Assembly: GCA_038889235.1 (NCBI GenBank) | Contig: JAWAHN010000003.1 | Span: 193,673 to 257,672, forward strand | Direction: 5' to 3' | Origin: Candidatus Jordarchaeales archaeon | GTDB taxonomy: Archaea > Asgardarchaeota > Jordiarchaeia > Jordiarchaeales > Freyrarchaeaceae | DNA: 64,000 bases | Part shown: piece by piece, positions 1 to 64,000 of the stretch | How positions within the stretch are numbered: the stretch's first letter is position 1 | Layout: every line of letters begins with the position of its first letter | The notes under the pieces: model-generated | What the model was told of the DNA's origin: nothing | What the model saw: the letters and a program-made list of their open reading frames with translations, nothing else | Databases searched by the model: none | Position numbers and translations under genes: made by a program

Positions 1-88
1 GGGGAAGCTTTGGCTGGGAAGGTTTGAGAGTGTTAAAAAGAAGGCGACGGGCGGTTAAAGTTAAAAATGGTTTCGATTAGTCAGCCGT

Positions 89-451
89 CTACTTTAGTGC
101 TGTTGCAACTATCTGTGCGAATGGGTCCATTTCGTGTGCGTCTCCCATTATGATGAGCTTCCAGGTTTTCCTGACTTCTTTTTCGGGTATGGCTCCTGTG
201 AGTATGCCTTTCAGCGTTTCTTCGTCCGACCTGTATATGAGGTCTGGGCTCGGGTATTCGCCTTCCTTAAACCTTGCTCCCTTCTTCGTGAAGACTATGT
301 GGTACGCTTTCTGCACTCCTTTAAGGTCGCCTACCTCGAACTCTATTATCTTCCCGTAGTACTTGTCACCTATCCACTCCCTCACAAGGTCTAGGGCTTT
401 CTCGTTAATTTTACGGGTGAGCTCTTCAAGGAAGGCTTTGAGGTCGCTCAT
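89..451 (-). CDS. hypothetical protein, last gene of a three-gene minus-strand operon
   Basis: 120-aa ORF overlapping the upstream ORF by 4 nt (448..451); no recognisable motif. Confidence 0.3.
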   Translation of the reverse strand: MSDLKAFLEELTRKINEKALDLVREWIGDKYYGKIIEFEVGDLKGVQKAYHIVFTKKGARFKEGEYPSPDLIYRSDEETLKGILTGAIPEKEVRKTWKLIIMGDAHEMDPFAQIVATALK

Positions 452-738
452 CTTCCTTCCTCCACCTTTTTAACCCATTCTTCAGCGGCTTTCCTCACGG
501 CGTCCTCAACGTGGCTGGCCGATATGTCCCCGTATACCTTCTCAACGGCGTCGAGGAACCTCTTGTAAAACGGGTACTCCCACCTGACAATGATCCTGCC
601 CTTCTTGTTTTCCACAAGAGAGATGCCGAGGAACTTCGACTCCTCTCTGAAGTACTCGTACTCGACGTCTTCAAGCTCCAGGACGGGGTACCTTATGAAC
701 TCGGATCCCGGAGCATACCCCTTATACTTCTTCTCCAA
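448..738 (-). CDS. hypothetical protein
   Basis: 96-aa ORF, tightly spaced with neighbours (4-nt gaps or overlaps); no motif recognised. Confidence 0.3.
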   Translation of the reverse strand: MEKKYKGYAPGSEFIRYPVLELEDVEYEYFREESKFLGISLVENKKGRIIVRWEYPFYKRFLDAVEKVYGDISASHVEDAVRKAAEEWVKKVEEGR

Positions 739-741
739 AGA

Positions 742-996
742 TTACACCCCCTGCTTTTTCAGAGCTTTCAATTCCTCCTGGGTTAGTATTACTTGCCCCG
801 TTATATACGGCCACTGGATTAGTATTATCTTCCTGTTACCCGGGGCTGAGCCGTAGAAGAGGTATCCGCCTCTGTTCCTAGTGTACTCTGAGAGGATGAG
901 CTTGCAGACTGCTTCCAGTGGTAAATCGCACCACTCAGCCTGTTTCTTCAGCTTTTCCACGACGTCTTGATCTAAATCCACTTTGACCTCAACCAT
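742..996 (-). CDS. hypothetical protein with possible ribbon-helix-helix-like N-terminus
   Basis: 84 aa; N-terminal strand-helix pattern VKVDLDQDVVEKLKKQAE resembles CopG/RHH regulators; 1-nt gap to the nitroreductase stop. Confidence 0.3.
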   Translation of the reverse strand: MVEVKVDLDQDVVEKLKKQAEWCDLPLEAVCKLILSEYTRNRGGYLFYGSAPGNRKIILIQWPYITGQVILTQEELKALKKQGV

Positions 997-997
997 T

Positions 998-1741
998 TTA
1001 CTCTTCCTCCCTGAAGGCTTTCCTTATGTACGGGTTGCCCCATCTCTCCTTGTAGAAGAGCCCTTCAAGTGTTAGGCGTGACGGACCTATCATGCGCTCC
1101 TCTGCCCTCACTCCGATGCTGAGCGTTGCGACGACCTCCCATGACCTCGGGATCCCGAGCCTGTCAGCTAGGAGCTCTCTTCTCCTCGGATCCATTATCG
1201 GGAAAGCCTGGTAGCCTGCACCGTACCCTAGGGCTGTCGCCATAAGCCACATTTTCATGAGGGCCATTCCGACGCATATCGAGCCGAAGAAGCTGAGAGG
1301 GTAGAGTACCGGTGAGTCGTGGAACGACTCAGAGGCGCAGGCGACGATTACCACGTCGGCGTACCTTGGGTACTCGAAGAGGCTACCATCCCTCATCTCG
1401 GTGAACGTCCAAGGCCTCCTGTCGGGAGGAACGTACCATATTCTCCCCTGGGTGAGCTCGGCTGGAAACGTTCCGAAAGTTTCCTTTGCAGCTTCAACGG
1501 CTAGGTCGGCTATCAGGTCCTTTGTCTCCTGGTCGTCTCTCACTATGACGAAGCGGTACATTTGCATGTTCTCGGGTGAAGGCGTGTACCTTGCAGCGTC
1601 AAGGATTTTCTCCAAATCCTCGTCCGGTATTCTCTCCCCGGTATACCTCCTAATCGAGCGCCTCAGCCTTATCGCGTCCTGCACGGTTACGGGGACGTTC
1701 TTGCTGGGCTTCCCGTACTTCCACTCCTTCTTCATAGGCAT
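998..1741 (-). CDS. nitroreductase family protein
   Basis: 247 aa; N-terminal RRSIRRY...PSPENMQ motif typical of the NADH/FMN nitroreductase fold. Confidence 0.65.
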   Translation of the reverse strand: MPMKKEWKYGKPSKNVPVTVQDAIRLRRSIRRYTGERIPDEDLEKILDAARYTPSPENMQMYRFVIVRDDQETKDLIADLAVEAAKETFGTFPAELTQGRIWYVPPDRRPWTFTEMRDGSLFEYPRYADVVIVACASESFHDSPVLYPLSFFGSICVGMALMKMWLMATALGYGAGYQAFPIMDPRRRELLADRLGIPRSWEVVATLSIGVRAEERMIGPSRLTLEGLFYKERWGNPYIRKAFREEE

Positions 1742-1907
1742 TCCTCCCTAACACGGATGTCAAAACTTCATCAAGTAAATGAACTTAAAAACTTGACTGA
1801 AAAAGCCTCTTCAAAGCTGCAAGCAGAGAGACCGTAGGCGCCGCCTCACGGCAACCTTAATGTAGCAGACTGACTTCTGTAATCGAGAGCCTTAGGAGGC
1901 GCTTGCT

Positions 1908-2108
1908 TTGAGTGGCAGAGTCAGAGTGGATGCTGGGCGGTGTGCGGGCACTAGGAGGTGTGGTGTCTGCCTACTAGTTTGCCCCGCCGGGTGTTTCGCC
2001 GTCGACGAGAGAAGTAAGAAGGTCGTGGTTGTCAACGAAGACGCCTGCATGGAGTGCTACGCGTGCAAGGTGCAGTGTAGGCACAACGCGATCGAGCTGG
2101 GCTTCTAG
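1908..2108 (+). CDS. 4Fe-4S ferredoxin
   Basis: 66 aa with two CxxCxxCxxxC(P) clusters (CGVCLLVCPAGC; CMECYACKVQC). Confidence 0.6.
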   Translation: MSGRVRVDAGRCAGTRRCGVCLLVCPAGCFAVDERSKKVVVVNEDACMECYACKVQCRHNAIELGF

Positions 2109-3007
2109 AGAAACTTCAATGCTTCTTCGACATTGTTAACTAGGTTGCTTAGCTTTGAAGCTAGCTTGCCGCTGTCCGACACCTCCCTAGAAGTGAGAGC
2201 AGGGATCCTTACCACTCTTTCAGGCTTCAGGAGGTCAACGATGTTTCTAGCCTCGAGGTTCCTCGGATCCCTTGACGGTGCGGCGGCTGCTTCGACCGCT
2301 CTCTTGAAACGCTCACCGTCATATATGAACACTACTCCCGGAGCGACGCCAAGAGCCAGGTTGAAGCTCAGCTCCGGGTCTGGGCAGACCGCGTCGTTGA
2401 ACCCCTCGACGACCACGACGTCACTCCTCCGGCACACAGCATTGTAGCAGCTTATTATCGCTGCGTGCGCATGCTGGACATAAACTCTATTCCACTCCTC
2501 AAGGCTTTCGACCACGACCACCCGGCTAGCTTTTCTTCTAAGCTCTTCGATGTAATCCCAGTCTTTGAAGATCAGGCAGTCCTTTCCAAGGTTTACCCCG
2601 TTCAGGCAAAGGGTAACCTTAAGCGAGCCGTCGAAAAACGTGTAGCGTTCAGCAACCAAGCTGAGAAAGGGGTCAGCGAAGTGGAGCTCGACAAGCCGCA
2701 AGTTGAGGGTTAGCCTATCAGGGGGGCTGAAAAGTGCGTCGACGGGATTGAGGACCTCGAGGGGGAGCATGTTGCACTCGCACGCTTCAGCGAGGCGGAG
2801 CACATCCCAAGAGTAGAGGCGTCCCTCCTCGCGGCACTTAGCGTAGACTTCGTGGTGGTACCAGTAGCTGTGCCCGGACCTAGGCTTGAAAACCCCAACC
2901 TTCCACCCTTTAAGATGCAGCCCCCTAGCTATAGCCATGCACACAGTAGTCTTCCCGGAGGATTCAGGTAGAAGACCGAAAACGAAGACAGATAGCAACT
3001 CGCCCAC
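2105..3007 (-). CDS. P-loop NTPase, CbiA/BioD-like family (uncertain)
   Basis: 300 aa; N-terminal GLLPESSGKTT Walker A followed by KPRSG resembles dethiobiotin synthetase/CbiA-type nucleotide-binding domains. Confidence 0.3.
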   Translation of the reverse strand: MGELLSVFVFGLLPESSGKTTVCMAIARGLHLKGWKVGVFKPRSGHSYWYHHEVYAKCREEGRLYSWDVLRLAEACECNMLPLEVLNPVDALFSPPDRLTLNLRLVELHFADPFLSLVAERYTFFDGSLKVTLCLNGVNLGKDCLIFKDWDYIEELRRKASRVVVVESLEEWNRVYVQHAHAAIISCYNAVCRRSDVVVVEGFNDAVCPDPELSFNLALGVAPGVVFIYDGERFKRAVEAAAAPSRDPRNLEARNIVDLLKPERVVRIPALTSREVSDSGKLASKLSNLVNNVEEALKFL

Positions 3008-3114
3008 CGCCCATCAACAAGAGAAAAATAAGAGGAAACTCTTTTCTTCCAGCAGCTTCCCCGGCTAGCAGACTGGCGCGACACGCCTCTCTACTAAAAA
3101 ATTCTTCAGGACGC

Positions 3115-4290
3115 CTATATTGTTTTCCTGTTAAACAATTTTGCCGCAAGGTATAGCAAGGCGGCTGCTGGGCAGACTAGGTAGGCGAAAGAAAGCAGGG
3201 GGTTATAGGGGAGACCTTGTAAGAACTTGAGTAGCGTAAACACTATAAATGCTTGGGGTAGCAGTTCGCCTCCCTGGACGAGGAGACTAACCGGAAAACT
3301 TATGAAAGCTTCCATCAGGATCCGGCTGGGGTCAAACGACGTAATATTCCAGACCCCACTAGCCAAACCACTGAAAAAGTGGATCAGCGTTAGGAGATGG
3401 CCAAATGGAAGGAAGTAGATTGTTAACATTCCTCCTCTAATATGGAGGATGAAAATCAACTGGTTGAGAAGTATTTGTTGAATATAGGTCGTTGGCATAC
3501 CCGGAGACCCAAGGAGAAGCGTGACCAAGGATATTGCGCTTGCCCCTATACTTTCGAGCGGCGAGGGTCCTATAGTGTACTGAAGTATAAACGTGCAGCT
3601 GAAGAGTAAGAAGAAGGGTACAAAAAGCGTCATACGGGGAAAGTAAATGTTAATTAATGCTATTATTGCTTGAGCGAAAAGCAGGAAGAAAAAGAGGGGC
3701 AGTATTATAACGTGTAGGGGGGTTAACCAGTCAATTAACGAGCTAAAAGGGGTCAGTAAAGCCGAATTGTAAATATACAGTCTTAGGATGTATACTAGAA
3801 GGGTGGCTAGGAGCGAATATAGAAGTGCACTTACTATACTTCTGAAGACGAGAAGCTTACCCCTATCAGCTCTCACAAACAGGTAAACCTCTTCGCTCTT
3901 TATTCTGCTAGTGCGCGTCAAAGCAAAGATTACAACAACTGACATGAGCACGGTAAGTATAAACTGGAAGCTGAACGATATGCTTACAATGTCACCTTTA
4001 AGGAGGAGCAGAAATGCAACATACCCTCTTAGTGGGTCTGGAAAAGCCCCAAGCACTTTGTAAGCTAACTCCAACTGAGTTGAGTAGTACCTCACATGGA
4101 GGGGGAAATATTGCCCTGCGATGAGTTCTTGAAACAGTTGGCTGATTCTTTGAAGGAGCTGTGAGGTATTGGTCGCTATCATGAATAATGGAGTGAAAAT
4201 TAATATGAGTATGATGTTTACTGGTAGGGCTTTAACGAATCTTTTTAGCTCGTATCTGGTCATTGCTTTGAGTCTTATTTGCCAGGTCAA
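3115..4290 (-). CDS. ABC-2 type transporter permease
   Basis: 391 aa, highly hydrophobic multi-pass; 4-nt overlap with the upstream ABC ATPase gene. Confidence 0.5.
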   Translation of the reverse strand: MTWQIRLKAMTRYELKRFVKALPVNIILILIFTPLFMIATNTSQLLQRISQLFQELIAGQYFPLHVRYYSTQLELAYKVLGAFPDPLRGYVAFLLLLKGDIVSISFSFQFILTVLMSVVVIFALTRTSRIKSEEVYLFVRADRGKLLVFRSIVSALLYSLLATLLVYILRLYIYNSALLTPFSSLIDWLTPLHVIILPLFFFLLFAQAIIALINIYFPRMTLFVPFFLLFSCTFILQYTIGPSPLESIGASAISLVTLLLGSPGMPTTYIQQILLNQLIFILHIRGGMLTIYFLPFGHLLTLIHFFSGLASGVWNITSFDPSRILMEAFISFPVSLLVQGGELLPQAFIVFTLLKFLQGLPYNPLLSFAYLVCPAAALLYLAAKLFNRKTI

Positions 4291-5261
4291 GCTTGGTCGC
4301 CCTCGACTAGTTTTAGGAAGATGTCTTCGAGTTCTCTTCCAAGTTCCTTTAGCTCGTAGACGAATATGTTGGCCTCGTTGTAGGCTTCCACTAGGTTGGT
4401 CCAGAGTTTTTTCGGGTCCGTTGTTGATGCCTCCACTCCCAGCTCGGTGACTTTTGCATCTATGCCTGCCTCTTTGAGAAGGCTTGCAAGTTTTTCGTTG
4501 TTGTCGCTGCTGATGACGTATGAGTGTTTCTCCACTTTGACTATGTTCTTCAGCTCGGTGATCTTCGTCTGGACTATGAGGCGACCCTTGTTTATTATTG
4601 CGACGTGGTCTGCCACTTTTTCAACCTCGTGGAGAATGTGACTGTTGAGGAAAATAGTGCGTTCCTTGCTGAGGTTGCGGATGAGTTCAAGTATTTCTGC
4701 TCTGCCTATTGGGTCTAGGTTAGCGGTGGGCTCATCTAAGAAGACGACTTCGGGGTCGCCCATGAGAGCGTTCGCTAGAAGCCACCTTTTGAACATGCCC
4801 ATGCTAAACTTGGAGACTTTCTTGTTCCTCACATCCCAGAGGCCGACGAGCTCGAGCAACTCTTCAGCCTGCTTCTTCAGACTTCTCATGTCCCGCGCGC
4901 TGTTGAAGCTTGCTAGCGTGACAAGGTAGCTGAGCGCCTTCTCCTTCGGCTTAGGGAAGTACTCTGGCAGGAAGCCGACCACGTTCCTAACGTTCTCCAT
5001 GTCGCGTTTGATGTCCCACCCCATAATCGTGGCGGTCCCCTCTGTTGGGGGAGTTAAGCCGACCAGCATCTTAACAGTAGTTGTTTTGCCAGCACCGTTC
5101 GGGCCCAAAAAGCCGAAAACACACTTCTCGGGAACTTTAATGTTGAGCCTATCAACAGCAACAAGCTTCGAGTAAACCTTCGTTAAATCGAAGGTTTCAA
5201 CAGCAATTGACAATAAAACCCCCCTCCACCTAGGGGCTACATTGCCACCAAAATAACACAA
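4287..5261 (-). CDS. ABC transporter ATP-binding protein
   Basis: Walker A GPNGAGKTTT, signature/Walker B region LDEPTANLDP. Confidence 0.75.
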   Translation of the reverse strand: MCYFGGNVAPRWRGVLLSIAVETFDLTKVYSKLVAVDRLNIKVPEKCVFGFLGPNGAGKTTTVKMLVGLTPPTEGTATIMGWDIKRDMENVRNVVGFLPEYFPKPKEKALSYLVTLASFNSARDMRSLKKQAEELLELVGLWDVRNKKVSKFSMGMFKRWLLANALMGDPEVVFLDEPTANLDPIGRAEILELIRNLSKERTIFLNSHILHEVEKVADHVAIINKGRLIVQTKITELKNIVKVEKHSYVISSDNNEKLASLLKEAGIDAKVTELGVEASTTDPKKLWTNLVEAYNEANIFVYELKELGRELEDIFLKLVEGDQA

Positions 5262-5306
5262 TTAGTCTAATAGGTTTTGACGGATTATTTATCTTTTTTG
5301 GTTTTG

Positions 5307-6014
5307 TCATATGTCGCGAAGGTTCTTTATTTTTGGAAATTTTTTCACGGTAACTCCTGGCTCAACGAGGTATGGTGTGAATTCTCCGACGTCTGTGAAT
5401 TTTAGCAGTGGGGACATGTAGTCCCGTTCTTTGTTCATGAGGGTTCCGGTGGCTAGGGGGTGCATTGATGGTAATACTACCAGCTCTTTTTCAGCGTAGT
5501 CCCCCATGAGGAAGGCTTTGTACCTGAACTTTGTCCCGAACTCGTCCCTTAATAGTACTGAGGGGTGCTCGTGCCCTATTACTATTCTCTCAGCGGTTTG
5601 TGATGGGAGGCGGTGGCCGTGAAGGAAAAGGTAATCGCCTATTTTGACTTCGAGCTCCAACGGCAGCTCGTACTTCTTCATTAGGGTTACTATGAAGTTG
5701 TCGTGGTTTCCTCGGACAAATGCCAGCTTCACTTTCTCCTTTAGAAGGGTTTCTATGAGGTCTCTGACTTCAACCCACTCTTGCAGGCTTGCTTCTCCGA
5801 ACTCGTGCTTAAAGTCCCCGTTGATAACCAGAATGTCAGGGGAGTGGACGTTTATCATTTCGAGGATCATTTCCTTTATTTTTGGGTACTGGCTGGCTAT
5901 GAAGAGCCCCTCTTCCCTCAACACCTCCTCGTACCCTAGGTGTAGGTCAGCTACGACGAGCACGCCTACCTCTTCTATCAGGAGGCCCAAGTTTTCTAGG
6001 GGTTTTCCCCACAA
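5307..6014 (-). CDS. metallophosphoesterase (calcineurin-like), Lhr-associated MPE
   Basis: DLHLG, GDFKHE, GNHDN, HGH, GHEHP motifs; start overlaps the Lhr stop by 19 nt. Confidence 0.7.
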   Translation of the reverse strand: MWGKPLENLGLLIEEVGVLVVADLHLGYEEVLREEGLFIASQYPKIKEMILEMINVHSPDILVINGDFKHEFGEASLQEWVEVRDLIETLLKEKVKLAFVRGNHDNFIVTLMKKYELPLELEVKIGDYLFLHGHRLPSQTAERIVIGHEHPSVLLRDEFGTKFRYKAFLMGDYAEKELVVLPSMHPLATGTLMNKERDYMSPLLKFTDVGEFTPYLVEPGVTVKKFPKIKNLRDI

Positions 6015-8536
6015 GAGGATGCCTCCACTACTTTCTGGTAGAGGTATTCCAGTAGCTTGAGCCTGTCCTCCATCAATATGACGTCTGACAACCCTGAGAG
6101 GTATACTCCGTGGGCTAGGGGGCTTGGGACAGGGGTTTTCACGTGGACTATCTCCAGTTCTCCTCGCTCTATTGACTTTAACACCTCGATGGCGTTTTTG
6201 ATGTCCATGACGTCTTCCATGATCTCCCTCTCGGTCTCTTTAAGTATGGGGAACCCGTCGATCTCGGATACCGCCCTCAGGAGGGCTTCCGCGTTCCTTA
6301 TCTGTCTCTTCGCCCCTATTTCGTAACCCTTGTAGTTTCTGAGGACCATGAAGCTTCTCGTTGCGACGTGGCGGAACCTTCTCTTGAACATCTCGGTGTT
6401 TCTTATGGCCTTGGACAGTATCTCCCTTAGGTTGGATGAGGAAACCTTGCTCACGAGGAGGCGCGCGTCAACCCTTCTTCGCGGAATAGTGAGCATGAAG
6501 CCGTGGTCGGTGACTGAGACCCCGACGTTGACCCCGAGCTCCTTGCTCACAACCCAGGCATATGCTCTTGACAGAGCGTCGTTGACCCTCCTGCCGAAGA
6601 GGAACAGGAAGAGGAGGTTTTGCCGCCCGTCTTCGTCCTCGAACTCCTCTACTAGCAGGCTTCTTCCGTTAACCTCCACCCCAAGTTTCCCGAGGAAATC
6701 CTTTTCAAGCTTCAAGATGTCTAGGATTGCGTCGGCCGCCCACCTACTAACTCTGTACTCCTTCTCCAGCGTCTCCCTGTCTATTTCTCCTTTGAAAACG
6801 CGCTCTATGAATCGCCTAATCTCGCATGCCAGGTCGAAGCTTAGTGGTAGCATTTCGCTGAACCATGAGGGTATTGTCGGCTTCTTCCCCTTGGCGTCCT
6901 TCACGTAAGCGTTGAGCCCGCTTGCCTTCACAAACTCGTACACTCTTCCTCCTAGCACAAATATGTCCCCTGGTTCAAGCCTTTCAAGAAACTCTTCTTC
7001 GATGTTTCCAACGTACCTCTTCCCGGGGAGCGAGTAAACTTTTATTGCCACCTCGTCGGGTATCGTTCCGATGTTGAGCATGTAGATCACCTTCGCGTAC
7101 TTCCCTCTTCTGCCGAAAACCCTGTCGTGCTCGTCGTACCAAATCTTACCGTAAACCTTGTACGGCTCGAGACCATATCCGCCTGACAGGTATCTGAGGA
7201 CGCTCTCGAAGTCCTCCCACGAGAGACTCCTGAAACTATAGGATCTTCTCACAAGGTTGAAGGCCTCCTCAGCGCTCCACTTCTTTTCAAGGGCCATGCC
7301 AACAAGGTGCTGGGCGAGCACGTCGAGCGCGTTCTGTGGATGAGAAGTTCTGTCTAGGATGCCGTCGTAGGCGCACTTGACCATTACAGCGCACTCTAAC
7401 AGGTCGTCGTGGCTCATGCAGAGAAGTATCCCCTTAGAGACATCTCTAATCCTGTGGCCCGCTCTCCCTATCCTTTGGAGACATCTCGTGATGCTTTTTG
7501 GAGATCCTATCTGGACAACGCAGTCAATGTAACCTATGTCTATCCCCAGCTCGAGGCTTGTCGAGCTGACTACGACCTTCAGCTCTCCATTTTTCAGCCT
7601 CTCCTCAACGCTCAGCCTGATGTCCCTTGAAAGACTGCCGTGATGCGTCCCGATTAAGTCAACGTCAACGCTGTCCTGAAGGTGGAAGGCGACCTTCTCT
7701 GCTCCGGAGCGAGTGTTCGTGAAAACCAGCGTCGTCCGGTGCTCGTCTATTATCTCGCTTAGCCTCCTATACATTTCCCTGTTAAGGCTTTCAGCGTCAA
7801 TGTGTATGAGGTCTTGGGTGGGAACCTCAACTCTGATGTCCTTCTCCTTGGCGTACGCCGCGTTAACGACGACGCAGCTCCTACCCTCCCCGACGAGGAA
7901 GCGCGCAACCTCATCCAGCGGCCATATTGTAGCTGAGAGGCCTATTCTTTGGAACGAGGTTTGGTAGTTCAGCCTCTCTAGGCTCAACGAGAGGTGGGCG
8001 CCTCTCTTGCTTTCGAAAAGAGCGTGAATTTCGTCGACTATAACCCAGCGCGGCTCCAGTTTGTTCCTGAACCTTGAGGCGTTCAGTATTATAGCCAGGG
8101 TTTCAGGGGTTGTTATCAGTATGTGTGGCGGCTTCTTGAGCATCTTTTGCCTTTCATTCGAGGATGTGTCTCCAGTTCTCACAGAAACTCTCACGAAGTC
8201 AAGACCCATCTCTTCGAGGGGGACGAGCAGGTTGCGCTTGATGTCGTTGTTAAGCGCCCTAAGCGGGCTAACATAGATGGCGTAGACCTTGTCTTCGAGT
8301 ACTCCGTTCCACTCCATGAAGGCAAGCTCACTTATTATGGTAAGGAAGGCTGCGAGAGTCTTGCCTGTCCCAGTTGGACTAGTGATGAGAACATTCTCAC
8401 CCTTATGGATTAACGGGATTGCCATGGACTGTGGAGGGGTGGGTTCAAAGCGGGAGTACCACCTAGCAACCTTCGGGTGTAGGAGGGATAGAATCTCATC
8501 CTTGGAGTAAACTCGGTCAGCGTAACGCACACTCAT
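5996..8536 (-). CDS. lhr: Lhr-like (Lhr-core) superfamily 2 DNA helicase
   Basis: 846 aa; Walker A SPTGTGKT, DEIH box, helicase C motifs (QRIGRAGH); length and MPE partner fit Lhr-core. Confidence 0.75.
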   Translation of the reverse strand: MSVRYADRVYSKDEILSLLHPKVARWYSRFEPTPPQSMAIPLIHKGENVLITSPTGTGKTLAAFLTIISELAFMEWNGVLEDKVYAIYVSPLRALNNDIKRNLLVPLEEMGLDFVRVSVRTGDTSSNERQKMLKKPPHILITTPETLAIILNASRFRNKLEPRWVIVDEIHALFESKRGAHLSLSLERLNYQTSFQRIGLSATIWPLDEVARFLVGEGRSCVVVNAAYAKEKDIRVEVPTQDLIHIDAESLNREMYRRLSEIIDEHRTTLVFTNTRSGAEKVAFHLQDSVDVDLIGTHHGSLSRDIRLSVEERLKNGELKVVVSSTSLELGIDIGYIDCVVQIGSPKSITRCLQRIGRAGHRIRDVSKGILLCMSHDDLLECAVMVKCAYDGILDRTSHPQNALDVLAQHLVGMALEKKWSAEEAFNLVRRSYSFRSLSWEDFESVLRYLSGGYGLEPYKVYGKIWYDEHDRVFGRRGKYAKVIYMLNIGTIPDEVAIKVYSLPGKRYVGNIEEEFLERLEPGDIFVLGGRVYEFVKASGLNAYVKDAKGKKPTIPSWFSEMLPLSFDLACEIRRFIERVFKGEIDRETLEKEYRVSRWAADAILDILKLEKDFLGKLGVEVNGRSLLVEEFEDEDGRQNLLFLFLFGRRVNDALSRAYAWVVSKELGVNVGVSVTDHGFMLTIPRRRVDARLLVSKVSSSNLREILSKAIRNTEMFKRRFRHVATRSFMVLRNYKGYEIGAKRQIRNAEALLRAVSEIDGFPILKETEREIMEDVMDIKNAIEVLKSIERGELEIVHVKTPVPSPLAHGVYLSGLSDVILMEDRLKLLEYLYQKVVEASSCGENP

Positions 8537-9150
8537 ATGGAACGGTTAAGTGGGAAGCCCTATAAGAGTTTCTAAGACGGCGGAGGTATTAAGTGGCCAA
8601 TTTTTCGGCAAAATCCACGTTACCTTTCAAAATTATTGGTTACTGGTGTCCCTCCTGAGAACCAGAACATACTATAACGGTAAACTCTACGTTCCGACAA
8701 GGGTTAGGAGACGCTTGGGTTAGAGGATGGGGACAATTTTGAGATATAGCCCTTAAACCTAAACCCGTAATTCTCCCATACTCTTTCGTCGAGAAGCCGG
8801 CAGTATAAGTCTGAGATACAGGTGATGTGTTGGCTTAATCGGTATATGTGTTGACAGTACTGCAACACCATAGCATCCACGACACTCTAACTCGAGGAGA
8901 GCAGTATAGTTGCTGGGTTGAGTGGTGTGAATGGAAGCACCCCCTCAGGGAGTAAAGACACCTACTAGGTGACCTAGGAGACCAAAAAGGGAACTTATAG
9001 TTAACTTTGCTAAAGCGGCACTATCTCTATGGTGGACTCTAAGCTGCAGACGGGATCGGATGATACCCTTCTAGCTGTAGGCGTATGGAGCTCCCGTGCC
9101 GGCTGGGCGCTGTACCATGGAATAGTGGAAGCAGAGATGACTCATTAGGT

Positions 9151-9495
9151 CTAGAACTCCGGTTCTACGATGACCGCCGTACCGTAGGCCAATATCTCGG
9201 CGGCCCCGGCCATTACAGCTGACGTAGAAAACCTCATAGCTATAATTGCATTGGCTCCCATGCTCTTGGCCTTCTCGATCATCCTCCTCAAAGCTTCATC
9301 CCTTGATCGAGCTAAGAGATCCGTGTACTCTTTAATCTCGCCGCCAACCAAGTTCCTTAATCCTGCCACTATATCGCGGCCCAAGTGCCTAGCCCTCACG
9401 GTACTTCCGCTTACAACTCCTAAAACCTTTCTTATTTTGTAGCCGGGCACGTACTCCGTCGTGGTAACTATGATGTCGCTGACCACTAACACCAC
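9151..9495 (-). CDS. YbjQ/UPF0145 family protein
   Basis: 114 aa; VTTTEYVPGYKI...GRDIVAGLRNLVGGE...ANAIIAMRF matches the YbjQ signature end to end. Confidence 0.7.
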   Translation of the reverse strand: MVLVVSDIIVTTTEYVPGYKIRKVLGVVSGSTVRARHLGRDIVAGLRNLVGGEIKEYTDLLARSRDEALRRMIEKAKSMGANAIIAMRFSTSAVMAGAAEILAYGTAVIVEPEF

Positions 9496-9724
9496 CGCGA
9501 CTTATAGTGGCGAAATTAACATTTATAAATTACTGGAGGAAGCAATGCTAAAGCTAATATCTGGAAGGTCTTCTGCGTGGGCGCGAAGCGCCTTTTAGTC
9601 TGCATTGTGCTGGAGGATGCAAGTACTACTTGAAAAGATGACGCCTTGCTGTATGGGTGACGAGGCGACTCGAAGAACCTCGATGCCGTAACCGTAGTTA
9701 GGGCTTTAGTGGGTAGGGTTCATT

Positions 9725-9742
9725 GAGGCTTACGTAAGCCTC
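9725..9742. repeat. perfect 18-bp palindrome gaggcttacgtaagcctc in ORF-free DNA
   Basis: Read directly; lies in a 600-bp region with stops in all frames. Confidence 0.4.
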
Positions 9743-10113
9743 TAAAATGTGGCCAAGTTCTACTTCGCCGCCACCAGCAGGAGGATGTAAAAAACTCTCA
9801 AATCAAAACTTACGGCTGAAATCTGCACGCCTTCCTCAGGTCGGCTACAAAATGTAAGCTGCAACCAACAGTAGACGGCCATAAAGAGCGTTGTGCTCAG
9901 GTTGGGAAAACAGGCTTAGAGAGGGAAGTTCTTCGACGCGCTACTGGCGTGCACTGCAAGGGGGAGTGTACTGGGAACGTTGAGGACTTTAAGCTTTTTC
10001 ATAAGAGCTGAGAACTCCCCCGGGTGTCACTGGGAGATGGTTGGCAGTTGACCCAGCCACTCGCAGAAACCGAGACGTTAGGGTGGCTGTCGAAGCCTGG
10101 CTGTCGCCCTGTT

Positions 10114-11943
10114 TCACAGGGTGCTCATGAACTTGTCAAGCTGCTGCTCTGTGTCCTCTGACTTTATGAATATTGGCACGTTGGTCATCCCGGTAGCTAT
10201 GTAGCTTGACAGGAGCCATTCTCCAGGCCTAAACTCAAGCGTTCTTTCAAGGATTTCCCGGTCTATCATGAACGTGTTACTGATAAGCCCTCTATCGTAG
10301 GGTCTGGGAAGGGTTCCTATGAAGTACGTGTGGAGCTGTTGTAAAGCTGAAGTGTTGAGGTGGGCTATGCGCTGCGTTACAAGGCAGCCTCCGAGCCCGT
10401 ACTTCCTCCCCTGCCTCAGGAGTCTTTCAACCTCTTCCGAGCAGGCCTTCTCTATCCCTCTCGCCTTGTCAGGGGCTGGGGCGAATTCCTGCGCCTCATC
10501 CCAGACGAAGAGAATGTAAGGCTTAACGCTGAACTCTCTCTTCCTCCTGGATAAAGCATTCCTGATCGTGTTAATTGTCAGCTGCTTGATCGTCTCAGGG
10601 TCTCCTATTGAGAGGCATATGAGTCTGAGGTCACTGTCGAAGAGTTTCTCCACTATGGTTTTCGGGGCTATGCCTCCTGCAACTTCCTCCTCAACCTTCC
10701 TCTCCTTTATCTTTGAGTATATTGTTTTGAGCGAGGAGAGCCAGCCGTAAAGGTTGCTCCTCTCGTAGACCCCGTATGTAACCTTGAAGTATTCCACGTG
10801 TTCGTCTAAATGCCTCACGTACTCCTCGTCGACCTCGTCCTCCTCCACGAACCCCCTAGAAGTCATGTAGCTATCCGTGAACATCCTTATCTCAGCTATG
10901 GCATTCAAGTAGTTCGGCTTGTCGGCGTTTGAGCTCGCTAGGCTTTCCAGGGTTTGCAGGATATCTGCGAAGGTCGGTGTTTCCACGCTGCGCCTCACGA
11001 GGTGTGTGACCCGCCCCAACGAAAGTATTTTTCCAAGCCCCTTGAGGACGCGTGGGTCGTTTTCGTACTTTTTCGGCTTAACTATTGAGAGGTTGAACTC
11101 TTGGGGGGAGTCGACTTCACGCTCCAATACCACGAGCGACGGGATTGAGGGGTCTGCCAGGAGGTCCATTAGGAGGAACGGGTACTCGCATGAAATGTCG
11201 AAGATCACTATCTTGGTGTCCCGCGTGTGTCGCAGTATCTTCCTTATTAGGGTTGCGAGGAGGTTGCTTTTTCCGCCGCCGGTGAAAGCGAATATCCCGA
11301 AGTGATACCTGACAAGCGACTCGAAGTCAACATATATTGGAATCTCCTCGCCGGCGGACTCAAACATTTTCAGGCTGCCTATGTGCCCTCCCTCTCCTTG
11401 GATCTTGTCGATCACCCCTCGGTTGTACATGTTCTTTATCATCTCCCTGTTGAGGATGTAAACCTGTTCGCCTACCACCGGGTATGAGAAACCTCTAACG
11501 TACTCCGCTGACTCCCCTGAAACGACTAGGTCATAGTTTACGGGTATTGCTGAAATGTGTATGGCCATGGTTGCCTTGTCCTTTGTCTCCCAGTCTTGAA
11601 CCGTTTGCTCTATGACCTCGAACTGCATGGGGAAGTATTGGTGCTCCTTAACGCCTAGGAGGCCGAAGTGCTCCGGCCAGAAGCGGGAGAGCTCCATGAG
11701 CGTGTAGCGCTCCACTCCTCCCCCACTTTTAAAGTTCTTCACGGCGAGGAGCATTCCGACGTCTAGAAGCCTCAGCAGCTCCCTGTCGTACTCGACGAGC
11801 ACGGTGCAAGTGTACGGGGCGGAGGTGCCAAGCCGCTCGTCTGATGCGGCTTTAGTAGGCTCAACCTTGCTTAACCTTGCCCTAAAACGCCCGTCGAAAT
11901 CCGTGAAAAAGAGGCTTTTCCTGTCGTCCAGCCTATTCAACAC
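10114..11943 (-). CDS. HerA-like FtsK/HerA-superfamily ATPase (DUF87-type)
   Basis: 609 aa; Walker A FTGGGKSNLLATL, Walker B ILFVWDEAQEF, downstream LVTQR sensor/arginine motif. Confidence 0.65.
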   Translation of the reverse strand: MLNRLDDRKSLFFTDFDGRFRARLSKVEPTKAASDERLGTSAPYTCTVLVEYDRELLRLLDVGMLLAVKNFKSGGGVERYTLMELSRFWPEHFGLLGVKEHQYFPMQFEVIEQTVQDWETKDKATMAIHISAIPVNYDLVVSGESAEYVRGFSYPVVGEQVYILNREMIKNMYNRGVIDKIQGEGGHIGSLKMFESAGEEIPIYVDFESLVRYHFGIFAFTGGGKSNLLATLIRKILRHTRDTKIVIFDISCEYPFLLMDLLADPSIPSLVVLEREVDSPQEFNLSIVKPKKYENDPRVLKGLGKILSLGRVTHLVRRSVETPTFADILQTLESLASSNADKPNYLNAIAEIRMFTDSYMTSRGFVEEDEVDEEYVRHLDEHVEYFKVTYGVYERSNLYGWLSSLKTIYSKIKERKVEEEVAGGIAPKTIVEKLFDSDLRLICLSIGDPETIKQLTINTIRNALSRRKREFSVKPYILFVWDEAQEFAPAPDKARGIEKACSEEVERLLRQGRKYGLGGCLVTQRIAHLNTSALQQLHTYFIGTLPRPYDRGLISNTFMIDREILERTLEFRPGEWLLSSYIATGMTNVPIFIKSEDTEQQLDKFMSTL

Positions 11944-12098
11944 TCACACCCAACTAGAACTTGAAAGGAGAGAGATAAAAACTTAAAGTAGATTCTCTTA
12001 GGAAACGTGAGCCCACCGCTCGTGTTATGCGCGTTAAGCTGCACAGGTTTCTCGGGCGCCAAGTGTGATAAACGGCGGTCGTCAACCGCCTAGACACG

Positions 12099-14018
12099 TT
12101 ATTTCGTCCTCCTAGCCTGCTCAAACTCTGCCCTCTTCTCCCTGAAAGTGGACATGTAGAACATGAACCTTCTAACATCCTTGTTATTGGCAACCCAGTT
12201 TTTCATGGAGTCTATTACGCGCTTGAAGAGGCCGTAGTGCCACTTGGCCACTTTGTCCGCTATGAAAAGCGGCTTGTTGTGGCCGAAAGCCTCCGGAATG
12301 GACATGGTGCTCATTGAGGCTAGTACGCAGAGGAGCATGTTTTGAATGAGGTTTTCTACGTGTCTATCCCTGTACACTATGACTTCCAGCGGCTCCTCGT
12401 ACCCGCTGTAAACGTTGACTAGTGGCAGTGTAGTCTCGCCTTTCAGGTCGAACTCCGGGTAGGCCAGCCTGTCTATTAGGAGGACGTTGCTCCTCAGGAG
12501 GGGGTCGTGTTTGCCCTCAGCGAGCTGAACGTAGGACCTTAGGAATAGGCGTTCTATGGCTGTCTTGTTCCTCCTGGCTCCGAGGACGAAACCTGCCCCC
12601 CTGTTTCTGTCGGGGATTATCGTCGGGAAGACTGAGTCGTACTCTATGAGGGACCACGGGGGGCGGACATCCTCCCAGAACGCCACCGAGAAAGATTGGA
12701 GGAGCATGCGGTCCGTGTTTGGAAGCGCTGAGAGGACCTCTTGCGGCGGTACCTCCTTGAACACCCGAACGTTTCCACAAATTGGGATCACGTGGTTCTT
12801 GAAGTCTCTGGCGTAAGTGTCCTTGCTTATCCCTACCAGGAGCTTCCTGTTCCTCCAGCATTCCTCCATCACCATGTGCTGGGCGAAGAGAGTGAGGAAG
12901 GCTAGGTCTAGCGTTGTCAATATGCGCCGCTCGCCGCCAACGTTAATCCACATTTTGTTCTCGTCCACGGTTCCAGCGTCTTCAATGAAGAGTCGCTCCC
13001 CGATAAATTCCACGACCTTCCTAACTCTGCTCCACGAGTCCCTGTATCTCTCAGCCAGGTGGTACCTACCTTTCTTCTCGACGAGCACGCCCTTCGCGGT
13101 GAGAGTTTTAAGGTGGCGTTTAACCCTCTCCTTCCTCCCCCCCTTAACGCCGAGCATTTCACATATCTGGTTTGGTGTTAGGGGTGTTTCAGAGCGCTCG
13201 AGGAGGAATACTATGCTCGACTTCAAGTAGTCCCCCCTAGGTGGAGGGAGGTTGAGCCCCGTGTTGACGACGCGGTGCCTTGCAAGCATAAGGTCTTCTT
13301 CGTCGATCGGGGTTCCGTCGACTTCAAAGCCGAGTATGGCGCACATCTTCCAGAGCCTTCTCCTAGAAGTGTCATACATGATGGAAGAGTGGGTGTTAGA
13401 GAGGGAGCGGTCCATGAGAATTATCTTCGTGTCGGGGTTCTTGTTGGAGGCAAAGAAGTATGCTAGGTAGAACTCAGCAAAGGTCATAATCCAGTTGGCT
13501 ATGCGCGAGTTGTTTACGACGTCCTCATCCGCTAGGGGTCTCGAGAGACCGCCCTCCTCTGTGAAAAACGTTTGGTCGACCTCGACGACCTGGTTCAGGA
13601 AGAGGGGGACACAGCTTGAGACACCGCAACCTTCGCGCATTATATGGTCATCGTAGCTCACGCTTGGAGGCTTGTCGTCGTGGAATTCCACGGTTCCAGT
13701 TGAGGCGTAAGCTCCACCGAAGAAGAGGACCATGTCGAAGAAGATCTGGGAGTACTCTGTTCCATCTATTGCGGCGAAGCGAACTTTGTCAGACCCAAAG
13801 AAGGCGCATGCAGTTTCACGCGCCCGCGCAAAATCCAGCTTAGAGCAGATGAGGTTTGAGAGGAGGGCGTAGAGCTCGGATGCCACACTAAGCCTTTCAG
13901 AGTACTCCTCGACTTGACTAAGGATACCTGACTTCAAAATCCTGCTAACCCTGCCAAGCTGCTCGCTCAGAAAAGACGCACACAATAAAACCACCGCCAG
14001 GTGAGGGAGGCACTTCAC
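12099..14018 (-). CDS. NurA-like nuclease with inserted winged-helix segment and long C-terminal extension
   Basis: 639 aa; NurA motif I AAIDGTEY, second acidic motif ILMDRSLS; wHTH-like TPNQICEMLGV...RVKRHLKTLTAKGVLVEKKGRYHL around aa 280-330. Confidence 0.5.
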   Translation of the reverse strand: MKCLPHLAVVLLCASFLSEQLGRVSRILKSGILSQVEEYSERLSVASELYALLSNLICSKLDFARARETACAFFGSDKVRFAAIDGTEYSQIFFDMVLFFGGAYASTGTVEFHDDKPPSVSYDDHIMREGCGVSSCVPLFLNQVVEVDQTFFTEEGGLSRPLADEDVVNNSRIANWIMTFAEFYLAYFFASNKNPDTKIILMDRSLSNTHSSIMYDTSRRRLWKMCAILGFEVDGTPIDEEDLMLARHRVVNTGLNLPPPRGDYLKSSIVFLLERSETPLTPNQICEMLGVKGGRKERVKRHLKTLTAKGVLVEKKGRYHLAERYRDSWSRVRKVVEFIGERLFIEDAGTVDENKMWINVGGERRILTTLDLAFLTLFAQHMVMEECWRNRKLLVGISKDTYARDFKNHVIPICGNVRVFKEVPPQEVLSALPNTDRMLLQSFSVAFWEDVRPPWSLIEYDSVFPTIIPDRNRGAGFVLGARRNKTAIERLFLRSYVQLAEGKHDPLLRSNVLLIDRLAYPEFDLKGETTLPLVNVYSGYEEPLEVIVYRDRHVENLIQNMLLCVLASMSTMSIPEAFGHNKPLFIADKVAKWHYGLFKRVIDSMKNWVANNKDVRRFMFYMSTFREKRAEFEQARRTK

Positions 14019-14433
14019 TTTTAAAAGTAAGAGGATGATGCAATTTAAAGCCCTCGCACAAAAATCCGATATGCTTCCAGAAAAAAGATTGAAGATACAC
14101 GCCTTTAATGTTCGGCACGAAGCTTCCAGCAGAAAAGCGCCCTAGGACACCCACTTGCTTAAATCAACTCCTTTTTTACGCACGCTTGCAACGAGAGGAG
14201 GCCTTCACATTCAACAACCACCTAGCAGGATCCTCCTTTCGACAGCCCACTACACCGCCTTCTTAAAATTAAGGATGCAGGTGCTCAGCCTAACGCATAC
14301 AAGAAAGACTTTGCCCCCCTCCAGCGCACGGAAACCTCTCACTTGGTTTCCCTTCCTCCGGCAAAAGCCGACGATCCCTGAAAGGGTTTCACCCTTTTGA
14401 AGTTAGGTGTAAAGCATGGATGAAAAAAGGAAG

Positions 14434-15264
14434 TTAGTTTATCTGGTAGTGTTCGTGTCTCCAGAAGGAGAGGAGCCTTGAAGTCTGAGCCTTCTTGAGC
14501 TTTTCAGGCCTCTTGACCATCACAGTAGCATTGTTCGGGCAGTTTAGGGCGCACGCCCCGCAGCCGTAGCACGCCAACTGGTCAACCTCGATTTTTCCGT
14601 CCCTTAGACGTCTCGCGTCGAACTGGCAGATTTTAATGCACTCCCCGCACCCCTCGCACTTCTCCTTGTCGACGTAGGCAAGGTAGTCTCCGGGGTCGAA
14701 GACGTGTACTCCAGCTATCCTCTGGGCTAGTATCGGTATGCATGAGTGCCTGCAGCAGTTGCATATGACGAAGGAGGTAAATGAACCCCCAGCAATGCAG
14801 AAGGCGTAGATCATCGGAACCAGACCCTGCTTGTTGAAGTTCCTTATGAGCTCCTTAGCCTTTTCCTTGTCAATCAGCTCGTAGTCCTCCTTGAAGAAGC
14901 CTTTGTATATTGCGGCGCCTGTCTTTATTGTGATGTCGCTCTTCATGGAGCAGTCACAAGCCCTTGTTCCAAGCCTACACCTGCAGCTTCCAACAGCAAT
15001 CAGCAAGTTGCTATCTATACTATCTAAGTAGCTTGCGAGCTCCTCGCCCGTCATAACCTTTCCATGCTGGCCTAAGCCTAGCATCAACGCCACGTTGAGG
15101 TACACTAGGGGGGAAAACAGCAGTCTGCCTATCCTGCTCCTGTAGGGTCCACGCAGGATGAAGTAGTTTAACTTCACATAGGGTATCTCGAAGCGAGCGT
15201 AGACCATGAGCGCCATTTTCCTTAGAAGGCTCCTCTCGTCGGGCTTAAAGTGAAATAGACCCAA
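14434..15264 (-). CDS. 4Fe-4S dicluster domain protein
   Basis: 276 aa; CNCCRHSC and two CxxCxxCxxxC motifs; paralogue of 36262..37377. Confidence 0.5.
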   Translation of the reverse strand: MGLFHFKPDERSLLRKMALMVYARFEIPYVKLNYFILRGPYRSRIGRLLFSPLVYLNVALMLGLGQHGKVMTGEELASYLDSIDSNLLIAVGSCRCRLGTRACDCSMKSDITIKTGAAIYKGFFKEDYELIDKEKAKELIRNFNKQGLVPMIYAFCIAGGSFTSFVICNCCRHSCIPILAQRIAGVHVFDPGDYLAYVDKEKCEGCGECIKICQFDARRLRDGKIEVDQLACYGCGACALNCPNNATVMVKRPEKLKKAQTSRLLSFWRHEHYQIN

Positions 15265-15774
15265 AACATCGCCTCCATCTATTCAGAAGACAGGCTTTCA
15301 ACGAACCTTCTCTCCGTTCGGAACAATTAAACCTACAAACGTCAGGATTAAAAGGTTTTCACATTCAACAAGCAACAGGTTCACAGGCTTCGGAGCAGGG
15401 TTGACAGCCGCCTTAAGAGAGAAATGAGAGCGACTGGCTCGCACGATAATTCAAGACGCCTTCCGCATGTTTTGTAACGGGCCCGTAGAAAGAGACATCA
15501 TTCTGATGGTTCTCCAGATAAACCGCTGGCAGAACAAGAATAGACAGATGTACGAGAAAGATAGCACTAATGTTAGGATCAACATGACACTATCCTCTTG
15601 GAAGTTCTGGTAAAACGAGAGGTATATGAGCAAAAGCAGCCAAAACCTTAATAAATGAGGTTTATGCCTTTGGGATAGAGTGATAAATAATTAATCTGTA
15701 AGAGATGGCTTGTGGAGTGGTTGAGGGAAGTTTAGTTATGGGGGGTTGAGTATACGTCTGCTAAAGAGATAGAT

Positions 15775-16077
15775 TTGGAGGCTAGTACTTCAATAATCAT
15801 GATAGCTTCTAAGTATATTATCGCGAGTGTTATCACGGTTGCTGTTGGGTCGGTGAGCATTGTTTATGGAGTTCTCACCTACATCGTTTATGGCACTTAT
15901 GCTTCCAGTGTAGCGATGTTTATGGGGTTCTTCATTGGCCTGGCGCTGATTCTAATAGGGGTGTTCTTGACGTTTTGGGGCTTATATTGGATGCGAAGCG
16001 AAGGGAGAAGGCTGAGAGAGAAACTCGGAAGGGAACCTCAAAAAGCAAAGGAGGAGAAGAAGGTTGAAGGAAAGTAA
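15775..16077 (+). CDS. small membrane protein (two-TM hairpin)
   Basis: 100 aa; TM1 with SIVYGVLTY, TM2 FIGLALILIGVFLTFWGLYW, basic C-tail. Confidence 0.4.
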   Translation: MEASTSIIMIASKYIIASVITVAVGSVSIVYGVLTYIVYGTYASSVAMFMGFFIGLALILIGVFLTFWGLYWMRSEGRRLREKLGREPQKAKEEKKVEGK

Positions 16078-16474
16078 AGAAGGAGGAAAGAGCACTATTC
16101 AGAGAAAGACGAGGCACCCTACACCCAGATGGGAGGACATCACGGAGCAAGTCTATAGCAGGATCAACTGGTATGCCACGCGCTTCATAATTTTCTCCGT
16201 TGTCGGCATGGTGGTTGGGGTTATAGGCATAGTTTATGGAGTATTAGCCTACTATTTTCTCGTGAATCCACTCACGACAATCAACCCTGTCACGGTCGCC
16301 ATTTATTACGAGATAAATCCCGCAATGCTCTTCACTCTAAAAACGTCAGGGCTTCAAGAAATCTCAGTGTTTCTAGGCGTTTTCATAGGCATCGGCTCCA
16401 TAGTTGCCTCCCTTGTATTGCTGGCGTGGGGAATATTCTGGAGAAGGAAGGTGGACGCGCGCAGCATATTCTAA
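16064..16474 (+). CDS. small membrane protein, paralogue of 15775..16077
   Basis: 136 aa; shares the IVYGVLAY and FIGIGSIVASLVLLAWGIFW topology; overlaps the upstream gene by 14 nt. Confidence 0.4.
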   Translation: MKESKEGGKSTIQRKTRHPTPRWEDITEQVYSRINWYATRFIIFSVVGMVVGVIGIVYGVLAYYFLVNPLTTINPVTVAIYYEINPAMLFTLKTSGLQEISVFLGVFIGIGSIVASLVLLAWGIFWRRKVDARSIF

Positions 16475-17440
16475 AGATCCAACGCGACCGGCATCTAGTA
16501 ACTAAGCTTGAGTACTCCTACAGGTAATCTATTCTCACGGTGAAGTATACGGAGAGCGAATTGAGCTGATTGCATGCAATGTAGTTGCTGGAATCATGCC
16601 TTAGGGAACACTGCGTAGCAGAGACTTCACCGTACTGATTTGATGAACGGGAGTTGGTTTCATATAACTAAGTTTTTAAGTGTGTGAGAATTGGGTTTGG
16701 AACTGTCGCCGAGTGAGTTTGTTCAAAATTGATGACTGAAAGATATGAGGAGGGTTAGGGTGCCAAGAAGGAAAACAGCTAAGAGAGCTAGGGCAGCGAG
16801 AAGGGCGAGGAGACATATTCTTCTTGGAGCATTCCTACTGATCGTTCCCCATTCGTTCCAAACATATACTTCGCCTTTACGAGTAGAGGTGACTTCCCTC
16901 GCTTAGCGGCAGAATAGACTTCTGGTTGACCAGCTCGATTGTTGGGGTCATAGTTCTGATAATAGGAGTCATTGTTCTCGTAGGATACCTCGTATCCGAC
17001 CGGGATGCTTCACTAGTTCTCGTTGTACTCGGAGGAGTAATAGGATAATAGGATTAGCTTGAGTATCTTATGACTTTTATCGATGCTACCGGGATTGCCC
17101 TTCAGGCCAGCAGCGGCGTTCCCAGATGGGCTCTTAGCCATATTTGGAGTACTAGTGAGATAGTCTTTCCATTTCTTTTTCTCTTTAAGAGAAATTTCCA
17201 ACCTTAGTGTTGAAAGCAGACAGCAACTGCAAGTAAAATTGGCGCCTCTTACAGATTGCACTTCACTGCATAGTTTTCCATGTAGTCTATTAATAAGTAT
17301 ATTATTTTAATAAGATTTATTAGGTTCAATTTTTCAGTACTATTACCAAGAAGGGAGCGCCCGCCTTTGAGCGCCCTCAAGTAGCTGGTGGGGGAACAAA
17401 TGCTAATAATTTTTCCTCGCCAGCTTCAAGCTTAACAAAT

Positions 17441-17923
17441 GTGAATGAGTCCCTCCTGAGGAGGGCTGCTTTAAGGCGGTTGCTTCCGCCACGAGAAAGA
17501 GAGAAAAATGGAGAAGGGATGGCTTTGAAGGTTGTAGTACAGTCCTGCTGCGGACCAGAGAAAGTGTACGGACTAGTTGCAAGGATGGCTGCACGGCTTC
17601 TGGCGGAGCAACTCAGGCCCGACAAAGTGCTTTTCGTTTGCCTCCCCAGGTTGGCGCATGGAGACGAAGAAACTAAGAAACTGGTTGAGGAAAACCCCTG
17701 CATAACCATCGATGGATGTGTAAACAGGTGCGCTAAAAACATCGTCGAACAGGCTGGAGGAAAACCTATGGTGAGCATAACCGTCGTCGACGTGCTTAAA
17801 GAGAACAGACATCTAATGCCTAGGGCTCAGCAGCTTATGAAGCTAGACGAAAAAGGAGTGAAACTCGCCGAAAAAGTGGCAGAAAGGCTAGCTGTCGAAG
17901 TAGACTACTTGCTGGGGGAGTAG
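17441..17923 (+). CDS. DGC-domain (putative Zn-binding) protein
   Basis: CCGPEK...IDGCVNRC Cys pattern with DGC motif. Confidence 0.45.
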   Translation: MNESLLRRAALRRLLPPREREKNGEGMALKVVVQSCCGPEKVYGLVARMAARLLAEQLRPDKVLFVCLPRLAHGDEETKKLVEENPCITIDGCVNRCAKNIVEQAGGKPMVSITVVDVLKENRHLMPRAQQLMKLDEKGVKLAEKVAERLAVEVDYLLGE

Positions 17924-17925
17924 CT

Positions 17926-18360
17926 ATGAGCTGGGAAGCGGTAATAGCTAAAGGTGTAGGAGTCCTCCCCTGTGTCGGGGATATCCCCGAAGGCGAAGTG
18001 ACCCGGATAGCGGCGAGGATCGCAGCGGACGATCTGTGTAAGGGAAAGGCGACTGTCCTCTCGCTTCCATTGATCCTCTGCGGTAACAAAGAGGAGACGG
18101 CTTTTATCGAAAGCTCACCCGTAATAGTTGTCGACGGCTGTGAAAGAAAGTGTGGTCAATGTGCCATTAAGAAACTCGGATACTTGGCTGATGAAACGCT
18201 GGTCGTTACGGACATCGCTAAAAGCGAGAAGATAGAGCATCTAACACCGGAAATGATAGATGAACTTTCATACAAAGTGGCAGTAAGAATAGCCGAGAAG
18301 ATCAACAAGATTCTAAGGAAGATAGCCGAAGACAGGAAAATAAGGCCCATGGAGTTGTAA
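17926..18360 (+). CDS. DGC-domain (putative Zn-binding) protein, tandem paralogue
   Basis: VVDGCERKCGQC motif; 2-nt gap to the upstream paralogue. Confidence 0.45.
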   Translation: MSWEAVIAKGVGVLPCVGDIPEGEVTRIAARIAADDLCKGKATVLSLPLILCGNKEETAFIESSPVIVVDGCERKCGQCAIKKLGYLADETLVVTDIAKSEKIEHLTPEMIDELSYKVAVRIAEKINKILRKIAEDRKIRPMEL

Positions 18361-18604
18361 CGCTAACCTAACCCTTCACCAAAGTAATCTAACATTAGTG
18401 AAACCCGACTGGCATCCCTTCATCTCACTTTTTATCGCTTTTAACGTTCCCTAAAACTTGGGACAGCTCGGGTTCCTGCTTCTTCTAGAAAAATTAAAGT
18501 AAAATGAAGAAAGATTGTGAAAAAAGTGATCTTTACTCGAAAACTTTTTATCTATCTTTTCTGAAGCCTCCTCCCTAGGAGGCTTTCTAGGGGAAGGGAG
18601 GCTT

Positions 18605-20011
18605 TTGTCTTCTGATATGGTTTCCCTTCCAGAAGAGATTGTTGAAGCTCTTAGCCGTAGAGGGGGGTTCAGCCTTCTAGTTAAGGGTGATCCAGGATCC
18701 GGGAAAACTATTTTCGCGTTAAGTGTTTGCAATGCTTTCAGCAAATCCTATGAATGCTTCTACGTGACTTCAAGGTCCACGGCTGACGAAATCAAAAGGT
18801 ATTACCCAATAGTGGAGAAGTTTTTTGACGAGAGGAGAGTTATAGATGCGACGGAAAGTAAAGCTGAAGTCAAGCTTGAAACCGCCATTTCGCTGAGAAT
18901 GTATGACAAACCCTCGTTTCTTCAAAGACTTTACTCCATAATTCACTCCACAATTGGAGCCGAAAAGAGAGCACCACTAGTAGTCGTAGACAGTTTGGAA
19001 GCATTAAAGGAGAGCATGAAGCTTGCTAGGGACGACTCAAGCCTCGAGGACGCATTAATAGACATAGCTAGAGAAACTGAGGGGAAAATTCTTTTCGTTT
19101 CGGAGAGCGCGGAGAAATCGTTCTTAGATTACTTGGTCGACGGGATTGTAACTCTCAGAAAGGAGGAAGATAACGGTCACTTGTTAAGGTTTATCAAAAT
19201 AGAGAAGCTGCGCGGCATCAAAGTAGTGCGGCCTACCTATTTGTTCACTCTTGAGGGAGGAATATTCAACGCTACACGCTTTGAAGCATTCTCTATGACG
19301 CAAAAAATCATTCAAAGCAACGAAAAATTTGAACTAATATACCGTGAGCCAACCATTAAAGGGCGTGTTTCGACAGGAATAAGGCAACTCGATGAGCTAA
19401 TTGGAGGATACATTAAAGGAAGCCTCAACCTCATAGAAGTAGCAAAAGGGGTTGGAGAATTTTACGACTACTTTTACCTGCCAACAGTGATAAACCACGT
19501 TATCAGTGGAGGAAAAGTGGTTATAATTCCTCCAGGAGGGCTCTCCGCGTCTTTCATAAGGCACGTCTTAACGAGGATTCTACCTGAAGCCAGCGTTAGG
19601 AACAACATCACCATAGTAAAGTACATGTACGGGGAAGAGAGCGATACGACTATGCTTAAAGGAAAGAACCTTCTTGAGGACGCCGAATTCTTCTTTAGAC
19701 AGCTCGGGGAAGAAGGGCTTATCGTGTTTGGAATGGACACGCTTCAACACGTATACGGACTAGACGAGCTAAAGAGATCCCTTGGACGACTGGTAGCCAG
19801 GATTAAGCACGACAAAATAGTTGCAGTTGGAATAGTTAAGTACGGGCAAGAGATCATAGACCTGCTTAACCACCTAGCCGATACACACCTAATGGTCAAG
19901 AATGTTAACGGAAACATAATTGCCTACGGCATCATACCGTGCACACCAGCCTTATACCCCCACCTTGCAAAAGGAAGAATCTTGGAGGTAAATCTAACAG
20001 CCATAATATGA
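18605..20011 (+). CDS. KaiC-like RecA-superfamily ATPase (C-terminal domain degenerate)
   Basis: 468 aa; first domain Walker A GDPGSGKT; second RecA-like domain lacks a P-loop. Confidence 0.6.
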   Translation: MSSDMVSLPEEIVEALSRRGGFSLLVKGDPGSGKTIFALSVCNAFSKSYECFYVTSRSTADEIKRYYPIVEKFFDERRVIDATESKAEVKLETAISLRMYDKPSFLQRLYSIIHSTIGAEKRAPLVVVDSLEALKESMKLARDDSSLEDALIDIARETEGKILFVSESAEKSFLDYLVDGIVTLRKEEDNGHLLRFIKIEKLRGIKVVRPTYLFTLEGGIFNATRFEAFSMTQKIIQSNEKFELIYREPTIKGRVSTGIRQLDELIGGYIKGSLNLIEVAKGVGEFYDYFYLPTVINHVISGGKVVIIPPGGLSASFIRHVLTRILPEASVRNNITIVKYMYGEESDTTMLKGKNLLEDAEFFFRQLGEEGLIVFGMDTLQHVYGLDELKRSLGRLVARIKHDKIVAVGIVKYGQEIIDLLNHLADTHLMVKNVNGNIIAYGIIPCTPALYPHLAKGRILEVNLTAII

Positions 20012-20223
20012 AAATTTCGCAACCAAGAGCGACTTGCAATCGAAACAACAGTTCAAGTGCACGTCTCCCCCAGCAACATGAAATTAAAGCTGCTGAAAGA
20101 CTATCATGCAAAAGTGCACCACGTTGACGCTTCAAAGGAGGAGCACAACCTCCTTTTTCTTTCCCTCAATTCTTTATTCTCTATTAACTTTTTTAATATA
20201 AAGTATAAGGTATATATATTGAA

Positions 20224-21639
20224 GTGCATCTGAAGTTATTTGTAGTTGAAACGGCTGTTGGGTGGAAGGGGCTCTTGAAGTCTGGTATCAGGGGTCTGGA
20301 CGATGTGGCGGGTGGTTTTCCGGATAGGGGGATTGTGGTTATTGCTGGTGGCCCGGGGATAGGTAAGACTGTGATGGCTGCTCAGTTCGTCTATAATGGT
20401 GCGGTCATGTTTGGCGATAGGGGGGTTTACGTTAGCTTTTCTGAGTCTAAGGAGGAGTTTTACGGTAACATGCTTGCCTTTGGCATGGATTTCGACGAAT
20501 TGGAGAGGAAGGGGTTGTTTCGCTTTCTCAGCCTTATGATCTTGGGTGGAAAAAACTCGTTTACGCGGTGTATGGATGAAGTATTTGAGTCTATTGCTGC
20601 TATTAAGGCTAAGCGTGTGGTTTTAGATTCGATAAACGCTGTAACATTCGCGATGAGCGACGAAGAGGCTAGGCGCTTCGCCAATGTTTTGAGGACGCTT
20701 ATGAAGAACATGGACGCTGTCTGCTTTCTGGTGTACGAGACTTCGAGTGAAGTTAAGAGCGAGGAGCTTGGGCCCATAGCTTTCGCAGCCGACATGGTTT
20801 TACTTTTGAGGTGGAAGGAGGAGGAAGGTGTGAAGGTGAGGGAGCTCGAGCTATTGAAGACTAGAGGGGCCCCGGTGGAGAAGGCGTCCTACGAGTTTGA
20901 CGTTGACAGGGAGCATGGTGGAGTATGGGTGATCGCGCTGCCGAAAAGCATACCCGACGTGGGAAGTGAAGTGGTGTCTACTGGTTTAAACTGGTTTGAC
21001 AGCGCTGTAGGTGGAGGGTTAAGGCGGGGGAGCCTCACGCTGATTAAAGGTGAGACAGGGTCAGGCAAAACTTGTCTCAGCGCTCAGATAGCTATCGGTA
21101 TAGCTAGTGCTGGGAAACGGTGTGTCTACGTTTCAACTGAGGACGGAGAGAGCGTGGCGAGGATCATTAAGGGATTCAACCCCGACGCGGAGCTGGAGGA
21201 CGAACGGCTGAATGTGGTGAGCATTGTTCCAGAGGAGTATGGGGTTCAGAGGATATACAGTTTCTTCGACAATATAGTGCGCAAGAGGAGGCCCGACTTG
21301 CTCGTAATAGACAGTTTGACGCCGTTCAAGCACAGCCTCCCACAGGCGAGACTTTACAAGTTTCTAAGGTTCCTCCAACTTCTGGCAAGGGTTAACGGCT
21401 TGATCGTGATAGCTACACTCACCCTCTCATTAATAGAGGAGGCCCTTGAAACAGATATTCTAGGACTCTTCGACAACATGCTGATACTGAGAAACATGCC
21501 AACGGACGGGGCGCCTCACAGGCTACTGTTCATAGTTAAGGTGAGGGGGAGCGATCACAGGAAGACACCTATTCGGCTTGAAGTGACAAGCAAGGGGGTA
21601 ACGTGCGTAAGCGAGGAAAGCCTCATGCCAGCAATTTAA
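20224..21639 (+). CDS. KaiC-like double-domain RecA-superfamily ATPase
   Basis: 471 aa; two Walker A motifs GGPGIGKT and GETGSGKT; KaiC/GvpD/Rad55-type architecture. Confidence 0.65.
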   Translation: MHLKLFVVETAVGWKGLLKSGIRGLDDVAGGFPDRGIVVIAGGPGIGKTVMAAQFVYNGAVMFGDRGVYVSFSESKEEFYGNMLAFGMDFDELERKGLFRFLSLMILGGKNSFTRCMDEVFESIAAIKAKRVVLDSINAVTFAMSDEEARRFANVLRTLMKNMDAVCFLVYETSSEVKSEELGPIAFAADMVLLLRWKEEEGVKVRELELLKTRGAPVEKASYEFDVDREHGGVWVIALPKSIPDVGSEVVSTGLNWFDSAVGGGLRRGSLTLIKGETGSGKTCLSAQIAIGIASAGKRCVYVSTEDGESVARIIKGFNPDAELEDERLNVVSIVPEEYGVQRIYSFFDNIVRKRRPDLLVIDSLTPFKHSLPQARLYKFLRFLQLLARVNGLIVIATLTLSLIEEALETDILGLFDNMLILRNMPTDGAPHRLLFIVKVRGSDHRKTPIRLEVTSKGVTCVSEESLMPAI

Positions 21640-21720
21640 GTCTGTGAGTCCTCGTAGGCGAGGAAAGAGTTTTATTAGTTCGAAGATAGCAAGAGTTCTT
21701 TTAACGGGGAGTGTTTAGCC

Positions 21721-22947
21721 TTGAGGGCTATCGTAGTTGAGTTTAGCCTTCTGAAAGCCGCCCTGACTCTCGTGGGGGCGAAGCTGAGCAAAAGTGCCTA
21801 TTATGGTCCCCTATCCATAGTTTCCTTCCGCGACGACTATCCTGAACCGGAGCTGCGAGGGCCTGAATGGGTTAAGGTCAAGAGCGTCTTGTCTGGGATC
21901 TGTGGCTCCGATATGCGGCTGATAACGCTCGCGGAGAGCATGTACCTCTACCCTCTCACATCCTTCCCGCTAGTTCTAGGCCACGAGGTCGTCGGAGTGG
22001 TGGAAGAGGTTGGAGAGAAGGTTAGGGGAGTGGTGGAGGGGGATAGAGTCGTACTGGACGACATTTTGTCGTGTAGGGTTAGAGGGATAGAGGAGCTCTG
22101 CCCGTCGTGCCGTGAAGGTAGGTACTCCATATGTTACAACTTCGATAGGGGCAACCTTTCCCCGGGGATGTTTACGGGGTTCTGCCGGGACACCGGCGGC
22201 GCCTGGAGCGACTACTTTGTAGCCCACGAGTTTCAGCTGTTCAAGGTTCCAGAGGGCGTCAGCAACGAAGCGGCAGTATTCACTGAACCGTTTGCCGTAT
22301 CGCTCCACGCAGCTCTCAAGGCTTTTCCGAGGGACGACGAGACGGTTGCGGTTGTCGGGTGCGGTGTGATGGGAGTAGGCGTCATAGCGGCGTTGAGAGC
22401 CCTAGGCTTCAAGGGAGAGATTATAGGAATAGACCTCTACAAGTTTCAGGGAGATATGGCTAAGAGGTTTGGCGCAACGCGGACGATCGTCGCCGAGGAA
22501 GGTGGGAGGGTTGTAGAGGACTTGGCTGAGCTAACCGGCGGCAGGGTCTACTACCCTCCCAGGGAGAAGCCGATGTTTGTGGGTGGTGGCGTGGACATTG
22601 TATTCGAGTGTGTTGGGCAGCCTGGAACAGTGGACGACTCTCTCAGGATAGCGAAGCCTGGTGGAACAGTAGTCCTCGTCGGAACAGCTGGGAAGCTCAA
22701 CGTGGACTGGGCACCAGTCTTCTCAAAGGAGATTGTAGTTAAGGGGGTTTTAGGATCGGGGGAGGAGAAGGTTGACGGTAAGAGGAGAGCTTTCGACCTA
22801 GCACTCGAGTTCTTCTCTAAGGGTAAAGTCGACCTTTCCCCGCTACTGACACACAAGTTCCCAATAGAGAAGTGGAAGGAGGCGTTGAAAGTAAACCTCA
22901 ACAAGAGAAAGTACAAGGCGATAAAGGTGGCATTCACCTTCCAGTAA
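21721..22947 (+). CDS. Zn-dependent alcohol dehydrogenase family (threonine/sorbitol dehydrogenase-like)
   Basis: GICGSDM, GHEVVGVVEEVG, Rossmann GCGVMGVG; TTG start, true start may lie downstream. Confidence 0.7.
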   Translation: MRAIVVEFSLLKAALTLVGAKLSKSAYYGPLSIVSFRDDYPEPELRGPEWVKVKSVLSGICGSDMRLITLAESMYLYPLTSFPLVLGHEVVGVVEEVGEKVRGVVEGDRVVLDDILSCRVRGIEELCPSCREGRYSICYNFDRGNLSPGMFTGFCRDTGGAWSDYFVAHEFQLFKVPEGVSNEAAVFTEPFAVSLHAALKAFPRDDETVAVVGCGVMGVGVIAALRALGFKGEIIGIDLYKFQGDMAKRFGATRTIVAEEGGRVVEDLAELTGGRVYYPPREKPMFVGGGVDIVFECVGQPGTVDDSLRIAKPGGTVVLVGTAGKLNVDWAPVFSKEIVVKGVLGSGEEKVDGKRRAFDLALEFFSKGKVDLSPLLTHKFPIEKWKEALKVNLNKRKYKAIKVAFTFQ

Positions 22948-23092
22948 GCATGTAGAAGTAGCCGGGGGCACAAAGACCTCTCTTTTCACTTCATCGTGTC
23001 CTCTGGTTTTTCTTGAGCTCAAAAATGTATTTAAGAGCAGTTTGCCACTTCTCTAGGAGACTTTCGAAAGTGATGGAAAAGGAGGGGGTTTA

Positions 23093-23497
23093 TTGGTAAG
23101 GCGGCTTTCAGTGGTTGACCCCGAGCGGTGCGTCGGCTGCCAGATGTGCATGTTCGCATGTACGCGCAGGTTTAGCCTAGGAGGGTTCGGTAGGAGTACG
23201 ATACTAGTTAAGTCTGTTGGCGGGGTAGAGCGAGGGTTTGTTGTCGTTGTTTGTAGAGCTTGCGACGAGCCTGCTCCGTGCGTTCGCGTATGCCCTACAG
23301 ACGCACTGGTCTCTAGAGAGGGGAAGGGAGTTAAGCTTGTTAGGGATAAGTGCATTGGCTGCGGGAAGTGCGTTGAAGCCTGCCCGATAGGGGCTGTTTT
23401 CTGGGATGAGGAGAGTGGGAAGCCAGCTATATGCGTCTACTGCGGGTACTGCGCCGATTACTGTGAGTATGGAGTGATAAAGCTTGAGGAGGTGTAA
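23093..23497 (+). CDS. polyferredoxin-like 4x[4Fe-4S] subunit associated with aldehyde:ferredoxin oxidoreductase
   Basis: Four Cys clusters (CVGCQMCMFAC; CRAC...CVRVCP; CIGCGKCVEACP; CVYCGYCADYC); start codon of the next gene overlaps its stop (TAAGCATG). Confidence 0.65.
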   Translation: MVRRLSVVDPERCVGCQMCMFACTRRFSLGGFGRSTILVKSVGGVERGFVVVVCRACDEPAPCVRVCPTDALVSREGKGVKLVRDKCIGCGKCVEACPIGAVFWDEESGKPAICVYCGYCADYCEYGVIKLEEV

Positions 23498-23499
23498 GC

Positions 23500-25263
23500 A
23501 TGCCGCACAGCGCTTTACCCTCAAAGGTTCTCTACATAGACCTAACTAGGAGGCGCTTCTGGGTTGAGGACAGAGGCGATCTTTTCGAGGAATACCTTGG
23601 AGGGGCTGGGGTAGCAGCACAGCTGCTTAAGGAGGAGTGCCCTAAAGGGACAGACCCGTTCAGCCCCGACAACCCGATAATATTCGCAGTCGGGCCGCTC
23701 ACCTGTCTTTTCCCTATGGCGTCTAAAACAGTCGCAATGTTCAAGTCACCCTTAACAGGAGAGCTTGGGGAGAGCCATGCCGGTGGCAGGAGCGCCATAG
23801 CCATAAGGTCGGCTGGCTACGGGGCAATAGTTATCAAGGGAGCAAGCGACATGCCCATCTATGTTGCAGTGCACGGGAGCAAGGTGTACTTCAGGGATGC
23901 TGCAGCGTATTGGGGGATGGAGAGCGCGCTGACCGTTGGCAGGGTGATAAGGGAGAACGAGCCGGGGAGTGGTGTGAGGTCGATAATGAGGATAGGAAGG
24001 GCTGGAGAGAAACTGGTGAGGTACGCCATGGTCATGACGGAGACATTCAGGCACTTCGGACGCCTAGGCTTGGGTGCGGTTTTCGGAAGCAAGAAGCTGA
24101 AGGCACTTGTGGTCTCAGGCAAGAACACCGTGGAAGTTCCGAACAAGAAGCTCTTCAGGGATGTTTACGACGAGCTCTTCAAGCTCATGGTCGAGTCAGA
24201 CCTCCTCAAAAAGTACCACGAGATAGGCACGCCCATAAACGTGCTCACGCTTAACGCCCTTAAGGGTCTACCGACACGGAACCTTAAGAGCGGCGAGTTT
24301 GAAGGAGCAGAAGCTATATCAGGCGAGAAGCTAGCAGAGGACTTTTTGGGAAGGAGGGTTGCGTGCGCCCACTGCCCGGTCGCGTGCATACACTTAGCAG
24401 CCCTAAGGGAACCCTACGAGGAGGAACCATACTTCTACAAGACAACATGGGTGTCATACGACTACGAGCTGACATACGCTCTCGGATCCATGCTCGGCAT
24501 ATCAGACACCGTCGGCTTCCTCAAACTGGTCGACACCGTGGAGAAGTACGGTTTAGACGCCATGAGCACCGGGGTTTGCCTAGCGTGGGCGACTGAAGCA
24601 TACGAAAGGAAGCTGATCTCCAAGGAAGACCTTAACGGGCTGGAGCCCAAGTGGGGGGACCACGAAACTTACATAAAGATGACCAAGTTGATCGTGACCC
24701 AGCCCAACGACTTCTACAAGAGCCTCGCCATGGGAGTTGAGGCTGCAGCAACTAAGTACGGGGGGCTGGACTTCGCTCTATCCTTCGGAGGAAACGAGAT
24801 GCCGGGCTACCACACTGGGCCAGCAGCGCACGTAGGCTACCTGACAGGAGCCAGGCACAGCCACCTGGACTCGGCGGGCTACAGCCTAGACGAGAAAACC
24901 ATTGGAGCGACGCCGAGCCCGGAGAAAATAGCGGATGAACTTTTCAAGGAGGAGGCATGGCGCCAAGTTCTTTCAAGCCTTGTAGTCTGCTTCTTCGCCC
25001 GCAGAGTTTACACGCCGGAAAACACGTCTAAAGCACTGCGCGCAGCAGGGGTCGAGAGAAGCGTGGAAGAGCTTACCTCGCTGGGAACTAAAATACTAGC
25101 AGAGAAGTACGAATTTAAGTTCAGGGAAGGCTTCAACCCAGAAAACCTCAGGGTGCCCAAGAGGATCTTTGAAACCCCAACCCCGCACGGGAAAATAAGC
25201 GAGGAAACAGTGAGGAAAGCAGTACAGTTATACGTTGAAAAAGTCAAATCCGTTAAGAAATAG
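23500..25263 (+). CDS. aor: tungsten-type aldehyde:ferredoxin oxidoreductase family protein
   Basis: 587 aa; AOR N-terminal domain pattern (KVLYIDLT..., GGAG) and size. Confidence 0.8.
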   Translation: MPHSALPSKVLYIDLTRRRFWVEDRGDLFEEYLGGAGVAAQLLKEECPKGTDPFSPDNPIIFAVGPLTCLFPMASKTVAMFKSPLTGELGESHAGGRSAIAIRSAGYGAIVIKGASDMPIYVAVHGSKVYFRDAAAYWGMESALTVGRVIRENEPGSGVRSIMRIGRAGEKLVRYAMVMTETFRHFGRLGLGAVFGSKKLKALVVSGKNTVEVPNKKLFRDVYDELFKLMVESDLLKKYHEIGTPINVLTLNALKGLPTRNLKSGEFEGAEAISGEKLAEDFLGRRVACAHCPVACIHLAALREPYEEEPYFYKTTWVSYDYELTYALGSMLGISDTVGFLKLVDTVEKYGLDAMSTGVCLAWATEAYERKLISKEDLNGLEPKWGDHETYIKMTKLIVTQPNDFYKSLAMGVEAAATKYGGLDFALSFGGNEMPGYHTGPAAHVGYLTGARHSHLDSAGYSLDEKTIGATPSPEKIADELFKEEAWRQVLSSLVVCFFARRVYTPENTSKALRAAGVERSVEELTSLGTKILAEKYEFKFREGFNPENLRVPKRIFETPTPHGKISEETVRKAVQLYVEKVKSVKK

Positions 25264-25320
25264 CGTCACATGGTTCAAAGACATGTTGGTAAAGCGGCCG
25301 GGAAAATTTAAAGCCAAAAC

Positions 25321-26265
25321 TCACTTTTTCTGCTTTTTCAGTTTCAGCTCAAACAGTTTATCCGCTAGGAGTGCTATGTACTCGGAGTTCTCAAGCTTTC
25401 TCACCCACTCTCGCGGTATTCCCTCCTCTCCATGGTATGCCCCACTTATCGCTCCAGTCATCGCCCCGATAGTGTCAGTGTCTCCCCCAAGGCTCACAGC
25501 GTAGAGCACAGCCTTCCTGAAGCTACCAGTGTTGGCTGCAAAGCAGTACACTGCCGTCGGAACAGATCTGAAAGCCTCAATGCCGTTACCTAACACAGAT
25601 ACAACTTCCCTCTTATCAGCAGCCCTCTCAAGAAGGCGAACCGCGTTTCTTAACGCCTCCCTGTAAACCTCCTCCCGCGTGAACGCCTCCAACGTCTCTA
25701 GGAAATCTCTAGGGTCGAGGCTTGGAGGTTTAGCTTTAACGGCAAGAGAAACAGCGTAAGCCTGAACAACCGCGCCCTCGATTCCCAAGGGGTGGGCGTG
25801 CGTTATGAGGCTTGACTTCTCAGCGATAACTCTCAACTCCTCCGGGTCGTCAAAGTACAGCAGGCCGACTGGCGCCACTCTCATCGCCGCACCGTTACCA
25901 AACGATCCCTCACCGCCAAACAGCCTCCTGCCGGCAACATCCCACCGCTCCCCCCGCTCAATCATCCTGAAAACCATAGGAGGACCCGCACCGTAACCCC
26001 TAACAAGACGGTCGAGCTCTGGGTCATAGTTTTTCACGAAAGTCTTAGCCATATGCTCACCATCGAAGCCTCCAACTTCAATCAGCGACTCGGCAACTCC
26101 AATCATCATCTCGGTGTCATCCGTGTATCTTCCATCGAAATACGGCTCCTCCTCCACCAACAATGGAGGGCCACCCTCGAGGGGACGCCCCACAGCGTCC
26201 CCGACACCGGTACCAAGCATACCCCCTCTAAACTTAGAACGAAGCAAGCCCACATCCAATCTCAA
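25321..26265 (-). CDS. ADP-ribosylglycohydrolase family protein
   Basis: GMLGTGVGDAVGRPLEG and YTDDTEM motifs typical of the DraG/ARH fold. Confidence 0.7.
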   Translation of the reverse strand: MRLDVGLLRSKFRGGMLGTGVGDAVGRPLEGGPPLLVEEEPYFDGRYTDDTEMMIGVAESLIEVGGFDGEHMAKTFVKNYDPELDRLVRGYGAGPPMVFRMIERGERWDVAGRRLFGGEGSFGNGAAMRVAPVGLLYFDDPEELRVIAEKSSLITHAHPLGIEGAVVQAYAVSLAVKAKPPSLDPRDFLETLEAFTREEVYREALRNAVRLLERAADKREVVSVLGNGIEAFRSVPTAVYCFAANTGSFRKAVLYAVSLGGDTDTIGAMTGAISGAYHGEEGIPREWVRKLENSEYIALLADKLFELKLKKQKK

Positions 26266-26463
26266 ACACCGGAAAATAACCCTCCCCCCACTACCTAATT
26301 AACCTTCTCTTTTAAATAGGGCAAGGAAGCATACGAATCCGAATTGTATCAAAAGTTGTAAAAGTAACGAATAATATTAAGACTTGAAAGAAAAAGCGAA
26401 AAATATATATTGTTAGAAAAACGCCATATTGTCTAAAACTTGTAAAGAACAGGTGGTGTCTGA

Positions 26464-27066
26464 GTGGGGCGGTGGAGGTATAAGCTACTCGGCGTTCTAA
26501 TGCTCGCTCTGGTGTCCTGTATAGTGGTTTCAAGTTCTCCGGTTGCCGCTGTAAGCAGCGGTTACACTGGTGACGGCAACAACCTCAACTTGAGTCTCCT
26601 GCAGAAGGGCGACATAATAGCAGTCTCGGGAGTAGTAATGGGTGGACTTCTAGACGTGGTAGTACCGGGACACTTTACTCACGTCGCCATGTACATCGGG
26701 AACGGGATGATGATTGAGGCATGGAAGGATGGTGTGCGGGTGATCAGTGTTACCGAGGTTTTGAAGGCTAACGATGCTGCAATAGTTAGGGTTAGGACTT
26801 CGGACAGCATTAAGCAAGCTGCAGTAAACTGGGCGCTGACGAAAGTGGGCTACCCATACGACTACATTTGGCTGACGTACGTTGGAGGCAAGCAAGTTTA
26901 CGGTAACAGCTACTACTGCAGTGAGCTGTGCTGGGCAGCCTACTTGGCTGTCGGTGGACCAGACATAGACCAGAACCCCGGCTGGTCATGGAAATACGGT
27001 TACAATGTTGCGCCACAAGAGATAGTCGACGATGGAGACACCTATATAGTGGCATACTCTGCTTAG
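26464..27066 (+). CDS. secreted permuted-papain (YiiX/YaeF, C92-like) NlpC/P60-superfamily protein
   Basis: N-terminal signal/TM; GDIIAVSG...THVAMYIGNG...YYCSELCWAAY motif. Confidence 0.4.
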   Translation: MGRWRYKLLGVLMLALVSCIVVSSSPVAAVSSGYTGDGNNLNLSLLQKGDIIAVSGVVMGGLLDVVVPGHFTHVAMYIGNGMMIEAWKDGVRVISVTEVLKANDAAIVRVRTSDSIKQAAVNWALTKVGYPYDYIWLTYVGGKQVYGNSYYCSELCWAAYLAVGGPDIDQNPGWSWKYGYNVAPQEIVDDGDTYIVAYSA

Positions 27067-27077
27067 GTTCTGCTACA

Positions 27078-27100
27078 CTTTCTATTTTCTTCTTTTTTAG
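27078..27100 (+). terminator. T-tract (archaeal-type) terminator candidate after the YiiX-like gene in a convergent gap
   Basis: ttctattttcttcttttttag immediately after the stop at 27066. Confidence 0.25.
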
Positions 27101-27330
27101 TTGATTTTAAGGAAAAAGAGGGTTGATTTGTCTAGAAGGCTTGGCGAAAATTATTAGGGAGGCTTTTTGGTTCCACGTGGAGAGTGAAATTTATTGGTGA
27201 ATCGTGGATTGGGCGGGGTTGGAGGTGGCTTGGCTCGGATTTGCTGACTTTTAAGAGTTGGAAGTGTGTTGCCGGTTTGGGGTGGCCGGCCGTGATTCAC
27301 GTGTTTGAAACGTTTCTAGCGGGAGTGGTT

Positions 27331-29889
27331 TTACACTATGCTTTTCTCCCTGATGTACTCTTCTGTTATGGTTGTTTCTTCTCCTTTGATTATTTTTCTA
27401 AGTGAGCTTATTGCTCCCGGTTTTGAGAGGGGTTGGTTGTTTGAGCCGCACTGCCATGAGTGTGTGCAACGTGGGCAGCCGCTCTCGCTCTCGCACCCGC
27501 ATTCTTCAAGTATGTTTAACGCCCTCTTGAAAGCTTCTTCCAGTCGATTGTAAAGTAGTAGGGATATTCCGTTTCCTCCCGGGCAGGCGTCGTACGCGAA
27601 TATTACACCTGATGTTCCCATAGAGATGCCGCCCACTTCGCCACTGCCTCCCCCGGTGAGCATGTTGCTGCTCTCCAGCACAACGTGTTCCACGGCGTGG
27701 AAGCTTCCAGCTAGGAACAGGTCGACATCTTTCTCTGACATTTCCCCTTCAAGGTCGGGTTGCGGCGCCCTGAAAACTATTCCCAACGTGTCGAAGGAGT
27801 ATTCTATGGGTTCAGCCAGCGGCTCCATTGTCACGATTTCGTCGCTCAGTATTTCCCTCACCACGTATTGATCGACGACCTGGGTTACGTTAAGCTTGCA
27901 GTAGAGGGCTTCGACGCCGAACACCTTTTTCCGCTCCATGGTTTCCAGTATTTCTGGCTGTGAGTGGAAGAGGGCTTGAGTCCTGTAAGGGTAGTCGTCT
28001 GGGAGGGGTTCAACTTCAGCAATTCCGACGCCCCCCTTGAACTTGAAGGACTTTGAAAGGTAGTTTCGCCCACCATGCATGTAGACGGCGTTCGGGAAAA
28101 GCTCTCTAGCAGCGAAGGGCATCTCCCTCTCCCCTATCCTCCTCTTTCCCTCGTATATCTCGACGACCTCCCCGATCCCCCTTATGTTGTACCTAGCAGT
28201 CTTTTTGCGCGCTTCACGGGTGGCGTAAAGCAAGCCGCCGCGCTCAACGAGTAAGCCCTCCCTCTTCAGCTTCTCTATCACTGGCTGGAACTCCTGAAAC
28301 TCTCCGGGGCTCAGCGGCTTATCCATGGCTGCGAAGAGTATCTGGTACTCTGCGACCACGGGGTTTCCCGGCTCCACGTAGGCTGGGTCTACGTCTGAAA
28401 AGTAGGTTTCCGGGTGGTTCTTGTAGTATGTACTCATGGGATCCTCGTCCCTCAGCGCGACCACGCAGATGCTCTCTTGCCCCTTCCTGCCCGCGCGTCC
28501 AATCCTCTGAAGGAAGCGGGTGTACCCGGTGATCATGGAAACAACGGCGTCCAAGTCGCCTATATCTATGCCGAGCTCAAGTGTCGGCGTAGCGATAATG
28601 CACTTAGCTTCGCCCTGCTTAAACTTCTTCTCAACCTCCCTCCGGTGCTCCTCTGGTAGCCCGCCCCTGTGTATTAGCACGTTGAGACCTCTCCGCCTCG
28701 CTATCCTGAATATTGTTTCAGCGTCCTTGTGCGTGTTAGCGAAGACCAAGGTTTTCAGCCCAGCTCCAATGCACTTTGCCAGCGCGTCCACTATCATAGT
28801 CCTGAAAGAGCGACCAGTTGGGTATAGCATTACGAGGTGCATTCGTCCCCTCTTCCCCTCACTGCACTTGACCACTTCCACATTCCCGTCGACGAGTCGG
28901 GCCCAGAATTCTTCCGGGTTGCTTATCGTCGCCGATGCACCTATGACTTGAAAGCCGCCGAAAATTCTCTTCATCCTCCGCAGTATGAAGTGAACGTTTG
29001 CCCCGAAAGCGCCAACATACTGGTGCACTTCGTCGAGAACGACGAACTTCGCAGTTGATATTATGCGGGCGAACTCGTCCCTCCTCTTAAGGTGGTAGTC
29101 TATCATGTCGAAATTCGTTATCAAGACGTCGGGCGGGTTTCCGTAGATCTTCCTCCTCTCATGCTGCGGCGTGTCCCCGTCGAGGACGGCGACAGTTATG
29201 CCCGCGTGTCTACCTAGAGCTTGAAGCTTCGCTAGTTGATCTCTGTTGAGGGCCTTAGTCGGGTATATGAAGAGAGCTGAGACCCCCCGCCTCTGGACTC
29301 TAAGCCCGCCGAACACTGCCCTTGACTGGAGTATCATGTGAAAGATGGGGAGCGCGAACGCCTCAGTTTTCCCCGTCGCGGTGGGAGCTACGATCAAAAC
29401 GTTTTTTCCTTCGAGGATCCTGCTAATCGCCTCCTCTTGGAACTTGTAGAGCCTCTCTATCCCTGCTTTTCTGAGCGCGTGGACGAGTGGGGGTGCGAGC
29501 CCGCTGCTCTCTACGCTGACACCCTTGGACGGCTCGACAGCCTTCCATAAGTCGTATTTCACGACGTAGTCCTGTCCTAGGAGGAGGTCCCTAACTACGG
29601 GGGGAACCTCGTTGAACGTCAACCCAGCTCTCCTAAGCTCCTCTTCAATCGACCAGAGGGGGCGAATCAGACCCAGCTCCTCTAACCTCGCTTTTCCTAG
29701 CTCTTCCACAACCCCCCTTTCTAAGGCTTCTTGCAGCTCGATGAACGCCTTAACCCTGCTATCGGCTTCACTGGACGTTACGAAGCGTAGTCCACAGGAC
29801 GTGCAGTAAACAAGGTAGCCTCCGGAGTCCAGTTCGCGGAACATTAGGTCCTCGCCGCATCTAGGACAGGGATACAAGGAGCCCACCAA
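27331..29889 (-). CDS. COG1205/MrfA-like DEAD/DEAH helicase with N-terminal Zn-ribbon and C-terminal DUF1998 (MZB) Cys cluster
   Basis: 852 aa; CPRCGEDL...CTSCG; Walker A APTATGKT; VLDEVHQY; helicase C QRIGRAGR; C-terminal CGCESESGCPRCTHSWQCG. Confidence 0.7.
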   Translation of the reverse strand: MVGSLYPCPRCGEDLMFRELDSGGYLVYCTSCGLRFVTSSEADSRVKAFIELQEALERGVVEELGKARLEELGLIRPLWSIEEELRRAGLTFNEVPPVVRDLLLGQDYVVKYDLWKAVEPSKGVSVESSGLAPPLVHALRKAGIERLYKFQEEAISRILEGKNVLIVAPTATGKTEAFALPIFHMILQSRAVFGGLRVQRRGVSALFIYPTKALNRDQLAKLQALGRHAGITVAVLDGDTPQHERRKIYGNPPDVLITNFDMIDYHLKRRDEFARIISTAKFVVLDEVHQYVGAFGANVHFILRRMKRIFGGFQVIGASATISNPEEFWARLVDGNVEVVKCSEGKRGRMHLVMLYPTGRSFRTMIVDALAKCIGAGLKTLVFANTHKDAETIFRIARRRGLNVLIHRGGLPEEHRREVEKKFKQGEAKCIIATPTLELGIDIGDLDAVVSMITGYTRFLQRIGRAGRKGQESICVVALRDEDPMSTYYKNHPETYFSDVDPAYVEPGNPVVAEYQILFAAMDKPLSPGEFQEFQPVIEKLKREGLLVERGGLLYATREARKKTARYNIRGIGEVVEIYEGKRRIGEREMPFAARELFPNAVYMHGGRNYLSKSFKFKGGVGIAEVEPLPDDYPYRTQALFHSQPEILETMERKKVFGVEALYCKLNVTQVVDQYVVREILSDEIVTMEPLAEPIEYSFDTLGIVFRAPQPDLEGEMSEKDVDLFLAGSFHAVEHVVLESSNMLTGGGSGEVGGISMGTSGVIFAYDACPGGNGISLLLYNRLEEAFKRALNILEECGCESESGCPRCTHSWQCGSNNQPLSKPGAISSLRKIIKGEETTITEEYIREKSIV

Positions 29890-30049
29890 TTGAATGAAGG
29901 CGGACGAAAACTAAAAATTCTTTCCAGAAAGCAACCGGGGGCCGGCAGTCCCGCTGAGCTGCTTTCACCTTTCAGCTTCAGAAGAGTTTAAGAAACTTGT
30001 GCAGTGGTTTTTTAAGCAGCGAGATGTTAATTGATGATTAAAGGAGCGT

Positions 30050-33000
30050 TTGCGAGAAGCACATCTGGGTGGTCTAATGGCTGACGGGGTGTTTGCCGGG
30101 CTTTGTCCTTCGTGTGGAGGGGATTTAACGCTCGACGAGGTTGAGTTAATGACGTGCAAGAATACGGGTGCCCGACTATGCATGTTCGACATAGACCAGG
30201 AGTTCAAAGAGTTCCTCGAGTTCTTCAGGGTTGCTGTCGGCGCCAATCCCCGCGCTTTTCAAAGGCTGTGGGCTAGACGTATTTTGAGGGGGGAGAGCTT
30301 CGCCGCTGTAGCTCCAACCGGAACCGGTAAGACCTCCTTCGGCGCGGCTATGGCCCTATTCTTAGCGGGAAGGGGGCTTAAATCGTATTTGATAGTTCCA
30401 ACCACGCTTCTCGTGAGACAGGTTGTAGAAACTCTTAACGAGTTTATGGAGAGAACGGGCGTTAAGGTGGACTTGATATGGTACCACTCCGGGTTGAGGG
30501 GGGAGGAGAAGGAGAGGTTCTTCAGGTCACTCTCAGAAGGGGGCTTCCAGATACTTGTGACCACATCCCAATTTCTTTCAGCCCACTTTAGTAAACTCAA
30601 GGGGAACGTGTTCAACTTTCTTTTCGTCGACGACGTCGACTCCGTCCTTAAGGCTTCGAGGAACGTTGAACGCCTCCTCACGCTCCTAGGCTTCGAGGTG
30701 GTTAACGGCAGATGGATGGGTGAGCCCGCCGGAGTCTTAATGGTTTCAACGGCGACCGCGAAAACTGGTGGTAAAGTTGTGCTTTTCAAGAAGTTGCTAG
30801 ACTTCGACGTAGGTAGCTCGAGCTTCGAGGTAAGGAACATAGAGGACGTGTACTTTGGCAGGAAGAGCCTGGATAACTTATTGAGTACTGTGAAGTTGAT
30901 GGGCGGAGGAGGGATAGTCTACTGTTCATCTTCTGAGGAGGCAGAGCACGTCATGGAGTTCCTAAACGCTAACGGCATCAGGGCTGGTTTCGTCGGAGTT
31001 AGGAGCAAAAAAGACTTCGACGAGTTCTGCCGCGGCGAGCTCGACGTGCTGGTTGGGGCAGCGTACTACTACGGGCTCCTGGTTAGGGGCTTAAATCTCC
31101 CGGAGAGGGTTAGGTACACGGTGTTCTACGGGGCCCCCTTCTTCCGCGTCAGACTAGTAGACTTAGACTCTGCTTCGACGAGGTTACTTAGAGTTCTTGC
31201 CGGAATATTCAAGGACGATGAACGGTTGAAGCCTTACATTGCAAACGTGGAGAAGTACGCGGAGAAAGTGCGCACCATACTCAAGGAAAACTTTCCAGAG
31301 ATGAAGCCGAGCGTTGACGACGTCGTGGTTAGGGAGAACGAAATCCTCCTTCCGGACGTGAGGACGTACATTCAGGGGTCTGGGAGAGCTTCCCGCCTCC
31401 ACGCCGGGGGGATAACGAAGGGTGTATCCATACTGCTCGAGGATGAAAAGCTCGCCGGCGCCTTCATCAAGAGGGCAAGCTACTACGATATCGAGTTCAA
31501 GGGGAAGGATGAGGTCGACTTTGAAAGGTTGAAGGAGGAAGTTGACCGCTCGAGGAGAGAAGTAAGAGTGTCTGAAGTAGAGCTGGTGAGACCCGCCCTC
31601 TTCATAGTTGAGAGCCCGACTAAGGCGAGACAAATAGCACGGTTCTTCGGGCAGCCGAGCATGAAGGTTTTCAGGGACAAGAACGGCGAAGTGGTTCTTA
31701 TCGCCTACGAAGTAGCCACCGGGAAGTACGTAATGACCGTGACCGCCTCCCTGGGGCACATAGTCGACCTGGTTAGGGATAGAGGGTTTTTCGGCGTGCT
31801 CGTCGAGGAAAATCACAGGTATATCCCAGTTTACGGTGCAATCAAGAGGTGCAGGGGTTGCGGTTACCAGTACGTTGGGGAAGGCGTCTGTCCAAGGTGC
31901 GAGGGAAGGGACGTCGGAGCCCCTATTGACTCTAAGTCGAGGATAGAGGTCCTCAGGAGGCTTGCAAAGGATGTTGAGCTAGTCATAGTGGGCACAGACC
32001 CCGACGCTGAAGGAGAGAAAATAGCATGGGACCTAAAGGTCCTCCTCAAGCCGTGCGCGAGGGAAATTAAGAGAGCTGAGTTCCACGAGGTCACGAAGAA
32101 AGCGGTGATTCAAGCACTAAACCAGCTTAGGGATGTGGATGAGAAGCTTGTGGAGGCTCAGATAGTCAGGAGAGTGGAGGACAGGTGGGATGGCTTCTCC
32201 CTCAGCAGAAAACTGTGGGATCGTTTCAGGGACTACAATCTTTCTGCTGGAAGAGTACAGTCGCCAGTCCTAGGCTGGATAATAAAGAGGGCTGAGGAAA
32301 GCAGGAAGAAGAGGCCTGTAACCATTGTGGACGAGCTATCACTGGTCATAGACGGGCTGGCGAGCAGAGAACCCATGCTCGAGATAAAGCTCTTGGAGAG
32401 GAGGGTTGAAAAACAGACTCCACCGCCGCCATACACAACCGACATGCTTCTTAGGGACGCGAACGCCATTCTAAAAATCCCAGTTGACAGGACCATGCAA
32501 CTCGCGCAGGACCTCTTCGAGAACGGCTTGATAACTTACCACAGGACTGATAGCACTAGGGTGAGTGAGAGGGGGCTTGCCGTCGCGAAAGAGTACCTAA
32601 AGGAGGAGTTCACGCCGAGAACGTGGGAGGCTGAAGGAGCACATGAGGCGATAAGGCCGACTAGGCCGCTTGACAGAGTGAGCCTCGTGCGGCTCATCGA
32701 GGAAGGAGTCATAGGGCTGTCCATGGAGCTCACCCCAAGCCACCTCGCACTGTACGACCTCATATTCAGGCGGTTCATGGCTTCGCAGTGCCCACCTGTC
32801 AAAGTGGTCAAGGATGTTTACAGGGTTGTCGCCGACGGTGTTGAAACCACAGAGGTCAGAGTGATCGAAGCCGAGGGTAAAGCATACCAGCTCTACAAAT
32901 ACATGCTACCCCCGATCAAGCCCCCGCTGCCTGAAGGCATGCGGAAGGTTAAAGCGAGAGTGCTACGCCTGCCAAAAGAACCATTGTACACGCAGTCAGA

Positions 33001-33337
33001 TGTCATCAGGCTAATGAAAGAGAAAGGGATAGGTAGACCGTCAACGTACGCCACCATAATCCAAAAGCTCCTCATAAGGGAGTACGTTAGAGAGGTTAAG
33101 AAGGGGAAGCTTATACCCACGGAAAGGGGTGTGGAAGTGTATAACTACCTCAACCAGCACTACGGGAAGTTCATTTCGGAGGAGCGGACGAGGCAGCTTG
33201 AGGAGAAGATGAGCATGATAGAAAAAGGTCTGCTCAACTACCAGGAGGCGCTGGACGAGATATACCACGAAGTGAGGAGCCAGATACTCCCGGTAGGAGA
33301 GGAAGCACGAATACCAACATCTACCTCGCCAGAGTAG
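30050..33337 (+). CDS. rgy: reverse gyrase
   Basis: 1095 aa; N-terminal Zn finger CPSCGGDL, helicase-like APTGTGKT/FVDDVD, C-terminal type IA topoisomerase region; hallmark of hyperthermophiles. Confidence 0.9.
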   Translation: MREAHLGGLMADGVFAGLCPSCGGDLTLDEVELMTCKNTGARLCMFDIDQEFKEFLEFFRVAVGANPRAFQRLWARRILRGESFAAVAPTGTGKTSFGAAMALFLAGRGLKSYLIVPTTLLVRQVVETLNEFMERTGVKVDLIWYHSGLRGEEKERFFRSLSEGGFQILVTTSQFLSAHFSKLKGNVFNFLFVDDVDSVLKASRNVERLLTLLGFEVVNGRWMGEPAGVLMVSTATAKTGGKVVLFKKLLDFDVGSSSFEVRNIEDVYFGRKSLDNLLSTVKLMGGGGIVYCSSSEEAEHVMEFLNANGIRAGFVGVRSKKDFDEFCRGELDVLVGAAYYYGLLVRGLNLPERVRYTVFYGAPFFRVRLVDLDSASTRLLRVLAGIFKDDERLKPYIANVEKYAEKVRTILKENFPEMKPSVDDVVVRENEILLPDVRTYIQGSGRASRLHAGGITKGVSILLEDEKLAGAFIKRASYYDIEFKGKDEVDFERLKEEVDRSRREVRVSEVELVRPALFIVESPTKARQIARFFGQPSMKVFRDKNGEVVLIAYEVATGKYVMTVTASLGHIVDLVRDRGFFGVLVEENHRYIPVYGAIKRCRGCGYQYVGEGVCPRCEGRDVGAPIDSKSRIEVLRRLAKDVELVIVGTDPDAEGEKIAWDLKVLLKPCAREIKRAEFHEVTKKAVIQALNQLRDVDEKLVEAQIVRRVEDRWDGFSLSRKLWDRFRDYNLSAGRVQSPVLGWIIKRAEESRKKRPVTIVDELSLVIDGLASREPMLEIKLLERRVEKQTPPPPYTTDMLLRDANAILKIPVDRTMQLAQDLFENGLITYHRTDSTRVSERGLAVAKEYLKEEFTPRTWEAEGAHEAIRPTRPLDRVSLVRLIEEGVIGLSMELTPSHLALYDLIFRRFMASQCPPVKVVKDVYRVVADGVETTEVRVIEAEGKAYQLYKYMLPPIKPPLPEGMRKVKARVLRLPKEPLYTQSDVIRLMKEKGIGRPSTYATIIQKLLIREYVREVKKGKLIPTERGVEVYNYLNQHYGKFISEERTRQLEEKMSMIEKGLLNYQEALDEIYHEVRSQILPVGEEARIPTSTSPE

Positions 33338-33357
33338 CGAGGCAACTGTTTAGAATT

Positions 33358-34668
33358 TCACGGGGCGAGGATACGGCAGCTCCTTAGTCTCAGGTGCGGT
33401 CCCCCTTCACCCACGTTGAAACCTTTCTCTATGTCTGGCCTAACCCTGAAATCTCTTCCTATAGCGTCGACGCTCGCTAGGAGGTGGGGCAACAACCCGG
33501 CAACCCTCACTCCCGCCACCGACCTAACTTCTTCTCCCTTCTCAACGAGGTAGGCGACTTCCGGCGTGAGAAAGAAGACGCCACTGGATGGAGCCACCCG
33601 GCTCTCAGAGAAAGCCCTAACGTAGATCCCTTCCTTCGTCTCTTCAACTATCTCCCTAGGCTTCCAGTCAAGTGGTTCAAAGTAAATGTTGCTCATCATG
33701 GGTCTAGGTTTGTGGTCTACACCACGCGCGTTTCCAGCCTCGCTCCCACTTGGAGCTGAGAGACGCGTATGGAGGAGGCGCACAACCCCCTTTGCGAGCA
33801 GAGTTTTCCTCCTAGCTGCAACTCCTTCGTCGTCCCATCGGAATGAGCCGTAGCCGTGTTCAAGGGAGGGGTCGTCGACCAACATTAAGCCGTCCGGGAG
33901 ACTGACTGACTTAAATGGCTCTCCAGTACATATGTCTCCTTCAAGCATATGGGCGGCCTCGTGGGCCAGTCCGCCTACGGCTTCACAGTCGAGTATAACG
34001 GTCTGCTTCCTCCACCTGAATGTGGGGGGGAGAGGTTTTGCGTCAGCTGAGTCCAGAGCCCTTGTGACAAAGTCCTCCATGAGACTCCTCCACTCAGCCA
34101 CCGTCTCCAGCCCGCCTCTCCCCCCAACGCATAGGCTCGAGAACCCTTCCCTTAAACCCCTCACAACGAGGTATGCTACCAGGTCTGTTAGTGGGGTAAC
34201 CTCTCTAACCCTAGCCCCCTCCGAGGTGATCAAGGTGCTGTCGGTGATTGTGAAAGACGCCACGACCTCAAGTCTGAACTTCCTGTTTCCGAGAAGGTCG
34301 TAAACCATGCCGCTCAGCTCTGATACTAATTCTTTCACGCGTTCTGGCTCGAACTCCTCTTGGACACTCCACTTCTTCTCGCCAACCTCCACTTCAACCT
34401 CCGCTAGCTTGAAATCTCCCTCAGCCATCATAGCCTGCCTCAAAGCTCTTTCACCTATTTCCCTCCCGTCCACGGCGCTGTTCAGGTCCAGACAGGCGAC
34501 ACCATAACCTCTAGCTATACACCTACAGACGATCCTGCTGATCTTCGACTCGGAATACTCTGCGGAGTCACCCCTGAAAGCGACACGGGTACACCGCTCT
34601 TCCAAAACCCTGACATCGGCGTACCTTGCAGCTGAAAGAGCTTTGAGAGCTTCTTCAGCAACCCCCAT
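33358..34668 (-). CDS. TldD/PmbA family metallopeptidase
   Basis: 436 aa; HEAAHMLEGD (HExxxH) motif and overall length. Confidence 0.65.
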   Translation of the reverse strand: MGVAEEALKALSAARYADVRVLEERCTRVAFRGDSAEYSESKISRIVCRCIARGYGVACLDLNSAVDGREIGERALRQAMMAEGDFKLAEVEVEVGEKKWSVQEEFEPERVKELVSELSGMVYDLLGNRKFRLEVVASFTITDSTLITSEGARVREVTPLTDLVAYLVVRGLREGFSSLCVGGRGGLETVAEWRSLMEDFVTRALDSADAKPLPPTFRWRKQTVILDCEAVGGLAHEAAHMLEGDICTGEPFKSVSLPDGLMLVDDPSLEHGYGSFRWDDEGVAARRKTLLAKGVVRLLHTRLSAPSGSEAGNARGVDHKPRPMMSNIYFEPLDWKPREIVEETKEGIYVRAFSESRVAPSSGVFFLTPEVAYLVEKGEEVRSVAGVRVAGLLPHLLASVDAIGRDFRVRPDIEKGFNVGEGGPHLRLRSCRILAP

Positions 34669-34780
34669 GCGGGCGCAAACCCCTGAAAACTAAAGGTGTA
34701 AGGATGTCTTAAAAGCGTCGCCTGCGAAAGAAAAAATCTTTTTAGAAGCATCGAACCGGTAGTTTGGTGGAGGGACTTCT

Positions 34781-35311
34781 TTGAGCAACGGGAAGGAGGC
34801 TTTAAAGAAGCTTATTCTTGAAAAAGGCGTCGTCAGAGGGAGACCGATTTTCATCTCAAGCACTAGGATGAGCACCTTTTACTTTAACCTGAGACCCATA
34901 CTCTTCAGCTACGAGGGAAGCCGGCTGGTCGCCGCAGTACTCCTTCCAATGATTAAGGAGCTAGAAGTCGACTGCATCGGGGGAGTGGAGGACAGCTCTG
35001 TCCCAATAGTTATGGCTCTATGCGTCCTCAACGGTTACAACGGCTTCTACGTGAGAGAGAAAGCCAAAAAGTACGGTCTCCAGGAGCAGATAGAAGGAAA
35101 CCTTGGCAAGAAAGCCGTCCTAGTCGACGACGTCGCCACAAGCGGGCTCACACTTCTAAACGTTGCACGGATAGTAAGAGCGAGGGGTTGCGAGGTAAAA
35201 CACGCCGTCGTGATAGTCGACATGTTGGAGGGCGCCAAGGAAAAGCTCGCCTCTGAGGGAATAAGTCTCAGGTCGGTTTTCACAAGGGAAGACTTCAAAG
35301 AAATCAAGTAG
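34781..35311 (+). CDS. phosphoribosyltransferase, orotate PRTase-like
   Basis: PRPP-binding motif VLVDDVATSGLTL; about 176 aa; N-terminal SxxxSxxYxNLR pattern. Confidence 0.5.
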   Translation: MSNGKEALKKLILEKGVVRGRPIFISSTRMSTFYFNLRPILFSYEGSRLVAAVLLPMIKELEVDCIGGVEDSSVPIVMALCVLNGYNGFYVREKAKKYGLQEQIEGNLGKKAVLVDDVATSGLTLLNVARIVRARGCEVKHAVVIVDMLEGAKEKLASEGISLRSVFTREDFKEIK

Positions 35312-35387
35312 AGCCAGATGGGTGTGCTGAAACCCTGGAAGGGCGATCTTTCACAGCCAGCACCTGCACTAGTACAATGAAAAGAGG

Positions 35388-36143
35388 TTACGTGGAGGAG
35401 AGGACGGGTTGCCTCTGTCCGGCAAGCTCGCGGAGAAGCCTCAGTACAGCCAGCCCGCTCCTCGTAAGCACATACCTCCCCCTAGGTTTTTCTTGTACTA
35501 CGAAGCCCGCTTCAACAAGCTTGCTGAGGTGAAACTGCAAGTGGCCCCCCCTCATGCTTGTTGCCCGCTCAAGGTCTGCGAAACTTCTTCCTCCCCTTGA
35601 GAGAACTTTGAGAATCCTTATCCGCATAGGACTCGACAACGGGGGTAGTAGTTCTGCAATCTTGTCCTCCTCAACCTCGTCGAAGCCGCCAGGCTCCCCG
35701 AAGAGAAACTTCACGTTACTTACAGGCCGCCTCGATCGCTTGATGAGCTCCTCAACCGCCTTGAAAACCCTAGCAGCGTTTTTCAGGCACTTCTCATCTG
35801 GGCAGTCCTTAACGTGTTTCTCCAAAGCTTCAAGGTGCCTCTTGACTTCCACAAGCGCGTCCTCCACCCCCCTATCTGCAACCACTTGGAGCACTTTAAA
35901 CGCGGCTTTCTCCACCCTTCTAACGCAGAAGTCCCTTAGACTGCAAGTAGAGACCCCAGCCTTGAAAGCGCTCAAACCCTCATTTACCTCCAGAGATATC
36001 TGAGATAACAGCTCCCTCTCAGCCGCCCTCGCGCCAACCACTTCAAGCATAGCGGTAAGTTGGAGGAGGAGGTCGTGAATGGATCTAACATTCCTCAGTA
36101 ATTCATCTAGCTTTATGTTGAGCCCGTTGAGGAGAGACTCCAT
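35388..36143 (-). CDS. ArsR-type wHTH transcription regulator with N-terminal helical domain
   Basis: C-terminal RIRILKVLSRGGRSFADLERA...LQFHLSKLVEAGFV; longest ORF runs to 36272 but would overlap the divergent neighbour, so M44 (MESLLNG) is taken as the start. Confidence 0.5.
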   Translation of the reverse strand: MESLLNGLNIKLDELLRNVRSIHDLLLQLTAMLEVVGARAAERELLSQISLEVNEGLSAFKAGVSTCSLRDFCVRRVEKAAFKVLQVVADRGVEDALVEVKRHLEALEKHVKDCPDEKCLKNAARVFKAVEELIKRSRRPVSNVKFLFGEPGGFDEVEEDKIAELLPPLSSPMRIRILKVLSRGGRSFADLERATSMRGGHLQFHLSKLVEAGFVVQEKPRGRYVLTRSGLAVLRLLRELAGQRQPVLSST

Positions 36144-36261
36144 GCAGTGCACCTCCCCGGGTGTATGGCTAACGATAGGACACTGTACTATATAAAAGTG
36201 TAGTAAAAAGGATACTCTTATATAGAAGTGGGCGCTGTGCTTCGTGTAGTGCTTCCGACGG
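36144..36261. promoter_or_regulatory. divergent promoter region with TATA-like boxes between the ArsR-type regulator and the Fe-S/wHTH gene
   Basis: actatataaaagtg and cttatatagaag elements within 118 bp separating divergent starts. Confidence 0.3.
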
Positions 36262-37377
36262 GTGAGGTGCATGCACCACTCGCACCACTTGGAGGTTTAT
36301 GAGAAGCTGAGGGAGAAGCTCAACAAGGCTCCTATAGGAATGCCTAAAACTGTTAGCGGGGTGGAAAGAGAGATTCTCAGCGTCCTTTTCGACGAGGAGG
36401 AGGCACGGATCGCTGTTCACATGCCCTTCATACCTTTCACTGTTGAGCAGCTGGCGGAGAGGACGGGGAAGAGTGTTGAGTATTTGGAGAAGCTGCTGAA
36501 CGAGATGGCGAGGAAGGGGACTGTTTGGAAGGGTGAGAGAGACGGAAAGGTCCACTACAGGCTTTTCCCCGTTATAGTTGGGCTCTCGGAGATGCCCTTC
36601 CTTCCAGGTCCTGGCAACGACCCGCGTCAAGAGAAGCTTGCCCCACTCTATGCGAGGTATTGGAGAGAGGGATTTCTAGACGAGATTGGAGATAGGAAGT
36701 ATGCTGTGATGAGGGCGCTTCCCGAGAGGAGCGTGGTTAAAGAGGCTGAAATACTTCCGTACGATGATGCCGTGAAGCTTGTTAGGGAGCGTGACTTCCA
36801 CGCGGTCGGCTATTGCCCTTGCAGGATAGTTGCAAGGCTTAACGGGGAGGGGTGTAGGCGCTCCCTGGAGAACTGCCTCCACTTCGGGTCCCTAGCTAGG
36901 TACATGGTGGAGCACGGGTATGCAAGGAGGATAACGGCGGACGAGGCTATCGAAATTCTGAGGAGAGCGAACAGGGAGGGGCTGGTGCACACCACGGAGA
37001 GGAGTAAGGGGCCTATAAGCACAATTTGTAACTGTTGCAGTGACTGCTGCGTGTTTTTCAGGGCAATCCACGAGGCGAAGCATCCAAACACTATAGCGCA
37101 CTCGAGCTACGTTGCAAGCGTTGACCCGTCTAAGTGCATTGCCTGCGGTATTTGCGCGCTCCGCTGCCCTATGAAGGCTGTGAAAGTTAAGGTTAACAGG
37201 AAGCCTGCGAGCGTGAACGTGAAGAAATGCCTTGGATGCGGCGTGTGCGTGCCTACCTGCCCGGTTGAAGCCATAGAGCTTGTTGGAAGAGAAGAGCTCC
37301 CAGACGTACCCGACCATAAGACGTACCTGCTACAGCTACTCGAAGACAGGGGGAAAGACTTCTCATCTCTCCTCTGA
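36262..37377 (+). CDS. Fe-S cluster protein with N-terminal wHTH-like segment and C-terminal 4Fe-4S dicluster domain
   Basis: 371 aa; CNCCSDCC motif plus CIACGICALRCP and CLGCGVCVPTCP; paralogue of 14434..15264. Confidence 0.5.
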   Translation: MRCMHHSHHLEVYEKLREKLNKAPIGMPKTVSGVEREILSVLFDEEEARIAVHMPFIPFTVEQLAERTGKSVEYLEKLLNEMARKGTVWKGERDGKVHYRLFPVIVGLSEMPFLPGPGNDPRQEKLAPLYARYWREGFLDEIGDRKYAVMRALPERSVVKEAEILPYDDAVKLVRERDFHAVGYCPCRIVARLNGEGCRRSLENCLHFGSLARYMVEHGYARRITADEAIEILRRANREGLVHTTERSKGPISTICNCCSDCCVFFRAIHEAKHPNTIAHSSYVASVDPSKCIACGICALRCPMKAVKVKVNRKPASVNVKKCLGCGVCVPTCPVEAIELVGREELPDVPDHKTYLLQLLEDRGKDFSSLL

Positions 37378-37500
37378 GAGGCGACGACCAGTGAGAGAAA
37401 AAGCCTTACCGGTTTTTCTTTTTACAGTTTCACCAAGTTTTTTTATTTTTCAGCTCCCCAGTTTGCCCCGAACGGTTGAAAGGAGTTCTTCGTCCCCGTT

Positions 37501-40500
37501 TCACTTTATGGACGCCAGGTTCCCTATGAGAACCCATGGGAGCTCTTCCGGAGACTTTATGACTTTTAGTATGCTTGCAGCTGAGCACATTTCCTTGAGA
37601 TGTCTGGGTTCTCTGCCCATAGTTATGTAGACGACCCTTATACCCTTGCTCTCCGCTTCCTCTATTGCCACTTTCACGTCTGGTATAGCGTTCTCCTCTT
37701 GCTCGTAGCCTTCTGGTTCCCCGTCCGAGAACACGAACATTATCTTTGTTTTAGCCTCGCGTTTAAGGAGCTCCTCGTAAGAGTACCTTATCGGTGCCCC
37801 CATTCTCGTTAGCCCCCCACTTCTCACGGCTCCAACCCTTTCCTGGATGGTGGCTGTCCACGGCTCATCAAAGTCCTTTGCTATGTATATCCTAGCCTTT
37901 CTGCCCTCCGTGTTGAACGCGTATATCGCGAACTTGTCTCCTAAAGCGTTGCACGCGTCGCCGAAAAGTATCGCTGAGATCTTCAGGCTGTTTATTATCC
38001 TGCTCGTCGACCCACTTGCGTCTATTAAGAGGACTGCGGCGACGTCCCTCGAGTCCCTGTGAATTTTGTCGAATATCCTCTTCTCTCTGCGGTCACAGTG
38101 CGCGTCCACTATGCCGTCCATGTTGAGCTCGCTTCCATCCAGGACGCGCCTCTCCACCTTGAACTTTCTTGGAACTATCTTTTCGAGCTCGTTAATCAAC
38201 TGCTGCCTCACGTAAGAGTACTCGTACAGGGACGGGATCGGGGCGCCCTTCTGGATTCGTATCTCATCCACGTTTATCCAAAGTGAGTACGTCTTAAACT
38301 GCTCATCCCACTCTGGAACCTTCCTCATGCTGTGGGCTTCCTCAGCTTCCTCGATGGTCGTCTTGCACACCCTGGCTGTCAGCTGCTCAGCGTATTTCTC
38401 TTTCAGCTCTTGGAGCTTGTCTGTGCTAAACTCCTCGGATGGGATCACCGACTCCTGGTTCTCAGAAGACTCCATGTCGCTTTCAGCCTGCTCGCTTTCA
38501 GGCGGCTCGGGAATGTAGTCCTTTAGCAGCTCTACGAGTTTGAGAGAGGTTTCAACGGAGTCTAGTACTGTTCCACCCTTAACCCGCTCCGCTTCTTTCA
38601 CCGCCTGCTCAATGAGCTCACTGTACTTTTCCAATTCAATCTTTTCAAGCTCTATGTAGGCTTTCGCCCTTTGAACGGACCACCCTTTCTTCTCGAGCAA
38701 ATCCTGCTTCAGCAACTCTTCTAGGTGTTCGCCTTTAGTCTTGCCGTGAACTATCTTTTCCAGCACTAATTCTAGGAGTGGTGACGGGCTGCTCTGTATG
38801 GTCCTCTTCCTAAGGTTGAAGAGGTTAACCGTCCTGACAAGTGGTTCTAGCTCGCTAAACTCCCTGATCAGGTGGTCTTCGCACCTGGCGTCTTCAAGCG
38901 CCGTGAATATCACCGTGGCAAGCCACGAGTGACCAGTTTTCTTGAATTCCTCGTAAAGCTTTGAGAGTGGGATCGCGAAGCTCCCATACCTTATGTGGCT
39001 TACAGCGTGGAGTGCTCCGTAAAGGTAGAGGAGCATGTTTCTTTCCTTGTCGGGGAACTCGTTTATCACCGATGGTAGGTATATGTGCTTTCCGTCGCTT
39101 CTAGGCCCGTCCTTGCTTGGAACTATTGGTATAGAGCCGCATAGCGGCGTCAACCACGCCATGAGATCGCCTTTCACGTCGTTAAGGTGCAAGCCGCCCT
39201 TGAGCCAGCCCACTGGGTTGGCGAATATAGCGAGAAGCTCACTTTTGTCTAGGTCCGTGATTCTCTTTTCAAGCATCGATATGTAGAGTGACAGTAGGTC
39301 TGGCTCGTCGAACTGCTGCACGGAGGCGAGGAAGGCTTCGCCTAACCCTATCCCTTCAAGCAATTGGAATATTCCAGCAGCCTTCAAAACTTGTTTTACA
39401 CTTTTTATCGGGGCCTGAAGAAGGAAGTCCATGAGGGGCGGTCTCTTCTCTATTATTGACATTACGCTTTTCAGGTGTGTTATCCCTTCTCTCTTGTACT
39501 TGTCAATGAACTTCTTTATGGTCTGGTAGCCCATGCTGCTGAGGTTGCCGAGCCGCCCTATTAGTGAAACTATCTCCTTGCTTGTGACTTCATCTATCTC
39601 CTTGTTTGAAAGGATCTCTTCCAGTCTCTTCCTTACGCTGAAACGCTTATCGTCGCTCAGGACCTTTACTTCATATGTTATGGAGAGTATGTCGCTGCTT
39701 GTAATCTTCTTCAGCTTCGGGTTGGATATTATCTCGAGGATGGTGTTGTAGCCTGTGTCGTTGAGGTACTTGAGCTCCCATATGAGCTCTGCTAGGTCGT
39801 CTGGCTCCACTTGGACTATCTTCGGGTTTAGTATGACGTTTCTTATACGCTCCCTGAAGTCTAGGGGCTTAACGATGCGGTGCCTCCTCAGCCTGCTGGC
39901 TAAGGCGAGCAGGTGTTTCCCCTCTATCTTTGAGAGCACGTTGCTTTCAAGTATCTCTAGCAGTATCTCGTAGCCCTCATCTGTGAGCTCTTCGAACTTG
40001 TCGACGAACTCTAGCAGGTTGTTCTCGTTTCCTATTTCGACCTTGGGGTTACTCAGTATTCTGATGAGGATAGAGTAGTACTTGTCGCCGAGGCGGGAGA
40101 GCTGGCTTATGAGCTTGAGCAGCAACCCACCTTCGAGCGAAGCGACCTTGGAAGCTGAAAGCACCTCTTTAAGCCTGTGCATGACCAAGTTGAAGGTCTC
40201 ATTGCTCATGTCTCTTATCTCCGCTATTATCCAAGCAAGGTTGTTTCCACCTATCTCGGTCACGTGGTTTGACGAGAAAACTTCTAGAAGTCTCTTGTAC
40301 CTGTCCTCCCCCAACAGTTTTAGCCCCCTTATTAGCGAGGGAATGCTGTTCCCCTCGACTTTGTTGACGCTGTCTAGCAATAGCAGTTCGCTCAACCTCT
40401 TCTCCAGGACTTTGATCTCGCTGTCATCGAGCTGCGCGACTTCCGACACTAGGAGGGGGATACAATAACTGCTGATCTGGGTGAACTTACTCCTCGAGAG

Positions 40501-40974
40501 GAGGAACTTCAGGAAATCTTTGTGTTGCTCTGAGAGCTTGCCGCACTCCCTGAAAGTGCTAGGGAGGTCGCGTCCATCTATTGAGCTAACGGCAAGCTCG
40601 CCCAGCATCTGTCTTAGGAAGAACTCCACTGAGACGCTTTTCTCGCCGAGCCTCTCCACCTCGTAGAGCAACCTTATAATGTTTCGTTCACCAACGCTGC
40701 CTACCTTGGGGTTCTCAATTATTCTAGCGATAATGTTTCGTTGAACCCTGGTGAGGTTCTTAAGCTTGTGGGCGAACTCCACAAGCACCTCTAACGAGGT
40801 GAACTTGACTTTCCCGCCTTCAATTATTCTCCTTACATCTTCCACTATTTCCGACCCAAAGGACTGAAGTAAAATATCCAGAGCTCTATCTATGTCAAAT
40901 CCGGAAGAAGTGTTCTCAAACTCTCTTCTCAAGCTCCTAAACCTCTCAAACGTGGCATAAACCTCCTTCAACAC
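37501..40974 (-). CDS. large VWA-domain protein with N-terminal array of ~36-aa helical repeats and acidic linker
   Basis: 1157 aa; C-terminal MIDAS LIDASGSTS...FVFSDGEPEG; repeated LSNPK[VI]...GY..IL modules; acidic stretch PEPPESEQAESDMESSENQE. Confidence 0.6.
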   Translation of the reverse strand: MLKEVYATFERFRSLRREFENTSSGFDIDRALDILLQSFGSEIVEDVRRIIEGGKVKFTSLEVLVEFAHKLKNLTRVQRNIIARIIENPKVGSVGERNIIRLLYEVERLGEKSVSVEFFLRQMLGELAVSSIDGRDLPSTFRECGKLSEQHKDFLKFLLSRSKFTQISSYCIPLLVSEVAQLDDSEIKVLEKRLSELLLLDSVNKVEGNSIPSLIRGLKLLGEDRYKRLLEVFSSNHVTEIGGNNLAWIIAEIRDMSNETFNLVMHRLKEVLSASKVASLEGGLLLKLISQLSRLGDKYYSILIRILSNPKVEIGNENNLLEFVDKFEELTDEGYEILLEILESNVLSKIEGKHLLALASRLRRHRIVKPLDFRERIRNVILNPKIVQVEPDDLAELIWELKYLNDTGYNTILEIISNPKLKKITSSDILSITYEVKVLSDDKRFSVRKRLEEILSNKEIDEVTSKEIVSLIGRLGNLSSMGYQTIKKFIDKYKREGITHLKSVMSIIEKRPPLMDFLLQAPIKSVKQVLKAAGIFQLLEGIGLGEAFLASVQQFDEPDLLSLYISMLEKRITDLDKSELLAIFANPVGWLKGGLHLNDVKGDLMAWLTPLCGSIPIVPSKDGPRSDGKHIYLPSVINEFPDKERNMLLYLYGALHAVSHIRYGSFAIPLSKLYEEFKKTGHSWLATVIFTALEDARCEDHLIREFSELEPLVRTVNLFNLRKRTIQSSPSPLLELVLEKIVHGKTKGEHLEELLKQDLLEKKGWSVQRAKAYIELEKIELEKYSELIEQAVKEAERVKGGTVLDSVETSLKLVELLKDYIPEPPESEQAESDMESSENQESVIPSEEFSTDKLQELKEKYAEQLTARVCKTTIEEAEEAHSMRKVPEWDEQFKTYSLWINVDEIRIQKGAPIPSLYEYSYVRQQLINELEKIVPRKFKVERRVLDGSELNMDGIVDAHCDRREKRIFDKIHRDSRDVAAVLLIDASGSTSRIINSLKISAILFGDACNALGDKFAIYAFNTEGRKARIYIAKDFDEPWTATIQERVGAVRSGGLTRMGAPIRYSYEELLKREAKTKIMFVFSDGEPEGYEQEENAIPDVKVAIEEAESKGIRVVYITMGREPRHLKEMCSAASILKVIKSPEELPWVLIGNLASIK
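39504..40722 (-). repeat. intragenic array of about ten ~36-aa helical repeats (consensus LSNPK[VI]..I....L..LI..L..L.D.GY..IL.I) within the VWA gene
   Basis: Repeats visible in the translation aa ~85-490; coordinates approximate. Confidence 0.45.
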
Positions 40975-41178
40975 TTAAATGTAGTAGAGGGCGTTGCGAG
41001 GAGAAGTAGAACACAGTCGCCGGTAGAGTATTAAAGCCAAGAGAATGGTGGTTCAGGGGTAAGGCTTGTTTCCGGGCGGCCTTCGATGGGCGCCCCACAG
41101 TTCCACGTCCCATAAACCAGAGGAGGGTGCTCGGTATAAATACATTTTGGTAAGAATGCCTCATGTGCCCGCGGCGAC

Positions 41179-42351
41179 TTATATCCCTTCAAGGGTTTCT
41201 AGGGGGATCTTCCTAAGGCCGACGTAGTACGCCACAGCTTCAACTATCTTTCTAACCTCGGTCGCCTGTGAGGGTTTAAGGTTCGCGCTGAGGTTGTCGG
41301 CAACGCGCTCAACGCTCTCGTTCAAGGCGTCTCTTTCACCGAACAACTTGTAGGTTTCAAGGTACGCGTCGATCGCCTTGTGGAGTATTCTCTGCGTTGG
41401 ACACCTTATCTGCCCAGGGGCTAGCTTCTGGTGTAGGAACGAGGAAATGAGGTCTGCAAGCTCCACGTTTTGAAGCTGTATGGTTCCATACTCGTATACT
41501 TGTCTGAGCTTGTCGACGAGGTCGGCTATCTTCCTCATGTTGGAGATGTGCTCCTCGAGCCCAGCTTCCTCCATGAGCTTGTCACTGTACTCCTTAGGCA
41601 CATTCTGAACAGCGACGTACGAAAAGCTCGGCTCTTCGTCAACCTTCTTCTCCTTGAAGTCGCGCCAGCACCCTGAGTCCCACACCATTGGGATAAACTC
41701 TTTCTCACCCAGCCATATTCCACGGTACTGCACTGGGCCGTTCAGTTTCGACGCCTCCATCGCCATCTCCTCAAACTTCTCCTGTTTCACCTTCCTCGTC
41801 TCGACGAGGGAGATCAAAAGTTGAACTTCAACCTCGTGGTACTTGAACTTGAGAGTGTTAAACCTGTCGAGCGCTGGCTCAGGCATCTGCGAGCCTACTC
41901 TCCCGATCTCCGTCGGGTTATAAGATACGATTATCATGTAGTCAGTTCCACCGATTTCCTCGCCGTTTGGAAGCAAGCCACGCCTCCTAGTGTCAAGCCA
42001 GGGGAAAAGCGTTGGCCATATTTCAGCCCTTAAGGCTATAGCCTCGTCGATGTAGAATATTCCCCCCTCTTCTATGACCTTCATATGCCTACTTTTCTCG
42101 AAAACCGTTTCCGAGCCGCCATCCTTACTTCTCAGCTCTCTTCTTCCGAGAATGTCGGCCTCCAGCGTGTCACCACTAGCCATGAGTATGGACAGGGGCT
42201 TGTTAAGTTTCTCTGCTAAGAACTCCACAAACCTGGTCTTACCAGTCCCGGGAAGCCCTTCAAGCGCAAGGTGACCCCTAGCGTAGTAAGTTTGGAGCGC
42301 ACGTATAACCTCGTCCATCTTGCCATCTAAGCTTGAAACGTAAAATACCAT
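41179..42351 (-). CDS. MoxR-family AAA+ ATPase
   Basis: Walker A GLPGTGKT, Walker B FYIDEA, sensor-1/Arg region SYNPTE...ALDRF. Confidence 0.7.
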   Translation of the reverse strand: MVFYVSSLDGKMDEVIRALQTYYARGHLALEGLPGTGKTRFVEFLAEKLNKPLSILMASGDTLEADILGRRELRSKDGGSETVFEKSRHMKVIEEGGIFYIDEAIALRAEIWPTLFPWLDTRRRGLLPNGEEIGGTDYMIIVSYNPTEIGRVGSQMPEPALDRFNTLKFKYHEVEVQLLISLVETRKVKQEKFEEMAMEASKLNGPVQYRGIWLGEKEFIPMVWDSGCWRDFKEKKVDEEPSFSYVAVQNVPKEYSDKLMEEAGLEEHISNMRKIADLVDKLRQVYEYGTIQLQNVELADLISSFLHQKLAPGQIRCPTQRILHKAIDAYLETYKLFGERDALNESVERVADNLSANLKPSQATEVRKIVEAVAYYVGLRKIPLETLEGI

Positions 42352-42529
42352 TCAACCACCTGCCGTGAGCGCCCAGGAGAAGAAACCACAGGCAGCATTC
42401 TTATTCTACCAACCAGCCGGTACTTGAAAGAACATTTATCATCAAACAGTTTTAAATCTTCTTACAAAACCCAAGATAAAAAAGTGTAGACCCCCTTAAA
42501 AAACGTAATGGAAGATAGTTTTTGAAGTT

Positions 42530-43087
42530 TTACGGTGCCGGGAGGGAGCGCTTCAGCACGAACTCACAGTACTCGTCGCCCTTAGCTTTGCACTTAACTT
42601 CCTCCGATGTGAAGAGCGGCTTCCCGTCTTTTTCAGCGAAGTAGTTTAGAATCCCCTCAGCTACGTACCCCGAGCTGCACGTGGCTGATGGTTGCACCCC
42701 CCTCATCTTAAAATATGCCCCCGTTTCCTCTCCGTAAAGCGAGCTGTAAACCCTGAAAACCACTTGTGATTCGCCGAACTCGATAAGCTCGTTTCTCCCA
42801 AACCCCATGAGGTACTCTAAGGATAAGTAGTACTCTAGAACGCCCTTTGCTCCGAGGGCCTCCATCTTCTCAGCAAGTTTCCTACCATAGTTGACTAGCG
42901 CACGCCTCCTCACTGGCTCCAGCATCTTGCTATAGCGCTCTACGAGGGCGCCCATGAGAGAGACGGAGAAGAGCACCCCGGGGGCAAACACAAACCTACG
43001 CCCTTTAAACGACAAAGCCCCACTTTCGTCTATTTCGATGCCGTCAATGAAGCTTTTTATATCCTTAGGCAGCTCCTCAGCCATCAC
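42530..43087 (-). CDS. V4R-domain protein
   Basis: 185 aa ending in KGDEYCEFVLK; 4-nt overlap with the upstream paralogue. Confidence 0.4.
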   Translation of the reverse strand: MMAEELPKDIKSFIDGIEIDESGALSFKGRRFVFAPGVLFSVSLMGALVERYSKMLEPVRRRALVNYGRKLAEKMEALGAKGVLEYYLSLEYLMGFGRNELIEFGESQVVFRVYSSLYGEETGAYFKMRGVQPSATCSSGYVAEGILNYFAEKDGKPLFTSEEVKCKAKGDEYCEFVLKRSLPAP

Positions 43088-43683
43088 TCCTCACCCTCCA
43101 CCACGAACTCACAGTAATCGTCTCCTCTGGCAAGACACTTAGGCTCTTTAAAGGTAAGTTTAATGGACCCGCGGCCCTGCTTCTCTAGGACAGCCTTCAC
43201 AACCCCAACCCAGTTCGCACCCCAGCCGCACTCGTAGAAGGGGAAGCGTGCAGTGAGATCCTTCACGTTCCTCCTAAGCCACTCCGCAATAAGTTGATTG
43301 TACATTCGAACAACCACCTCCGGCTTACTAAAATCCTTTCTCACCACCTCTGAAACCCCCCACCCTCTCACAGCGCTGTACTCCGCATACGCCTCCAAAA
43401 CTTTCTCCGGAGGAATGCCTTGAGACATAAGTTGGTTTGCCACAGTATAGCCCGTAATTTCCAGGGAAGGGTACATTAGCATTTTCATCGAGGAGCCTAA
43501 GACGTCCATTATTCCCTCGAAAGACAACATGAAAAGTTCCTGATCCATGAATACGTAGCGAACGCCACCATACTTTATTCGCCCCTCACTGTCAAACTCT
43601 ATCTTGCTCTTAAGAGATCTCAGAGCATTCCTCAGGGATTCTAAGGAAACCTTTTCACCAACATTTCTCTCCAAACAAACCAC
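43084..43683 (-). CDS. V4R-domain protein, tandem paralogue
   Basis: 199 aa ending in ARGDDYCEFVVEGEE. Confidence 0.4.
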   Translation of the reverse strand: MVCLERNVGEKVSLESLRNALRSLKSKIEFDSEGRIKYGGVRYVFMDQELFMLSFEGIMDVLGSSMKMLMYPSLEITGYTVANQLMSQGIPPEKVLEAYAEYSAVRGWGVSEVVRKDFSKPEVVVRMYNQLIAEWLRRNVKDLTARFPFYECGWGANWVGVVKAVLEKQGRGSIKLTFKEPKCLARGDDYCEFVVEGEE

Positions 43684-43766
43684 CCATTAAAATATTCTCA
43701 CATTTTATTTAAAATACAAGACAGTTTACTTAATATATTTTGTGATCTTCTTTATATCTTGCAGGC

Positions 43767-44432
43767 TTGGTTACGCCATTCTCAAAGTGGTTGCTCCGCG
43801 GTGGGAGCATGTTTCTCGATAGGAGGCATGCTGGCAGGCTGCTGGGGGAGGCGGTTGCCGAAAAGGTTGGAAGAGTAGACTACGTCCTAGCGATACCTAA
43901 TGGTGGAGTTGCGGTGGGCTACGAGGTTGCCAAGAGGCTGGGTGCGAGGCTAGGAGTGGTTGTCGTCAGGAAGATTCCGATCCCGTGGAACACTGAGGCT
44001 GGTTTCGGGGCCGTCGACCCCGACGGGGAGGTCGTGTTGAACGCGCCCTTACTTAGCAGGCTGGGGTTGAGGAGAGAGGAAGTTGAGGAGCTTGTGAAGT
44101 GGGTTAAAAAAGGAATCGATGAGAGGGTGCGCAAGTACGGTGGCATTCCGAACGTTGAAGGGAAGAGTGTTGTGGTCGTGGACGATGGGATAGCGTCGGG
44201 GGTCACAATGATAGCTGCATGTCTCTATGTTAGGAGGAGGAGAGCTGGCAGCGTTGTGGCGGCTGCGCCTGTAGCTCCACTACACTCGTTTGAGCTTGTT
44301 AAGAGCTACGCGGACCAGATAGTGGTTCTCGAGGTCGTCGACACCCTAACCTTCGCTGTGGCGGACTACTATGAGAACTGGTATGATGTTCCAGACGAGG
44401 AGGTTGTCCAGTACTTAGAGGGGGGGTGTTAG
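43767..44432 (+). CDS. predicted phosphoribosyltransferase (COG1926-like)
   Basis: PRPP motif VVVVDDGIASGVTM; N-terminal LAIPNGGVAVG. Confidence 0.55.
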   Translation: MVTPFSKWLLRGGSMFLDRRHAGRLLGEAVAEKVGRVDYVLAIPNGGVAVGYEVAKRLGARLGVVVVRKIPIPWNTEAGFGAVDPDGEVVLNAPLLSRLGLRREEVEELVKWVKKGIDERVRKYGGIPNVEGKSVVVVDDGIASGVTMIAACLYVRRRRAGSVVAAAPVAPLHSFELVKSYADQIVVLEVVDTLTFAVADYYENWYDVPDEEVVQYLEGGC

Positions 44433-44517
44433 GGTTCAATGGGTGTTCGTTTTCGCGCTAAGGGTTATAGCTTAGCTTTAAAAGTTTCGTGAAGGCAGTT
44501 ATGTTTGAGGCGTCTTC

Positions 44518-44900
44518 ATGGTTAAGAAAGGCGAGGTTGAAAGGCTTAAGGAAAGGGCTATGGAAGTGCTGGAAGTCGCCGAGAAGGCTCTGGAAGCTGG
44601 AAAGCACGGTATCGCCGTTTTTTGGCAAATATCTCCTTGCAGCTCTACTTGAAAGCCACACTGTTAGAAAAAGTGGGAAGCTACCCGGGGACGCATAGTC
44701 TCAGAGAGCTTTTAGGGTATTTAGCCGCTCATACTGGCAAGGACGAGTTAAAGGAGTTTGTGAGAGTTAACAGAGCGAGGCTGTCAGCAGTCGAAGGCGT
44801 ATACATGACTTCAGGGTATGGTTCAAAGGTTTTCTACGCCGAGGACGCCGTTAAGCTTGTCGAAGAAGCGATAGAGGTTGTTGATGCATGTTTGAAGTAG
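44518..44900 (+). pseudogene. HEPN-domain toxin gene disrupted by a frameshift in a T6 run
   Basis: ATG at 44518 encodes MVKKGEVERLKERAMEVLEVAEKALEAGKHGIAVF, then stops. The adjacent frame continues as LANISLQLYLKATLLEKVGSYPGTHSL.... Together they align with the intact paralogue (SAFHIEQSLQLYLKYILAKELGYFPRTNKL). Frames switch at the T run 44618..44623. Confidence 0.6.
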
Positions 44901-45230
44901 CCCGAAGAAGAGCCCAGATGGTTAAAGAGTGGAGGAAGTGGGCTGAGGGAATATGCAGAACTGTGAAGGAAATACTCCCCGAGGCTGAGGCTTACGTTAT
45001 AGGTAGCGTCGCTAGAGGAGACGCTGTGGCCGCAAGCGATGTCGACCTTCTTATTGTTCTACTAGAAGTGCCTGAAAGAGCGCCTGGAAAGAGCCGAGAT
45101 AGTGGTCGAGATAGAAGACAGATTCGGCCTCCCATGGGATGGACATCCATTCGAGTTCCATCTAGCCACAAAGGAGAAGGCAAAAGTCTGGCTTGAAAGA
45201 AGCAGGAAAAGCATAAAACTGACAGCGTAA
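44888..45230 (+). pseudogene. minimal nucleotidyltransferase (MNT) antitoxin gene disrupted by a 13-nt tandem duplication
   Basis: N-terminal part has GSVARGDAVAASDVDLLIV. C-terminal motif DGHPFEFHLATKEKAKVW sits in another frame. Deleting the 13-nt unit 45082..45094 restores one ORF that aligns with the paralogue 45923..46279. Confidence 0.6.
45070..45094 (+). repeat. imperfect tandem duplication (12 + 13 nt: gcctgaaagagc / gcctggaaagagc) that frameshifts the MNT gene
   Basis: Seen directly in the sequence; removing the second unit restores the reading frame. Confidence 0.5.
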
Positions 45231-45922
45231 GAGGAGGAAACGCGTTAACATGGAAACTTGAATACATCAGCATGCTTCAAAACCCGTTCTATGCAAGTTG
45301 AATAAACAATGACGTGAAAACTCCTTTAAATAAAAGTCATTACGCTGAGCTGGAAATTCCTCTCTACACTTACGCATCCCTTGCACGCTAATTGATGAAG
45401 TGACGCACCCTCCTCCCGGAGTTGGCGGAGCTTGCTCTTTAAATGGTAGCGTTAGCGTCTTCTGGCTGGATATTTGTAGTCGACGAACTCACAGTGAACG
45501 GTTGAGGCAAAAACTGTTGTGGCGCCAGTGACGGGGTCGCCATCTACGTCCCTTTAAGCTTGCAATTAACTTTTGACGCACCATAGGTGGCGCTTACAGC
45601 TACTGGGAGACAACATTCTCTCCAAGACCCTTCAGAAAATCGTTTGGTGCGAGGAGTACGCTAAAGCTGAAGCCAAAGCCGGATAAGACCCGGTAGAGAA
45701 TCCATGAAATAAAGGAGAACACAATGTAAACCATTCCGGGAAACCTTCCTAACCATGCTCAACCTCAAATCCCACCAATAAAACTTCCTTATTTGTAAAA
45801 ATTTTAGTTGTGTTAATGGTGGAACTATCGCTGCCACCAGCAGGGCGCTTAAATTAAATTGTGTTGTTCCAGACGTTGACCCTTGATGATGTTAGTGGTT
45901 TTGTGTCGCTTTAGTTTTTCAT

Positions 45923-46279
45923 TTAGTTAGGTGGGTTTTGCTGGTCTACTGGGAGATATTTTTTGATGAATTTTTTGTAGTGCTCCCATTGTTCTGGTTT
46001 TAGCATGTGGATTTCGAAGACGTCTCCTATACTTTTTCTCACCTCAACCTTGAACCTTAGATCTTTTTCTTTTTCAAGGTTTTCTGTTACGACCGCTATG
46101 TCTATGTCTGAAAGGGTTGGGTGGTAGTTTCCTTCGACAGCTGACCCAAAAACGTATACTTCCGCCTGGCCGAAAAATTTGAGGGCGGCTTCCTTTATTT
46201 TTCTGGCATACTCTAAATAGTTCTCGAAGTACTTTCTTTTCTCTTCTTTTTCTTTTACAAGGTATTTTACGATATCCAT
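45923..46279 (-). CDS. minimal nucleotidyltransferase (MNT), HEPN-MNT module
   Basis: FGSAVEGNYHPTLSDIDIAVV and FEIHMLKPEQWEHY motifs; 13-nt overlap with the upstream HEPN gene. Confidence 0.7.
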   Translation of the reverse strand: MDIVKYLVKEKEEKRKYFENYLEYARKIKEAALKFFGQAEVYVFGSAVEGNYHPTLSDIDIAVVTENLEKEKDLRFKVEVRKSIGDVFEIHMLKPEQWEHYKKFIKKYLPVDQQNPPN

Positions 46280-46647
46280 TCTCTGAACTTCTCCTTGAAC
46301 TTTTTCAGAGTGTTAAGCATTGCTTCGACTTCTCTTTTCGAGTAGTCTCTTGGAAAGTATCTAGAGAGGATGTATGCGTCTTCTATATCTCTAAGAATTA
46401 TCTCGTTGTCTTCGAAGAATGCTTGAAAGTCGTTGTTTAAATTTGCCAGCTCTGAGAATAGCTTGGAGAGCTTATTTGTCCTCGGGAAGTACCCAAGTTC
46501 CTTCGCTAAAATGTACTTCAAGTAGAGTTGAAGGGACTGCTCAATATGAAAGGCGGACAGGTCGTACACGCCCTTATTGAAGAGCTCCACTGCTTCCTCT
46601 TCGAACTTCCTTGCCCTCTCGAGGAAAACCAAGATCTCTTCTCTCAT
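46267..46647 (-). CDS. HEPN-domain protein, HEPN-MNT module
   Basis: AFHIEQSLQLYLKYILAKELGYFPRTNKLSKL HEPN pattern; start placed at the second Met (MREEIL) because the longer ORF N-terminus looks like read-through. Confidence 0.65.
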   Translation of the reverse strand: MREEILVFLERARKFEEEAVELFNKGVYDLSAFHIEQSLQLYLKYILAKELGYFPRTNKLSKLFSELANLNNDFQAFFEDNEIILRDIEDAYILSRYFPRDYSKREVEAMLNTLKKFKEKFREWIS

Positions 46648-47676
46648 GAAGAAGAATTCCCTCCAAAAAAGGTAAGAAGCCCAGAATATCCCATGAAAGT
46701 AGGGATTTTTCATTTATACTCGTTTTGTAGTACGAGGTACTGGGAAACAGGTGGTAGACGGACCGCGATGCGCAACCCACCTTTAGCCGAGATCTCAGGA
46801 CCCACCTCGCAGGGAAGGCAGTTGGGAGGAATGAGGCAGCTTAATGACAGACGGCAAGTTATACGCATCACTCTGTACTAGTAAGGGGCCGTTAGCAGAA
46901 ATTTATTTTTTGTCAAATGTTTAGCTTGCAAGGTTGTTCGTTGCACTCTTAACGCATACCCCCACGCTTAAGCGTCTTGAATGATCACAGGTTGCCCTTC
47001 TCACAGAGGACATTCATTAACGTACCGTCGAAACAACTTATGTCTAGACCCCTCCACACCCCCTTTAACTCAGTTTCTCGACACTTGCTGAGGCACCCTT
47101 TGGGCTTTAAGTTTCATCTCTTTGCCTGCTATTCTTATTGGTGGTTTTTCTTTTTTCGGGTTGTCCTTTGAAGATTATTATGTCGCTTATTGTTGGTAGT
47201 TTTCTGGCTATTGTGTCTAGTGTGTTTAGTATGGTGTCTGCGGCCTTCTTCGGCATCTTGCCGAGCAGCTTCCCCCAATGTGGAAAGCTCCAGAAGAGGG
47301 ATAACAAGTCGTAGTGGCCTGCTTTTCAAAGAAGTTCGTTTTTGCCAGCTACTGTTCAGTCCTTATAAATGTGGCGGCGACACATGTAGCGACGTCTTCG
47401 CCCTCGTTTCCATAAGTTTTCGCCCACGTGACCCCGGAGAGTTTTTCTGTCTTTGAACTACTAGTTGTGGAGGCGTAATTATTATTGCTGTACCACTACC
47501 ATGGGTAGCATAAACGCTAGCACAACCGTTACGGTAGAAACCGTCGCCGAGTATTCTTCTATGTTTAACCTTAAGGTTTCATCCCTTATTGAATTATTGT
47601 GCTACTGGACGGTTGTGCAGTGGTCGTTGCATTTTGACGCAAGTTTTATTTTTAACCATGGCTGGGAGTAAGTGGT

Positions 47677-48354
47677 GTGGTGGTTGTAATGAGTGAGGCT
47701 GTGGAGAAACGCTGGCTTCTTATTTGCGGTGGCAGCATAGTTGCTTCGGCGCTCACCGGACTTCTGACGCTAGTCCTCGCAGTGGCCCTCTACACTTCTT
47801 CTCCCATAATGCCTGTATATCCGAAGTTCCTCCCTGTGGGTCTGACTTTTCCATGCATCAACGTCGGCTATAGTCCAACCTGGCAGTACATCAGCGAACT
47901 TGGAATGGGGCCTACAGCGCCCATATTCAACACCGGGATGATCGCCGCGGGCTTGCTGGCTTTGCCAGCGTTCGTCGTCGCCCGTAAGGTGATAGGAAGC
48001 TCGCTCACGGCCACCCTAGGAATCCTGTTCGGGCTAGTGGGGTCCCTTTGCCTTGTCGGGGTTGGGGTTTTCCCCATGTCTCCAGCGTTCTTCATCGAGA
48101 ACCCGCACCCACTCGTGTCCATAGGTTTCTTTTCAGGGATGTGCCTGTCCGCGGCTTTCATAGGCTACGCGATGACGAAGAACCCCATGTTCTCGAAGAT
48201 TCACGGCTGGCTTGGAATGGTCGTTCTAGCCGTGGGCGTGATTCTAGGCTTTACGGGTGACCCATTGCCAGAATGGGCTGCAGCAGTAGCAATAATAACG
48301 TGGTTCTCAACGCTGGGGTTCTGGCTTCTAGTTAAGGCACCAGGAAAAACTTAG
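47677..48354 (+). CDS. integral membrane protein (DUF998-like?)
   Basis: 225 aa with about 6 predicted TM helices. Confidence 0.4.
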   Translation: MVVVMSEAVEKRWLLICGGSIVASALTGLLTLVLAVALYTSSPIMPVYPKFLPVGLTFPCINVGYSPTWQYISELGMGPTAPIFNTGMIAAGLLALPAFVVARKVIGSSLTATLGILFGLVGSLCLVGVGVFPMSPAFFIENPHPLVSIGFFSGMCLSAAFIGYAMTKNPMFSKIHGWLGMVVLAVGVILGFTGDPLPEWAAAVAIITWFSTLGFWLLVKAPGKT

Positions 48355-48394
48355 AGTCCGCACTTCCCTTTTTCTTTTAAAGAGAGGGGGTCTT

Positions 48395-49363
48395 ATGGGC
48401 GAAGTGGAGCGCTTCGCGGCACTCGTACGCGTGTGTGTTGAGGACGCTGTGGAGCGCAATGCGGCTAAGGGAGTTTTACTGTCTGGCGGACTTGACACGT
48501 CCATACTTGTTGCACTGGTTTCGAGGACACGTAAGTTGACTGCTTTCACAGTAGCCCTTGAGGGGGCGCCCTCCCCCGACGTCCACTATGCCAGACTGGT
48601 GGCGGAGAAGTTCGGCGTCAGACACGTTGTACGCTTCTTCAGTTTCGAAGAGGCTTTGAAAGCTGCCTACGAAGTGGTGCGTGTGCTCGGAGTCTTCGAC
48701 CCCATGGAGGTGCGCAACAGCATACCGATCTATATTGCTCTGATAGAGGCGTCAAAACACGTTGAATGCGTAATGACGGGCGACGGGGCGGACGAGCTGT
48801 TCGCAGGCTACAGCTTCCTTTTCGAGCTAGGCGAAGAGGAGCTTGAGCGTAAGCTTAGGTCCATGTGGAGTGTAATGAGCTTCTCGTCGAAGCCCTTGGG
48901 AGCCTGTCTCGGCGTCGGCGTCTCACTACCATACCTAGACCCGGTAGTCGTAGACTGCGCCTCAAAGGTTCCGGCAAGGCTCAAGGTTAGACAAGACGGG
49001 GAAACCGTCTGGGGAAAGTGGATTCTAAGGAAAGCCTTCGAAGACGTCTTGCCACACGAGGTAGCTTGGAGAACCAAGACACCCATAGAAGTGGGCTGTG
49101 GAACGTGCACCTTGCCAAAAATACTCGGAGAAAAGGTTGGGGACGAAGAGTTCAGCGAAAAAAGGAAGTATTACCTCGAAAAAGACGGCGTGGAGCTTCG
49201 CGACAAGGAACACTTGACATACTACGAGGTATACAGGGATATATTCGGCCCCCCAAGGGAAGCGGTGAAATCGCCGGAGGGGAAAACATGCCCGCACTGC
49301 AAAGCGTCAATCCCAGTAAACGCTACCTATTGCAAGATTTGCGGCGGCTACCCCATCCCCTAG
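48395..49363 (+). CDS. PP-loop ATP pyrophosphatase, asparagine synthase-like domain protein with C-terminal Zn-ribbon
   Basis: SGGLDTS PP-loop; C-terminal CPHCKASIPVNATYCKICG; no N-terminal glutaminase domain. Confidence 0.5.
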   Translation: MGEVERFAALVRVCVEDAVERNAAKGVLLSGGLDTSILVALVSRTRKLTAFTVALEGAPSPDVHYARLVAEKFGVRHVVRFFSFEEALKAAYEVVRVLGVFDPMEVRNSIPIYIALIEASKHVECVMTGDGADELFAGYSFLFELGEEELERKLRSMWSVMSFSSKPLGACLGVGVSLPYLDPVVVDCASKVPARLKVRQDGETVWGKWILRKAFEDVLPHEVAWRTKTPIEVGCGTCTLPKILGEKVGDEEFSEKRKYYLEKDGVELRDKEHLTYYEVYRDIFGPPREAVKSPEGKTCPHCKASIPVNATYCKICGGYPIP

Positions 49364-49603
49364 AAGGAAAGGCCTCGAGAACAAAGATTTACGCCTGCCT
49401 CTGGAGCCACTACTTTCTCCGAATCTTCCTTTTCCTTCCCCCTTGACTCCATGCGACTGTTATGGTTTGAGATTGCTTGGCACAAACCGAGGAAGCTTTA
49501 CTCACTATACTATTGTAAAGCGATAAGTCTCTCATTGCTCCTAAGTAAAATTTTTAAGTTTGATGAAAGAAAGAATTTGAAAGCCTAGGAGGGGGCTAAG
49601 AGG

Positions 49604-50023
49604 ATGGCTTCTAAAAAACTGCTAGATATGCTTAACGAAGCCATAGCAAGGGAAATCCAGGTCTCAATCCAGTACATGTGGCAGCACGTCCAGTGGAGCG
49701 GGGTTAAAGGGTTCGCTGTTAAAGATGAGCTGAAGAAGATAGCCATAACCGAAATGAAGCATGCTGAAGCGATCGCGGAGAGGCTAGTCTACCTGGGGGG
49801 AACACCAACAACGAAGCCCACAGAAATATTTGTCGGAAAAACACTTAAAGAGATGCTGCAACGCGACGTAAAAGACGAGGAGAACGCGATTAACCTGTAC
49901 AAAGAAATAATAGCGCAGGCGCGTGCAGAAAAAGATGAAACAACAGCGGTCCTATTCGAAGGAATACTGAAGGATGAAGAAGAACACCATGACACGTTCA
50001 CCACTCTGCTGGAAGACCTATGA
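49604..50023 (+). CDS. ferritin-like/bacterioferritin family protein
   Basis: 139 aa four-helix pattern with EMKHAE and EEEHH diiron-ligand-like motifs. Confidence 0.5.
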   Translation: MASKKLLDMLNEAIAREIQVSIQYMWQHVQWSGVKGFAVKDELKKIAITEMKHAEAIAERLVYLGGTPTTKPTEIFVGKTLKEMLQRDVKDEENAINLYKEIIAQARAEKDETTAVLFEGILKDEEEHHDTFTTLLEDL

Positions 50024-50138
50024 ACACTCGCTGGGAGTGACAGTTAACGCTACCAGTTAAGTCCGCCACTATACTTCAAACTTCATTTATTTTTGTTTGT
50101 CCTCCATGTGGGTTAAGCGGTGGACGCAGTGCGCTACT

Positions 50139-51089
50139 CTATAGGCCCAGTAGCTTGCTCGCGTTTTCTTTTAAGAGTTTACGTACTTCCTCATCGGTGA
50201 ATTCTACCCCGTACTCCTTCCCCTTTTGGGGCAGGGACTTTATGAAATTGACCCAGGCATCGTCACCCATCACCGAGACCAGGTAAGGCCAGTCGGTGCC
50301 GAACATTATCCTGTCTTTTAATGGTCGCCCTAATATGGCTGGTGTGTTGAGCACATCCCGGATGAGGCTGAGCCAGTAGCGCGTCATTCCCCTAGCACCC
50401 AGCTGGTGCCCCGAGATTTCAGCGTAAACGTTTGGCCGGACAGCCATTATCTCCACACACTTAAGTAGCCACGTCAACCCGCCGAAATGGACGAGAACTA
50501 TTTTCAGGTCAGGGAACTTCGCTGCGACACTGTCTATGTATATCGGGTCGGCATACTTTGACTCCATGGGAGCTGATATCAATGCTGCCGTGTGGGAGTG
50601 CAGAGGCACTCCCAGCTCGACGCACTTCTCGTAGAGGGGATAGAAGGCAGGATCGTCTGGATAATACCCCGCTGTTGGGTGAAACTTTACCCCCTTCGCC
50701 CCCCATTCCTCCACAGCCTTCTCGACGAGCTTGACAGCTCTTTCACCCCTCCTAGGGTCAACTGCACATAGAGGAACTAGCTTGTCCGGATACTCATTAG
50801 CTTGGTCGGCAACCCATTTATTCATCTCCTCAACAGACCACTTGGCCTCGCCTGTCTCAGGCATAAGCCCAAAGTCAACTCCTGTGACTATTGCCTTATC
50901 GATCCCCGCTGCATCCATAACCCTGACGAGAACATCTGCATTAGAAGCCCAGAACTGTGGAAGTAACTGTTCCATCACAATCTCTCTAGGCAGTCCGAGT
51001 GTCTTAGCATACCCATCTGCAGTGAACCTCCAAAAAGCATCAGACCACATATCTTTGTGCGCTAAATGTGCATGTACGTTAATAACCAT
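50139..51089 (-). CDS. amidohydrolase-2 family metal-dependent hydrolase
   Basis: N-terminal VINVHAHL metal-binding HxH and TIM-barrel-like pattern. Confidence 0.6.
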   Translation of the reverse strand: MVINVHAHLAHKDMWSDAFWRFTADGYAKTLGLPREIVMEQLLPQFWASNADVLVRVMDAAGIDKAIVTGVDFGLMPETGEAKWSVEEMNKWVADQANEYPDKLVPLCAVDPRRGERAVKLVEKAVEEWGAKGVKFHPTAGYYPDDPAFYPLYEKCVELGVPLHSHTAALISAPMESKYADPIYIDSVAAKFPDLKIVLVHFGGLTWLLKCVEIMAVRPNVYAEISGHQLGARGMTRYWLSLIRDVLNTPAILGRPLKDRIMFGTDWPYLVSVMGDDAWVNFIKSLPQKGKEYGVEFTDEEVRKLLKENASKLLGL

Positions 51090-51379
51090 CGAACCTCCCC
51101 CCTCAACTCTTACAAGTCATTCAGTTGTTTTTAAATAAAAAGATTCTGGTAAAGAGACTGAAAAATGTTAGACGACAAATGGAGAAATGTGTTTTAGGTA
51201 TGCAAAACAGACGTTAACTTCAGCCTTCAAAGTCACCTAGCAAGTCTCCTAGCAACCCCAGATGCATGCTAAAGTCCACATTTAAGCCGCTGTCTTTCAG
51301 TTTTAGGCTGGAGTTCTTTGATCTCAATAGGCTGCACAGTGAAGTTGCTGAGTGAAGTTCTGGTGGTTGGGCCTTCATT

Positions 51380-51895
51380 TTACCGGCTGGAAGTTTTGGA
51401 GAGTTTTAGGGTTAGTTCGGCGAAGCTGCGCCCGAACTCCCTGCACAACTCCTTGTCTTCCTCGCTCTCCGGCGCTTCTACGACAGCCAGCCCGTAGTGC
51501 TTGTCCCTCGGGTTACCCTTAACTATCATACCGTGGATTAACATGGCTTGAATTATTGATAGCAGCGTTGTTTCAGCACCTGTCGCCGTGCCACCAGACG
51601 TGGTGAAAGCCCCTCCAACCTTACCCTCAAGCCTGCCGTGGATGGCGATACTCCTGTCAATCAGGTCCTTCACCTTGGCGCTCACCCCACCATAGTACGT
51701 CGGCGACCCTATCAATATTCCGTCAGCGCTCAGTAAATCCTCCAGCTTAACATCGTCAACCCTTTTAACCACACAGTTCACACCTTTAACGCTCTTCACA
51801 CCCTCAGCTATGAGAAAAGCCGCTTTTTCAGTGTTCCCCGTCCTCGAATCATAAACCACTAACACGCTCACCAAGATTAAAACCTCCACGAACAC
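51380..51895 (-). CDS. flavodoxin-like (WrbA/NADPH-FMN reductase-like) protein
   Basis: VLVVYDSRTGNTEKAA FMN-binding N-terminus. Confidence 0.55.
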   Translation of the reverse strand: MFVEVLILVSVLVVYDSRTGNTEKAAFLIAEGVKSVKGVNCVVKRVDDVKLEDLLSADGILIGSPTYYGGVSAKVKDLIDRSIAIHGRLEGKVGGAFTTSGGTATGAETTLLSIIQAMLIHGMIVKGNPRDKHYGLAVVEAPESEEDKELCREFGRSFAELTLKLSKTSSR

Positions 51896-52197
51896 TTAAA
51901 CCTCCAATAGTAAAAAACCCTAATATAAGCTTCCACCAGACGATTTAAATTCCCGCACCAAACCCTCTGCAAACGATAACTTATCGGAAAAGTAAATAAA
52001 ATATTTAAAAAACAGCCATCTTTATTGAATTTTTCGCAATATTATGGCTCTTATATTGTAAATAATTCAATATTTTTTTACCATTAATCAGGTTTTTATA
52101 ACATCTAATAAGAAAATTTTATTAAAATAGAAGGCAGTAAAACATTGTGGGGAAAATATTCTGAATTAACAATTAGTAGGAGAATGGAGGTGAAAAG

Positions 52198-52914
52198 TTG
52201 ACTGGTTTTAACCGGTCTGAGTTTAAAATGTTTGAGAAAGCCCCCTACGAGACAATTGATGAAAGGACTGAAATGGAGTTAATTACTAGTAGCACTAAGG
52301 AATTAGAAAAAATTTATGGTAAAGTTTTTACAGTTAAAATTATAGAGTATGCGTTGCGCACAGTAGAGAGGTTTACTGGTGAGAGGCCGAGCGTGGAGAT
52401 TAACAGTTTGGACGAGCTTAAGGACTACCTTCTCTTAATTTCAAACAAGCTACCTGTGCCGAGTTACTACGTGATGTTCTGGGCGCAATATGTGACGGAA
52501 AAGAAGTTTGAGGGAGGTCTTGGAGTAGGGTACCAGATCAGCCACAGTGAACTTGCGAAGAAGGCAATTAGCTCGGATGGCATAAAGCCCGAGCAGGCAG
52601 CTAACATTGAGGAGGCACTTGCACTACTCCGCAAGCTGGCTGTTAACATGAAGATAGCGCCCATAGAGTTTGGCTACAAGATAGATGAAGACGGAAACTT
52701 ATACCTTTACCACGGGGGGTGCGCATTCCTTAAGGGGTGTAAGATGTCCATGGAGAAAGGAGTGCTGCACAGGCCGGACGGGAGAGTTTCGTGCGGCGTC
52801 ACGATTTTCGTGTGCCAGTTCCTTAAGTCGGCTACTAAGCAAGAGTGGGATCACACACTTCTAGAGTTCAACGAGAAGGAAAAGTACTGTATAGTGAAGT
52901 GCACCCCGATTTAG
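52198..52914 (+). CDS. Cys-rich hypothetical protein in AT-rich segment
   Basis: 238 aa; GGCAFLKGC, CGVTIFVCQF, YCIVKC; markedly AT-rich codon usage and a 300-bp AT-rich upstream region. Confidence 0.3.
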   Translation: MTGFNRSEFKMFEKAPYETIDERTEMELITSSTKELEKIYGKVFTVKIIEYALRTVERFTGERPSVEINSLDELKDYLLLISNKLPVPSYYVMFWAQYVTEKKFEGGLGVGYQISHSELAKKAISSDGIKPEQAANIEEALALLRKLAVNMKIAPIEFGYKIDEDGNLYLYHGGCAFLKGCKMSMEKGVLHRPDGRVSCGVTIFVCQFLKSATKQEWDHTLLEFNEKEKYCIVKCTPI

Positions 52915-53121
52915 AGGGCGAAGTGTGGGGGAATTTAGGGCGCTTAAACATGAGTAATTGAAGGTGGTGATAAAGACATTAATGCCGCTCTTTTGTCTGT
53001 CTTTTGTTGCTTTTGAGATCTAGGGCGAACGTTTTTAAAGTAAGTATTGACTCCTAGTTTTAAAGGCACTTCTAGATAGGTATGCATAGAGTTCGTTGAG
53101 TGGGAAAAGAGGCTGGTTGCT

Positions 53122-54312
53122 TTGAAGTACGTCGTTATAGTAGGGGATGGTATGGCTGACTATCCCCTCGACGAACTGGGCGGTAAGACTCCTTTGCAGA
53201 TTGCCCGTAAGCCAAACATGGACATGGTCGCCTGTAGGGGTAAATGCGGCTTGCTGAAGGCTATTCCTGAAGGGTTGCCAGCTGGATCCGACGTGGCCAT
53301 CTTGTCCATTCTGGGTTATGACCCGGAGAAGTATTACACTGGGCGTGGGCCGATAGAGGCCGCCGCCTTGGGTGTGGAGCTCCGGGATGGAGACGTTGCC
53401 TTCCGCTGCAACCTGGTGACTTTGGAGGGAGGTGTGATGGCGGATTACAGTGCGGGGCACATTAGTAGCGGCGAGGCGAGGGAGCTCATCAACGCTCTCA
53501 ACGAGGAGATTGGAAGCGGCTCCGTGAGGTTTTACAGCGGTGTGAGTTACAGGAATATCCTAGTCATTTCTGGTGGGAGGTTTGAGGGGTTAGAGTGCAC
53601 CCCTCCTCACGACATAACGGGTATGAGAGTGGAGGAATACCTTCCGAGGGGGGAGGGGAGCGAGCTGCTACTGGAGCTAATGAGGGCTGCGCAGAGGGTG
53701 CTTGAAGAGCACCCGGTTAACGTTAGGAGGGTTAGAGAGGGGAAGAGGCCGGCGAACTCTATATGGCCGTGGGGTTACGGGGTGAAGCCTAGGCTGCAGC
53801 GCTTCGAGGAGAGATTTGGGGTTCGCGGGGCCATAATTTCGGCTGTAGACTTGGTTAGGGGGCTTGGAGTGCTCACTGGACTGAGGGTTGTTAACGTCCC
53901 CGGTGCCACAGGGTACTACGACACGAACTACGCTGGGAAGGGCGAGTACGCGTTAAAAGCTCTAGAAGACGTGGATTTCGTGCTCGTTCACGTTGAGGCG
54001 CCGGATGAGGCGGGGCACGCTGGAGACATAGAGAACAAGGTGAAAGCCATAGAGAGAATAGATAGCGAAATTCTTGGGAGGGTGTTGAGGGAAATAGACA
54101 CCATTAGCAGCGACTACAGGGTGGCGGTGTTAGCCGACCACCCGACCCCCATAGTCAAGAGGACGCACACGCGTGACCCGTCGCCCGTGGCTGTTCTTTC
54201 AAGCAACGAAGATGGGGACGAGGTTGAAGGCTTCGACGAGTTCTCCGTCAGGAGGGGGAGTCTAGGGTTGATAAGGGGACATGATTTCATGAGCCGCTTC
54301 ATAGGACGCTGA
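53122..54312 (+). CDS. apgM: archaeal-type cofactor-independent phosphoglycerate mutase
   Basis: 396 aa; N-terminal VIVGDGMADYP, alkaline-phosphatase-superfamily pattern typical of aPGM. Confidence 0.7.
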   Translation: MKYVVIVGDGMADYPLDELGGKTPLQIARKPNMDMVACRGKCGLLKAIPEGLPAGSDVAILSILGYDPEKYYTGRGPIEAAALGVELRDGDVAFRCNLVTLEGGVMADYSAGHISSGEARELINALNEEIGSGSVRFYSGVSYRNILVISGGRFEGLECTPPHDITGMRVEEYLPRGEGSELLLELMRAAQRVLEEHPVNVRRVREGKRPANSIWPWGYGVKPRLQRFEERFGVRGAIISAVDLVRGLGVLTGLRVVNVPGATGYYDTNYAGKGEYALKALEDVDFVLVHVEAPDEAGHAGDIENKVKAIERIDSEILGRVLREIDTISSDYRVAVLADHPTPIVKRTHTRDPSPVAVLSSNEDGDEVEGFDEFSVRRGSLGLIRGHDFMSRFIGR

Positions 54313-54937
54313 GCGACACCTGTGTTTCGAGGAGCTTCTCGGCAACCTCTAACTCCTCCCTGGTATTCACGTTTACCGCAAACTCCTTGAAGCTTGACTT
54401 GAAATAGCACTCTTCAAGCACCCCCCCAGACGCCAACTTTACGCCGTCGACCACGTTAACCCCGGATGGAACGAAGTCCTCTCCGTCTATTTTCATGACC
54501 AAGGTGGGCTTCAATCCTAAGCTAACTACGAGCTGTAGGGGGACGACCGCTACAAGCGACGACTTACCACATGTAAAGAAGTAGTCGACTACAGCGTCGA
54601 GCAGCGCCTCTCTGAGCAGGGGCATGTCTGCCGGGCACACTAGTATAACCTGAGACTTTATCTGAGCGGCAGCATACCTGAGGTCTTCAACGTATCCAGC
54701 CCCCGGGGTTTGCACAAGCTGGACAGACCCCCTCCAAGCTTCCTCCAAGTGGCGTTTGGTGTTCGGAGTGTGGGGGCTCACCGCAACGTAAACTCTTTTC
54801 ACCGAGACCGCTTGCCTCACGGCTGTCACCACGTAGTCTATCATGGGTCGCCCCTTAAGCCGAGCCATGGGCTTCTCCGCCACGCCAAACCTCGACCCAA
54901 TTCCTCCAGCCATTATTAACCCGTCGACTTTACGCAA
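54299..54937 (-). CDS. cobY: MobA-like NTP transferase, probable adenosylcobinamide-phosphate guanylyltransferase (CobY)
   Basis: GLIMAGGIGSRFG nucleotide-binding motif; sits in the corrinoid cluster, with an 8-nt overlap of cobS. Confidence 0.5.
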   Translation of the reverse strand: MRKVDGLIMAGGIGSRFGVAEKPMARLKGRPMIDYVVTAVRQAVSVKRVYVAVSPHTPNTKRHLEEAWRGSVQLVQTPGAGYVEDLRYAAAQIKSQVILVCPADMPLLREALLDAVVDYFFTCGKSSLVAVVPLQLVVSLGLKPTLVMKIDGEDFVPSGVNVVDGVKLASGGVLEECYFKSSFKEFAVNVNTREELEVAEKLLETQVSLSVL

Positions 54938-55724
54938 GTGTAACCACCAACACCGTTATGAGTAGGGGGATTCTCGAAAGCTCACGGCAAGCCCCCAGAG
55001 CGTCTCCGGTCACGCAGCCGAAAACCCTGTTCGACAGATATGCCACAGCCAGCCCCACCGCAACGCTCACCGCAAGCGAGAGGGGTATGAGGGGGGCGAG
55101 CTCGTATGATGTGGAAAGGCTCAAAAGGTGCGCCGACGCGGCGAAGAGAAGGGATGCTAGTGCTACTGAGATGGCTAGGGAGGCTAACAGATCCTTCCAG
55201 CTGACGTTTTCAGCGAAAAAGCTTCCAAGACCCGATCCACTGGGCTTCCCCGCGCATGCGCAAGCGAGCATCGAGTTCGTGCAAGCCAGCTCGACAATGA
55301 ACGCTGAAAGCAAAGCGTAAACCCACGGTATACTACTATAGAGTGCAAGGGAGGACACGGTGACCAGTAGGGCTACAGCTACTCCGCCCGCACCCACATG
55401 CACGTCCTTCATCGCTCTCAGCTTCTCCTCCCTGCCTCCGACAGCCGTTAACCCGTCTCCGAAGTCGACAAGACCATCCATGTGCAAGAACCCGTTGAAG
55501 ACATTTACAACCAGGAGTGTCAGGGCGGCTGAGGGCAGAGGGGGGAGCAGAAGACCGGTAACTGTTAATGTTGCGCCGGCTAGGAGACCGTAAAAGGCTC
55601 CAACCACAGAGGTTAAGGCGAGGTAGCCGGCCGCCTTATCAAGCGAGCCCGTGTGCTTCAGAGGGATTACGGTGAAGAAGGAGAAGAGTAGTTTTAGGGA
55701 GTTCCAGGCGCCCATGCGATGCAC
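54930..55724 (-). CDS. cobS: adenosylcobinamide-GDP ribazoletransferase (cobalamin synthase)
   Basis: 264-aa polytopic membrane protein with a CobS-like N-terminus (FSFFTVIPL). Confidence 0.65.
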   Translation of the reverse strand: MHRMGAWNSLKLLFSFFTVIPLKHTGSLDKAAGYLALTSVVGAFYGLLAGATLTVTGLLLPPLPSAALTLLVVNVFNGFLHMDGLVDFGDGLTAVGGREEKLRAMKDVHVGAGGVAVALLVTVSSLALYSSIPWVYALLSAFIVELACTNSMLACACAGKPSGSGLGSFFAENVSWKDLLASLAISVALASLLFAASAHLLSLSTSYELAPLIPLSLAVSVAVGLAVAYLSNRVFGCVTGDALGACRELSRIPLLITVLVVTLA

Positions 55725-55725
55725 C

Positions 55726-56808
55726 TTACCTCTCAGAGTATATTTTCGACATCACACCGCCGACGAGAGACGCCACCACGTCGTCTAGGAACGGGCCTAG
55801 CAACGAGATAATGCCGGGCTTCTTTCTGTCATACCTAACGTAGTTGAAAACCCCCCTAGCCCCTGCGATGTAGTCTGCTATGGCCATTCCTATCATCTCG
55901 TCCGCTAAAAGGTGCACGGCGTCCCTTCTAAACTCTTCAGCGCTCAATCCGTGTATCAGCCCACTACCTCCCAAGTCTTCTAAGTGGACAGCCGAGGCGA
56001 CCAGAGCGTTAATGTTCACGTCTCCGGCCAGCTTGCCCAGCTCTTCCACGAACCGCTTCCTCACCTCTTCAGTGCTCATCTCGGAGTGGGGGACGTGGAG
56101 GGCGAGCGCGGCTTCAGCCATGTCCTCCACTGTCACCCCACGCTCCCTCAACTTTTCTATGAAACTCCTACTTCTCACCTCTCCAGCCTTAAGAAGAGAC
56201 TCTGTTAAGGCGTCCCTGACAGCACGGGATATCAAGGCGCCGGCGGTGGTCGCGGTTCCAGTGTACCTTAACCCGTTGCTTCTGTCGGGGCACGCGACTA
56301 CAACAGCGTCCGTCGAGGTTCCCCCTGCGTCGAAGCCGAGGCTCCTTAGGGCGAGGCATTTGGCTTCCGTCACCGTGATAACTGCGTTGACGAGGCCCTC
56401 GTCGGTAAGCGCACTGTTAATGAAGACGACGATGTTAATCGTTCCAGCCGCTTGAGCACTACTTCTAGCGGGGGGGCTGCCGGCTACCAGGGCGTTTGAG
56501 GTTCCAGCGGTCACAACAGCGGTCACGCTCAAACCGTTAGCGGAGTAGTTTTTAACAGTGAGTACCTCTTTCACTTTCGCCGCGGTCATTAAGCCGGCAA
56601 GCCTACCCTTCAAGTTCAACTTTCTGATTGCGGCGCGCAAGTCTTCCTCCGGCGTTTCGGAGGAGTAGTCAATGGGAACCTGAACTATTAGTGCTCCATT
56701 GATCCTCGTTATTCCAGGTTCGAGGACCGCGGAGCTTATAGCCCTACTCTCCTCCGGGAAAACTATCAAGGCGCACTTTTCGTCCGGGAAGCTCACACTC
56801 AAATCCAC
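55726..56808 (-). CDS. cbiZ: adenosylcobinamide amidohydrolase CbiZ-domain protein with C-terminal extension (possibly CobZ-like)
   Basis: About 220 aa of CbiZ-like core plus about 140 extra aa; sits in the corrinoid salvage cluster. Confidence 0.45.
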   Translation of the reverse strand: MDLSVSFPDEKCALIVFPEESRAISSAVLEPGITRINGALIVQVPIDYSSETPEEDLRAAIRKLNLKGRLAGLMTAAKVKEVLTVKNYSANGLSVTAVVTAGTSNALVAGSPPARSSAQAAGTINIVVFINSALTDEGLVNAVITVTEAKCLALRSLGFDAGGTSTDAVVVACPDRSNGLRYTGTATTAGALISRAVRDALTESLLKAGEVRSRSFIEKLRERGVTVEDMAEAALALHVPHSEMSTEEVRKRFVEELGKLAGDVNINALVASAVHLEDLGGSGLIHGLSAEEFRRDAVHLLADEMIGMAIADYIAGARGVFNYVRYDRKKPGIISLLGPFLDDVVASLVGGVMSKIYSER

Positions 56809-56812
56809 TCTC

Positions 56813-57814
56813 TCACCTCAGCAAGCTTATGAGCATAACCACGAGGCTCTCCAAATAGCCCTGCACGGCGAAACCAGCGGCCAGCGATATGGGGGATAAG
56901 GTGAAGTAGAAGAGGATGCATGCGAGACGCATTATCTTCACTGATGTCAACGCTTCCTTTACCCCAGGGTACTGGTACTCCGCTCCTAGGACGTGTTTCC
57001 CCCTCTTCTCCAATCGGACTCTAAGCGCTCCGGCTACCGCGGACATAGGCCACCCACCGTTGGGGCTCTCGGTCTTACCGTGATCTCTCAGAGCGATTCT
57101 AACACAGTTCCTCCAATCGGCTTTGAGGAGCATGGATGCAAGGACTATGAAGGGCAGGGAGATCCTCGCTGGCACAAAGTTTAGCGCGTCGTCAAGCCTA
57201 GCAGAAGCCCACCCGACGTTTATGTGAAAGTCGTCTTTGTACCCGACCGTGGAGTCGAGGGTGTTTACCACCCTGTAGAACACCGCTCCTGGGACACCTG
57301 CCAAAACAAAGAAGAAGACCGGGGCGCAGAACCCGTCAACTATGCTTTCAGAAGTACTTTCGACCGCGGCTGAAAGGATGAGGGGGCCGTCAAGGTTGCT
57401 CACGTCGCGTCCAACTATTCGCGAAACGTAAAACCTTGCTCCCGGGATGTCGCCCTCCGCCACCTTCAATATCACCGGTTTAGCGTGTTGCTCCATGTCC
57501 CTTATCGCGAACGAGAGTTTTAGAATATAGGCCGAGGCTAGAACCCAGGCAGCCTTACCTAGAAGTGACTTCACAAGTGAGAGGAGTAGCACGGTGAGAG
57601 ATGAGAAGAGGAGTGGCAGGAGAAGCGCTAGGGCGGCGCCTGCAAGCCTTTCGACGGAACGGTTTCCCCTAGGTATTCTGGCGTCAATCCACGAAGCTAG
57701 GACGCCTGCCCAGTGCGTTGGGTGTATGGCCCTGGGTGGCTCGCCGAAAAACAAGTCGATCACCAAGGCTAAAGCTACTATGGATGCGAGGTAGAAGCAT
57801 TCTGGCGGCTCCAC
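56813..57814 (-). CDS. cbiB: adenosylcobinamide-phosphate synthase CbiB/CobD membrane protein
   Basis: 333 aa; N-terminal LVIDLFFGEPP...HPT pattern; membrane topology. Confidence 0.65.
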   Translation of the reverse strand: MEPPECFYLASIVALALVIDLFFGEPPRAIHPTHWAGVLASWIDARIPRGNRSVERLAGAALALLLPLLFSSLTVLLLSLVKSLLGKAAWVLASAYILKLSFAIRDMEQHAKPVILKVAEGDIPGARFYVSRIVGRDVSNLDGPLILSAAVESTSESIVDGFCAPVFFFVLAGVPGAVFYRVVNTLDSTVGYKDDFHINVGWASARLDDALNFVPARISLPFIVLASMLLKADWRNCVRIALRDHGKTESPNGGWPMSAVAGALRVRLEKRGKHVLGAEYQYPGVKEALTSVKIMRLACILFYFTLSPISLAAGFAVQGYLESLVVMLISLLR

Positions 57815-57831
57815 GCCTAGAACGCCTCCAG

Positions 57832-58899
57832 CTAAGCTGTCTCCACCTTAAACGCAGCCGCCTGCCTCCGTATACCGTCAGACAGGTTTTTTAAGGCTTC
57901 TATGAGAGCGTCGTTCGCCTCTCTCTCCTTGACGCCAACCCTGATGAACCAAGAGTACTCCTCGCCGAAGGAGCTGCAGTCCCTGACCAGTATCTTGTTT
58001 TTAAGCAGCATCGCTTTAACTGTCGTCGCATTGACACCCAACTCCTTCACCTTGACAAACAGGAAGTTTGCATCGGGCCTGAAAACAGTGTAGCCGGGAA
58101 TCTTTGAAACACACTGGTAGAGTCTGTTCTTCTCACACTCGACGACGCTCACAGTTCTCTCCAGGTACGAGTCACAGTTCCTAAGGAGTTCGACTGCCAC
58201 AAGCTGCTCGATCACCCCAACCCCCCACGAGATGCGGAACCTGTCTATGTAGTCTATGAGGCTGCGCCCGCCCACCCCATAACCCACCCTGAGCCCAGGT
58301 ATGCTAAAGATCTTCGTCAAAGAGCGGGCGACGAAAAGGTTTTCGTGTCCTTCCACTTCGTGGAGGCAGGTTGAACGCCTCCCCTCTCTTAGAAAGTCCA
58401 TGAACGCCTCATCAATGAACACAAGGATTCCCTTCGCCTCGCACTCCTCCACTACTTCGAGGACCTTCTTTTTCGGCTCAAGCCTGCTCGTCGGGTTATT
58501 AGGGTTGCAGAGGAAAACCGCCCTAACATCTGAGCCGAGCCGCTCGAAAAGAGCGTCAGTGTCAAGAGCGAACTCGTGCTCCTCGCTGAGCGGAACTTCT
58601 TCGACGACGCCTCCAGCGAGACGGCAGTAATATGCGTACTCGCTGTACGTCGGTTGCTCAACCAACACGCGGTCACCCGGCTCCAAGAACGCTTCTGCGA
58701 AAGCTTTTATGAGCTCAGTTGAGCCGCAGCCGACCGCGATAAGGTCCTCGGCGACACCAATGAAGAGTGAAAGCTCAGATTTTAGGAGACTGCACGAGTC
58801 GTCGGGGTAACAGGAAATCTTGTCCAAGCTGTTCATAACAGCCTTCACGACGTCCACAGGGGGACCCAGAGGGTTAAGGCTGCAGCTGAAATCGAGCAC
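57832..58899 (-). CDS. cobD: class I/II aminotransferase-fold protein, probable L-threonine-O-3-phosphate decarboxylase
   Basis: PLP-lysine motif SLTKIFSIPGLRVGY; context next to cbiB. Confidence 0.55.
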   Translation of the reverse strand: MLDFSCSLNPLGPPVDVVKAVMNSLDKISCYPDDSCSLLKSELSLFIGVAEDLIAVGCGSTELIKAFAEAFLEPGDRVLVEQPTYSEYAYYCRLAGGVVEEVPLSEEHEFALDTDALFERLGSDVRAVFLCNPNNPTSRLEPKKKVLEVVEECEAKGILVFIDEAFMDFLREGRRSTCLHEVEGHENLFVARSLTKIFSIPGLRVGYGVGGRSLIDYIDRFRISWGVGVIEQLVAVELLRNCDSYLERTVSVVECEKNRLYQCVSKIPGYTVFRPDANFLFVKVKELGVNATTVKAMLLKNKILVRDCSSFGEEYSWFIRVGVKEREANDALIEALKNLSDGIRRQAAAFKVETA

Positions 58900-58973
58900 G
58901 TCGCCACCATACCTCCAAGCGTCTCCTCCGTGGCGCGGCCTCTCTATGCCAGCCAGCCACTTTTTGGCGTAAG

Positions 58974-59795
58974 TCAGCCGTCCTCACCCCTGTCAACGGT
59001 GGCCACGGGGATGACGACCAACCCAACGCCGGGAACCTTTTGGACGAAAGCCCTCACACCGTAGACGTCCTCTATGAGCTCCTCGCTGATAACCTCTTCG
59101 GGGCTGCCGCAAGCCACAATTCTCCCCTTCTTTAACACGACGAGTTTGTCGCAGTACCTCGCCGCTAAGCTGAGCTGGTGCATGGCGGCTATTATAGTCA
59201 CCCCTTCGTCGGCCAGCTTTCTAAGCATCTCCATTATTTCGAGCTGGAACCCTATGTCGAGGTATGCTACGGGCTCGTCCACCAGCAGTATTCTAGCCTC
59301 CTGGGCAAGCGCTCTGGCGAGCATTACGCGCTGTTTCTCGCCACTGCTCAGCTCCTCAAGCTTTCTGTTAGCGAAGCGCGAGACTTTCATGCGCTCCATC
59401 GCCTTCACTGCGACCTCCTCGTCGCGCTCGTCCTCCCACCAAACCCCACTAACGTGGGGGTGTCTCCCGAGCAGTACGACGTCCACAACGGGGAGACTTA
59501 CGTTCGCCGGAAACTCGGATGGGACGAAAGCACAGACGCGTGCAACATCCAAGGGGGACATTTTGCGCATTTCGCGCCCCTCAAGCATTATGACGCCGCC
59601 ATGCGGGGTGAGAACCCGGCTGAGGCACTTTAGCAGGGTGGTTTTACCGGATCCGTTCGGGCCGACGAGCCCGACGAACTCTCCCCTTCTAACCTCGAAT
59701 GTCAACCCGTCAAGCGCGCTCACAGAATTATACCTGTACGAGAGGCCCTCAACGCTTATGACGACTTTTGGTTCACAATTTACCTCACATTCCAT
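58974..59795 (-). CDS. ABC transporter ATP-binding protein (BtuD/FepC-like)
   Basis: Walker A GPNGSGKTT, LSSGEKQRV signature, LLVDEP Walker B. Confidence 0.75.
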   Translation of the reverse strand: MECEVNCEPKVVISVEGLSYRYNSVSALDGLTFEVRRGEFVGLVGPNGSGKTTLLKCLSRVLTPHGGVIMLEGREMRKMSPLDVARVCAFVPSEFPANVSLPVVDVVLLGRHPHVSGVWWEDERDEEVAVKAMERMKVSRFANRKLEELSSGEKQRVMLARALAQEARILLVDEPVAYLDIGFQLEIMEMLRKLADEGVTIIAAMHQLSLAARYCDKLVVLKKGRIVACGSPEEVISEELIEDVYGVRAFVQKVPGVGLVVIPVATVDRGEDG

Positions 59796-60849
59796 ATTTT
59801 CTCCCCTTCTTTATTAAGAGATAAGCGAAAAAAGGTATTCCGACGAAGGAGGTTATCACGCCTATAGGCAGCTCAACGGGCTTCATGGCAACCCTCGCAA
59901 GTATATCTGCGGCCAAGAGGAGGTTTGCCCCAGAAATGGAAGATAGGGGGAGGAGGAGTCTGTGGTCGTTTCCCAAGGACAGCCTTATCATGTGGGGGAT
60001 GACGAGGCCCACGAAGCCTATTATCCCGGTGAAGGCTACGCACACGCTCGCCAGTAGGGCTGCGACGACCATCATCCCCCTTCTGAAGAGCTTAACGTTG
60101 ACGCCCATCTGCGCCGCTTGCTCGTCCCCAAGCATGAAGACATTGAAGGTCCTCGCCAGCAGTAAGCAGACGAGTATGAGGGAAACTACTGTGGGGGCGA
60201 GAACATATACTTCATCCCACTTCGTGTACGCGACGCTCCCATAAATCCAGAAGAGAACACCGTGAAGCTCCTTATCACTTGTAACTATTATCAGCGTGGT
60301 CATCGATGAGAATGCAACCCCAACTATAACTCCGCCAAGGACGAAGCTCAGCGGCGTCTCGCCTGAAGCCCTATAGATGAGGAAGGTGATCGTGAAAGCT
60401 GTCAGGCCGCCGGCGAAAGCGGCAACAGAGAGGGAGACAGACTGGGCGACACCCGTAAGCCACGAGGTCAGCAGGAAGAGAACGGCGCCGAAGGCAGCGC
60501 CAGACGAAACCCCACTAATGTAGGGGTCGACGAGCGGGTTCCTCACAAGAGCCTGCATTATCGTTCCAGAAACAGCCAAGCCGGAGCCGACGAGAATAGC
60601 CGTGATAGTCCTCGGGATCCTAGAATAGTATAGTATGGAGTCAAGGGATAGGTCTACGCCGGGCGGCAACAAGCTGCCACTAATAGGTCCACCGAAAATA
60701 ATAAGCCGGTGGAGAGAGGCGAGAACATCCCACAGGCTGGCCTCCTTCAACCCAAAAACAAGGGACGAAAGAGAGAGAACGAAAAGGACGACCAAGGAGA
60801 TAACAGACAACACGATGAGAAGGAGAATCTTACGCCTAACAACACTCAA
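59785..60849 (-). CDS. FecCD-family ABC permease (BtuC-like)
   Basis: 354-aa polytopic membrane protein; overlaps the ATPase gene by 11 nt. Confidence 0.7.
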   Translation of the reverse strand: MSVVRRKILLLIVLSVISLVVLFVLSLSSLVFGLKEASLWDVLASLHRLIIFGGPISGSLLPPGVDLSLDSILYYSRIPRTITAILVGSGLAVSGTIMQALVRNPLVDPYISGVSSGAAFGAVLFLLTSWLTGVAQSVSLSVAAFAGGLTAFTITFLIYRASGETPLSFVLGGVIVGVAFSSMTTLIIVTSDKELHGVLFWIYGSVAYTKWDEVYVLAPTVVSLILVCLLLARTFNVFMLGDEQAAQMGVNVKLFRRGMMVVAALLASVCVAFTGIIGFVGLVIPHMIRLSLGNDHRLLLPLSSISGANLLLAADILARVAMKPVELPIGVITSFVGIPFFAYLLIKKGRKYGM

Positions 60850-60861
60850 ATAGCAACCCTC

Positions 60862-62037
60862 CTATACGAAAAAAGAAAAAAAGAGGGGATGGCGGGCGAG
60901 ACTCATAGCAGGAACAAAGCTCGGTAAACAAACGTTCTGCGAAACACAACTCGGGCAAGAAGCAGACGACGACTCCAGTATTAGCGAGGAAATGTAGTTT
61001 CTGTAGTTGCCGTCATCTATAACATGTGGATCTGGGAATGACGCGTTGAAGATTTCTGGGAACAGTATGTGGGCTAGGAGCTCAACGGCTTCAGCAACCC
61101 TAGGCCCGGGCCTAGCGAACAGGTTGTCGGCTTGACCACGGAGGAAGAATATCTTGTTATTCTGGTAGGCTGGAGTGTTGGCGAGAGGAGTGTTAGCCAT
61201 CTTATTTAGAACCTCACGGGGGTTTAGCAACCCGTGGTGGTCCAGTATCACTATTACTTCTGGGTCACTGTAGGCTGCCTTTTCCAGATTCAGATTGTCG
61301 CTAATCCACGCTTGATTAATATTGTTGTATATGTTGATGCCGCCTGCCCGCGTTATGATCTCGTTAAGGAAAGTCGGGCTGCCAGTCGTCCAAAGATATC
61401 CTCCGTCGATGTCGAGCCAGACGCAGACGAGCACTTTAACTTGTTGTTGCCCTGAAATTTTTTCATTAACATAGTTTATTTTTTCTCTCATGGCGTTCAC
61501 GAGTCTCTGGGCTGCTTCCACGCTTCTAGAGTTTGTGGCGGAGGCGAAGAACGAGCCGAGCTGGTGTATTGTTGACTCTATTTGCTCAAATGACTCGCCG
61601 CGGCTGAGTAGGAGGAAGGGTATCCCCTGTTCTAGGAGTTTCTCCGCTATCTTGAGTTGTGCAGACACGCCTGCGTCCAATAAGACCAAGGTTGGTTTGA
61701 GAACTATTATTGATTCTAGGCTGGGGTTCCACCAACTTATGTTATTATAGACTTTTCCTGAGGCGATCATTGACTGAAGTTTTGGCGGGTAGTCGCAGTA
61801 CTTCGTGCAGCCTACTAGGTAGTCTTCGAGCCCTAAGCCGAAGACTATCTCGGTTATAGAGGGGGCCATGGAGACGACTCTCAGTCCCGTTGGGAAGCCG
61901 GTGAACATCAGGTAGGTTGCGGTTATGGTGTTCAACTGGTTGGCTCTTTGGATGTTCAGCAACATGTATGTTGAGGTAGCGGTCATGCCGACTATGATCA
62001 CTGCAATCAACAGCGCTGCTACCGAGCGGGTGTTCAC
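60862..62037 (-). CDS. periplasmic-type substrate-binding protein (BtuF/siderophore family) of the ABC importer
   Basis: N-terminal TM/signal anchor; class III SBP-like size; first gene of the minus-strand cluster. Confidence 0.55.
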   Translation of the reverse strand: MNTRSVAALLIAVIIVGMTATSTYMLLNIQRANQLNTITATYLMFTGFPTGLRVVSMAPSITEIVFGLGLEDYLVGCTKYCDYPPKLQSMIASGKVYNNISWWNPSLESIIVLKPTLVLLDAGVSAQLKIAEKLLEQGIPFLLLSRGESFEQIESTIHQLGSFFASATNSRSVEAAQRLVNAMREKINYVNEKISGQQQVKVLVCVWLDIDGGYLWTTGSPTFLNEIITRAGGINIYNNINQAWISDNLNLEKAAYSDPEVIVILDHHGLLNPREVLNKMANTPLANTPAYQNNKIFFLRGQADNLFARPGPRVAEAVELLAHILFPEIFNASFPDPHVIDDGNYRNYISSLILESSSASCPSCVSQNVCLPSFVPAMSLARHPLFFSFFV

Positions 62038-62063
62038 TTTAATCCTCCTCCAATAGGTTTATA

Positions 62064-62100
62064 TAGGATAAACTATCACTTGTGGGATAAATTATCCTAT
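62064..62100. promoter_or_regulatory. candidate operator: 9-bp inverted repeat ATAGGATAA/TTATCCTAT spaced by 19 nt in the divergent cobT / btuF-cob promoter
   Basis: Read directly: ataggataaactatcacttgtgggataaattatcctat; also contains a direct repeat GGATAAAyTATC. Confidence 0.3.
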
Positions 62101-62155
62101 TAAGGCTCGAAGACTACTTGTATTTAAATGTTGCGCGTCGAAGTGGAAGCTCCGG

Positions 62156-63271
62156 GTGATAAAGATGGCTTGGGAAAAGGAGGTTTTGCTGGTTCATAAT
62201 GAGACGGGTGCGAGGAAGTTTCTCCGAGAGCTGGAAGGTGAAGAGCCTGTTTTCGTTTGCGTTATAGGGAACACTGAGACGGCGAAGATTCCCGGGATCT
62301 CTGCCGCTGGAAGGAATCCGGAGTTGACTGATTACACGCCCGCCGCTGACGTCGAACTTCTTTTCTATGGAGAGTGTAAGTGCATTGACGGGGTTCCGGT
62401 AACGCCTGAAGGGATTCCGACCCCAGCGCTCATCACTAGGGCGGCTTTAACTCTTTCCCAGGTGCCGGTCTTCGTCGTTAACGGTGGGGTTAGGGTTAAG
62501 CCGCTCGTCCCCTTCATTGAGCTTGGGGGTAGCCCGGGTGAGGACATAAGGACTGGGCGGGCTGTTAGAGACGCGGGGAGGGTTATTGAGAGGGCTGAGA
62601 TAGCTGGGCGGAGTTTTTCGAAGGTCGCGGACTACATTGTTGTTGGTGAAAGCGTTCCTGGAGGGACTACGACCGCTCTCGGAGTGCTGCTCGCGATGGG
62701 TGTCGACGCTAGGGGTATGGTCAGCAGCAGCATGTCTGAGAACCCCCATGGGTTGAAGGAGCGAGTCGTCGAGGAGGGGTTAAGGGCTGCCGGGGTTAAG
62801 CCGGGCGACTTGAAGGATGACCCTGTAGCGGCTGTCTCGGCTGTGGGTGACCCTATGATGGCTGCTTTTGCCGGCTTCGTAGTTGGAGCGGCGTTGAACA
62901 GGCCTGTGCTTATGGCTGGTGGTACGCAGATGGCTGCCGTGCTCTCGGTTGTTAGGGGGCTGAAGCCCGAGGTTTTGGACAATGTAGCTATAGGAACCAC
63001 TAGGTGGATAGCTCAGGATAGGACCTCGAACATAAGGAGATTGGTGTCCCAGATATGGGATGTGCCGGTGGTTGCCGCCAACCTAGACTTCTCGGCCTCG
63101 GAGATAGAGGGGCTGAGGGCTTACGAGAAGGGAGTGGTTAAGGAGGGCGTAGGTGCAGGGGGCGCGACTATAAGCGCAGTACTCAAGACGGAGGGGAAAG
63201 TCACGTGTGACGAAGTCAGGAAGATGGTTGAAAAAGAGTACAGAAGACTGGTCGGAGGACGCGTAAAATAG
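62156..63271 (+). CDS. cobT: archaeal-type nicotinate-nucleotide-dimethylbenzimidazole phosphoribosyltransferase (UPF0284/CobT)
   Basis: 371 aa; VIGNTETAKIPGISAAG N-terminal pattern of the MJ1598-like CobT family; divergent from the corrinoid cluster. Confidence 0.5.
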   Translation: MIKMAWEKEVLLVHNETGARKFLRELEGEEPVFVCVIGNTETAKIPGISAAGRNPELTDYTPAADVELLFYGECKCIDGVPVTPEGIPTPALITRAALTLSQVPVFVVNGGVRVKPLVPFIELGGSPGEDIRTGRAVRDAGRVIERAEIAGRSFSKVADYIVVGESVPGGTTTALGVLLAMGVDARGMVSSSMSENPHGLKERVVEEGLRAAGVKPGDLKDDPVAAVSAVGDPMMAAFAGFVVGAALNRPVLMAGGTQMAAVLSVVRGLKPEVLDNVAIGTTRWIAQDRTSNIRRLVSQIWDVPVVAANLDFSASEIEGLRAYEKGVVKEGVGAGGATISAVLKTEGKVTCDEVRKMVEKEYRRLVGGRVK

Positions 63272-63321
63272 GTGGGGTGCGAGAGGGGCTTAGAAGTCGC
63301 CGGCCTGCATGGTAAAAGGTG

Positions 63322-64000
63322 TTAGAGGTGTTTTTCGAGCCATTCTTCGAGGTCGCTTAGGGGTTTTTCTTTCCCAATTTCGTTGTATACTTCGTGGCGG
63401 TATCCTTCGTAGACTTTGAGCGTCTTATCCTTGGATGGGATAATCTCGTAGAGGTCTTTAGCGCTTCCAGGTTCGAACGCGATGTCGGCGCTTCCAACCT
63501 GTATGAGGCATGGTACGTTTATTTTCGTTGCTTCCTTCGCTGCTCTAAAAGTGCTGTAGTAGACTTCTGCTAGCAGGCGCGCGCTCGCCTTCTTCGAAAC
63601 CAGCGGGTCGTTCACGTACGCTTCAACAACTTTCTCATCCCTGCTTATGAACGATGGATCCCATGGAAGAGCGAACTTAGCTTTTGGCGCGGCTCTCGCT
63701 ATTAAGGCTAAGAGCGCTTTCACCAGGGGTGAAACTTTCCCGGGACGTGCCCCCGTTCCTGAAAGTATCAGGCCAGCTATCCCCTCTGGGTATTTTGCCA
63801 TGTAGAGCATAGCTATTAGGCTCCCCATGGAGTGTCCAAGCATGAAGATCTTTTTCCTCCTCTCTTTCTCCCGGACGAGGCTGACGAACAGCTTTAGGTC
63901 TTCGACGAACTCTTCGAAGCGCTTCACGTGCGCCCTCTCACCTTCGGATTTCCCGTGCCCTCTATGGTCTAGAGCGTAGACCGCGTAGCCCTTAGGTACA
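63322..64000 (-). CDS. alpha/beta hydrolase (lysophospholipase/esterase-like), 5' end beyond window
   Basis: GHSMGS nucleophile elbow; ORF stays open upstream of the annotated Met to the window edge (..HGKSEGERAH..). Confidence 0.55.
   Translation of the reverse strand, partial: VPKGYAVYALDHRGHGKSEGERAHVKRFEEFVEDLKLFVSLVREKERRKKIFMLGHSMGSLIAMLYMAKYPEGIAGLILSGTGARPGKVSPLVKALLALIARAAPKAKFALPWDPSFISRDEKVVEAYVNDPLVSKKASARLLAEVYYSTFRAAKEATKINVPCLIQVGSADIAFEPGSAKDLYEIIPSKDKTLKVYEGYRHEVYNEIGKEKPLSDLEEWLEKHL

Follow-up and report, generated by a model that had tools for sequence, protein, structure and literature searches.

HerA–NurA is the archaeal solution for long-range DNA-end resection. To our knowledge, it has been studied almost exclusively in Sulfolobales and Thermococcales, where its genes lie beside those of Mre11–Rad50. 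Related pairs have been described in other settings. CRISPR-associated paralogues, called Cas HerA and Cas NurA, include Tagg_0815/0814, Calkr_2542 and VMUT_1471 (PMC3973734, PMC6546367). TdpAB (PDB 8WET/8WIV) belongs to TdpABC, a phosphorothioate-based defence system reported from extremophilic bacteria (PMC12914056). For bacterial NurA–HerA, the reported repair roles are non-essential or even negative (PMC7776575).

Here we analyse a nurA–herA pair from the genome of a thermophilic, Jordarchaeales-like Asgard archaeon. The window, that is, the whole stretch of DNA that was analysed, is 64 kb long. A sequence-only reading of this DNA had proposed that a NurA-like effector with a DNA-binding insert, paired with a HerA-like ATPase, would be a variant not formally described. 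The Cas-associated pairs and TdpAB are already on record as defence-linked pairs of the HerA/NurA type, and that claim of novelty does not stand.

The gene pair and its surroundings

Both open reading frames of the sequence-only reading are present, on the minus strand (Table 1). The start of nurA was shifted inward because the orthologues are 626–628 aa long and their alignment to the window protein begins at residue 9–12. The start codon is probably GTG 13994 or TTG 13985, which would give a protein of 631 or 628 aa. In most orthologous loci the two genes abut or overlap (−25 to +25 nt), whereas those of the window are 155 nt apart. Read from the sequence, this spacer contains a GC hairpin at 12074–12090, directly 3' of the nurA stop codon, as well as an A/T-rich box at about 11976–11987 and a GGTG at 11947–11950, both 5' of the herA GTG. 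We regard these elements as a putative terminator and a putative promoter.

Table 1. Coordinates of the nurA–herA pair and of its principal features in the window
Feature	Position	Strand	Description
nurA	12099..14018	minus	NurA-family nuclease gene; maximal ORF of 639 aa
D85 codon (motif AAIDGT)	13764..13766	minus	putative catalytic Asp, first core strand
E182 codon	13473..13475	minus	putative catalytic Glu, invariant, in helix 171–190
D203 codon (motif ILMDRSLS)	13410..13412	minus	putative catalytic Asp, invariant, end of strand 197–202
Winged helix-turn-helix insertion (about aa 258–325)	13044..13247	minus	inside the NurA fold
K399 codon (motif GISKDT)	12822..12824	minus	invariant in close and distant homologues; after strand 393–398
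Segment IPEAFGHNKPLFIADKVAKW (aa 574–593)	12240..12299	minus	loop and start of last core helix
nurA–herA intergenic spacer	11944..12098	minus	155 nt
herA	10114..11943	minus	HerA-family hexameric translocase gene; 609 aa
Walker A GGGKS (aa 222–226)	11266..11280	minus	G222, G224, K225 and S226 invariant in 30 homologues
Walker B acidic pair D482–E483 (VWDEAQE)	10495..10500	minus	invariant in 30 homologues
Q524–R525	10369..10374	minus	invariant in 30 homologues; by analogy with the HerA/FtsK family, a sensor or arginine-finger candidate

The pair had been described as lying between ORF-free blocks, and we find ORF-poor stretches at 8537–9150 and 9496–10113 (about 600 nt each) and at 14019–14433 (415 nt). 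An Rfam search of window positions 8000–18700, intergenic blocks included, returned no match at E ≤ 0.1. TRF and repeat searches of the ORF-free blocks detected neither a CRISPR array nor any repeats, tandem or spaced. Of the intergenic blocks, only 42 nt upstream of herA are conserved in relatives. The neighbours of the pair in the window encode YbjQ, Lhr, MPE and a ferredoxin-domain protein. The genes for the Lhr helicase and the MPE phosphoesterase form a pair 1.6 kb from nurA/herA, and a further repair helicase, MrfA-like, is encoded in the window. Neither Mre11 nor Rad50 is encoded anywhere in the 64 kb, and searches of the window around the pair, including Pfam scans, found no cas, CRISPR, methyltransferase, TGT or toxin genes.

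Predicted structures and conserved motifs of NurA and HerA

The identification of NurA rests on structure, because sequence searches with either the family profile or the single sequence reach no solved NurA. The window protein matches no NCBIfam family and scores 19.4 bits against the Pfam NurA model (PF09376), for which the cut-off is 21. This model is matched at E ≤ 0.01 by 26 of 54 family members (best, 1.2e-6), and PGAP names some members of the family NurA. In structural alignments to solved NurAs, at 13–16% identity, the RNase-H/PIWI-like NurA fold spans the whole domain. Taken together, the structure and the Pfam matches indicate that the protein is a NurA-family nuclease, its activity being predicted. 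The C-terminal region of about 300 aa had been considered to be of unknown function; we rejected that description, as the region forms the latter half of the NurA fold.

The two acidic motifs from which NurA had been recognised, AAIDGTEY (D85) and ILMDRSLS (D203), are present. Four residues, D85, G86, T87 and D203, show no variation among 54 close homologues, and D85, E182, D203 and K399 are also invariant in 10 distant ones. D85 sits on strand 78–93 of the predicted model. Roles of Sulfolobus NurA residues D58 and K202 have been described (PMC3326311). Mapped by residue order and secondary structure rather than by residue-level superposition, D85, E182 and D203 are the proposed counterparts of Sulfolobus D58, E116 and D133, K399 is a candidate counterpart of the essential K202, and H580 would match Y298, a conserved residue ahead of the last helix. 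The spacing from E182 to D203 is 21 residues; that from E116 to D133 in Sulfolobus is 17. Within the segment at aa 574–593, residues P575, E576, F578, G579, H580, N581, L584, D588 and K592 are invariant in the 54 sequences; in distant relatives H580 is replaced by Tyr. This segment probably completes the active site, near the HerA-binding patch.

The winged helix follows D203, the putative third catalytic residue, and precedes the strand of K399; a second, beta-rich insertion occupies about aa 450–550. The most likely contribution of the winged helix is a contact to duplex DNA or DNA ends, or a regulatory contact.

The partner protein matches the Pfam DUF87/HerA model (PF01935) at 3e-17, and its matches in the PDB by sequence include Thermococcus and Sulfolobus HerA. 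Its predicted model, of moderate quality (pLDDT 74), has a beta-rich N-terminal region (aa 22–164) and is aligned by Foldseek along its full length to HerA structures (about 610–700 columns; top match 9x1l_A, 6e-17). The protein is a full-length HerA, with the N-terminal beta-barrel, RecA-like core and helical insert of the complete architecture. The Walker A, Walker B and QR motifs named in the sequence-only reading are all in place, and its description of a NurA-like nuclease with a winged-helix insert paired with a HerA-family ATPase is supported. Its view that HerA exceeds the canonical length by about 100 aa did not stand: solved HerAs measure 500 aa in Sulfolobus, 592 aa in Thermococcus and 571–696 aa in others, and we rejected an abnormal length for a protein of 609 aa.

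The NCBI equivalog models for canonical HerA and NurA recognise neither protein, in agreement with the pair having been called non-canonical. In the comparison with NF040819 and NF040937, HerA scores 64 bits where the cut-off is 970 and 38 bits where it is 800, which places it outside the canonical orthologous group of HerAs in double-strand break repair. The same search returned weak resemblances to CedD, the ATPase of Ced DNA import (33 bits), and to ATPases of the TraC/VirB4 type. The best match in the defence library is the PADLOC model PDLC01055 ('HerA, Type III coevolved'; 9e-41, 138 bits).

Conservation of the pair and its possible roles

Relatives are encoded in at least 247 GTDB species-representative genomes, mainly of Bathyarchaeia and Jord/Freyarchaeia. 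In 74 of 80 species-representative loci, each from a different assembly, herA is the next gene downstream of nurA; of the remaining six, three end at a contig edge, so that the arrangement holds in 74 of the 77 loci that are informative. Among the loci seen, the pair is present as a single copy. Mean column identity is 65–66% in the alignments of 54 NurA and 30 HerA sequences, and Asgard and Bathyarchaeia sequences are about 50% identical. A rough neighbour-joining tree places the Jord/Frey sequences in one clade beside a Bathyarchaeia clade, and on this basis the subfamily appears to have been inherited vertically. In Bathyarchaeia the pair is syntenic with pyruvate:ferredoxin oxidoreductase (POR) genes, the POR operon being found in 37 of the 80 loci. 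Other recurrent neighbours encode radical SAM, PadR and GNAT proteins, and on a Freyarchaeia chromosome the pair adjoins an ATP-dependent DNA ligase gene. On a 1.2-Mb Bathyarchaeota chromosome nurA is truncated and herA is not nearby, indicating that the pair is not required in every genome. Motif screens and neighbour clustering revealed no Mre11 or Rad50 within 10 kb of the 80 orthologous loci. The lack of adjacent mre11 and rad50 that had been pointed out for the window extends to its orthologues, none of which sits in a Mre11/Rad50 operon, and the pair is outside the herA-mre11-rad50-nurA operon type.

Because the pair is conserved, single-copy in the loci seen, apparently vertical and located amid housekeeping genes, we propose a role in end resection. 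On balance, we favour a lineage-specific, divergent HerA6–NurA2 machine for DNA-end resection or processing in recombinational repair, genetically uncoupled from Mre11–Rad50. By analogy with the complexes of Sulfolobus, Thermococcus and Deinococcus, HerA would assemble into a hexameric ring that uses ATP to pump duplex DNA, starting at a free end, and a NurA dimer would dock on this ring. The RNase-H/PIWI-like sites of NurA (D85, E182 and D203, with K399 and the 574–593 segment assisting) would cut one or both of the unwound strands. Such a machine would most likely be what Jord/Freyarchaeia and Bathyarchaeia use to resect or process DNA ends in recombinational repair; as a RecBCD-like side effect, linear foreign DNA could also be destroyed. 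Counting against resection, HerA reaches 138 bits with the CRISPR type III model and only 64 with that of double-strand break repair, and distant members of the long-NurA family occupy mobile or defence-like loci.

Alternatively, the pair could be a second, specialised paralogue in a genome that also encodes, at another place, a canonical HerA–NurA/Mre11–Rad50 system. It would then act in a different process on DNA, such as the handling of stalled forks or crosslinks, the import or export of DNA, or the resolution of chromosomes. The distance of both proteins from the NCBI models and from the solved NurAs is consistent with this, as are the 80 loci unlinked to Mre11/Rad50 and the presence of Lhr, MPE and the MrfA-like helicase in the window. 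The resemblance to CedD and TraC would also fit, but it amounts to generic P-loop similarity. Neither the 64-kb window nor about 1.3 Mb of relatives' flanks, a small sample of each genome, contained a canonical HerA–NurA, and we consider a specialised paralogue possible but rather unlikely. If the same genomes also hold canonical HerA–NurA and Mre11–Rad50, 'the' resection machine would be the wrong label for this pair.

More distant long-NurA relatives, at 23–29% identity, form a patchy subfamily scattered across bacteria and archaea. Their operons include DpdA/TGT, DUF6884 (YaaA/DpdC-like), Dcm or Dam methyltransferases, HNH and SIR2-ORC, and occupy integrase-bearing, mobile or defence-like regions. 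A gene for DpdA/TGT, DUF6884 or a DNA methyltransferase adjoins the pair in loci L088, L089, L091, L092, L094 and L095. The HerAs of these relatives match the PADLOC type III HerA model over its full length (166–261 bits); the NurA-like proteins tested against PADLOC gave no match except that of the winged helix to Csa3. Because distant members reside in such loci, a defence ancestry is plausible and a dual role of the pair conceivable, and this much favours the earlier idea of a defence module.

At the present locus, a restriction module against viruses or plasmids would have HerA translocate along the invader's DNA and NurA, with its winged helix, degrade it. Self DNA would be spared through a modification or another mark that the winged helix recognises, in the manner of TdpAB (phosphorothioate) or Dpd-like relatives. 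The top defence-library match of HerA and the operons and scattered distribution of the distant subfamily argue for such a module. However, no modification, cas or other defence gene, DpdA/TGT, DUF6884 and DNA methyltransferases included, lies beside the window pair or among the recurrent neighbours in the 80 loci; IMG/VR and plasmid collections contain no copies of the pair, and in PHROGs the only matches were generic, of the HerA/terminase-like P-loop and HTH kinds. Defence genes are not typically so conserved, nor do they usually show an apparently vertical pattern. Together with the breadth of the distribution and the POR synteny, these findings make a defence module at this locus improbable. 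We are likewise doubtful that the long winged-helix NurA and its HerA are an ancient clade of modification-dependent restriction origin (with DpdA/TGT and DUF6884 for 7-deazaguanine, Dcm/Dam methylases or type III CRISPR), domesticated in Bathyarchaeia and Jord/Freyarchaeia as the only end-resection engine in place of canonical HerA–NurA, the winged helix sensing DNA status or ends.

Relation to described HerA–NurA systems

Under the resection reading, a large uncultured part of the archaea, including Bathyarchaeia and one Asgard lineage, would use a remodelled HerA–NurA that is mostly missed by current family models, with a winged helix built into NurA and uncoupled from Mre11–Rad50. This is relevant to the annotation of repair capacity in Bathyarchaeia and Asgard genomes, and the winged helix provides a defined target for how NurA engages DNA. 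The existence of a sister subfamily linked to genes for 7-deazaguanine and methylation suggests that a single helicase-nuclease chassis serves repair as well as restriction, a dual use that parallels RecBCD and TdpAB.

Comparison with canonical HerA–NurA (Sulfolobus solfataricus, 2YGK/4D2I; Thermococcus kodakarensis, 9X1L) shows a common D-E-D(+K) pattern in NurA, the same Walker A and B motifs in HerA, and adjacent, co-oriented genes. The window NurA also has N- and C-terminal helical extensions like those of Sulfolobus NurA. It is 1.6–1.9 times longer than canonical NurA, owing its winged-helix and beta-rich segments to insertions, and the gene order is nurA then herA, without mre11/rad50 in the window or the 80 orthologous loci. 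Bacterial NurAs (Deinococcus radiodurans 7F6D, Thermus, Thermotoga TM1739) have 287–332 residues in the solved chains, compared with 639 aa here. TdpB, with 358 residues, is a weaker structural match to the window NurA than the housekeeping Sulfolobus NurA, and in contrast to TdpABC no tdpC-like modification gene lies next to the window pair. Unlike Cas HerA/Cas NurA, the window has no cas genes or CRISPR array, and the likeness concerns the HerA sequence only: the best PADLOC match of the window HerA is a model built from CRISPR type III-associated HerA. As in the window, Cas HerA and Cas NurA always occur as a pair without Mre11/Rad50.

Fold and active site of the two proteins

The nurA-like and herA-like ORFs lie head-to-tail in the window, 155 nt apart (see table). 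All the motifs quoted for them in the sequence-only reading are found in both ORFs, and their key residues do not vary: D85, G86 and T87 (AAIDGT) and D203 (ILMDRSLS) of the NurA-like protein are constant among 54 homologues, and Walker A (G222, G224, K225, S226), Walker B (D482, E483) and Q524-R525 of the HerA-like protein among 30. The true nurA start is probably GTG 13994 or TTG 13985; the orthologous proteins measure 626-628 aa, the alignment begins at residue 9-12, and an A/T-rich box stands directly upstream of the proposed starts. The herA start is consistent with that of orthologues. A segment of about 10 residues in Bathyarchaeia HerA is missing from the Jordarchaeia/Freyarchaeia clade.

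Sequence alone assigns the 639-aa protein to NurA only marginally. The Pfam NurA model scores 19.4 bits (E 8e-4) against a cut-off of 21 bits, an NCBIfam search gave no match, and solved NurAs were found neither by a single-sequence search nor by a 54-sequence profile. PF09376 is matched at E<=0.01 by 26 of the 54 family members, and some members carry the PGAP label NurA. The predicted structure (AlphaFold2; pLDDT 82, pTM 0.86) is clearly that of a NurA. In structural comparison, the model scores highest with Sulfolobus solfataricus NurA (2ygk_B; 21.7), with 302 of 319 residues aligned at 16% identity, followed by Thermococcus NurA (9x1l_G; 14.0), TdpB (8wet_G) and Deinococcus NurA (7f6d_G; both 13.1), TM1739 (13.0), and EndoV and PIWI domains (about 9-11.5). 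Because 302 residues align with Sulfolobus NurA, the NurA fold must run on past the winged helix inserted at about residues 258-325. The C-terminal region, previously described as being of unknown function, thus consists of the second half of the NurA fold and a beta-rich insertion (about residues 450-550). The active site of Sulfolobus NurA consists of D58, E116, D133, K202 and Y298 (PMC3326311). Judging from residue order and secondary structure, its invariant, ordered counterparts would be D85, E182, D203, K399 and the IPEAFGHN...ADK segment; H580 is replaced by Tyr in distant relatives.

The 609-aa protein is a HerA. PF01935 matches it at 3e-17, and its sequence matches include Thermococcus HerA, Sulfolobus HerA and defence HerAs. 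A model of moderate quality (pLDDT 74) aligns over its full length to all HerA structures in Foldseek, with the T. kodakarensis HerA of the HerA–NurA complex as the top match (6e-17). The protein, earlier described as about 100 aa longer than a canonical HerA, is of ordinary size, as solved family members span 500-696 aa. It falls far under the NCBI canonical HerA equivalog cut-offs, and its best PADLOC match is the CRISPR type-III-associated HerA model (138 bits).

Conservation and surroundings of the window pair

Each protein has more than 1000 close homologues of very uniform length, and the closest, at 79-100% identity, come from Jordarchaeales/Freyarchaeota MAGs. Among complete genomes, the pair is present in CP147778.1 (Freyarchaeia) and in CP070749.1 and OY970176.1 (Bathyarchaeota). 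With one GTDB genome per species, NurA relatives occupy at least 247 loci. The best 80 of these 247 belong nearly all to Bathyarchaeia, plus Jordarchaeia/Freyarchaeia, whose sequences group as a single clade next to a large Bathyarchaeia clade in a rough NJ tree. A HerA orthologue lies directly downstream of nurA in 74 of the 80, usually at -25 to +25 nt; contig ends interrupt three of the remaining six. Pyruvate:ferredoxin oxidoreductase subunits are encoded near the Bathyarchaeia pair in 37 of the 80 loci, and a radical-SAM protein, PadR and GNAT also recur there. No repair or defence gene recurs among the neighbours of the 80 loci, and no copy of the pair was found in IMG/VR or plasmids. 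The pair behaves as a stable chromosomal core module, not as a defence-island gene. It is not strictly required everywhere: one complete Bathyarchaeota chromosome of 1.2 Mb (CP070791.1) has a nurA ORF cut down to 487 aa and, within 10 kb of it, no herA, indicating that the pair can decay in reduced genomes.

Across the orthologous loci, the nurA–herA junction is a repeated insertion spot. At locus L004 it holds an IS200/605-type element encoding TnpB (Cas12f1-like_TNB and MJ0013). Insertions are also present in L007, L036, L043 (~2.1 kb) and L065 (~1 kb); those similar in size to that of L004 occur in another Jordarchaeia genome and two Bathyarchaeia genomes. The window has a spacer of 155 nt at this junction, whereas the two genes of most orthologous pairs overlap.

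Pfam scans of the window detected no Mre11, Rad50, cas gene, DNA methyltransferase or TGT, and repeat searches detected no CRISPR array; the earlier remark that no mre11 or rad50 adjoins the pair holds for the whole window. Neighbours of the pair include YbjQ, a ferredoxin-domain protein, KaiC/GvpD-like ATPases and an MrfA-like helicase, with cobalamin-salvage and other metabolic genes nearby. The window also encodes a reverse gyrase, which identifies the organism as a thermophile. The MrfA-like helicase carries DEAD, Helicase_C and MZB zinc domains and an N-terminal Lar-like zinc ribbon. At a distance of 1.6 kb downstream of herA, the gene for an 846-aa Lhr-core helicase (DEAD, WH_Lhr, DEAD_assoc) overlaps that for a 235-aa calcineurin-like phosphoesterase, a combination known in bacteria as the Lhr–MPE repair pair; its linkage to nurA–herA is not kept in the relatives examined. 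In the related Jordarchaeales contigs L004-L006, the GvpD/KaiC-like ATPase genes are likewise syntenic with nurA and the ferredoxin gene. The MoxR-like and VWA genes form a typical MoxR–VWA chaperone-like pair, of which the VWA partner is very large and otherwise unannotated. On either side of the YbjQ gene is a block of about 600 nt with no ORF longer than 58 aa; neither block matches Rfam, contains repeats or is conserved at the nucleotide level in Jordarchaeales relatives.

Distant relatives beside DNA-modification genes

When 1.8 billion representatives were searched with a profile, 499 relatives came up. Many of them are full length (~600-620 aa), show 23-29% identity and keep the catalytic residues. 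Those of Culexarchaeia have a housekeeping context. A second subfamily is patchily distributed over Thermoplasmataceae, Methanolobus, Methanomethylovorans, Nitrosotenuis, Fimbriimonadales, cyanobacteria, Terriglobales, Anaerolineae and Thermodesulfovibrio. In all six of its loci examined with DNA, NurA–HerA has defence-like or mobile surroundings, usually with DNA-modification genes in the same tight co-oriented cluster. One cluster of the NurA–HerA–TGT–DUF6884 type begins at MettiDRAFT_0595 of Methanolobus tindarius. DpdA of L089 scores 271 bits against a 200-bit cut-off. DUF6884 has a YaaA-like DNA-binding fold (PMC11701544), and the L088 protein gives weak PADLOC matches to DpdC and DpdA. 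The 'Type III coevolved' HerA model is matched at full length by the HerAs of L088, L089 and L092 (166-261 bits). Judging from these gene neighbourhoods, modification-based systems of some lineages appear to use the long-NurA/HerA chassis as their restriction arm. The distant clusters resemble a compact restriction system that is linked to 7-deazaguanine or methylation and in which NurA–HerA would be the nuclease arm; we found no description of such clusters.

Coordinates of the genes and clusters discussed
Locus	Positions	Strand	Feature
Window	12099..14018	-	NurA-like ORF, 639 aa
Window	10114..11943	-	HerA-like ORF, 609 aa
Window	5307-8536	-	Lhr-core helicase and MPE phosphoesterase
Window	8537-9150		ORF-poor block
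Window	9496-10113		ORF-poor block
Window	18605-21639	+	Tandem GvpD/KaiC-like and double-KaiC ATPase genes
Window	27331-33337	divergent	MrfA-like helicase and reverse gyrase (1095 aa)
Window	37501-42351	-	VWA protein (1157 aa, C-terminal VWA) beside MoxR-like AAA_5 ATPase (390 aa)
L004	11909-13081		TnpB element between nurA and herA
L058	9842-11305		Truncated nurA
L088	6475-15939		NurA, HerA, YaaA/DUF6884 protein, SIR2–ORC-like gene, Dam
L089	1514-19217		Integrase and VirB4-like element; NurA-HerA, HNH, DpdA, MazG, second TGT gene
L091	215-4971		NurA, HerA, DUF6884, QueT
L092	443-7791		NurA, HerA, Dcm methyltransferase; Mrr nearby
L094	10001-18422		NurA, HerA, YaaA/DUF6884 protein, SIR2–ORC-like gene
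L095	9541-15284		QueD, NurA, HerA, TGT, DUF6884

Role of the window pair and known HerA–NurA systems

The conservation of the window pair, its synteny, a structure close to that of Sulfolobus NurA and the lack of a modification or defence partner incline us to see it as a housekeeping DNA-end-processing machine. That it is a specialised HerA–NurA paralogue coexisting with a canonical set is a possibility we hold only tentatively. A pure defence role is supported for the distant relatives but improbable at the window locus, where the pair shows core-module behaviour and no modification or defence partner. These readings are not mutually exclusive. A helicase-nuclease that acts on DNA ends can degrade linear invaders as well.

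HerA–NurA is a known kind of system. In the literature, we found no description of the long NurA architecture with its inserted winged helix, nor of the pair as a conserved core of Bathyarchaeia and Jordarchaeia/Freyarchaeia. Stand-alone nurA-herA pairs without Mre11/Rad50 exist in bacteria (PMC7776575). Defence-linked HerA/NurA-like pairs have also been recorded: Cas HerA/NurA (PMC3973734, PMC6546367) and TdpAB (PDB 8wet; PMC12914056), the latter analogous to the restriction-arm use proposed here for long-NurA/HerA in distant lineages.

Follow-up and report, generated by a model that had tools for sequence, protein, structure and literature searches.

The closest described systems are NorQ/NorD and CbbQ/CbbO. 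In NorQ/NorD (PDB 9qh4-9qhg), a chaperone for the maturation of nitric oxide reductase, the gene for an AAA_5 ATPase of the MoxR class adjoins the gene for a VWA adaptor, and NorD (~640 aa) consists, in order, of a helical N-domain with a DG..(I/L)xLP motif, a disordered linker, a PEWD hairpin finger, a MIDAS-bearing VWA domain and a conserved C-terminal tail (PMC13036017, PMC9976466); the function of the finger in NorD and the mechanism of the NorQD complex have been described (PMC13036017). The rubisco activase CbbQ/CbbO (PDB 5c3c, 6l1q; PMC4660213) follows the logic of a two-gene cassette with a VWA adaptor whose client binding depends on the MIDAS, while NorD and CbbO share no relationship in their N-terminal parts, each of which recognises a target of its own (PMC9976466). 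MoxR-vWA couples are also the cores of ternary conflict systems, in which the third component is VMAP, iSTAND, FtsH or a beta-propeller, together with effectors (PMC7159879). There are two further points of comparison. Midasin (Rea1/MDN1), which acts in eukaryotic ribosome assembly, joins six AAA modules in one polypeptide of ~5000 aa, together with a helical part, a linker rich in D/E and a MIDAS domain that bears a finger. The proteins p618/p892 of Acidianus two-tailed virus (ATV) fall into one broad class with the pair studied here, in which a MoxR-type ATPase of archaeal origin is partnered by a large VWA protein.

Here we analysed an ATPase-VWA gene pair from Candidatus Jordarchaeales, contained in a stretch of 64,000 nucleotides (the window). 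Both open reading frames, and the sequence motifs quoted for them in an earlier note made from the letters alone, are present as claimed (Table 1). The VWA gene begins 204 nt downstream of the ATPase gene on the same strand and shares its reading frame; because several stop codons (TAA, TGA) intervene, the two are not fused. The spacer is probably the promoter and leader of the VWA gene itself: it holds two blocks conserved in orthologous loci, the 19-nt one occurring only once in the window, and evidence for RNA structure within it is weak. Since conservation of the VWA protein among orthologues starts at about aa 33, its exact start codon is uncertain. Elsewhere in the window lie genes for a Fer4 protein (36262..37377) and an aldehyde:ferredoxin oxidoreductase (23500..25263), which are iron-sulfur and tungsten enzymes, and a HEPN-nucleotidyltransferase pair of toxin-antitoxin type (45923..46713), a kind of pair also found near one orthologous locus (L001).

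Table 1. Features of the ATPase-VWA locus; positions are those of the window, and aa numbers refer to the protein concerned.
Feature	Position	Strand	Basis
Two V4R-domain genes (199 and 185 aa), overlapping by 4 nt, just upstream	42530..43683	-	Pfam V4R
AAA+ ATPase, 390 aa, with CbbQ/NorQ-type (MoxR class) core and divergent C-terminal half	41179..42351	-	Pfam, PDB matches
AAA_5 core, aa 27-164	41860..42273	-	Pfam AAA_5, motifs, orthologue conservation
ATPase C-terminal half, aa 172-390: lid with variable ~80-aa insertion, then highly conserved tail	41182..41838	-	orthologue conservation
Spacer between ATPase and VWA genes, with conserved TATA/BRE-like block (41135..41151) and conserved 19-nt block (41094..41112)	40975..41178	-	alignment with L003, L001
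VWA protein, 1157 aa: repeat arm and complete NorD/CbbO-type adaptor	37501..40974	-	Pfam, profile, model, Foldseek
Twelve head-to-tail two-helix repeats, aa 51-493	39496..40824	-	leave-one-out HMM, autocorrelation, unit HMM
Helical connector from repeat array to NorD-type module, aa 494-593	39196..39495	-	model helices, pLDDT ~53-83
NorD/CbbO-type helical N-domain, aa 594-824, with DGxxIYLP motif at aa 627-634	38503..39195	-	model pLDDT mostly 80-97, conservation
Disordered acidic linker, aa ~825-878, ~30% D+E	38341..38502	-	composition; pLDDT < 50 at aa 833-852 and 860-877
Beta-hairpin finger starting at PEWD motif, aa 879-906	38257..38340	-	model strands aa 880-890 and 895-906
VWA domain, aa 907-1157, with conserved C-terminal LP...L tail	37504..38256	-	Pfam, conservation, Foldseek
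MIDAS D985-x-S987-x-S989 in VWA domain	38008..38022	-	motif, invariant columns

The ATPase matches Pfam AAA_5 (E = 3.5e-20), and its Walker A (GLPGTGKT, aa 32-39), Walker B (IFYIDE, aa 98-103), sensor 1 (N145) and arginine finger (R163 in ALDRF) can be read from the sequence; a segment at aa ~66-86 occupies, by position only, the expected place of the helix-2 insert. In a PDB sequence search the core was closest to CbbQ (5c3c, E = 2.4e-16), followed by NorQ (9qh4, E = 2.9e-15), with the best CbbQ and NorQ matches lying between E = 1e-14 and 1e-16, and midasin AAA domains were reached at E = 1.8e-9. Orthologues are 86-89% identical, and nearly all residues of the AAA_5 core are invariant among five of them. 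The C-terminal half is a different matter: CbbQ_C (PF08406) was absent at E ≤ 0.01 in Pfam, the last 219 aa had no PDB sequence match, and BLAST detected no similarity to the C-termini of CbbQ proteins from two loci of giant relatives discussed below (L010, L011). For this reason the details of docking may differ from those of NorQD.

The final ~565 residues of the VWA protein form a complete NorD/CbbO-type adaptor. A family profile spans NorD (9qhd_G, residues 35-643) from end to end (E = 4.7e-97), aa ~878-1157 match NorD by sequence (E = 5e-21), and Pfam places VWA at aa 981-1132 (E = 4e-7). The AlphaFold model of the adaptor (pLDDT 82) runs from N-domain through disordered acidic linker and hairpin to VWA, and its hairpin (aa 880-906) reaches pLDDT ~85-92 and aligns with the finger region of NorD. 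In Foldseek, finger-containing NorD VWA chains came out on top (best 9qh6_G, E = 7e-17), with the MIDAS domain of human MDN1 (8ql1, E = 8e-9) next after NorD; midasin scores 6-8 orders of magnitude more weakly than CbbQ/NorQ and NorD. Taken over Pfam, PDB, Foldseek and profile alignments, the assignment in the earlier note to MoxR-VWA chaperone pairs of the CbbQ/O-NorQ/D type is borne out. The cobaltochelatase CobS/CobT was also considered and rejected: the protein has no CobT_C match in Pfam, CobT (9uka) aligned with the family profile at E = 2.5e-6 (against 4.7e-97 for NorD), and no CobN-like gene was found among the window ORFs scanned.

Orthologues are identical at 90% of the positions of the VWA domain, and the MIDAS residues D985, S987, S989 and D1084 are invariant in 30 distant relatives and likewise in a set of 51; T1056 is the expected MIDAS threonine by motif position only. 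L633, P634, N646 and Y650 of the N-domain are nearly invariant in the 30 relatives, as is E888 of the finger (E888, W889 and D890 in the set of 51), and the LP tail is nearly invariant in distant relatives. Distant relatives align only from about profile position 568-597; the alignments of P0062, P0067, P0117 and P0129 run unbroken from ~570-597 to the end.

Upstream of this module lies the repeat array, with unit consensus SNPKVKSIDGRSLLSLISELKRLSDEGYSILKERLREL and units of 35, 39, 35, 39, 35, 39, 35, 35, 39, 35, 39 and 38 residues. The earlier note had counted about ten tandem 36-residue repeats in the N-terminal third of the protein; there are in fact 12, of 35 or 39 residues in alternation with a last unit of 38, and they take up ~38% of the protein. 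It had also placed an acidic linker between array and VWA domain, and such a linker exists, but a connector of ~100 aa and the N-domain of ~230 aa come before it. The 12 repeats are real and beyond chance: in a leave-one-out HMM analysis each unit outscored all 40 of its own shuffles, and the BLOSUM autocorrelation of the protein peaks at a lag of 74 residues (35 + 39; z = 10). A unit HMM found 12 units per orthologue and none elsewhere among the ORFs of the window. At the DNA level the array shows no tandem repeat, and the units are therefore old and diverged.

The fold of the array, proposed for checking as HEAT-, PBS-lyase- or TPR-like, gave no significant match in Pfam, a PDB profile search or Foldseek with a low-confidence model. 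AlphaFold predicts two helices and a short extended segment per unit at pLDDT 64 and pTM 0.38. Pfam at E ≤ 10 returned only sub-threshold matches for the repeats (best RasGEF_N_2 at 0.0033, GUN4_N ARM-like at 0.12), the PDB profile search was empty, and the best Foldseek match of this low-confidence model in PDB had E = 1.5. None of these profile and structural comparisons placed the repeats in the HEAT/ARM, TPR, PPR, PUF, TALE, Sel1 or PBS-lyase HEAT-like families. Judged by sequence, the repeats are without detectable relatives beyond a small heat-loving Asgard clade.

Six VWA orthologues, 72-81% identical, all carry 12 units with zero indels, so that the variation in repeat number which the earlier note had proposed to look for was not seen among them; invariance among orthologues is 64-77% in units R8-R12 and 36-51% in R1-R7. 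The ATPase and VWA genes adjoin in all orthologous loci, and the order ATPase, VWA, ..., phosphoribosyltransferase occupies one syntenic chromosomal slot in five loci, the place of the pair being identical in every locus examined and linked to no variable region. By contrast, the two upstream V4R genes are facultative neighbours with no demonstrated membership of the system: they precede the ATPase gene in the window, L014 and L003 and are missing at that position in L007 and L015, and in the 72%-identity clade (L001/L007, L015) a HEPN/nucleotidyltransferase-like pair takes their place. Of the Fer4 gene, L003 and L006 retain a remnant, and only the window and L014 have the gene itself. The family of the 1157-aa protein was not found in Asgard lineages outside its one small order, no relative turned up in viral contigs, and the ATPase had no match among archaeal virus records. 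A constant repeat count and a fixed chromosomal place are what the earlier note had expected of a housekeeping chaperone of p618/p892 type, and this description essentially fits, the one exception being that p618/p892 are not particularly near relatives: ORF892 is a distant structural match only (rank 45, E = 1e-6, 13% identity), and p618/p892 are viral whereas this pair is chromosomal.

The differences from the solved systems are equally clear. With 1157 aa against ~640, the adaptor has, relative to NorD, ~590 additional N-terminal residues that include the 12 repeats, and the ATPase has 390 aa against ~270 in NorQ and lacks a recognisable CbbQ_C; its host, moreover, is an anaerobic hyperthermophilic Asgard archaeon. 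In CbbO, the N-terminal region is unrelated. Because no norCB, cbbLS or carboxysome genes lie in the window or the 10-kb flanks of the orthologues, the pair does not qualify functionally as either NorD or CbbO; cox and cobN genes were also absent from the window and related loci. Midasin shares AAA_5-type modules with the pair, yet the window encodes one AAA module, and on a separate protein.

The earlier note had called the repeats an unusual addition, which holds for their sequence but not for the architecture. Among representatives of the nearest NorD-like clusters, 53 of 148 have at least 900 aa, and several of these giants, encoded beside a CbbQ gene, have arrays with a 37/41-aa periodicity; the order CbbQ gene then giant VWA gene was found on one Alba-encoding archaeal contig and one bacterial contig. 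Examples of 1000-1560 aa include Smithella sp. NLN39179.1 (P0024 cluster), P0018, P0021 and the archaeal P0008-P0010. Like the window protein, these NorD/CbbO-like proteins have a NorD-type module preceded by a long helical extension at the N-terminus and are encoded next to a CbbQ-type ATPase, and several have periodic arrays of two unit lengths that are four residues apart (37/41 there, 35/39 here). Their arrays, however, show no detectable sequence homology to the array described here (hhalign probability < 1%, zero unit-HMM matches), their ATPases keep CbbQ_C (L010, L011) where that of the window does not, and their VWA modules are only ~20-29% identical to it. The repeat-arm architecture, itself uncharacterised, thus recurs, and the array sequence is unique to the clade.

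The pair is probably a remodelling chaperone in the manner of CbbQ/O and NorQ/D: a dedicated AAA+/VWA machine, passed on vertically, with a housekeeping role. Going beyond the domain anatomy, family relationships, conservation and genomic context observed here, its mode of action can be sketched by comparison with NorQD, whose complex has been solved. The ATPase would assemble into a hexameric ring, into whose pore a single copy of the adaptor would insert its PEWD finger, and the conserved C-terminal tail of the adaptor would dock on the ring. With the MIDAS holding an acidic residue of a client protein, the VWA domain, rotated with energy from ATP, would stretch the acidic linker against the N-domain and pry the client open, for example for loading of a cofactor or metal, release of an inhibitor or assembly of a complex. 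We infer that the 12-unit array, whose model reaches pTM 0.38 and has no structural match, would most likely be a second, extended arm that binds or scaffolds the client and sets client specificity.

A narrower version of this explanation is that the pair is specifically a chaperone for metal or cofactor insertion, or a chelatase motor, serving a host metalloenzyme in the manner of NorQD, CoxDE or CobST. We regard this as possible but rather unlikely. The nearest solved relatives are NorD, which acts in iron insertion, and, at a lower level of similarity, CobT; the entire NorD-type module is also matched by phage CobT-like VWA proteins (~E 1e-18), and the Fer4 protein and the aldehyde:ferredoxin oxidoreductase in the wider neighbourhood would offer metalloenzymes. 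No metalloenzyme is consistently adjacent, however, given the patchy distribution of the Fer4 gene, genes of CobN-like, Nor or Cox type did not turn up, and CbbQO, an equally close relative, takes off inhibitors and inserts no metal. That the pair instead acts on the two upstream V4R proteins, assembling or remodelling a V4R complex, strikes us as improbable. V4R is a prokaryotic relative of the TRAPP Bet3 fold, and the order V4R-V4R-ATPase-VWA on one strand in the window, L014 and L003/L005, together with the overlap of the two V4R genes, would suit such a partnership; the absence of the V4R pair from the locus in the 72%-identity clade, spacers of ~180-200 nt between the V4R, ATPase and VWA genes, the lack of a linked V4R gene at the giant relatives in L010 and L011 and a literature search that found nothing connecting V4R with AAA+/VWA proteins all speak against it.

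The earlier note also raised a role in conflict systems. In the form described by Kaur et al. 2020, with a MoxR-vWA couple as core of a defence against viruses, such a role might be suggested by the known cores of this kind (PMC7159879) and the nearby HEPN-nucleotidyltransferase pairs. The data leave very little room for it: VMAP, iSTAND, FtsH, beta-propeller and effector were absent from the pair and its neighbours (Pfam, NCBIfam, PADLOC), PADLOC assigned neither the VWA nor the V4R proteins to a family and gave the ATPase nothing but weak IetA matches at the level of the P-loop, and there was no viral signal. The repeat number is fixed, the VWA protein and the ATPase are strongly conserved, the location is chromosomal and syntenic, and the VWA domain groups with NorD/CbbO, away from the CoxE-derived conflict clade. 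Just as remote is the idea that the pair, like midasin, remodels some very large assembly, for instance a pre-ribosomal particle, and would so be the Asgard counterpart of Rea1/MDN1 by analogy or by descent. The part order of helical region, D/E-rich linker and finger-bearing MIDAS, the similarity of the ATPase core to midasin AAA domains, the rank of the human MDN1 MIDAS as best non-NorD structural match and the Asgard host are in its favour. Yet CbbQ/NorQ and NorD score far better for both proteins, the VWA protein had no sequence match to the MDN1 MIDAS domain at E ≤ 1, and the part order is general in the NorD/CbbO/CobT family, bacterial members included. The family moreover does not extend beyond a single small order, and it is linked to neither a UBL-domain partner nor a ribosome-biogenesis gene.

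A bolder proposal, which we think very unlikely, concerns the giant CbbO/NorD-like adaptors whose two-helix repeat arms alternate in unit length (35/39 here, 37/41 in bacterial proteins of the Smithella type). Together these might be a single ancient class of AAA+-driven remodellers that has gone unrecognised: while the MIDAS domain rotates, a long solenoid arm would keep hold of a client of very large size, for example a ribonucleoprotein or multi-enzyme complex, which would make them mechanistically the prokaryotic counterpart of midasin. If so, the Asgard member would be related to the ancestor of midasin, or would serve as a small and tractable model for it.

Every motif that the earlier note had read in the AAA+ gene was found in its 390-aa open reading frame (ORF): Walker A (GLPGTGKT, aa 32–39), Walker B (IFYIDE, aa 98–103), sensor 1 (N145) and an arginine finger (R163) within ALDRF. 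The protein matches AAA_5 in Pfam (E = 3.5e-20), and its best sequence matches among solved structures are CbbQ (5c3c, 2.4e-16) and NorQ (9qh4, 2.9e-15), compared with 1.8e-9 for midasin AAA modules and just 0.008 for generic MoxR (2r44). Because CbbQ and NorQ outscore both of the latter, sequence comparison places the ATPase core in the CbbQ/NorQ branch of the MoxR class. For the C-terminal half (aa ~172–390), we found no Pfam match to CbbQ_C, no sequence match in the PDB and no resemblance to the corresponding ends of CbbQ proteins encoded beside related giant VWA genes. Across five orthologues, residues 1–170 hardly vary, aa ~185–265 are variable and aa 270–390 are highly conserved once more.

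The ATPase and VWA ORFs lie in the same reading frame, but TAA, TGA and more stops intervene, so a fusion or read-through product was rejected and the two are separate genes. Conserved TATA-like and 19-nt blocks in the spacer suggest that the VWA gene probably has a separate promoter and leader of its own; the 19-nt block occurs once in the window. An RNA element in the spacer was also considered and rejected, with no Rfam match and weak covariation support from three sequences. Neither tRNA genes (ARAGORN) nor Rfam families at the gathering threshold were detected in the 64 kb window. Where translation of the VWA gene starts is uncertain (aa 1–32), with gene callers choosing differing TTG or ATG codons in the orthologues. 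In all three species the peptide TFERFRSL(R/K)R is kept in frame, although the compared loci L003 and L001 offer no canonical start codon ahead of it.

Features of the locus and of the adaptor module (nucleotide positions in the window; aa, residues of the VWA protein)
Feature	Position	Strand	Remarks
Reverse gyrase, full-length	30050..33337	+	TIGR01054, 1185 bits
ArsR-type HTH protein, 294 aa	within 35388-37377	-	
371-aa Fer4 protein (36262..37377)	within 35388-37377	+	C-terminal 2x[4Fe-4S] ferredoxin domain, weak Rrf2-like N-terminus
VWA ORF, 1157 aa	37501..40974	-	204 nt downstream of ATPase ORF
ATPase-VWA spacer	40975-41178	-	
19-nt block TGGGACGTGGAAcTGTGGG	41094-41112	-	~20 nt downstream of TATA/BRE-like block; conserved in L003 and L001
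TATA/BRE-like block ACCAAAATGTATTTATA	41135-41151	-	conserved in L003 and L001
ATPase ORF, 390 aa	41179..42351	-	
Two overlapping V4R genes, 199 and 185 aa	42530-43683	-	co-oriented with ATPase-VWA pair in 3/5 loci
HEPN and nucleotidyltransferase toxin-antitoxin-type pairs	45923-46713	-	near locus in window
Helical N-domain	aa ~594-824		AlphaFold model
Disordered acidic stretch, ~30% D+E	aa ~833-877		AlphaFold model and composition
Long beta-hairpin, starting at conserved PEWD motif	aa 880-906		AlphaFold model
VWA fold	after hairpin		AlphaFold model

The C-terminal 565 residues of the VWA protein form a complete NorD-type adaptor module. Residues 878–1147 match NorD from Jhaorihella (E = 5e-21) and Paracoccus (2e-17), and the NorD N-domain gives a second, weak match at its DG..(I/L)xLP motif. 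When 1.84 billion cluster representatives were searched exhaustively with a profile, 3072 proteins passed E ≤ 1e-3; among these, the representatives P0062, P0067, P0117 and P0129 each gave one alignment running from profile position ~570–597 through to the end; the shared module therefore begins at about aa 590–620. A profile of the module with 50 relatives matched residues 35–643 of full-length NorD at E = 4.7e-97, against just 2.5e-6 for CobT. In an AlphaFold model of aa 495–1157 (51-sequence alignment, mean pLDDT 82), a predicted helical domain, acidic stretch, hairpin and VWA fold follow one another, and Foldseek against the PDB ranked NorD VWA chains at the top (7e-17 to 4e-9), the human MDN1 MIDAS domain second (8e-9) and ordinary VWA domains thereafter (~1e-6). 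The MIDAS residues D985, S987, S989 and D1084 are invariant in distant relatives, T1056 occupies the expected threonine position, and the PEWD residues and a C-terminal LP motif are near-invariant. This arrangement matches the anatomy described for NorD, whose finger sits in the NorQ ring pore, whose C-terminal tail lies on the post-sensor-1 loop and whose linker is stretched by rotation (PMC13036017). The acidic linker of the earlier note is thus present, but its position is corrected to the interior of the NorD-type module.

Upstream of this module, anchoring on the SNPK-like motif delimited 12 contiguous repeat units (aa 51–493; consensus SNPKVKSIDGRSLLSLISELKRLSDEGYSILKERLREL), so that the tandem repeats described from sequence are real but number 12 rather than about ten, and the span given for them is corrected as well. 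Their lengths from R1 to R12 are 35, 39, 35, 39, 35, 39, 35, 35, 39, 35, 39 and 38 residues. BLOSUM autocorrelation over residues 1–556 accordingly peaks at lag 74 (35 + 39, z 10), followed by 35 and 39, and in leave-one-out tests with an HMM of the other eleven units each unit beat all 40 of its own shuffles. These tests were used in place of self-BLAST, which returned the diagonal only. With the unit HMM, every orthologue proved to have exactly 12 units, and the other ORFs of the window none. In the arm model (aa 1–540, from only 4 sequences; mean pLDDT 64, pTM 0.38), each unit is predicted to comprise two helices and a short extended segment, and the global shape is unreliable. Foldseek of this model against the PDB gave nothing (best E 1.5), nothing significant emerged from Pfam at E ≤ 10, a PDB profile search with the arm had no match, and its sequence family was absent from every domain library searched.

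Conservation of the VWA protein among orthologues climbs from the N- to the C-terminus, with invariant columns making up 36–51% of R1–R7, 64–77% of R8–R12, 68% of the NorD-type N-domain and 90% of the VWA domain; the array is gap-free in every orthologue. Six orthologous proteins and the arrays at three metagenome loci are all full-length here and free of indels, and Tandem Repeats Finder detected nothing relevant at the DNA level; recent DNA tandem duplication and a strain-variable repeat number were accordingly rejected.

In the scans made, the VWA protein with its arm came only from a few Jordarchaeales lineages. Word-index homologue searches, one of them with a 30-sequence alignment, returned only six or seven Jordarchaeales proteins, and the same few lineages alone were recovered from 185,579 species genomes and from metagenomes scanned with just the arm; identity over the arm is 63–81%, and it is full-length in all. 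No relatives were found in viral contigs. Among the best 150 of the 3072 proteins from the exhaustive search, by which alone distant relatives surfaced, the protein is represented by one full-length cluster and a 179-aa fragment, and the next match (E = 5.5e-44) covers the VWA region only; weak relatives of the arm may lie beyond these 150. ATV ORF892, the p892 mentioned in the earlier note, was a remote structural match (rank 45, E = 1e-6). An identical public protein, assigned to a Candidatus Jordarchaeales archaeon, is annotated as VWA domain-containing, and the genomes nearest by record are those of Candidatus Jordarchaeum sp. LHC_1308 and of a MAG that carries the label Thermoproteota S9B3_HD70. 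The DNA itself is chromosomal and belongs to an Asgard archaeon (class Jordarchaeia), and its reverse gyrase gene identifies the host as a hyperthermophile. At the corresponding place, L003 and L006 have just a 52%-identical match to the first ~150 reverse gyrase residues (L003 ~11496–11951).

Gene order from the ATPase through the VWA gene to a 176-aa phosphoribosyltransferase is kept in 5/5 loci compared. The intervening ArsR-type and iron–sulfur genes occur in the window and L014 only; of the ferredoxin part, L003 and L006 retain no more than a remnant with 42% identity. On the upstream side, the window, L014 and L003 share a gene for a 221-aa phosphoribosyltransferase and the two V4R genes. 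V4R is a prokaryotic relative of the TRAPP Bet3 fold, and a C-x4-D-x2-C motif stands at the end of both proteins (KCLARGDDYCEF and KCKAKGDEYCEF). Both V4R genes and the 221-aa phosphoribosyltransferase are missing from L007 and L015, of the 72%-identity clade, where a HEPN/nucleotidyltransferase-like pair stands between the ATPase and DUF998 and asparagine-synthase genes. Compared by eye with the HEPN and nucleotidyltransferase pairs near the locus in the window, a 116-aa pair of the 72% clade (L001, 7374–8064) looks similar but is placed elsewhere, directly upstream of the ATPase. Since V4R is gone from the locus in the 72% clade and this upstream pair is not V4R, an obligate partnership was rejected; the link is facultative. 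None of the client genes nor, rubisco, cox or cobN was seen linked to the pair.

Giant forms of the adaptor recur elsewhere. Among the best 148 non-Jordarchaeales representatives, 53 are at least 900 aa and 34 at least 1000 aa long, the extra length of the giants lying N-terminal to the DG..IYLP motif; Pfam annotated none of these extensions in the seven proteins scanned. The NorD/CbbO-like VWA giants listed (P0018, P0021, P0022, P0024, P0096, P0099, P0141 and P0149) span 1000–1560 aa and have N-terminal arrays with a periodicity of 37, 41 and 78 residues, which is strong (z up to 21) in several, including P0018, P0021, P0096, P0149 and P0024 (the cluster of Smithella sp. NLN39179.1). These arrays carry the motif LLEKSPDLIERVGYEGL..IA.L and share the length grammar of Jordarchaeales, namely two unit lengths four residues apart. 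Two giants could be placed in contigs (L010 and L011), one archaeal and encoding Alba, the other bacterial and 297 kb long; each directly follows a CbbQ-type ATPase gene, with no obvious client gene beside it. Homology between the arrays is unproven: the unit HMM was blank, and hhalign gave probabilities of at most 1% for array against sequence and 0.9% for super-repeat profiles against each other. The shared length grammar alone hints at a link, and it may reflect either common origin or convergence. The Jordarchaeales array is unique in sequence but not in architecture. As far as our literature searches went, no paper describes giant NorD-like forms with arms.

Overall, a remodelling chaperone of the CbbQ/O–NorQ/D kind, with a housekeeping role and vertical inheritance, fits the evidence. 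The earlier note had offered a chaperone pair, a reading that holds, beside a conflict system, whose defining features (PMC7159879) are missing. No defence system emerged from PADLOC or from searches of viral contigs and phage records: PADLOC assigned no family to the VWA and V4R proteins and only weak P-loop matches to the ATPase, and the window has no signs of a mobile element or defence island. A midasin-like reading has some evolutionary appeal, given an Asgard host and the formal resemblance, but it leans only on traits common to the whole NorD/CbbO/CobT family and midasin scores far below the prokaryotic relatives, so that no special relationship is supported by the data. For a NorQ/D-like chaperone, the solved NorQD complex implies that the ATPase would form a ring, that the adaptor finger would dock in its pore and that the linker would be stretched. 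As NorD and CbbO are reported to have mutually unrelated N-terminal parts that bind the different clients (PMC9976466), the 12-unit arm would most simply be an enlarged client-binding or scaffolding part.

The pair is a clean and strongly conserved archaeal example of a MoxR/VWA system, combining a complete NorD-type adaptor with a regular 12-unit helical arm. To our knowledge, such chaperones are widespread and clients are known for only a handful (rubisco, nitric oxide reductase, CO dehydrogenase and chelatases). Giant forms with arms like this one make up about one third of the NorD-like clusters nearest to it, and the main value of the pair is as a compact, well-conserved representative of these uncharacterised giant NorD/CbbO-like adaptors: identifying one client would probably explain the whole giant class.

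Follow-up and report, generated by a model that had tools for sequence, protein, structure and literature searches.

Whether two small adjacent genes that no longer read through are truly decaying, by which lesions they were broken, and how they relate to an intact pair of the same kind about 1 kb away are the questions raised by a locus between positions 44,518 and 45,230 of a 64,000-nucleotide stretch of DNA from a Candidatus Jordarchaeales archaeon, referred to in the following as the window. An earlier note on this DNA, made from the sequence alone, had described the locus as a HEPN-MNT toxin-antitoxin module with frameshifts in both genes, and the HEPN-MNT identity and the two broken frames are borne out by the domain matches obtained once the frames are repaired. 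The features on which our analysis relies are listed in Table 1.

Table 1. Features of the HEPN-MNT site and its surroundings, in window coordinates.
Feature	Position	Strand	Basis
Phosphoribosyltransferase (PRTase), intact; synteny anchor	43809..44432	+	
A/T-rich TATA-like box GCTTTAAAAGTTTCG, ~35 nt upstream of the HEPN ATG	44475..44489	+	sequence only
Class II HEPN pseudogene (PF05168); frame 0 to the T-run, then frame 2	44518..44900	+	
Lesion 1: T6, ancestral T7 (GTT TTT TTG = Val-Phe-Leu), 1-nt deletion	44618..44623	+	alignment
Substitutions in the HEPN motif E-D-x-Y-x-x-x-R-Y: D94G, A95V, I97M, R100G	44796..44816	+	
Site of 9-nt in-frame deletion: one GAGGACGCN tandem unit lost, AEDAEDA to AEDA	44832..44852	+	alignment
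Minimal nucleotidyltransferase (MNT) pseudogene (PF01909)	44888..45230	+	frames, domain match, alignment
Polymorphic GG/GGG	44931..44932	+	
Imperfect tandem repeat (12-mer/13-mer), ancestral coding sequence (PERA-LERA)	45070..45094	+	alignment
Lesion 2: CC, single C in orthologues; +1 insertion, the actual MNT frameshift	45083..45084	+	
Remnant of 529-aa secreted repeat protein gene, C-terminal part (aa 427-468)	45408..45534	-	
Intact MNT of second pair; 118 aa; overlaps its own HEPN by 13 nt	45923..46279	-	
Intact HEPN of second, foreign Class II pair; 126 aa from MREEIL	46267..46647	-	
Remnant of the same 529-aa gene, N-terminal part (aa 1-84); start codon lost; at least 7 indels	47306..47559	-	

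Two sets of public loci frame the comparison. The first comprises the lineage of the window itself: a protein look-up with the PRTase found it, residue for residue the same, on nine public contigs. These belong to six MAG assemblies at NCBI and to two sequencing runs that were assembled separately, and over 3.4 kb they match the window at 99.7-100% identity. Most of the assemblies apparently stem from a single sampling project or a few related ones, so that they may represent one clonal population. A 44-aa product that is specific to the broken HEPN frame was found on these very nine contigs. In public records, this lineage and its nearest relatives go under the names Candidatus Jordarchaeales or Jordarchaeum (Asgard archaea); a single NCBI record of P0005, an 83-aa product called from window positions 44649-44900 in sister assemblies, says 'Thermosphaera sp.', whereas Jordarchaeales is the name in the lineage's other records, and a mis-binned contig or a mislabelled MAG is the likely reason.

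The second set comprises relatives with an intact pair. A homologue search with the repaired HEPN led to intact proteins of 130 aa with 73-84% sequence identity, encoded within a conserved gene order that runs from VWA, AAA_5, V4R and an unnamed gene through the PRTase to HEPN (130 aa) and MNT (113 aa; 103 aa as called on some contigs), followed by a minus-strand gene of 529-538 aa, DUF998, asparagine synthase and ferritin. As this order is common to the window and the contigs of its relatives, we consider these loci orthologous; they represent three lineages, with DNA identities to the window of ~85-88% (L006, L007) and 75-76% (L008-L017). The V4R/AAA_5/VWA block is kept in all related Jordarchaeales loci and includes, on the minus strand of the window (42530-43683), a V4R-domain gene and, adjacent to it, a second gene to which no family is assigned. 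Both are downstream of an ATPase of the AAA_5 (MoxR-like) type and of a ~1150-aa protein that matches VWA weakly.

HEPN homology sets in with the ATG at 44518, in frame 0, and past the TTTTTT (44618-44623) it follows frame 2 up to the stop codon at 44898-44900. The two pieces match the family profile with E-values of 3e-7 and 3e-30, far beyond chance, and the frame switch that the earlier note had placed inside this T-run thus stands. Adding one T yields a 127-aa HEPN that matches Pfam PF05168 (1.3e-20; 74.1 bits, cutoff 22) and shares 84% identity with P0001, an intact orthologue. The intact state is indeed T7, as had been proposed: the run is T7 in 12/12 orthologous loci, where the codons read GTT TTT TTR (V-F-L), and T6 in the window as well as in each of the 12 loci that the nine lineage contigs yielded. 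Further damage lies downstream of the run. Four of the 13 amino-acid changes in the HEPN fall within its E-D-A-Y-x-x-x-R-Y motif, in which E93, D94 and R100 are nearly invariant, and both tyrosines invariant, across a 26-member family alignment; D94 has become glycine (GGC, 44796-98), and so has R100 (GGG, 44814-16), with the arginine codon of the S-R-Y part being GGG in each lineage contig that reaches the site and AGG in 12/12 orthologous loci. Likewise, one of two tandem GAGGACGCN units is missing in each lineage contig reaching the site, and both are present in 12/12 orthologous loci.

Upstream of the gene, the TATA-like box GCTTTAAAAGTTTCG is kept in the orthologues and the pseudogenes may therefore still be transcribed; with both start codons also intact, transcription and the translation of N-terminal fragments of 44 and ~65 aa appear possible, as judged from these signals. 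A general scan for promoters and terminators stayed at chance level, its models being of the bacterial type and not applicable to archaea. A small hairpin (ACGG-TAT-C-GCCGT, 44606-44623) lies directly before the T-run with a terminator-like score; such sites number three in the region, with 4.4 expected, which is chance level.

The MNT begins with an ATG at 44888 that overlaps the HEPN stop by 13 nt, and its homology follows frame 1 from there to ~45083 and frame 2 from ~45066 to the stop at 45228-45230; the two pieces match the orthologue with E-values of 4e-34 and 6e-27, again far beyond chance. The break had been ascribed to a 13-nt imperfect tandem duplication, and the window does carry a 12-mer, GCCTGAAAGAGC, at 45070-81 followed by a 13-mer, GCCTGGAAAGAGC, at 45082-94. 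However, intact orthologues hold both repeat units, as CCTGAAAGAGCG-CTGGAAAGGGCC (PERALERA), and are there a single C apart from the window, which rules out the duplication as the lesion. At the break itself, the lineage reads GAGCGCCTGG and the orthologues GAGCGCTGG or GAGCACTGG, with one C fewer: the C-run has a length of two in each lineage contig reaching the site and of one in 12/12 orthologous loci. The right repair is therefore to shorten the CC at 45083-45084 by one C; the protein then has 113 aa, as in the orthologues, whereas deletion of 13 nt gives one of 109 aa that lacks LERA. The repaired MNT matches PF01909 with 39.0 bits (cutoff 21) and the GSX10DXD motif is still encoded in the pseudogene, with GSVARGDAVAASDVD as an exact fit.

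A third frameshift, also in the MNT, is still polymorphic in the population. The ancestral GG at 44931-44932, found in 12/12 orthologous loci, is retained in the window and in L103, a contig from one of the sequencing runs, and is GGG in six other lineage contigs. A frameshifted MNT product of 102 aa was not on record in an exact look-up because the gene callers used an internal start. All three frameshifts are thus single-base indels in or beside short one-base runs, and since the main MNT lesion is a gained C, the argument that two different types of lesion speak for real decay fails.

The decay is nonetheless real, and the conclusion rests on the nine contigs, the intact syntenic orthologues, the loss of the motif arginine and an excess of non-synonymous changes. 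The opposite reading would be that the genes are intact, with T7 and a single C, and that the frameshifts are homopolymer errors of sequencing or assembly. Both lesions do lie in or beside one-base runs, and the evidence consists of assembled contigs; yet the nine contigs, drawn from six NCBI MAG assemblies and two runs assembled separately, agree in these states, a systematic error shared by them at both the T6 run and the CC is very unlikely in Illumina-type assemblies, and orthologous loci from the same kinds of project keep T7. Moreover, no homopolymer error would produce a 9-nt deletion or the substitutions of motif residues. In length, the flanking genes equal or nearly equal their orthologues; they are free of frameshifts, and the indels are therefore restricted to this locus. 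We regard an artefact as extremely improbable, and, as the lesions occur in each independent assembly of the lineage, take them to be real and fixed, the third frameshift excepted.

Selection on the two genes points the same way. When L008 and L012 serve as outgroups, 24 non-synonymous and 15 synonymous changes over both genes fall on the branch of the window, versus 3 and 14 on the branch of its sister L006 (Fisher p = 0.0034), a signal that comes mostly from the MNT, as the same test for the HEPN only is not significant (p = 0.14). This excess of amino-acid-changing substitutions indicates relaxed selection. Altogether, we are highly confident that the resident HEPN-MNT is a genuine pair of pseudogenes at a conserved chromosomal site, beside a laterally acquired pair.

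A frameshift in a T-run may also be tolerated if it is bypassed, and the earlier note had offered the run as a possible slippage site. Here, U6 would be a site of -1 ribosomal or transcriptional slippage from which some full-length HEPN is still made, or T6 and T7 would alternate as a contingency switch. If tRNA-Phe slipped by -1 on U UUU, TTG would be read next and exactly the ancestral V-F-L restored, and all intact orthologues keep T7. Recoding is also on record for this group, as Jordarchaeia have been reported to recode stop codons (PMC9723677), but what is reported there is stop-codon recoding and not frameshifting, and the lesions at this locus are frameshifts and not in-frame stops. 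The part of the HEPN that such recoding would rescue lacks the near-invariant arginine, the aspartate and three further residues; the MNT partner has its break at a CC, which is not slippery, and in most strains a further one at GGG; and the non-synonymous excess speaks against purifying selection. No stable structure is predicted in the 97 nt downstream of the T-run (z = -0.15; 88/200 shuffles fold as well), so that the site, with T6 only on the nine contigs, no stimulatory structure and a degraded downstream frame, does not have the make-up of a programmed frameshift or contingency locus. As for strain variants, which the earlier note had recommended comparing, T6 is found on all nine contigs and CC on all that reach the site, and the +1 T variant that would have pointed to phase variation is absent, there being no T7 allele in any lineage assembly. 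Slippage or switching is, in our judgement, highly unlikely, and we keep to decay.

As judged from their domains and motifs, both pairs are Class II HEPN/MNT modules (PF05168 + PF01909). The first prediction of HEPN/MNT modules came from Makarova et al. 2009 (PMC2701414), and Class II is defined by a PF05168 HEPN without RX4HXY and a PF01909 MNT with GSX10DXD (Yao et al. 2020, PMC7641770). The window pairs share with that class two small, adjacent and overlapping genes, which are carried by thermophilic archaea and bacteria (PMC7641770), HEPNs that match PF05168 with 74-86 bits and MNTs that match PF01909 with 39-46 bits, and a HEPN that lacks RX4HXY and keeps a conserved Arg-Tyr, with the aspartate and the arginine lost in the pseudogene of the window; in the intact orthologues and the second pair, E-D-A-Y-x-x-x-R-Y is present. 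They also resemble Class II in that several pairs cluster together (also PMC3710099). What sets the copy at 44518-45230 apart from a typical member is that it is a pair of pseudogenes and that its host is an Asgard archaeon (Jordarchaeales). An extreme of clustering is found in L105:1-3587 (GCA_964478605.1), a relative of the intact HEPN, where five HEPN-MNT pairs stand in tandem; two of its five MNT genes are only 72 aa long, versus ~110, and shortened MNT partners may be common in HEPN-MNT arrays.

A further comparison is with the type VII HepT/MntA system (Class I), which likewise combines a HEPN-fold protein with a minimal nucleotidyltransferase bearing GSX10DXD. In contrast to it, the HEPNs of the window match PF05168 only, and not DUF86, PF01934 or PF08780, none of the three HEPN sequences has an RNase motif of the form RX4-6H or RX4HXY, and the MNTs score 21.4 and 30.8 bits against the NCBIfam MntA_antitoxin model (NF047752), well below its cutoff of 60. 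The order also differs, with HEPN upstream of MNT and a short overlap in both window pairs and all relatives examined, where the usual gene order is MNT first (PMC3710099). By analogy with characterised modules, the MNT would likely nucleotidylylate the HEPN on its conserved tyrosine; the toxin-antitoxin label is, for both pairs, a prediction by the same analogy, there being no biochemical study of any Class II module (PMC7641770). Among proteins of solved structure, the best sequence matches of the MNT are AF0614 (PDB 1YLQ; E = 8e-6) and HI0073 (PDB 1NO5; E = 0.0095), two structural-genomics proteins without demonstrated function that share with it features including the C-terminal PFEFH motif, at a distant level of similarity. 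A PDB search with a single HEPN sequence gave nothing useful, and one with the HEPN family profile returned 4NQF and, weakly, TM0613. PADLOC reported no match for the HEPNs and only generic nucleotidyltransferase matches for the MNTs (PDC-S09, cyclase models).

The second pair is the only intact HEPN-MNT in the window, and searches with family profiles and orthologues revealed no copies beyond the two pairs in these 64 kb. Its members match PF05168 with 85.8 bits (cutoff 22) and PF01909 with 46.4 bits (cutoff 21), and its MNT carries GSX11DXD, one residue longer than GSX10DXD. The earlier note had rightly pointed to it as an intact pair 1 kb away (45923..46647, minus strand), and had taken it for a paralogue and the broken pair for a decaying duplicate. 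That part does not hold. The HEPNs share only 31% sequence identity and the MNTs 35% over 52 aa; the GC content is 41% in the second pair, 49% in the broken pair and 51% in the window; and the nearest relatives of the second HEPN outside the lineage, at 54-67% identity, are, where named, from Archaeoglobaceae, Archaeoglobus and Ferroglobus. Identity, GC content and nearest relatives together rule out that the intact pair arose by a recent duplication. By these sequence measures, the intact neighbour, though also of Class II, is an unrelated pair that was laterally acquired from an apparently Archaeoglobaceae-like donor, and it is the broken pair that is the ancestral resident.

The place of insertion can be located by comparison with the relatives. 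All related lineages have an intact secreted repeat protein of 529-538 aa, which matches DUF5122 faintly and is destroyed in the window, where ~1 kb from the middle of its gene is replaced by ~1.8 kb (45315-47305) that holds the foreign HEPN-MNT, which thus stands between the two remnants of the gene. A search for terminal direct or inverted repeats around the foreign pair returned short, chance-level matches only and no mark of a mobile element, Rfam (E <= 1, over 40000-50000) found no structured RNA in the non-coding intervals 45231-45922 or 46714-47305, and the window has no tRNA according to ARAGORN. In its right flank, which adjoins the gene remnant, the inserted segment carries on the minus strand a 66-aa open reading frame (47107-47307) that is called as a gene in sister assemblies and has no assigned family.

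These observations outline the history of the site. The resident arrangement is PRTase, HEPN-MNT, 529-aa surface protein, DUF998 and asparagine synthase. In the lineage of the window, a foreign, low-GC Class II pair with Archaeoglobaceae-like relatives has come to stand within the 529-aa gene, destroying it. The resident HEPN has lost one T from T7, 9 nt in frame and its near-invariant arginine and aspartate, and the MNT has gained a C (C to CC) and, in most members of the population, a G (GG to GGG), with the frameshifts presumably arising through replication slippage. The arrival of the foreign pair probably predates the resident frameshifts, because the density of indels is much higher in the 529-aa remnant (at least 7 in ~254 bp) than in the resident pair (3-4 in 713 bp). 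Were the HEPN harmful, it must have been disabled no later than the MNT; its four fixed lesions are compatible with this, with the order of events not set by the data. As they stand, the pseudogenes would have no remaining function.

This order of events invites the idea that the foreign pair caused the decay, by making the resident dispensable, be it that its MNT neutralises the resident HEPN, that it fills the same role or that it acts in 'anti-addiction'. The sole lineage with the foreign pair is also the sole lineage with a decayed resident, its closest relative (L006/L007) has both the resident pair and the 529-aa gene intact and no foreign pair, and the indel density in the remnant suggests that the insertion is the older event. 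This correlation, however, stems from a single evolutionary event (n = 1), and cross-reaction is not expected between pairs that are only 31-35% identical. The module is dispensable anyway, as the more distant Ca. Jordarchaeum sp. LHC_1308 (L018; PRTase 79% identical) has neither the foreign pair nor a resident HEPN-MNT between PRTase and 529-aa gene, and co-residence does not generally cause loss, given relatives with up to five pairs side by side. Such functional displacement we therefore consider unlikely, if less so than slippage or an artefact. In L018, only ~300 bp (2387-2691) separate PRTase and 529-aa gene; a stretch of 20 nt there resembles the MNT's 3' end, a marginal match (score 30, shuffle maximum 28) that hints at an old deletion.

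What happened to the resident pair is ordinary gene decay, involving no new mechanism, in a module that is known and very common in archaea. For the annotation, it follows that the four small open reading frames at 44518-45230 are to be replaced by two pseudogenes, with the lesions T7 to T6 and C to CC; beyond annotation, the importance of the locus is small. The site nevertheless displays HEPN-MNT modules that are absent, intact, decaying and replaced, and thereby offers a well-sampled case of module turnover in Asgard archaea. If displacement were true, it would provide a before-and-after series, from L018 without a pair, through L006, L008 and L012 with the resident, to the window with an intact foreign and a decaying resident pair, by which it could be tested, in an Asgard archaeon, whether Class II modules are addictive toxin-antitoxin systems. 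The locus could in this way serve as a small test case for any addictive behaviour of Class II HEPN/MNT pairs.
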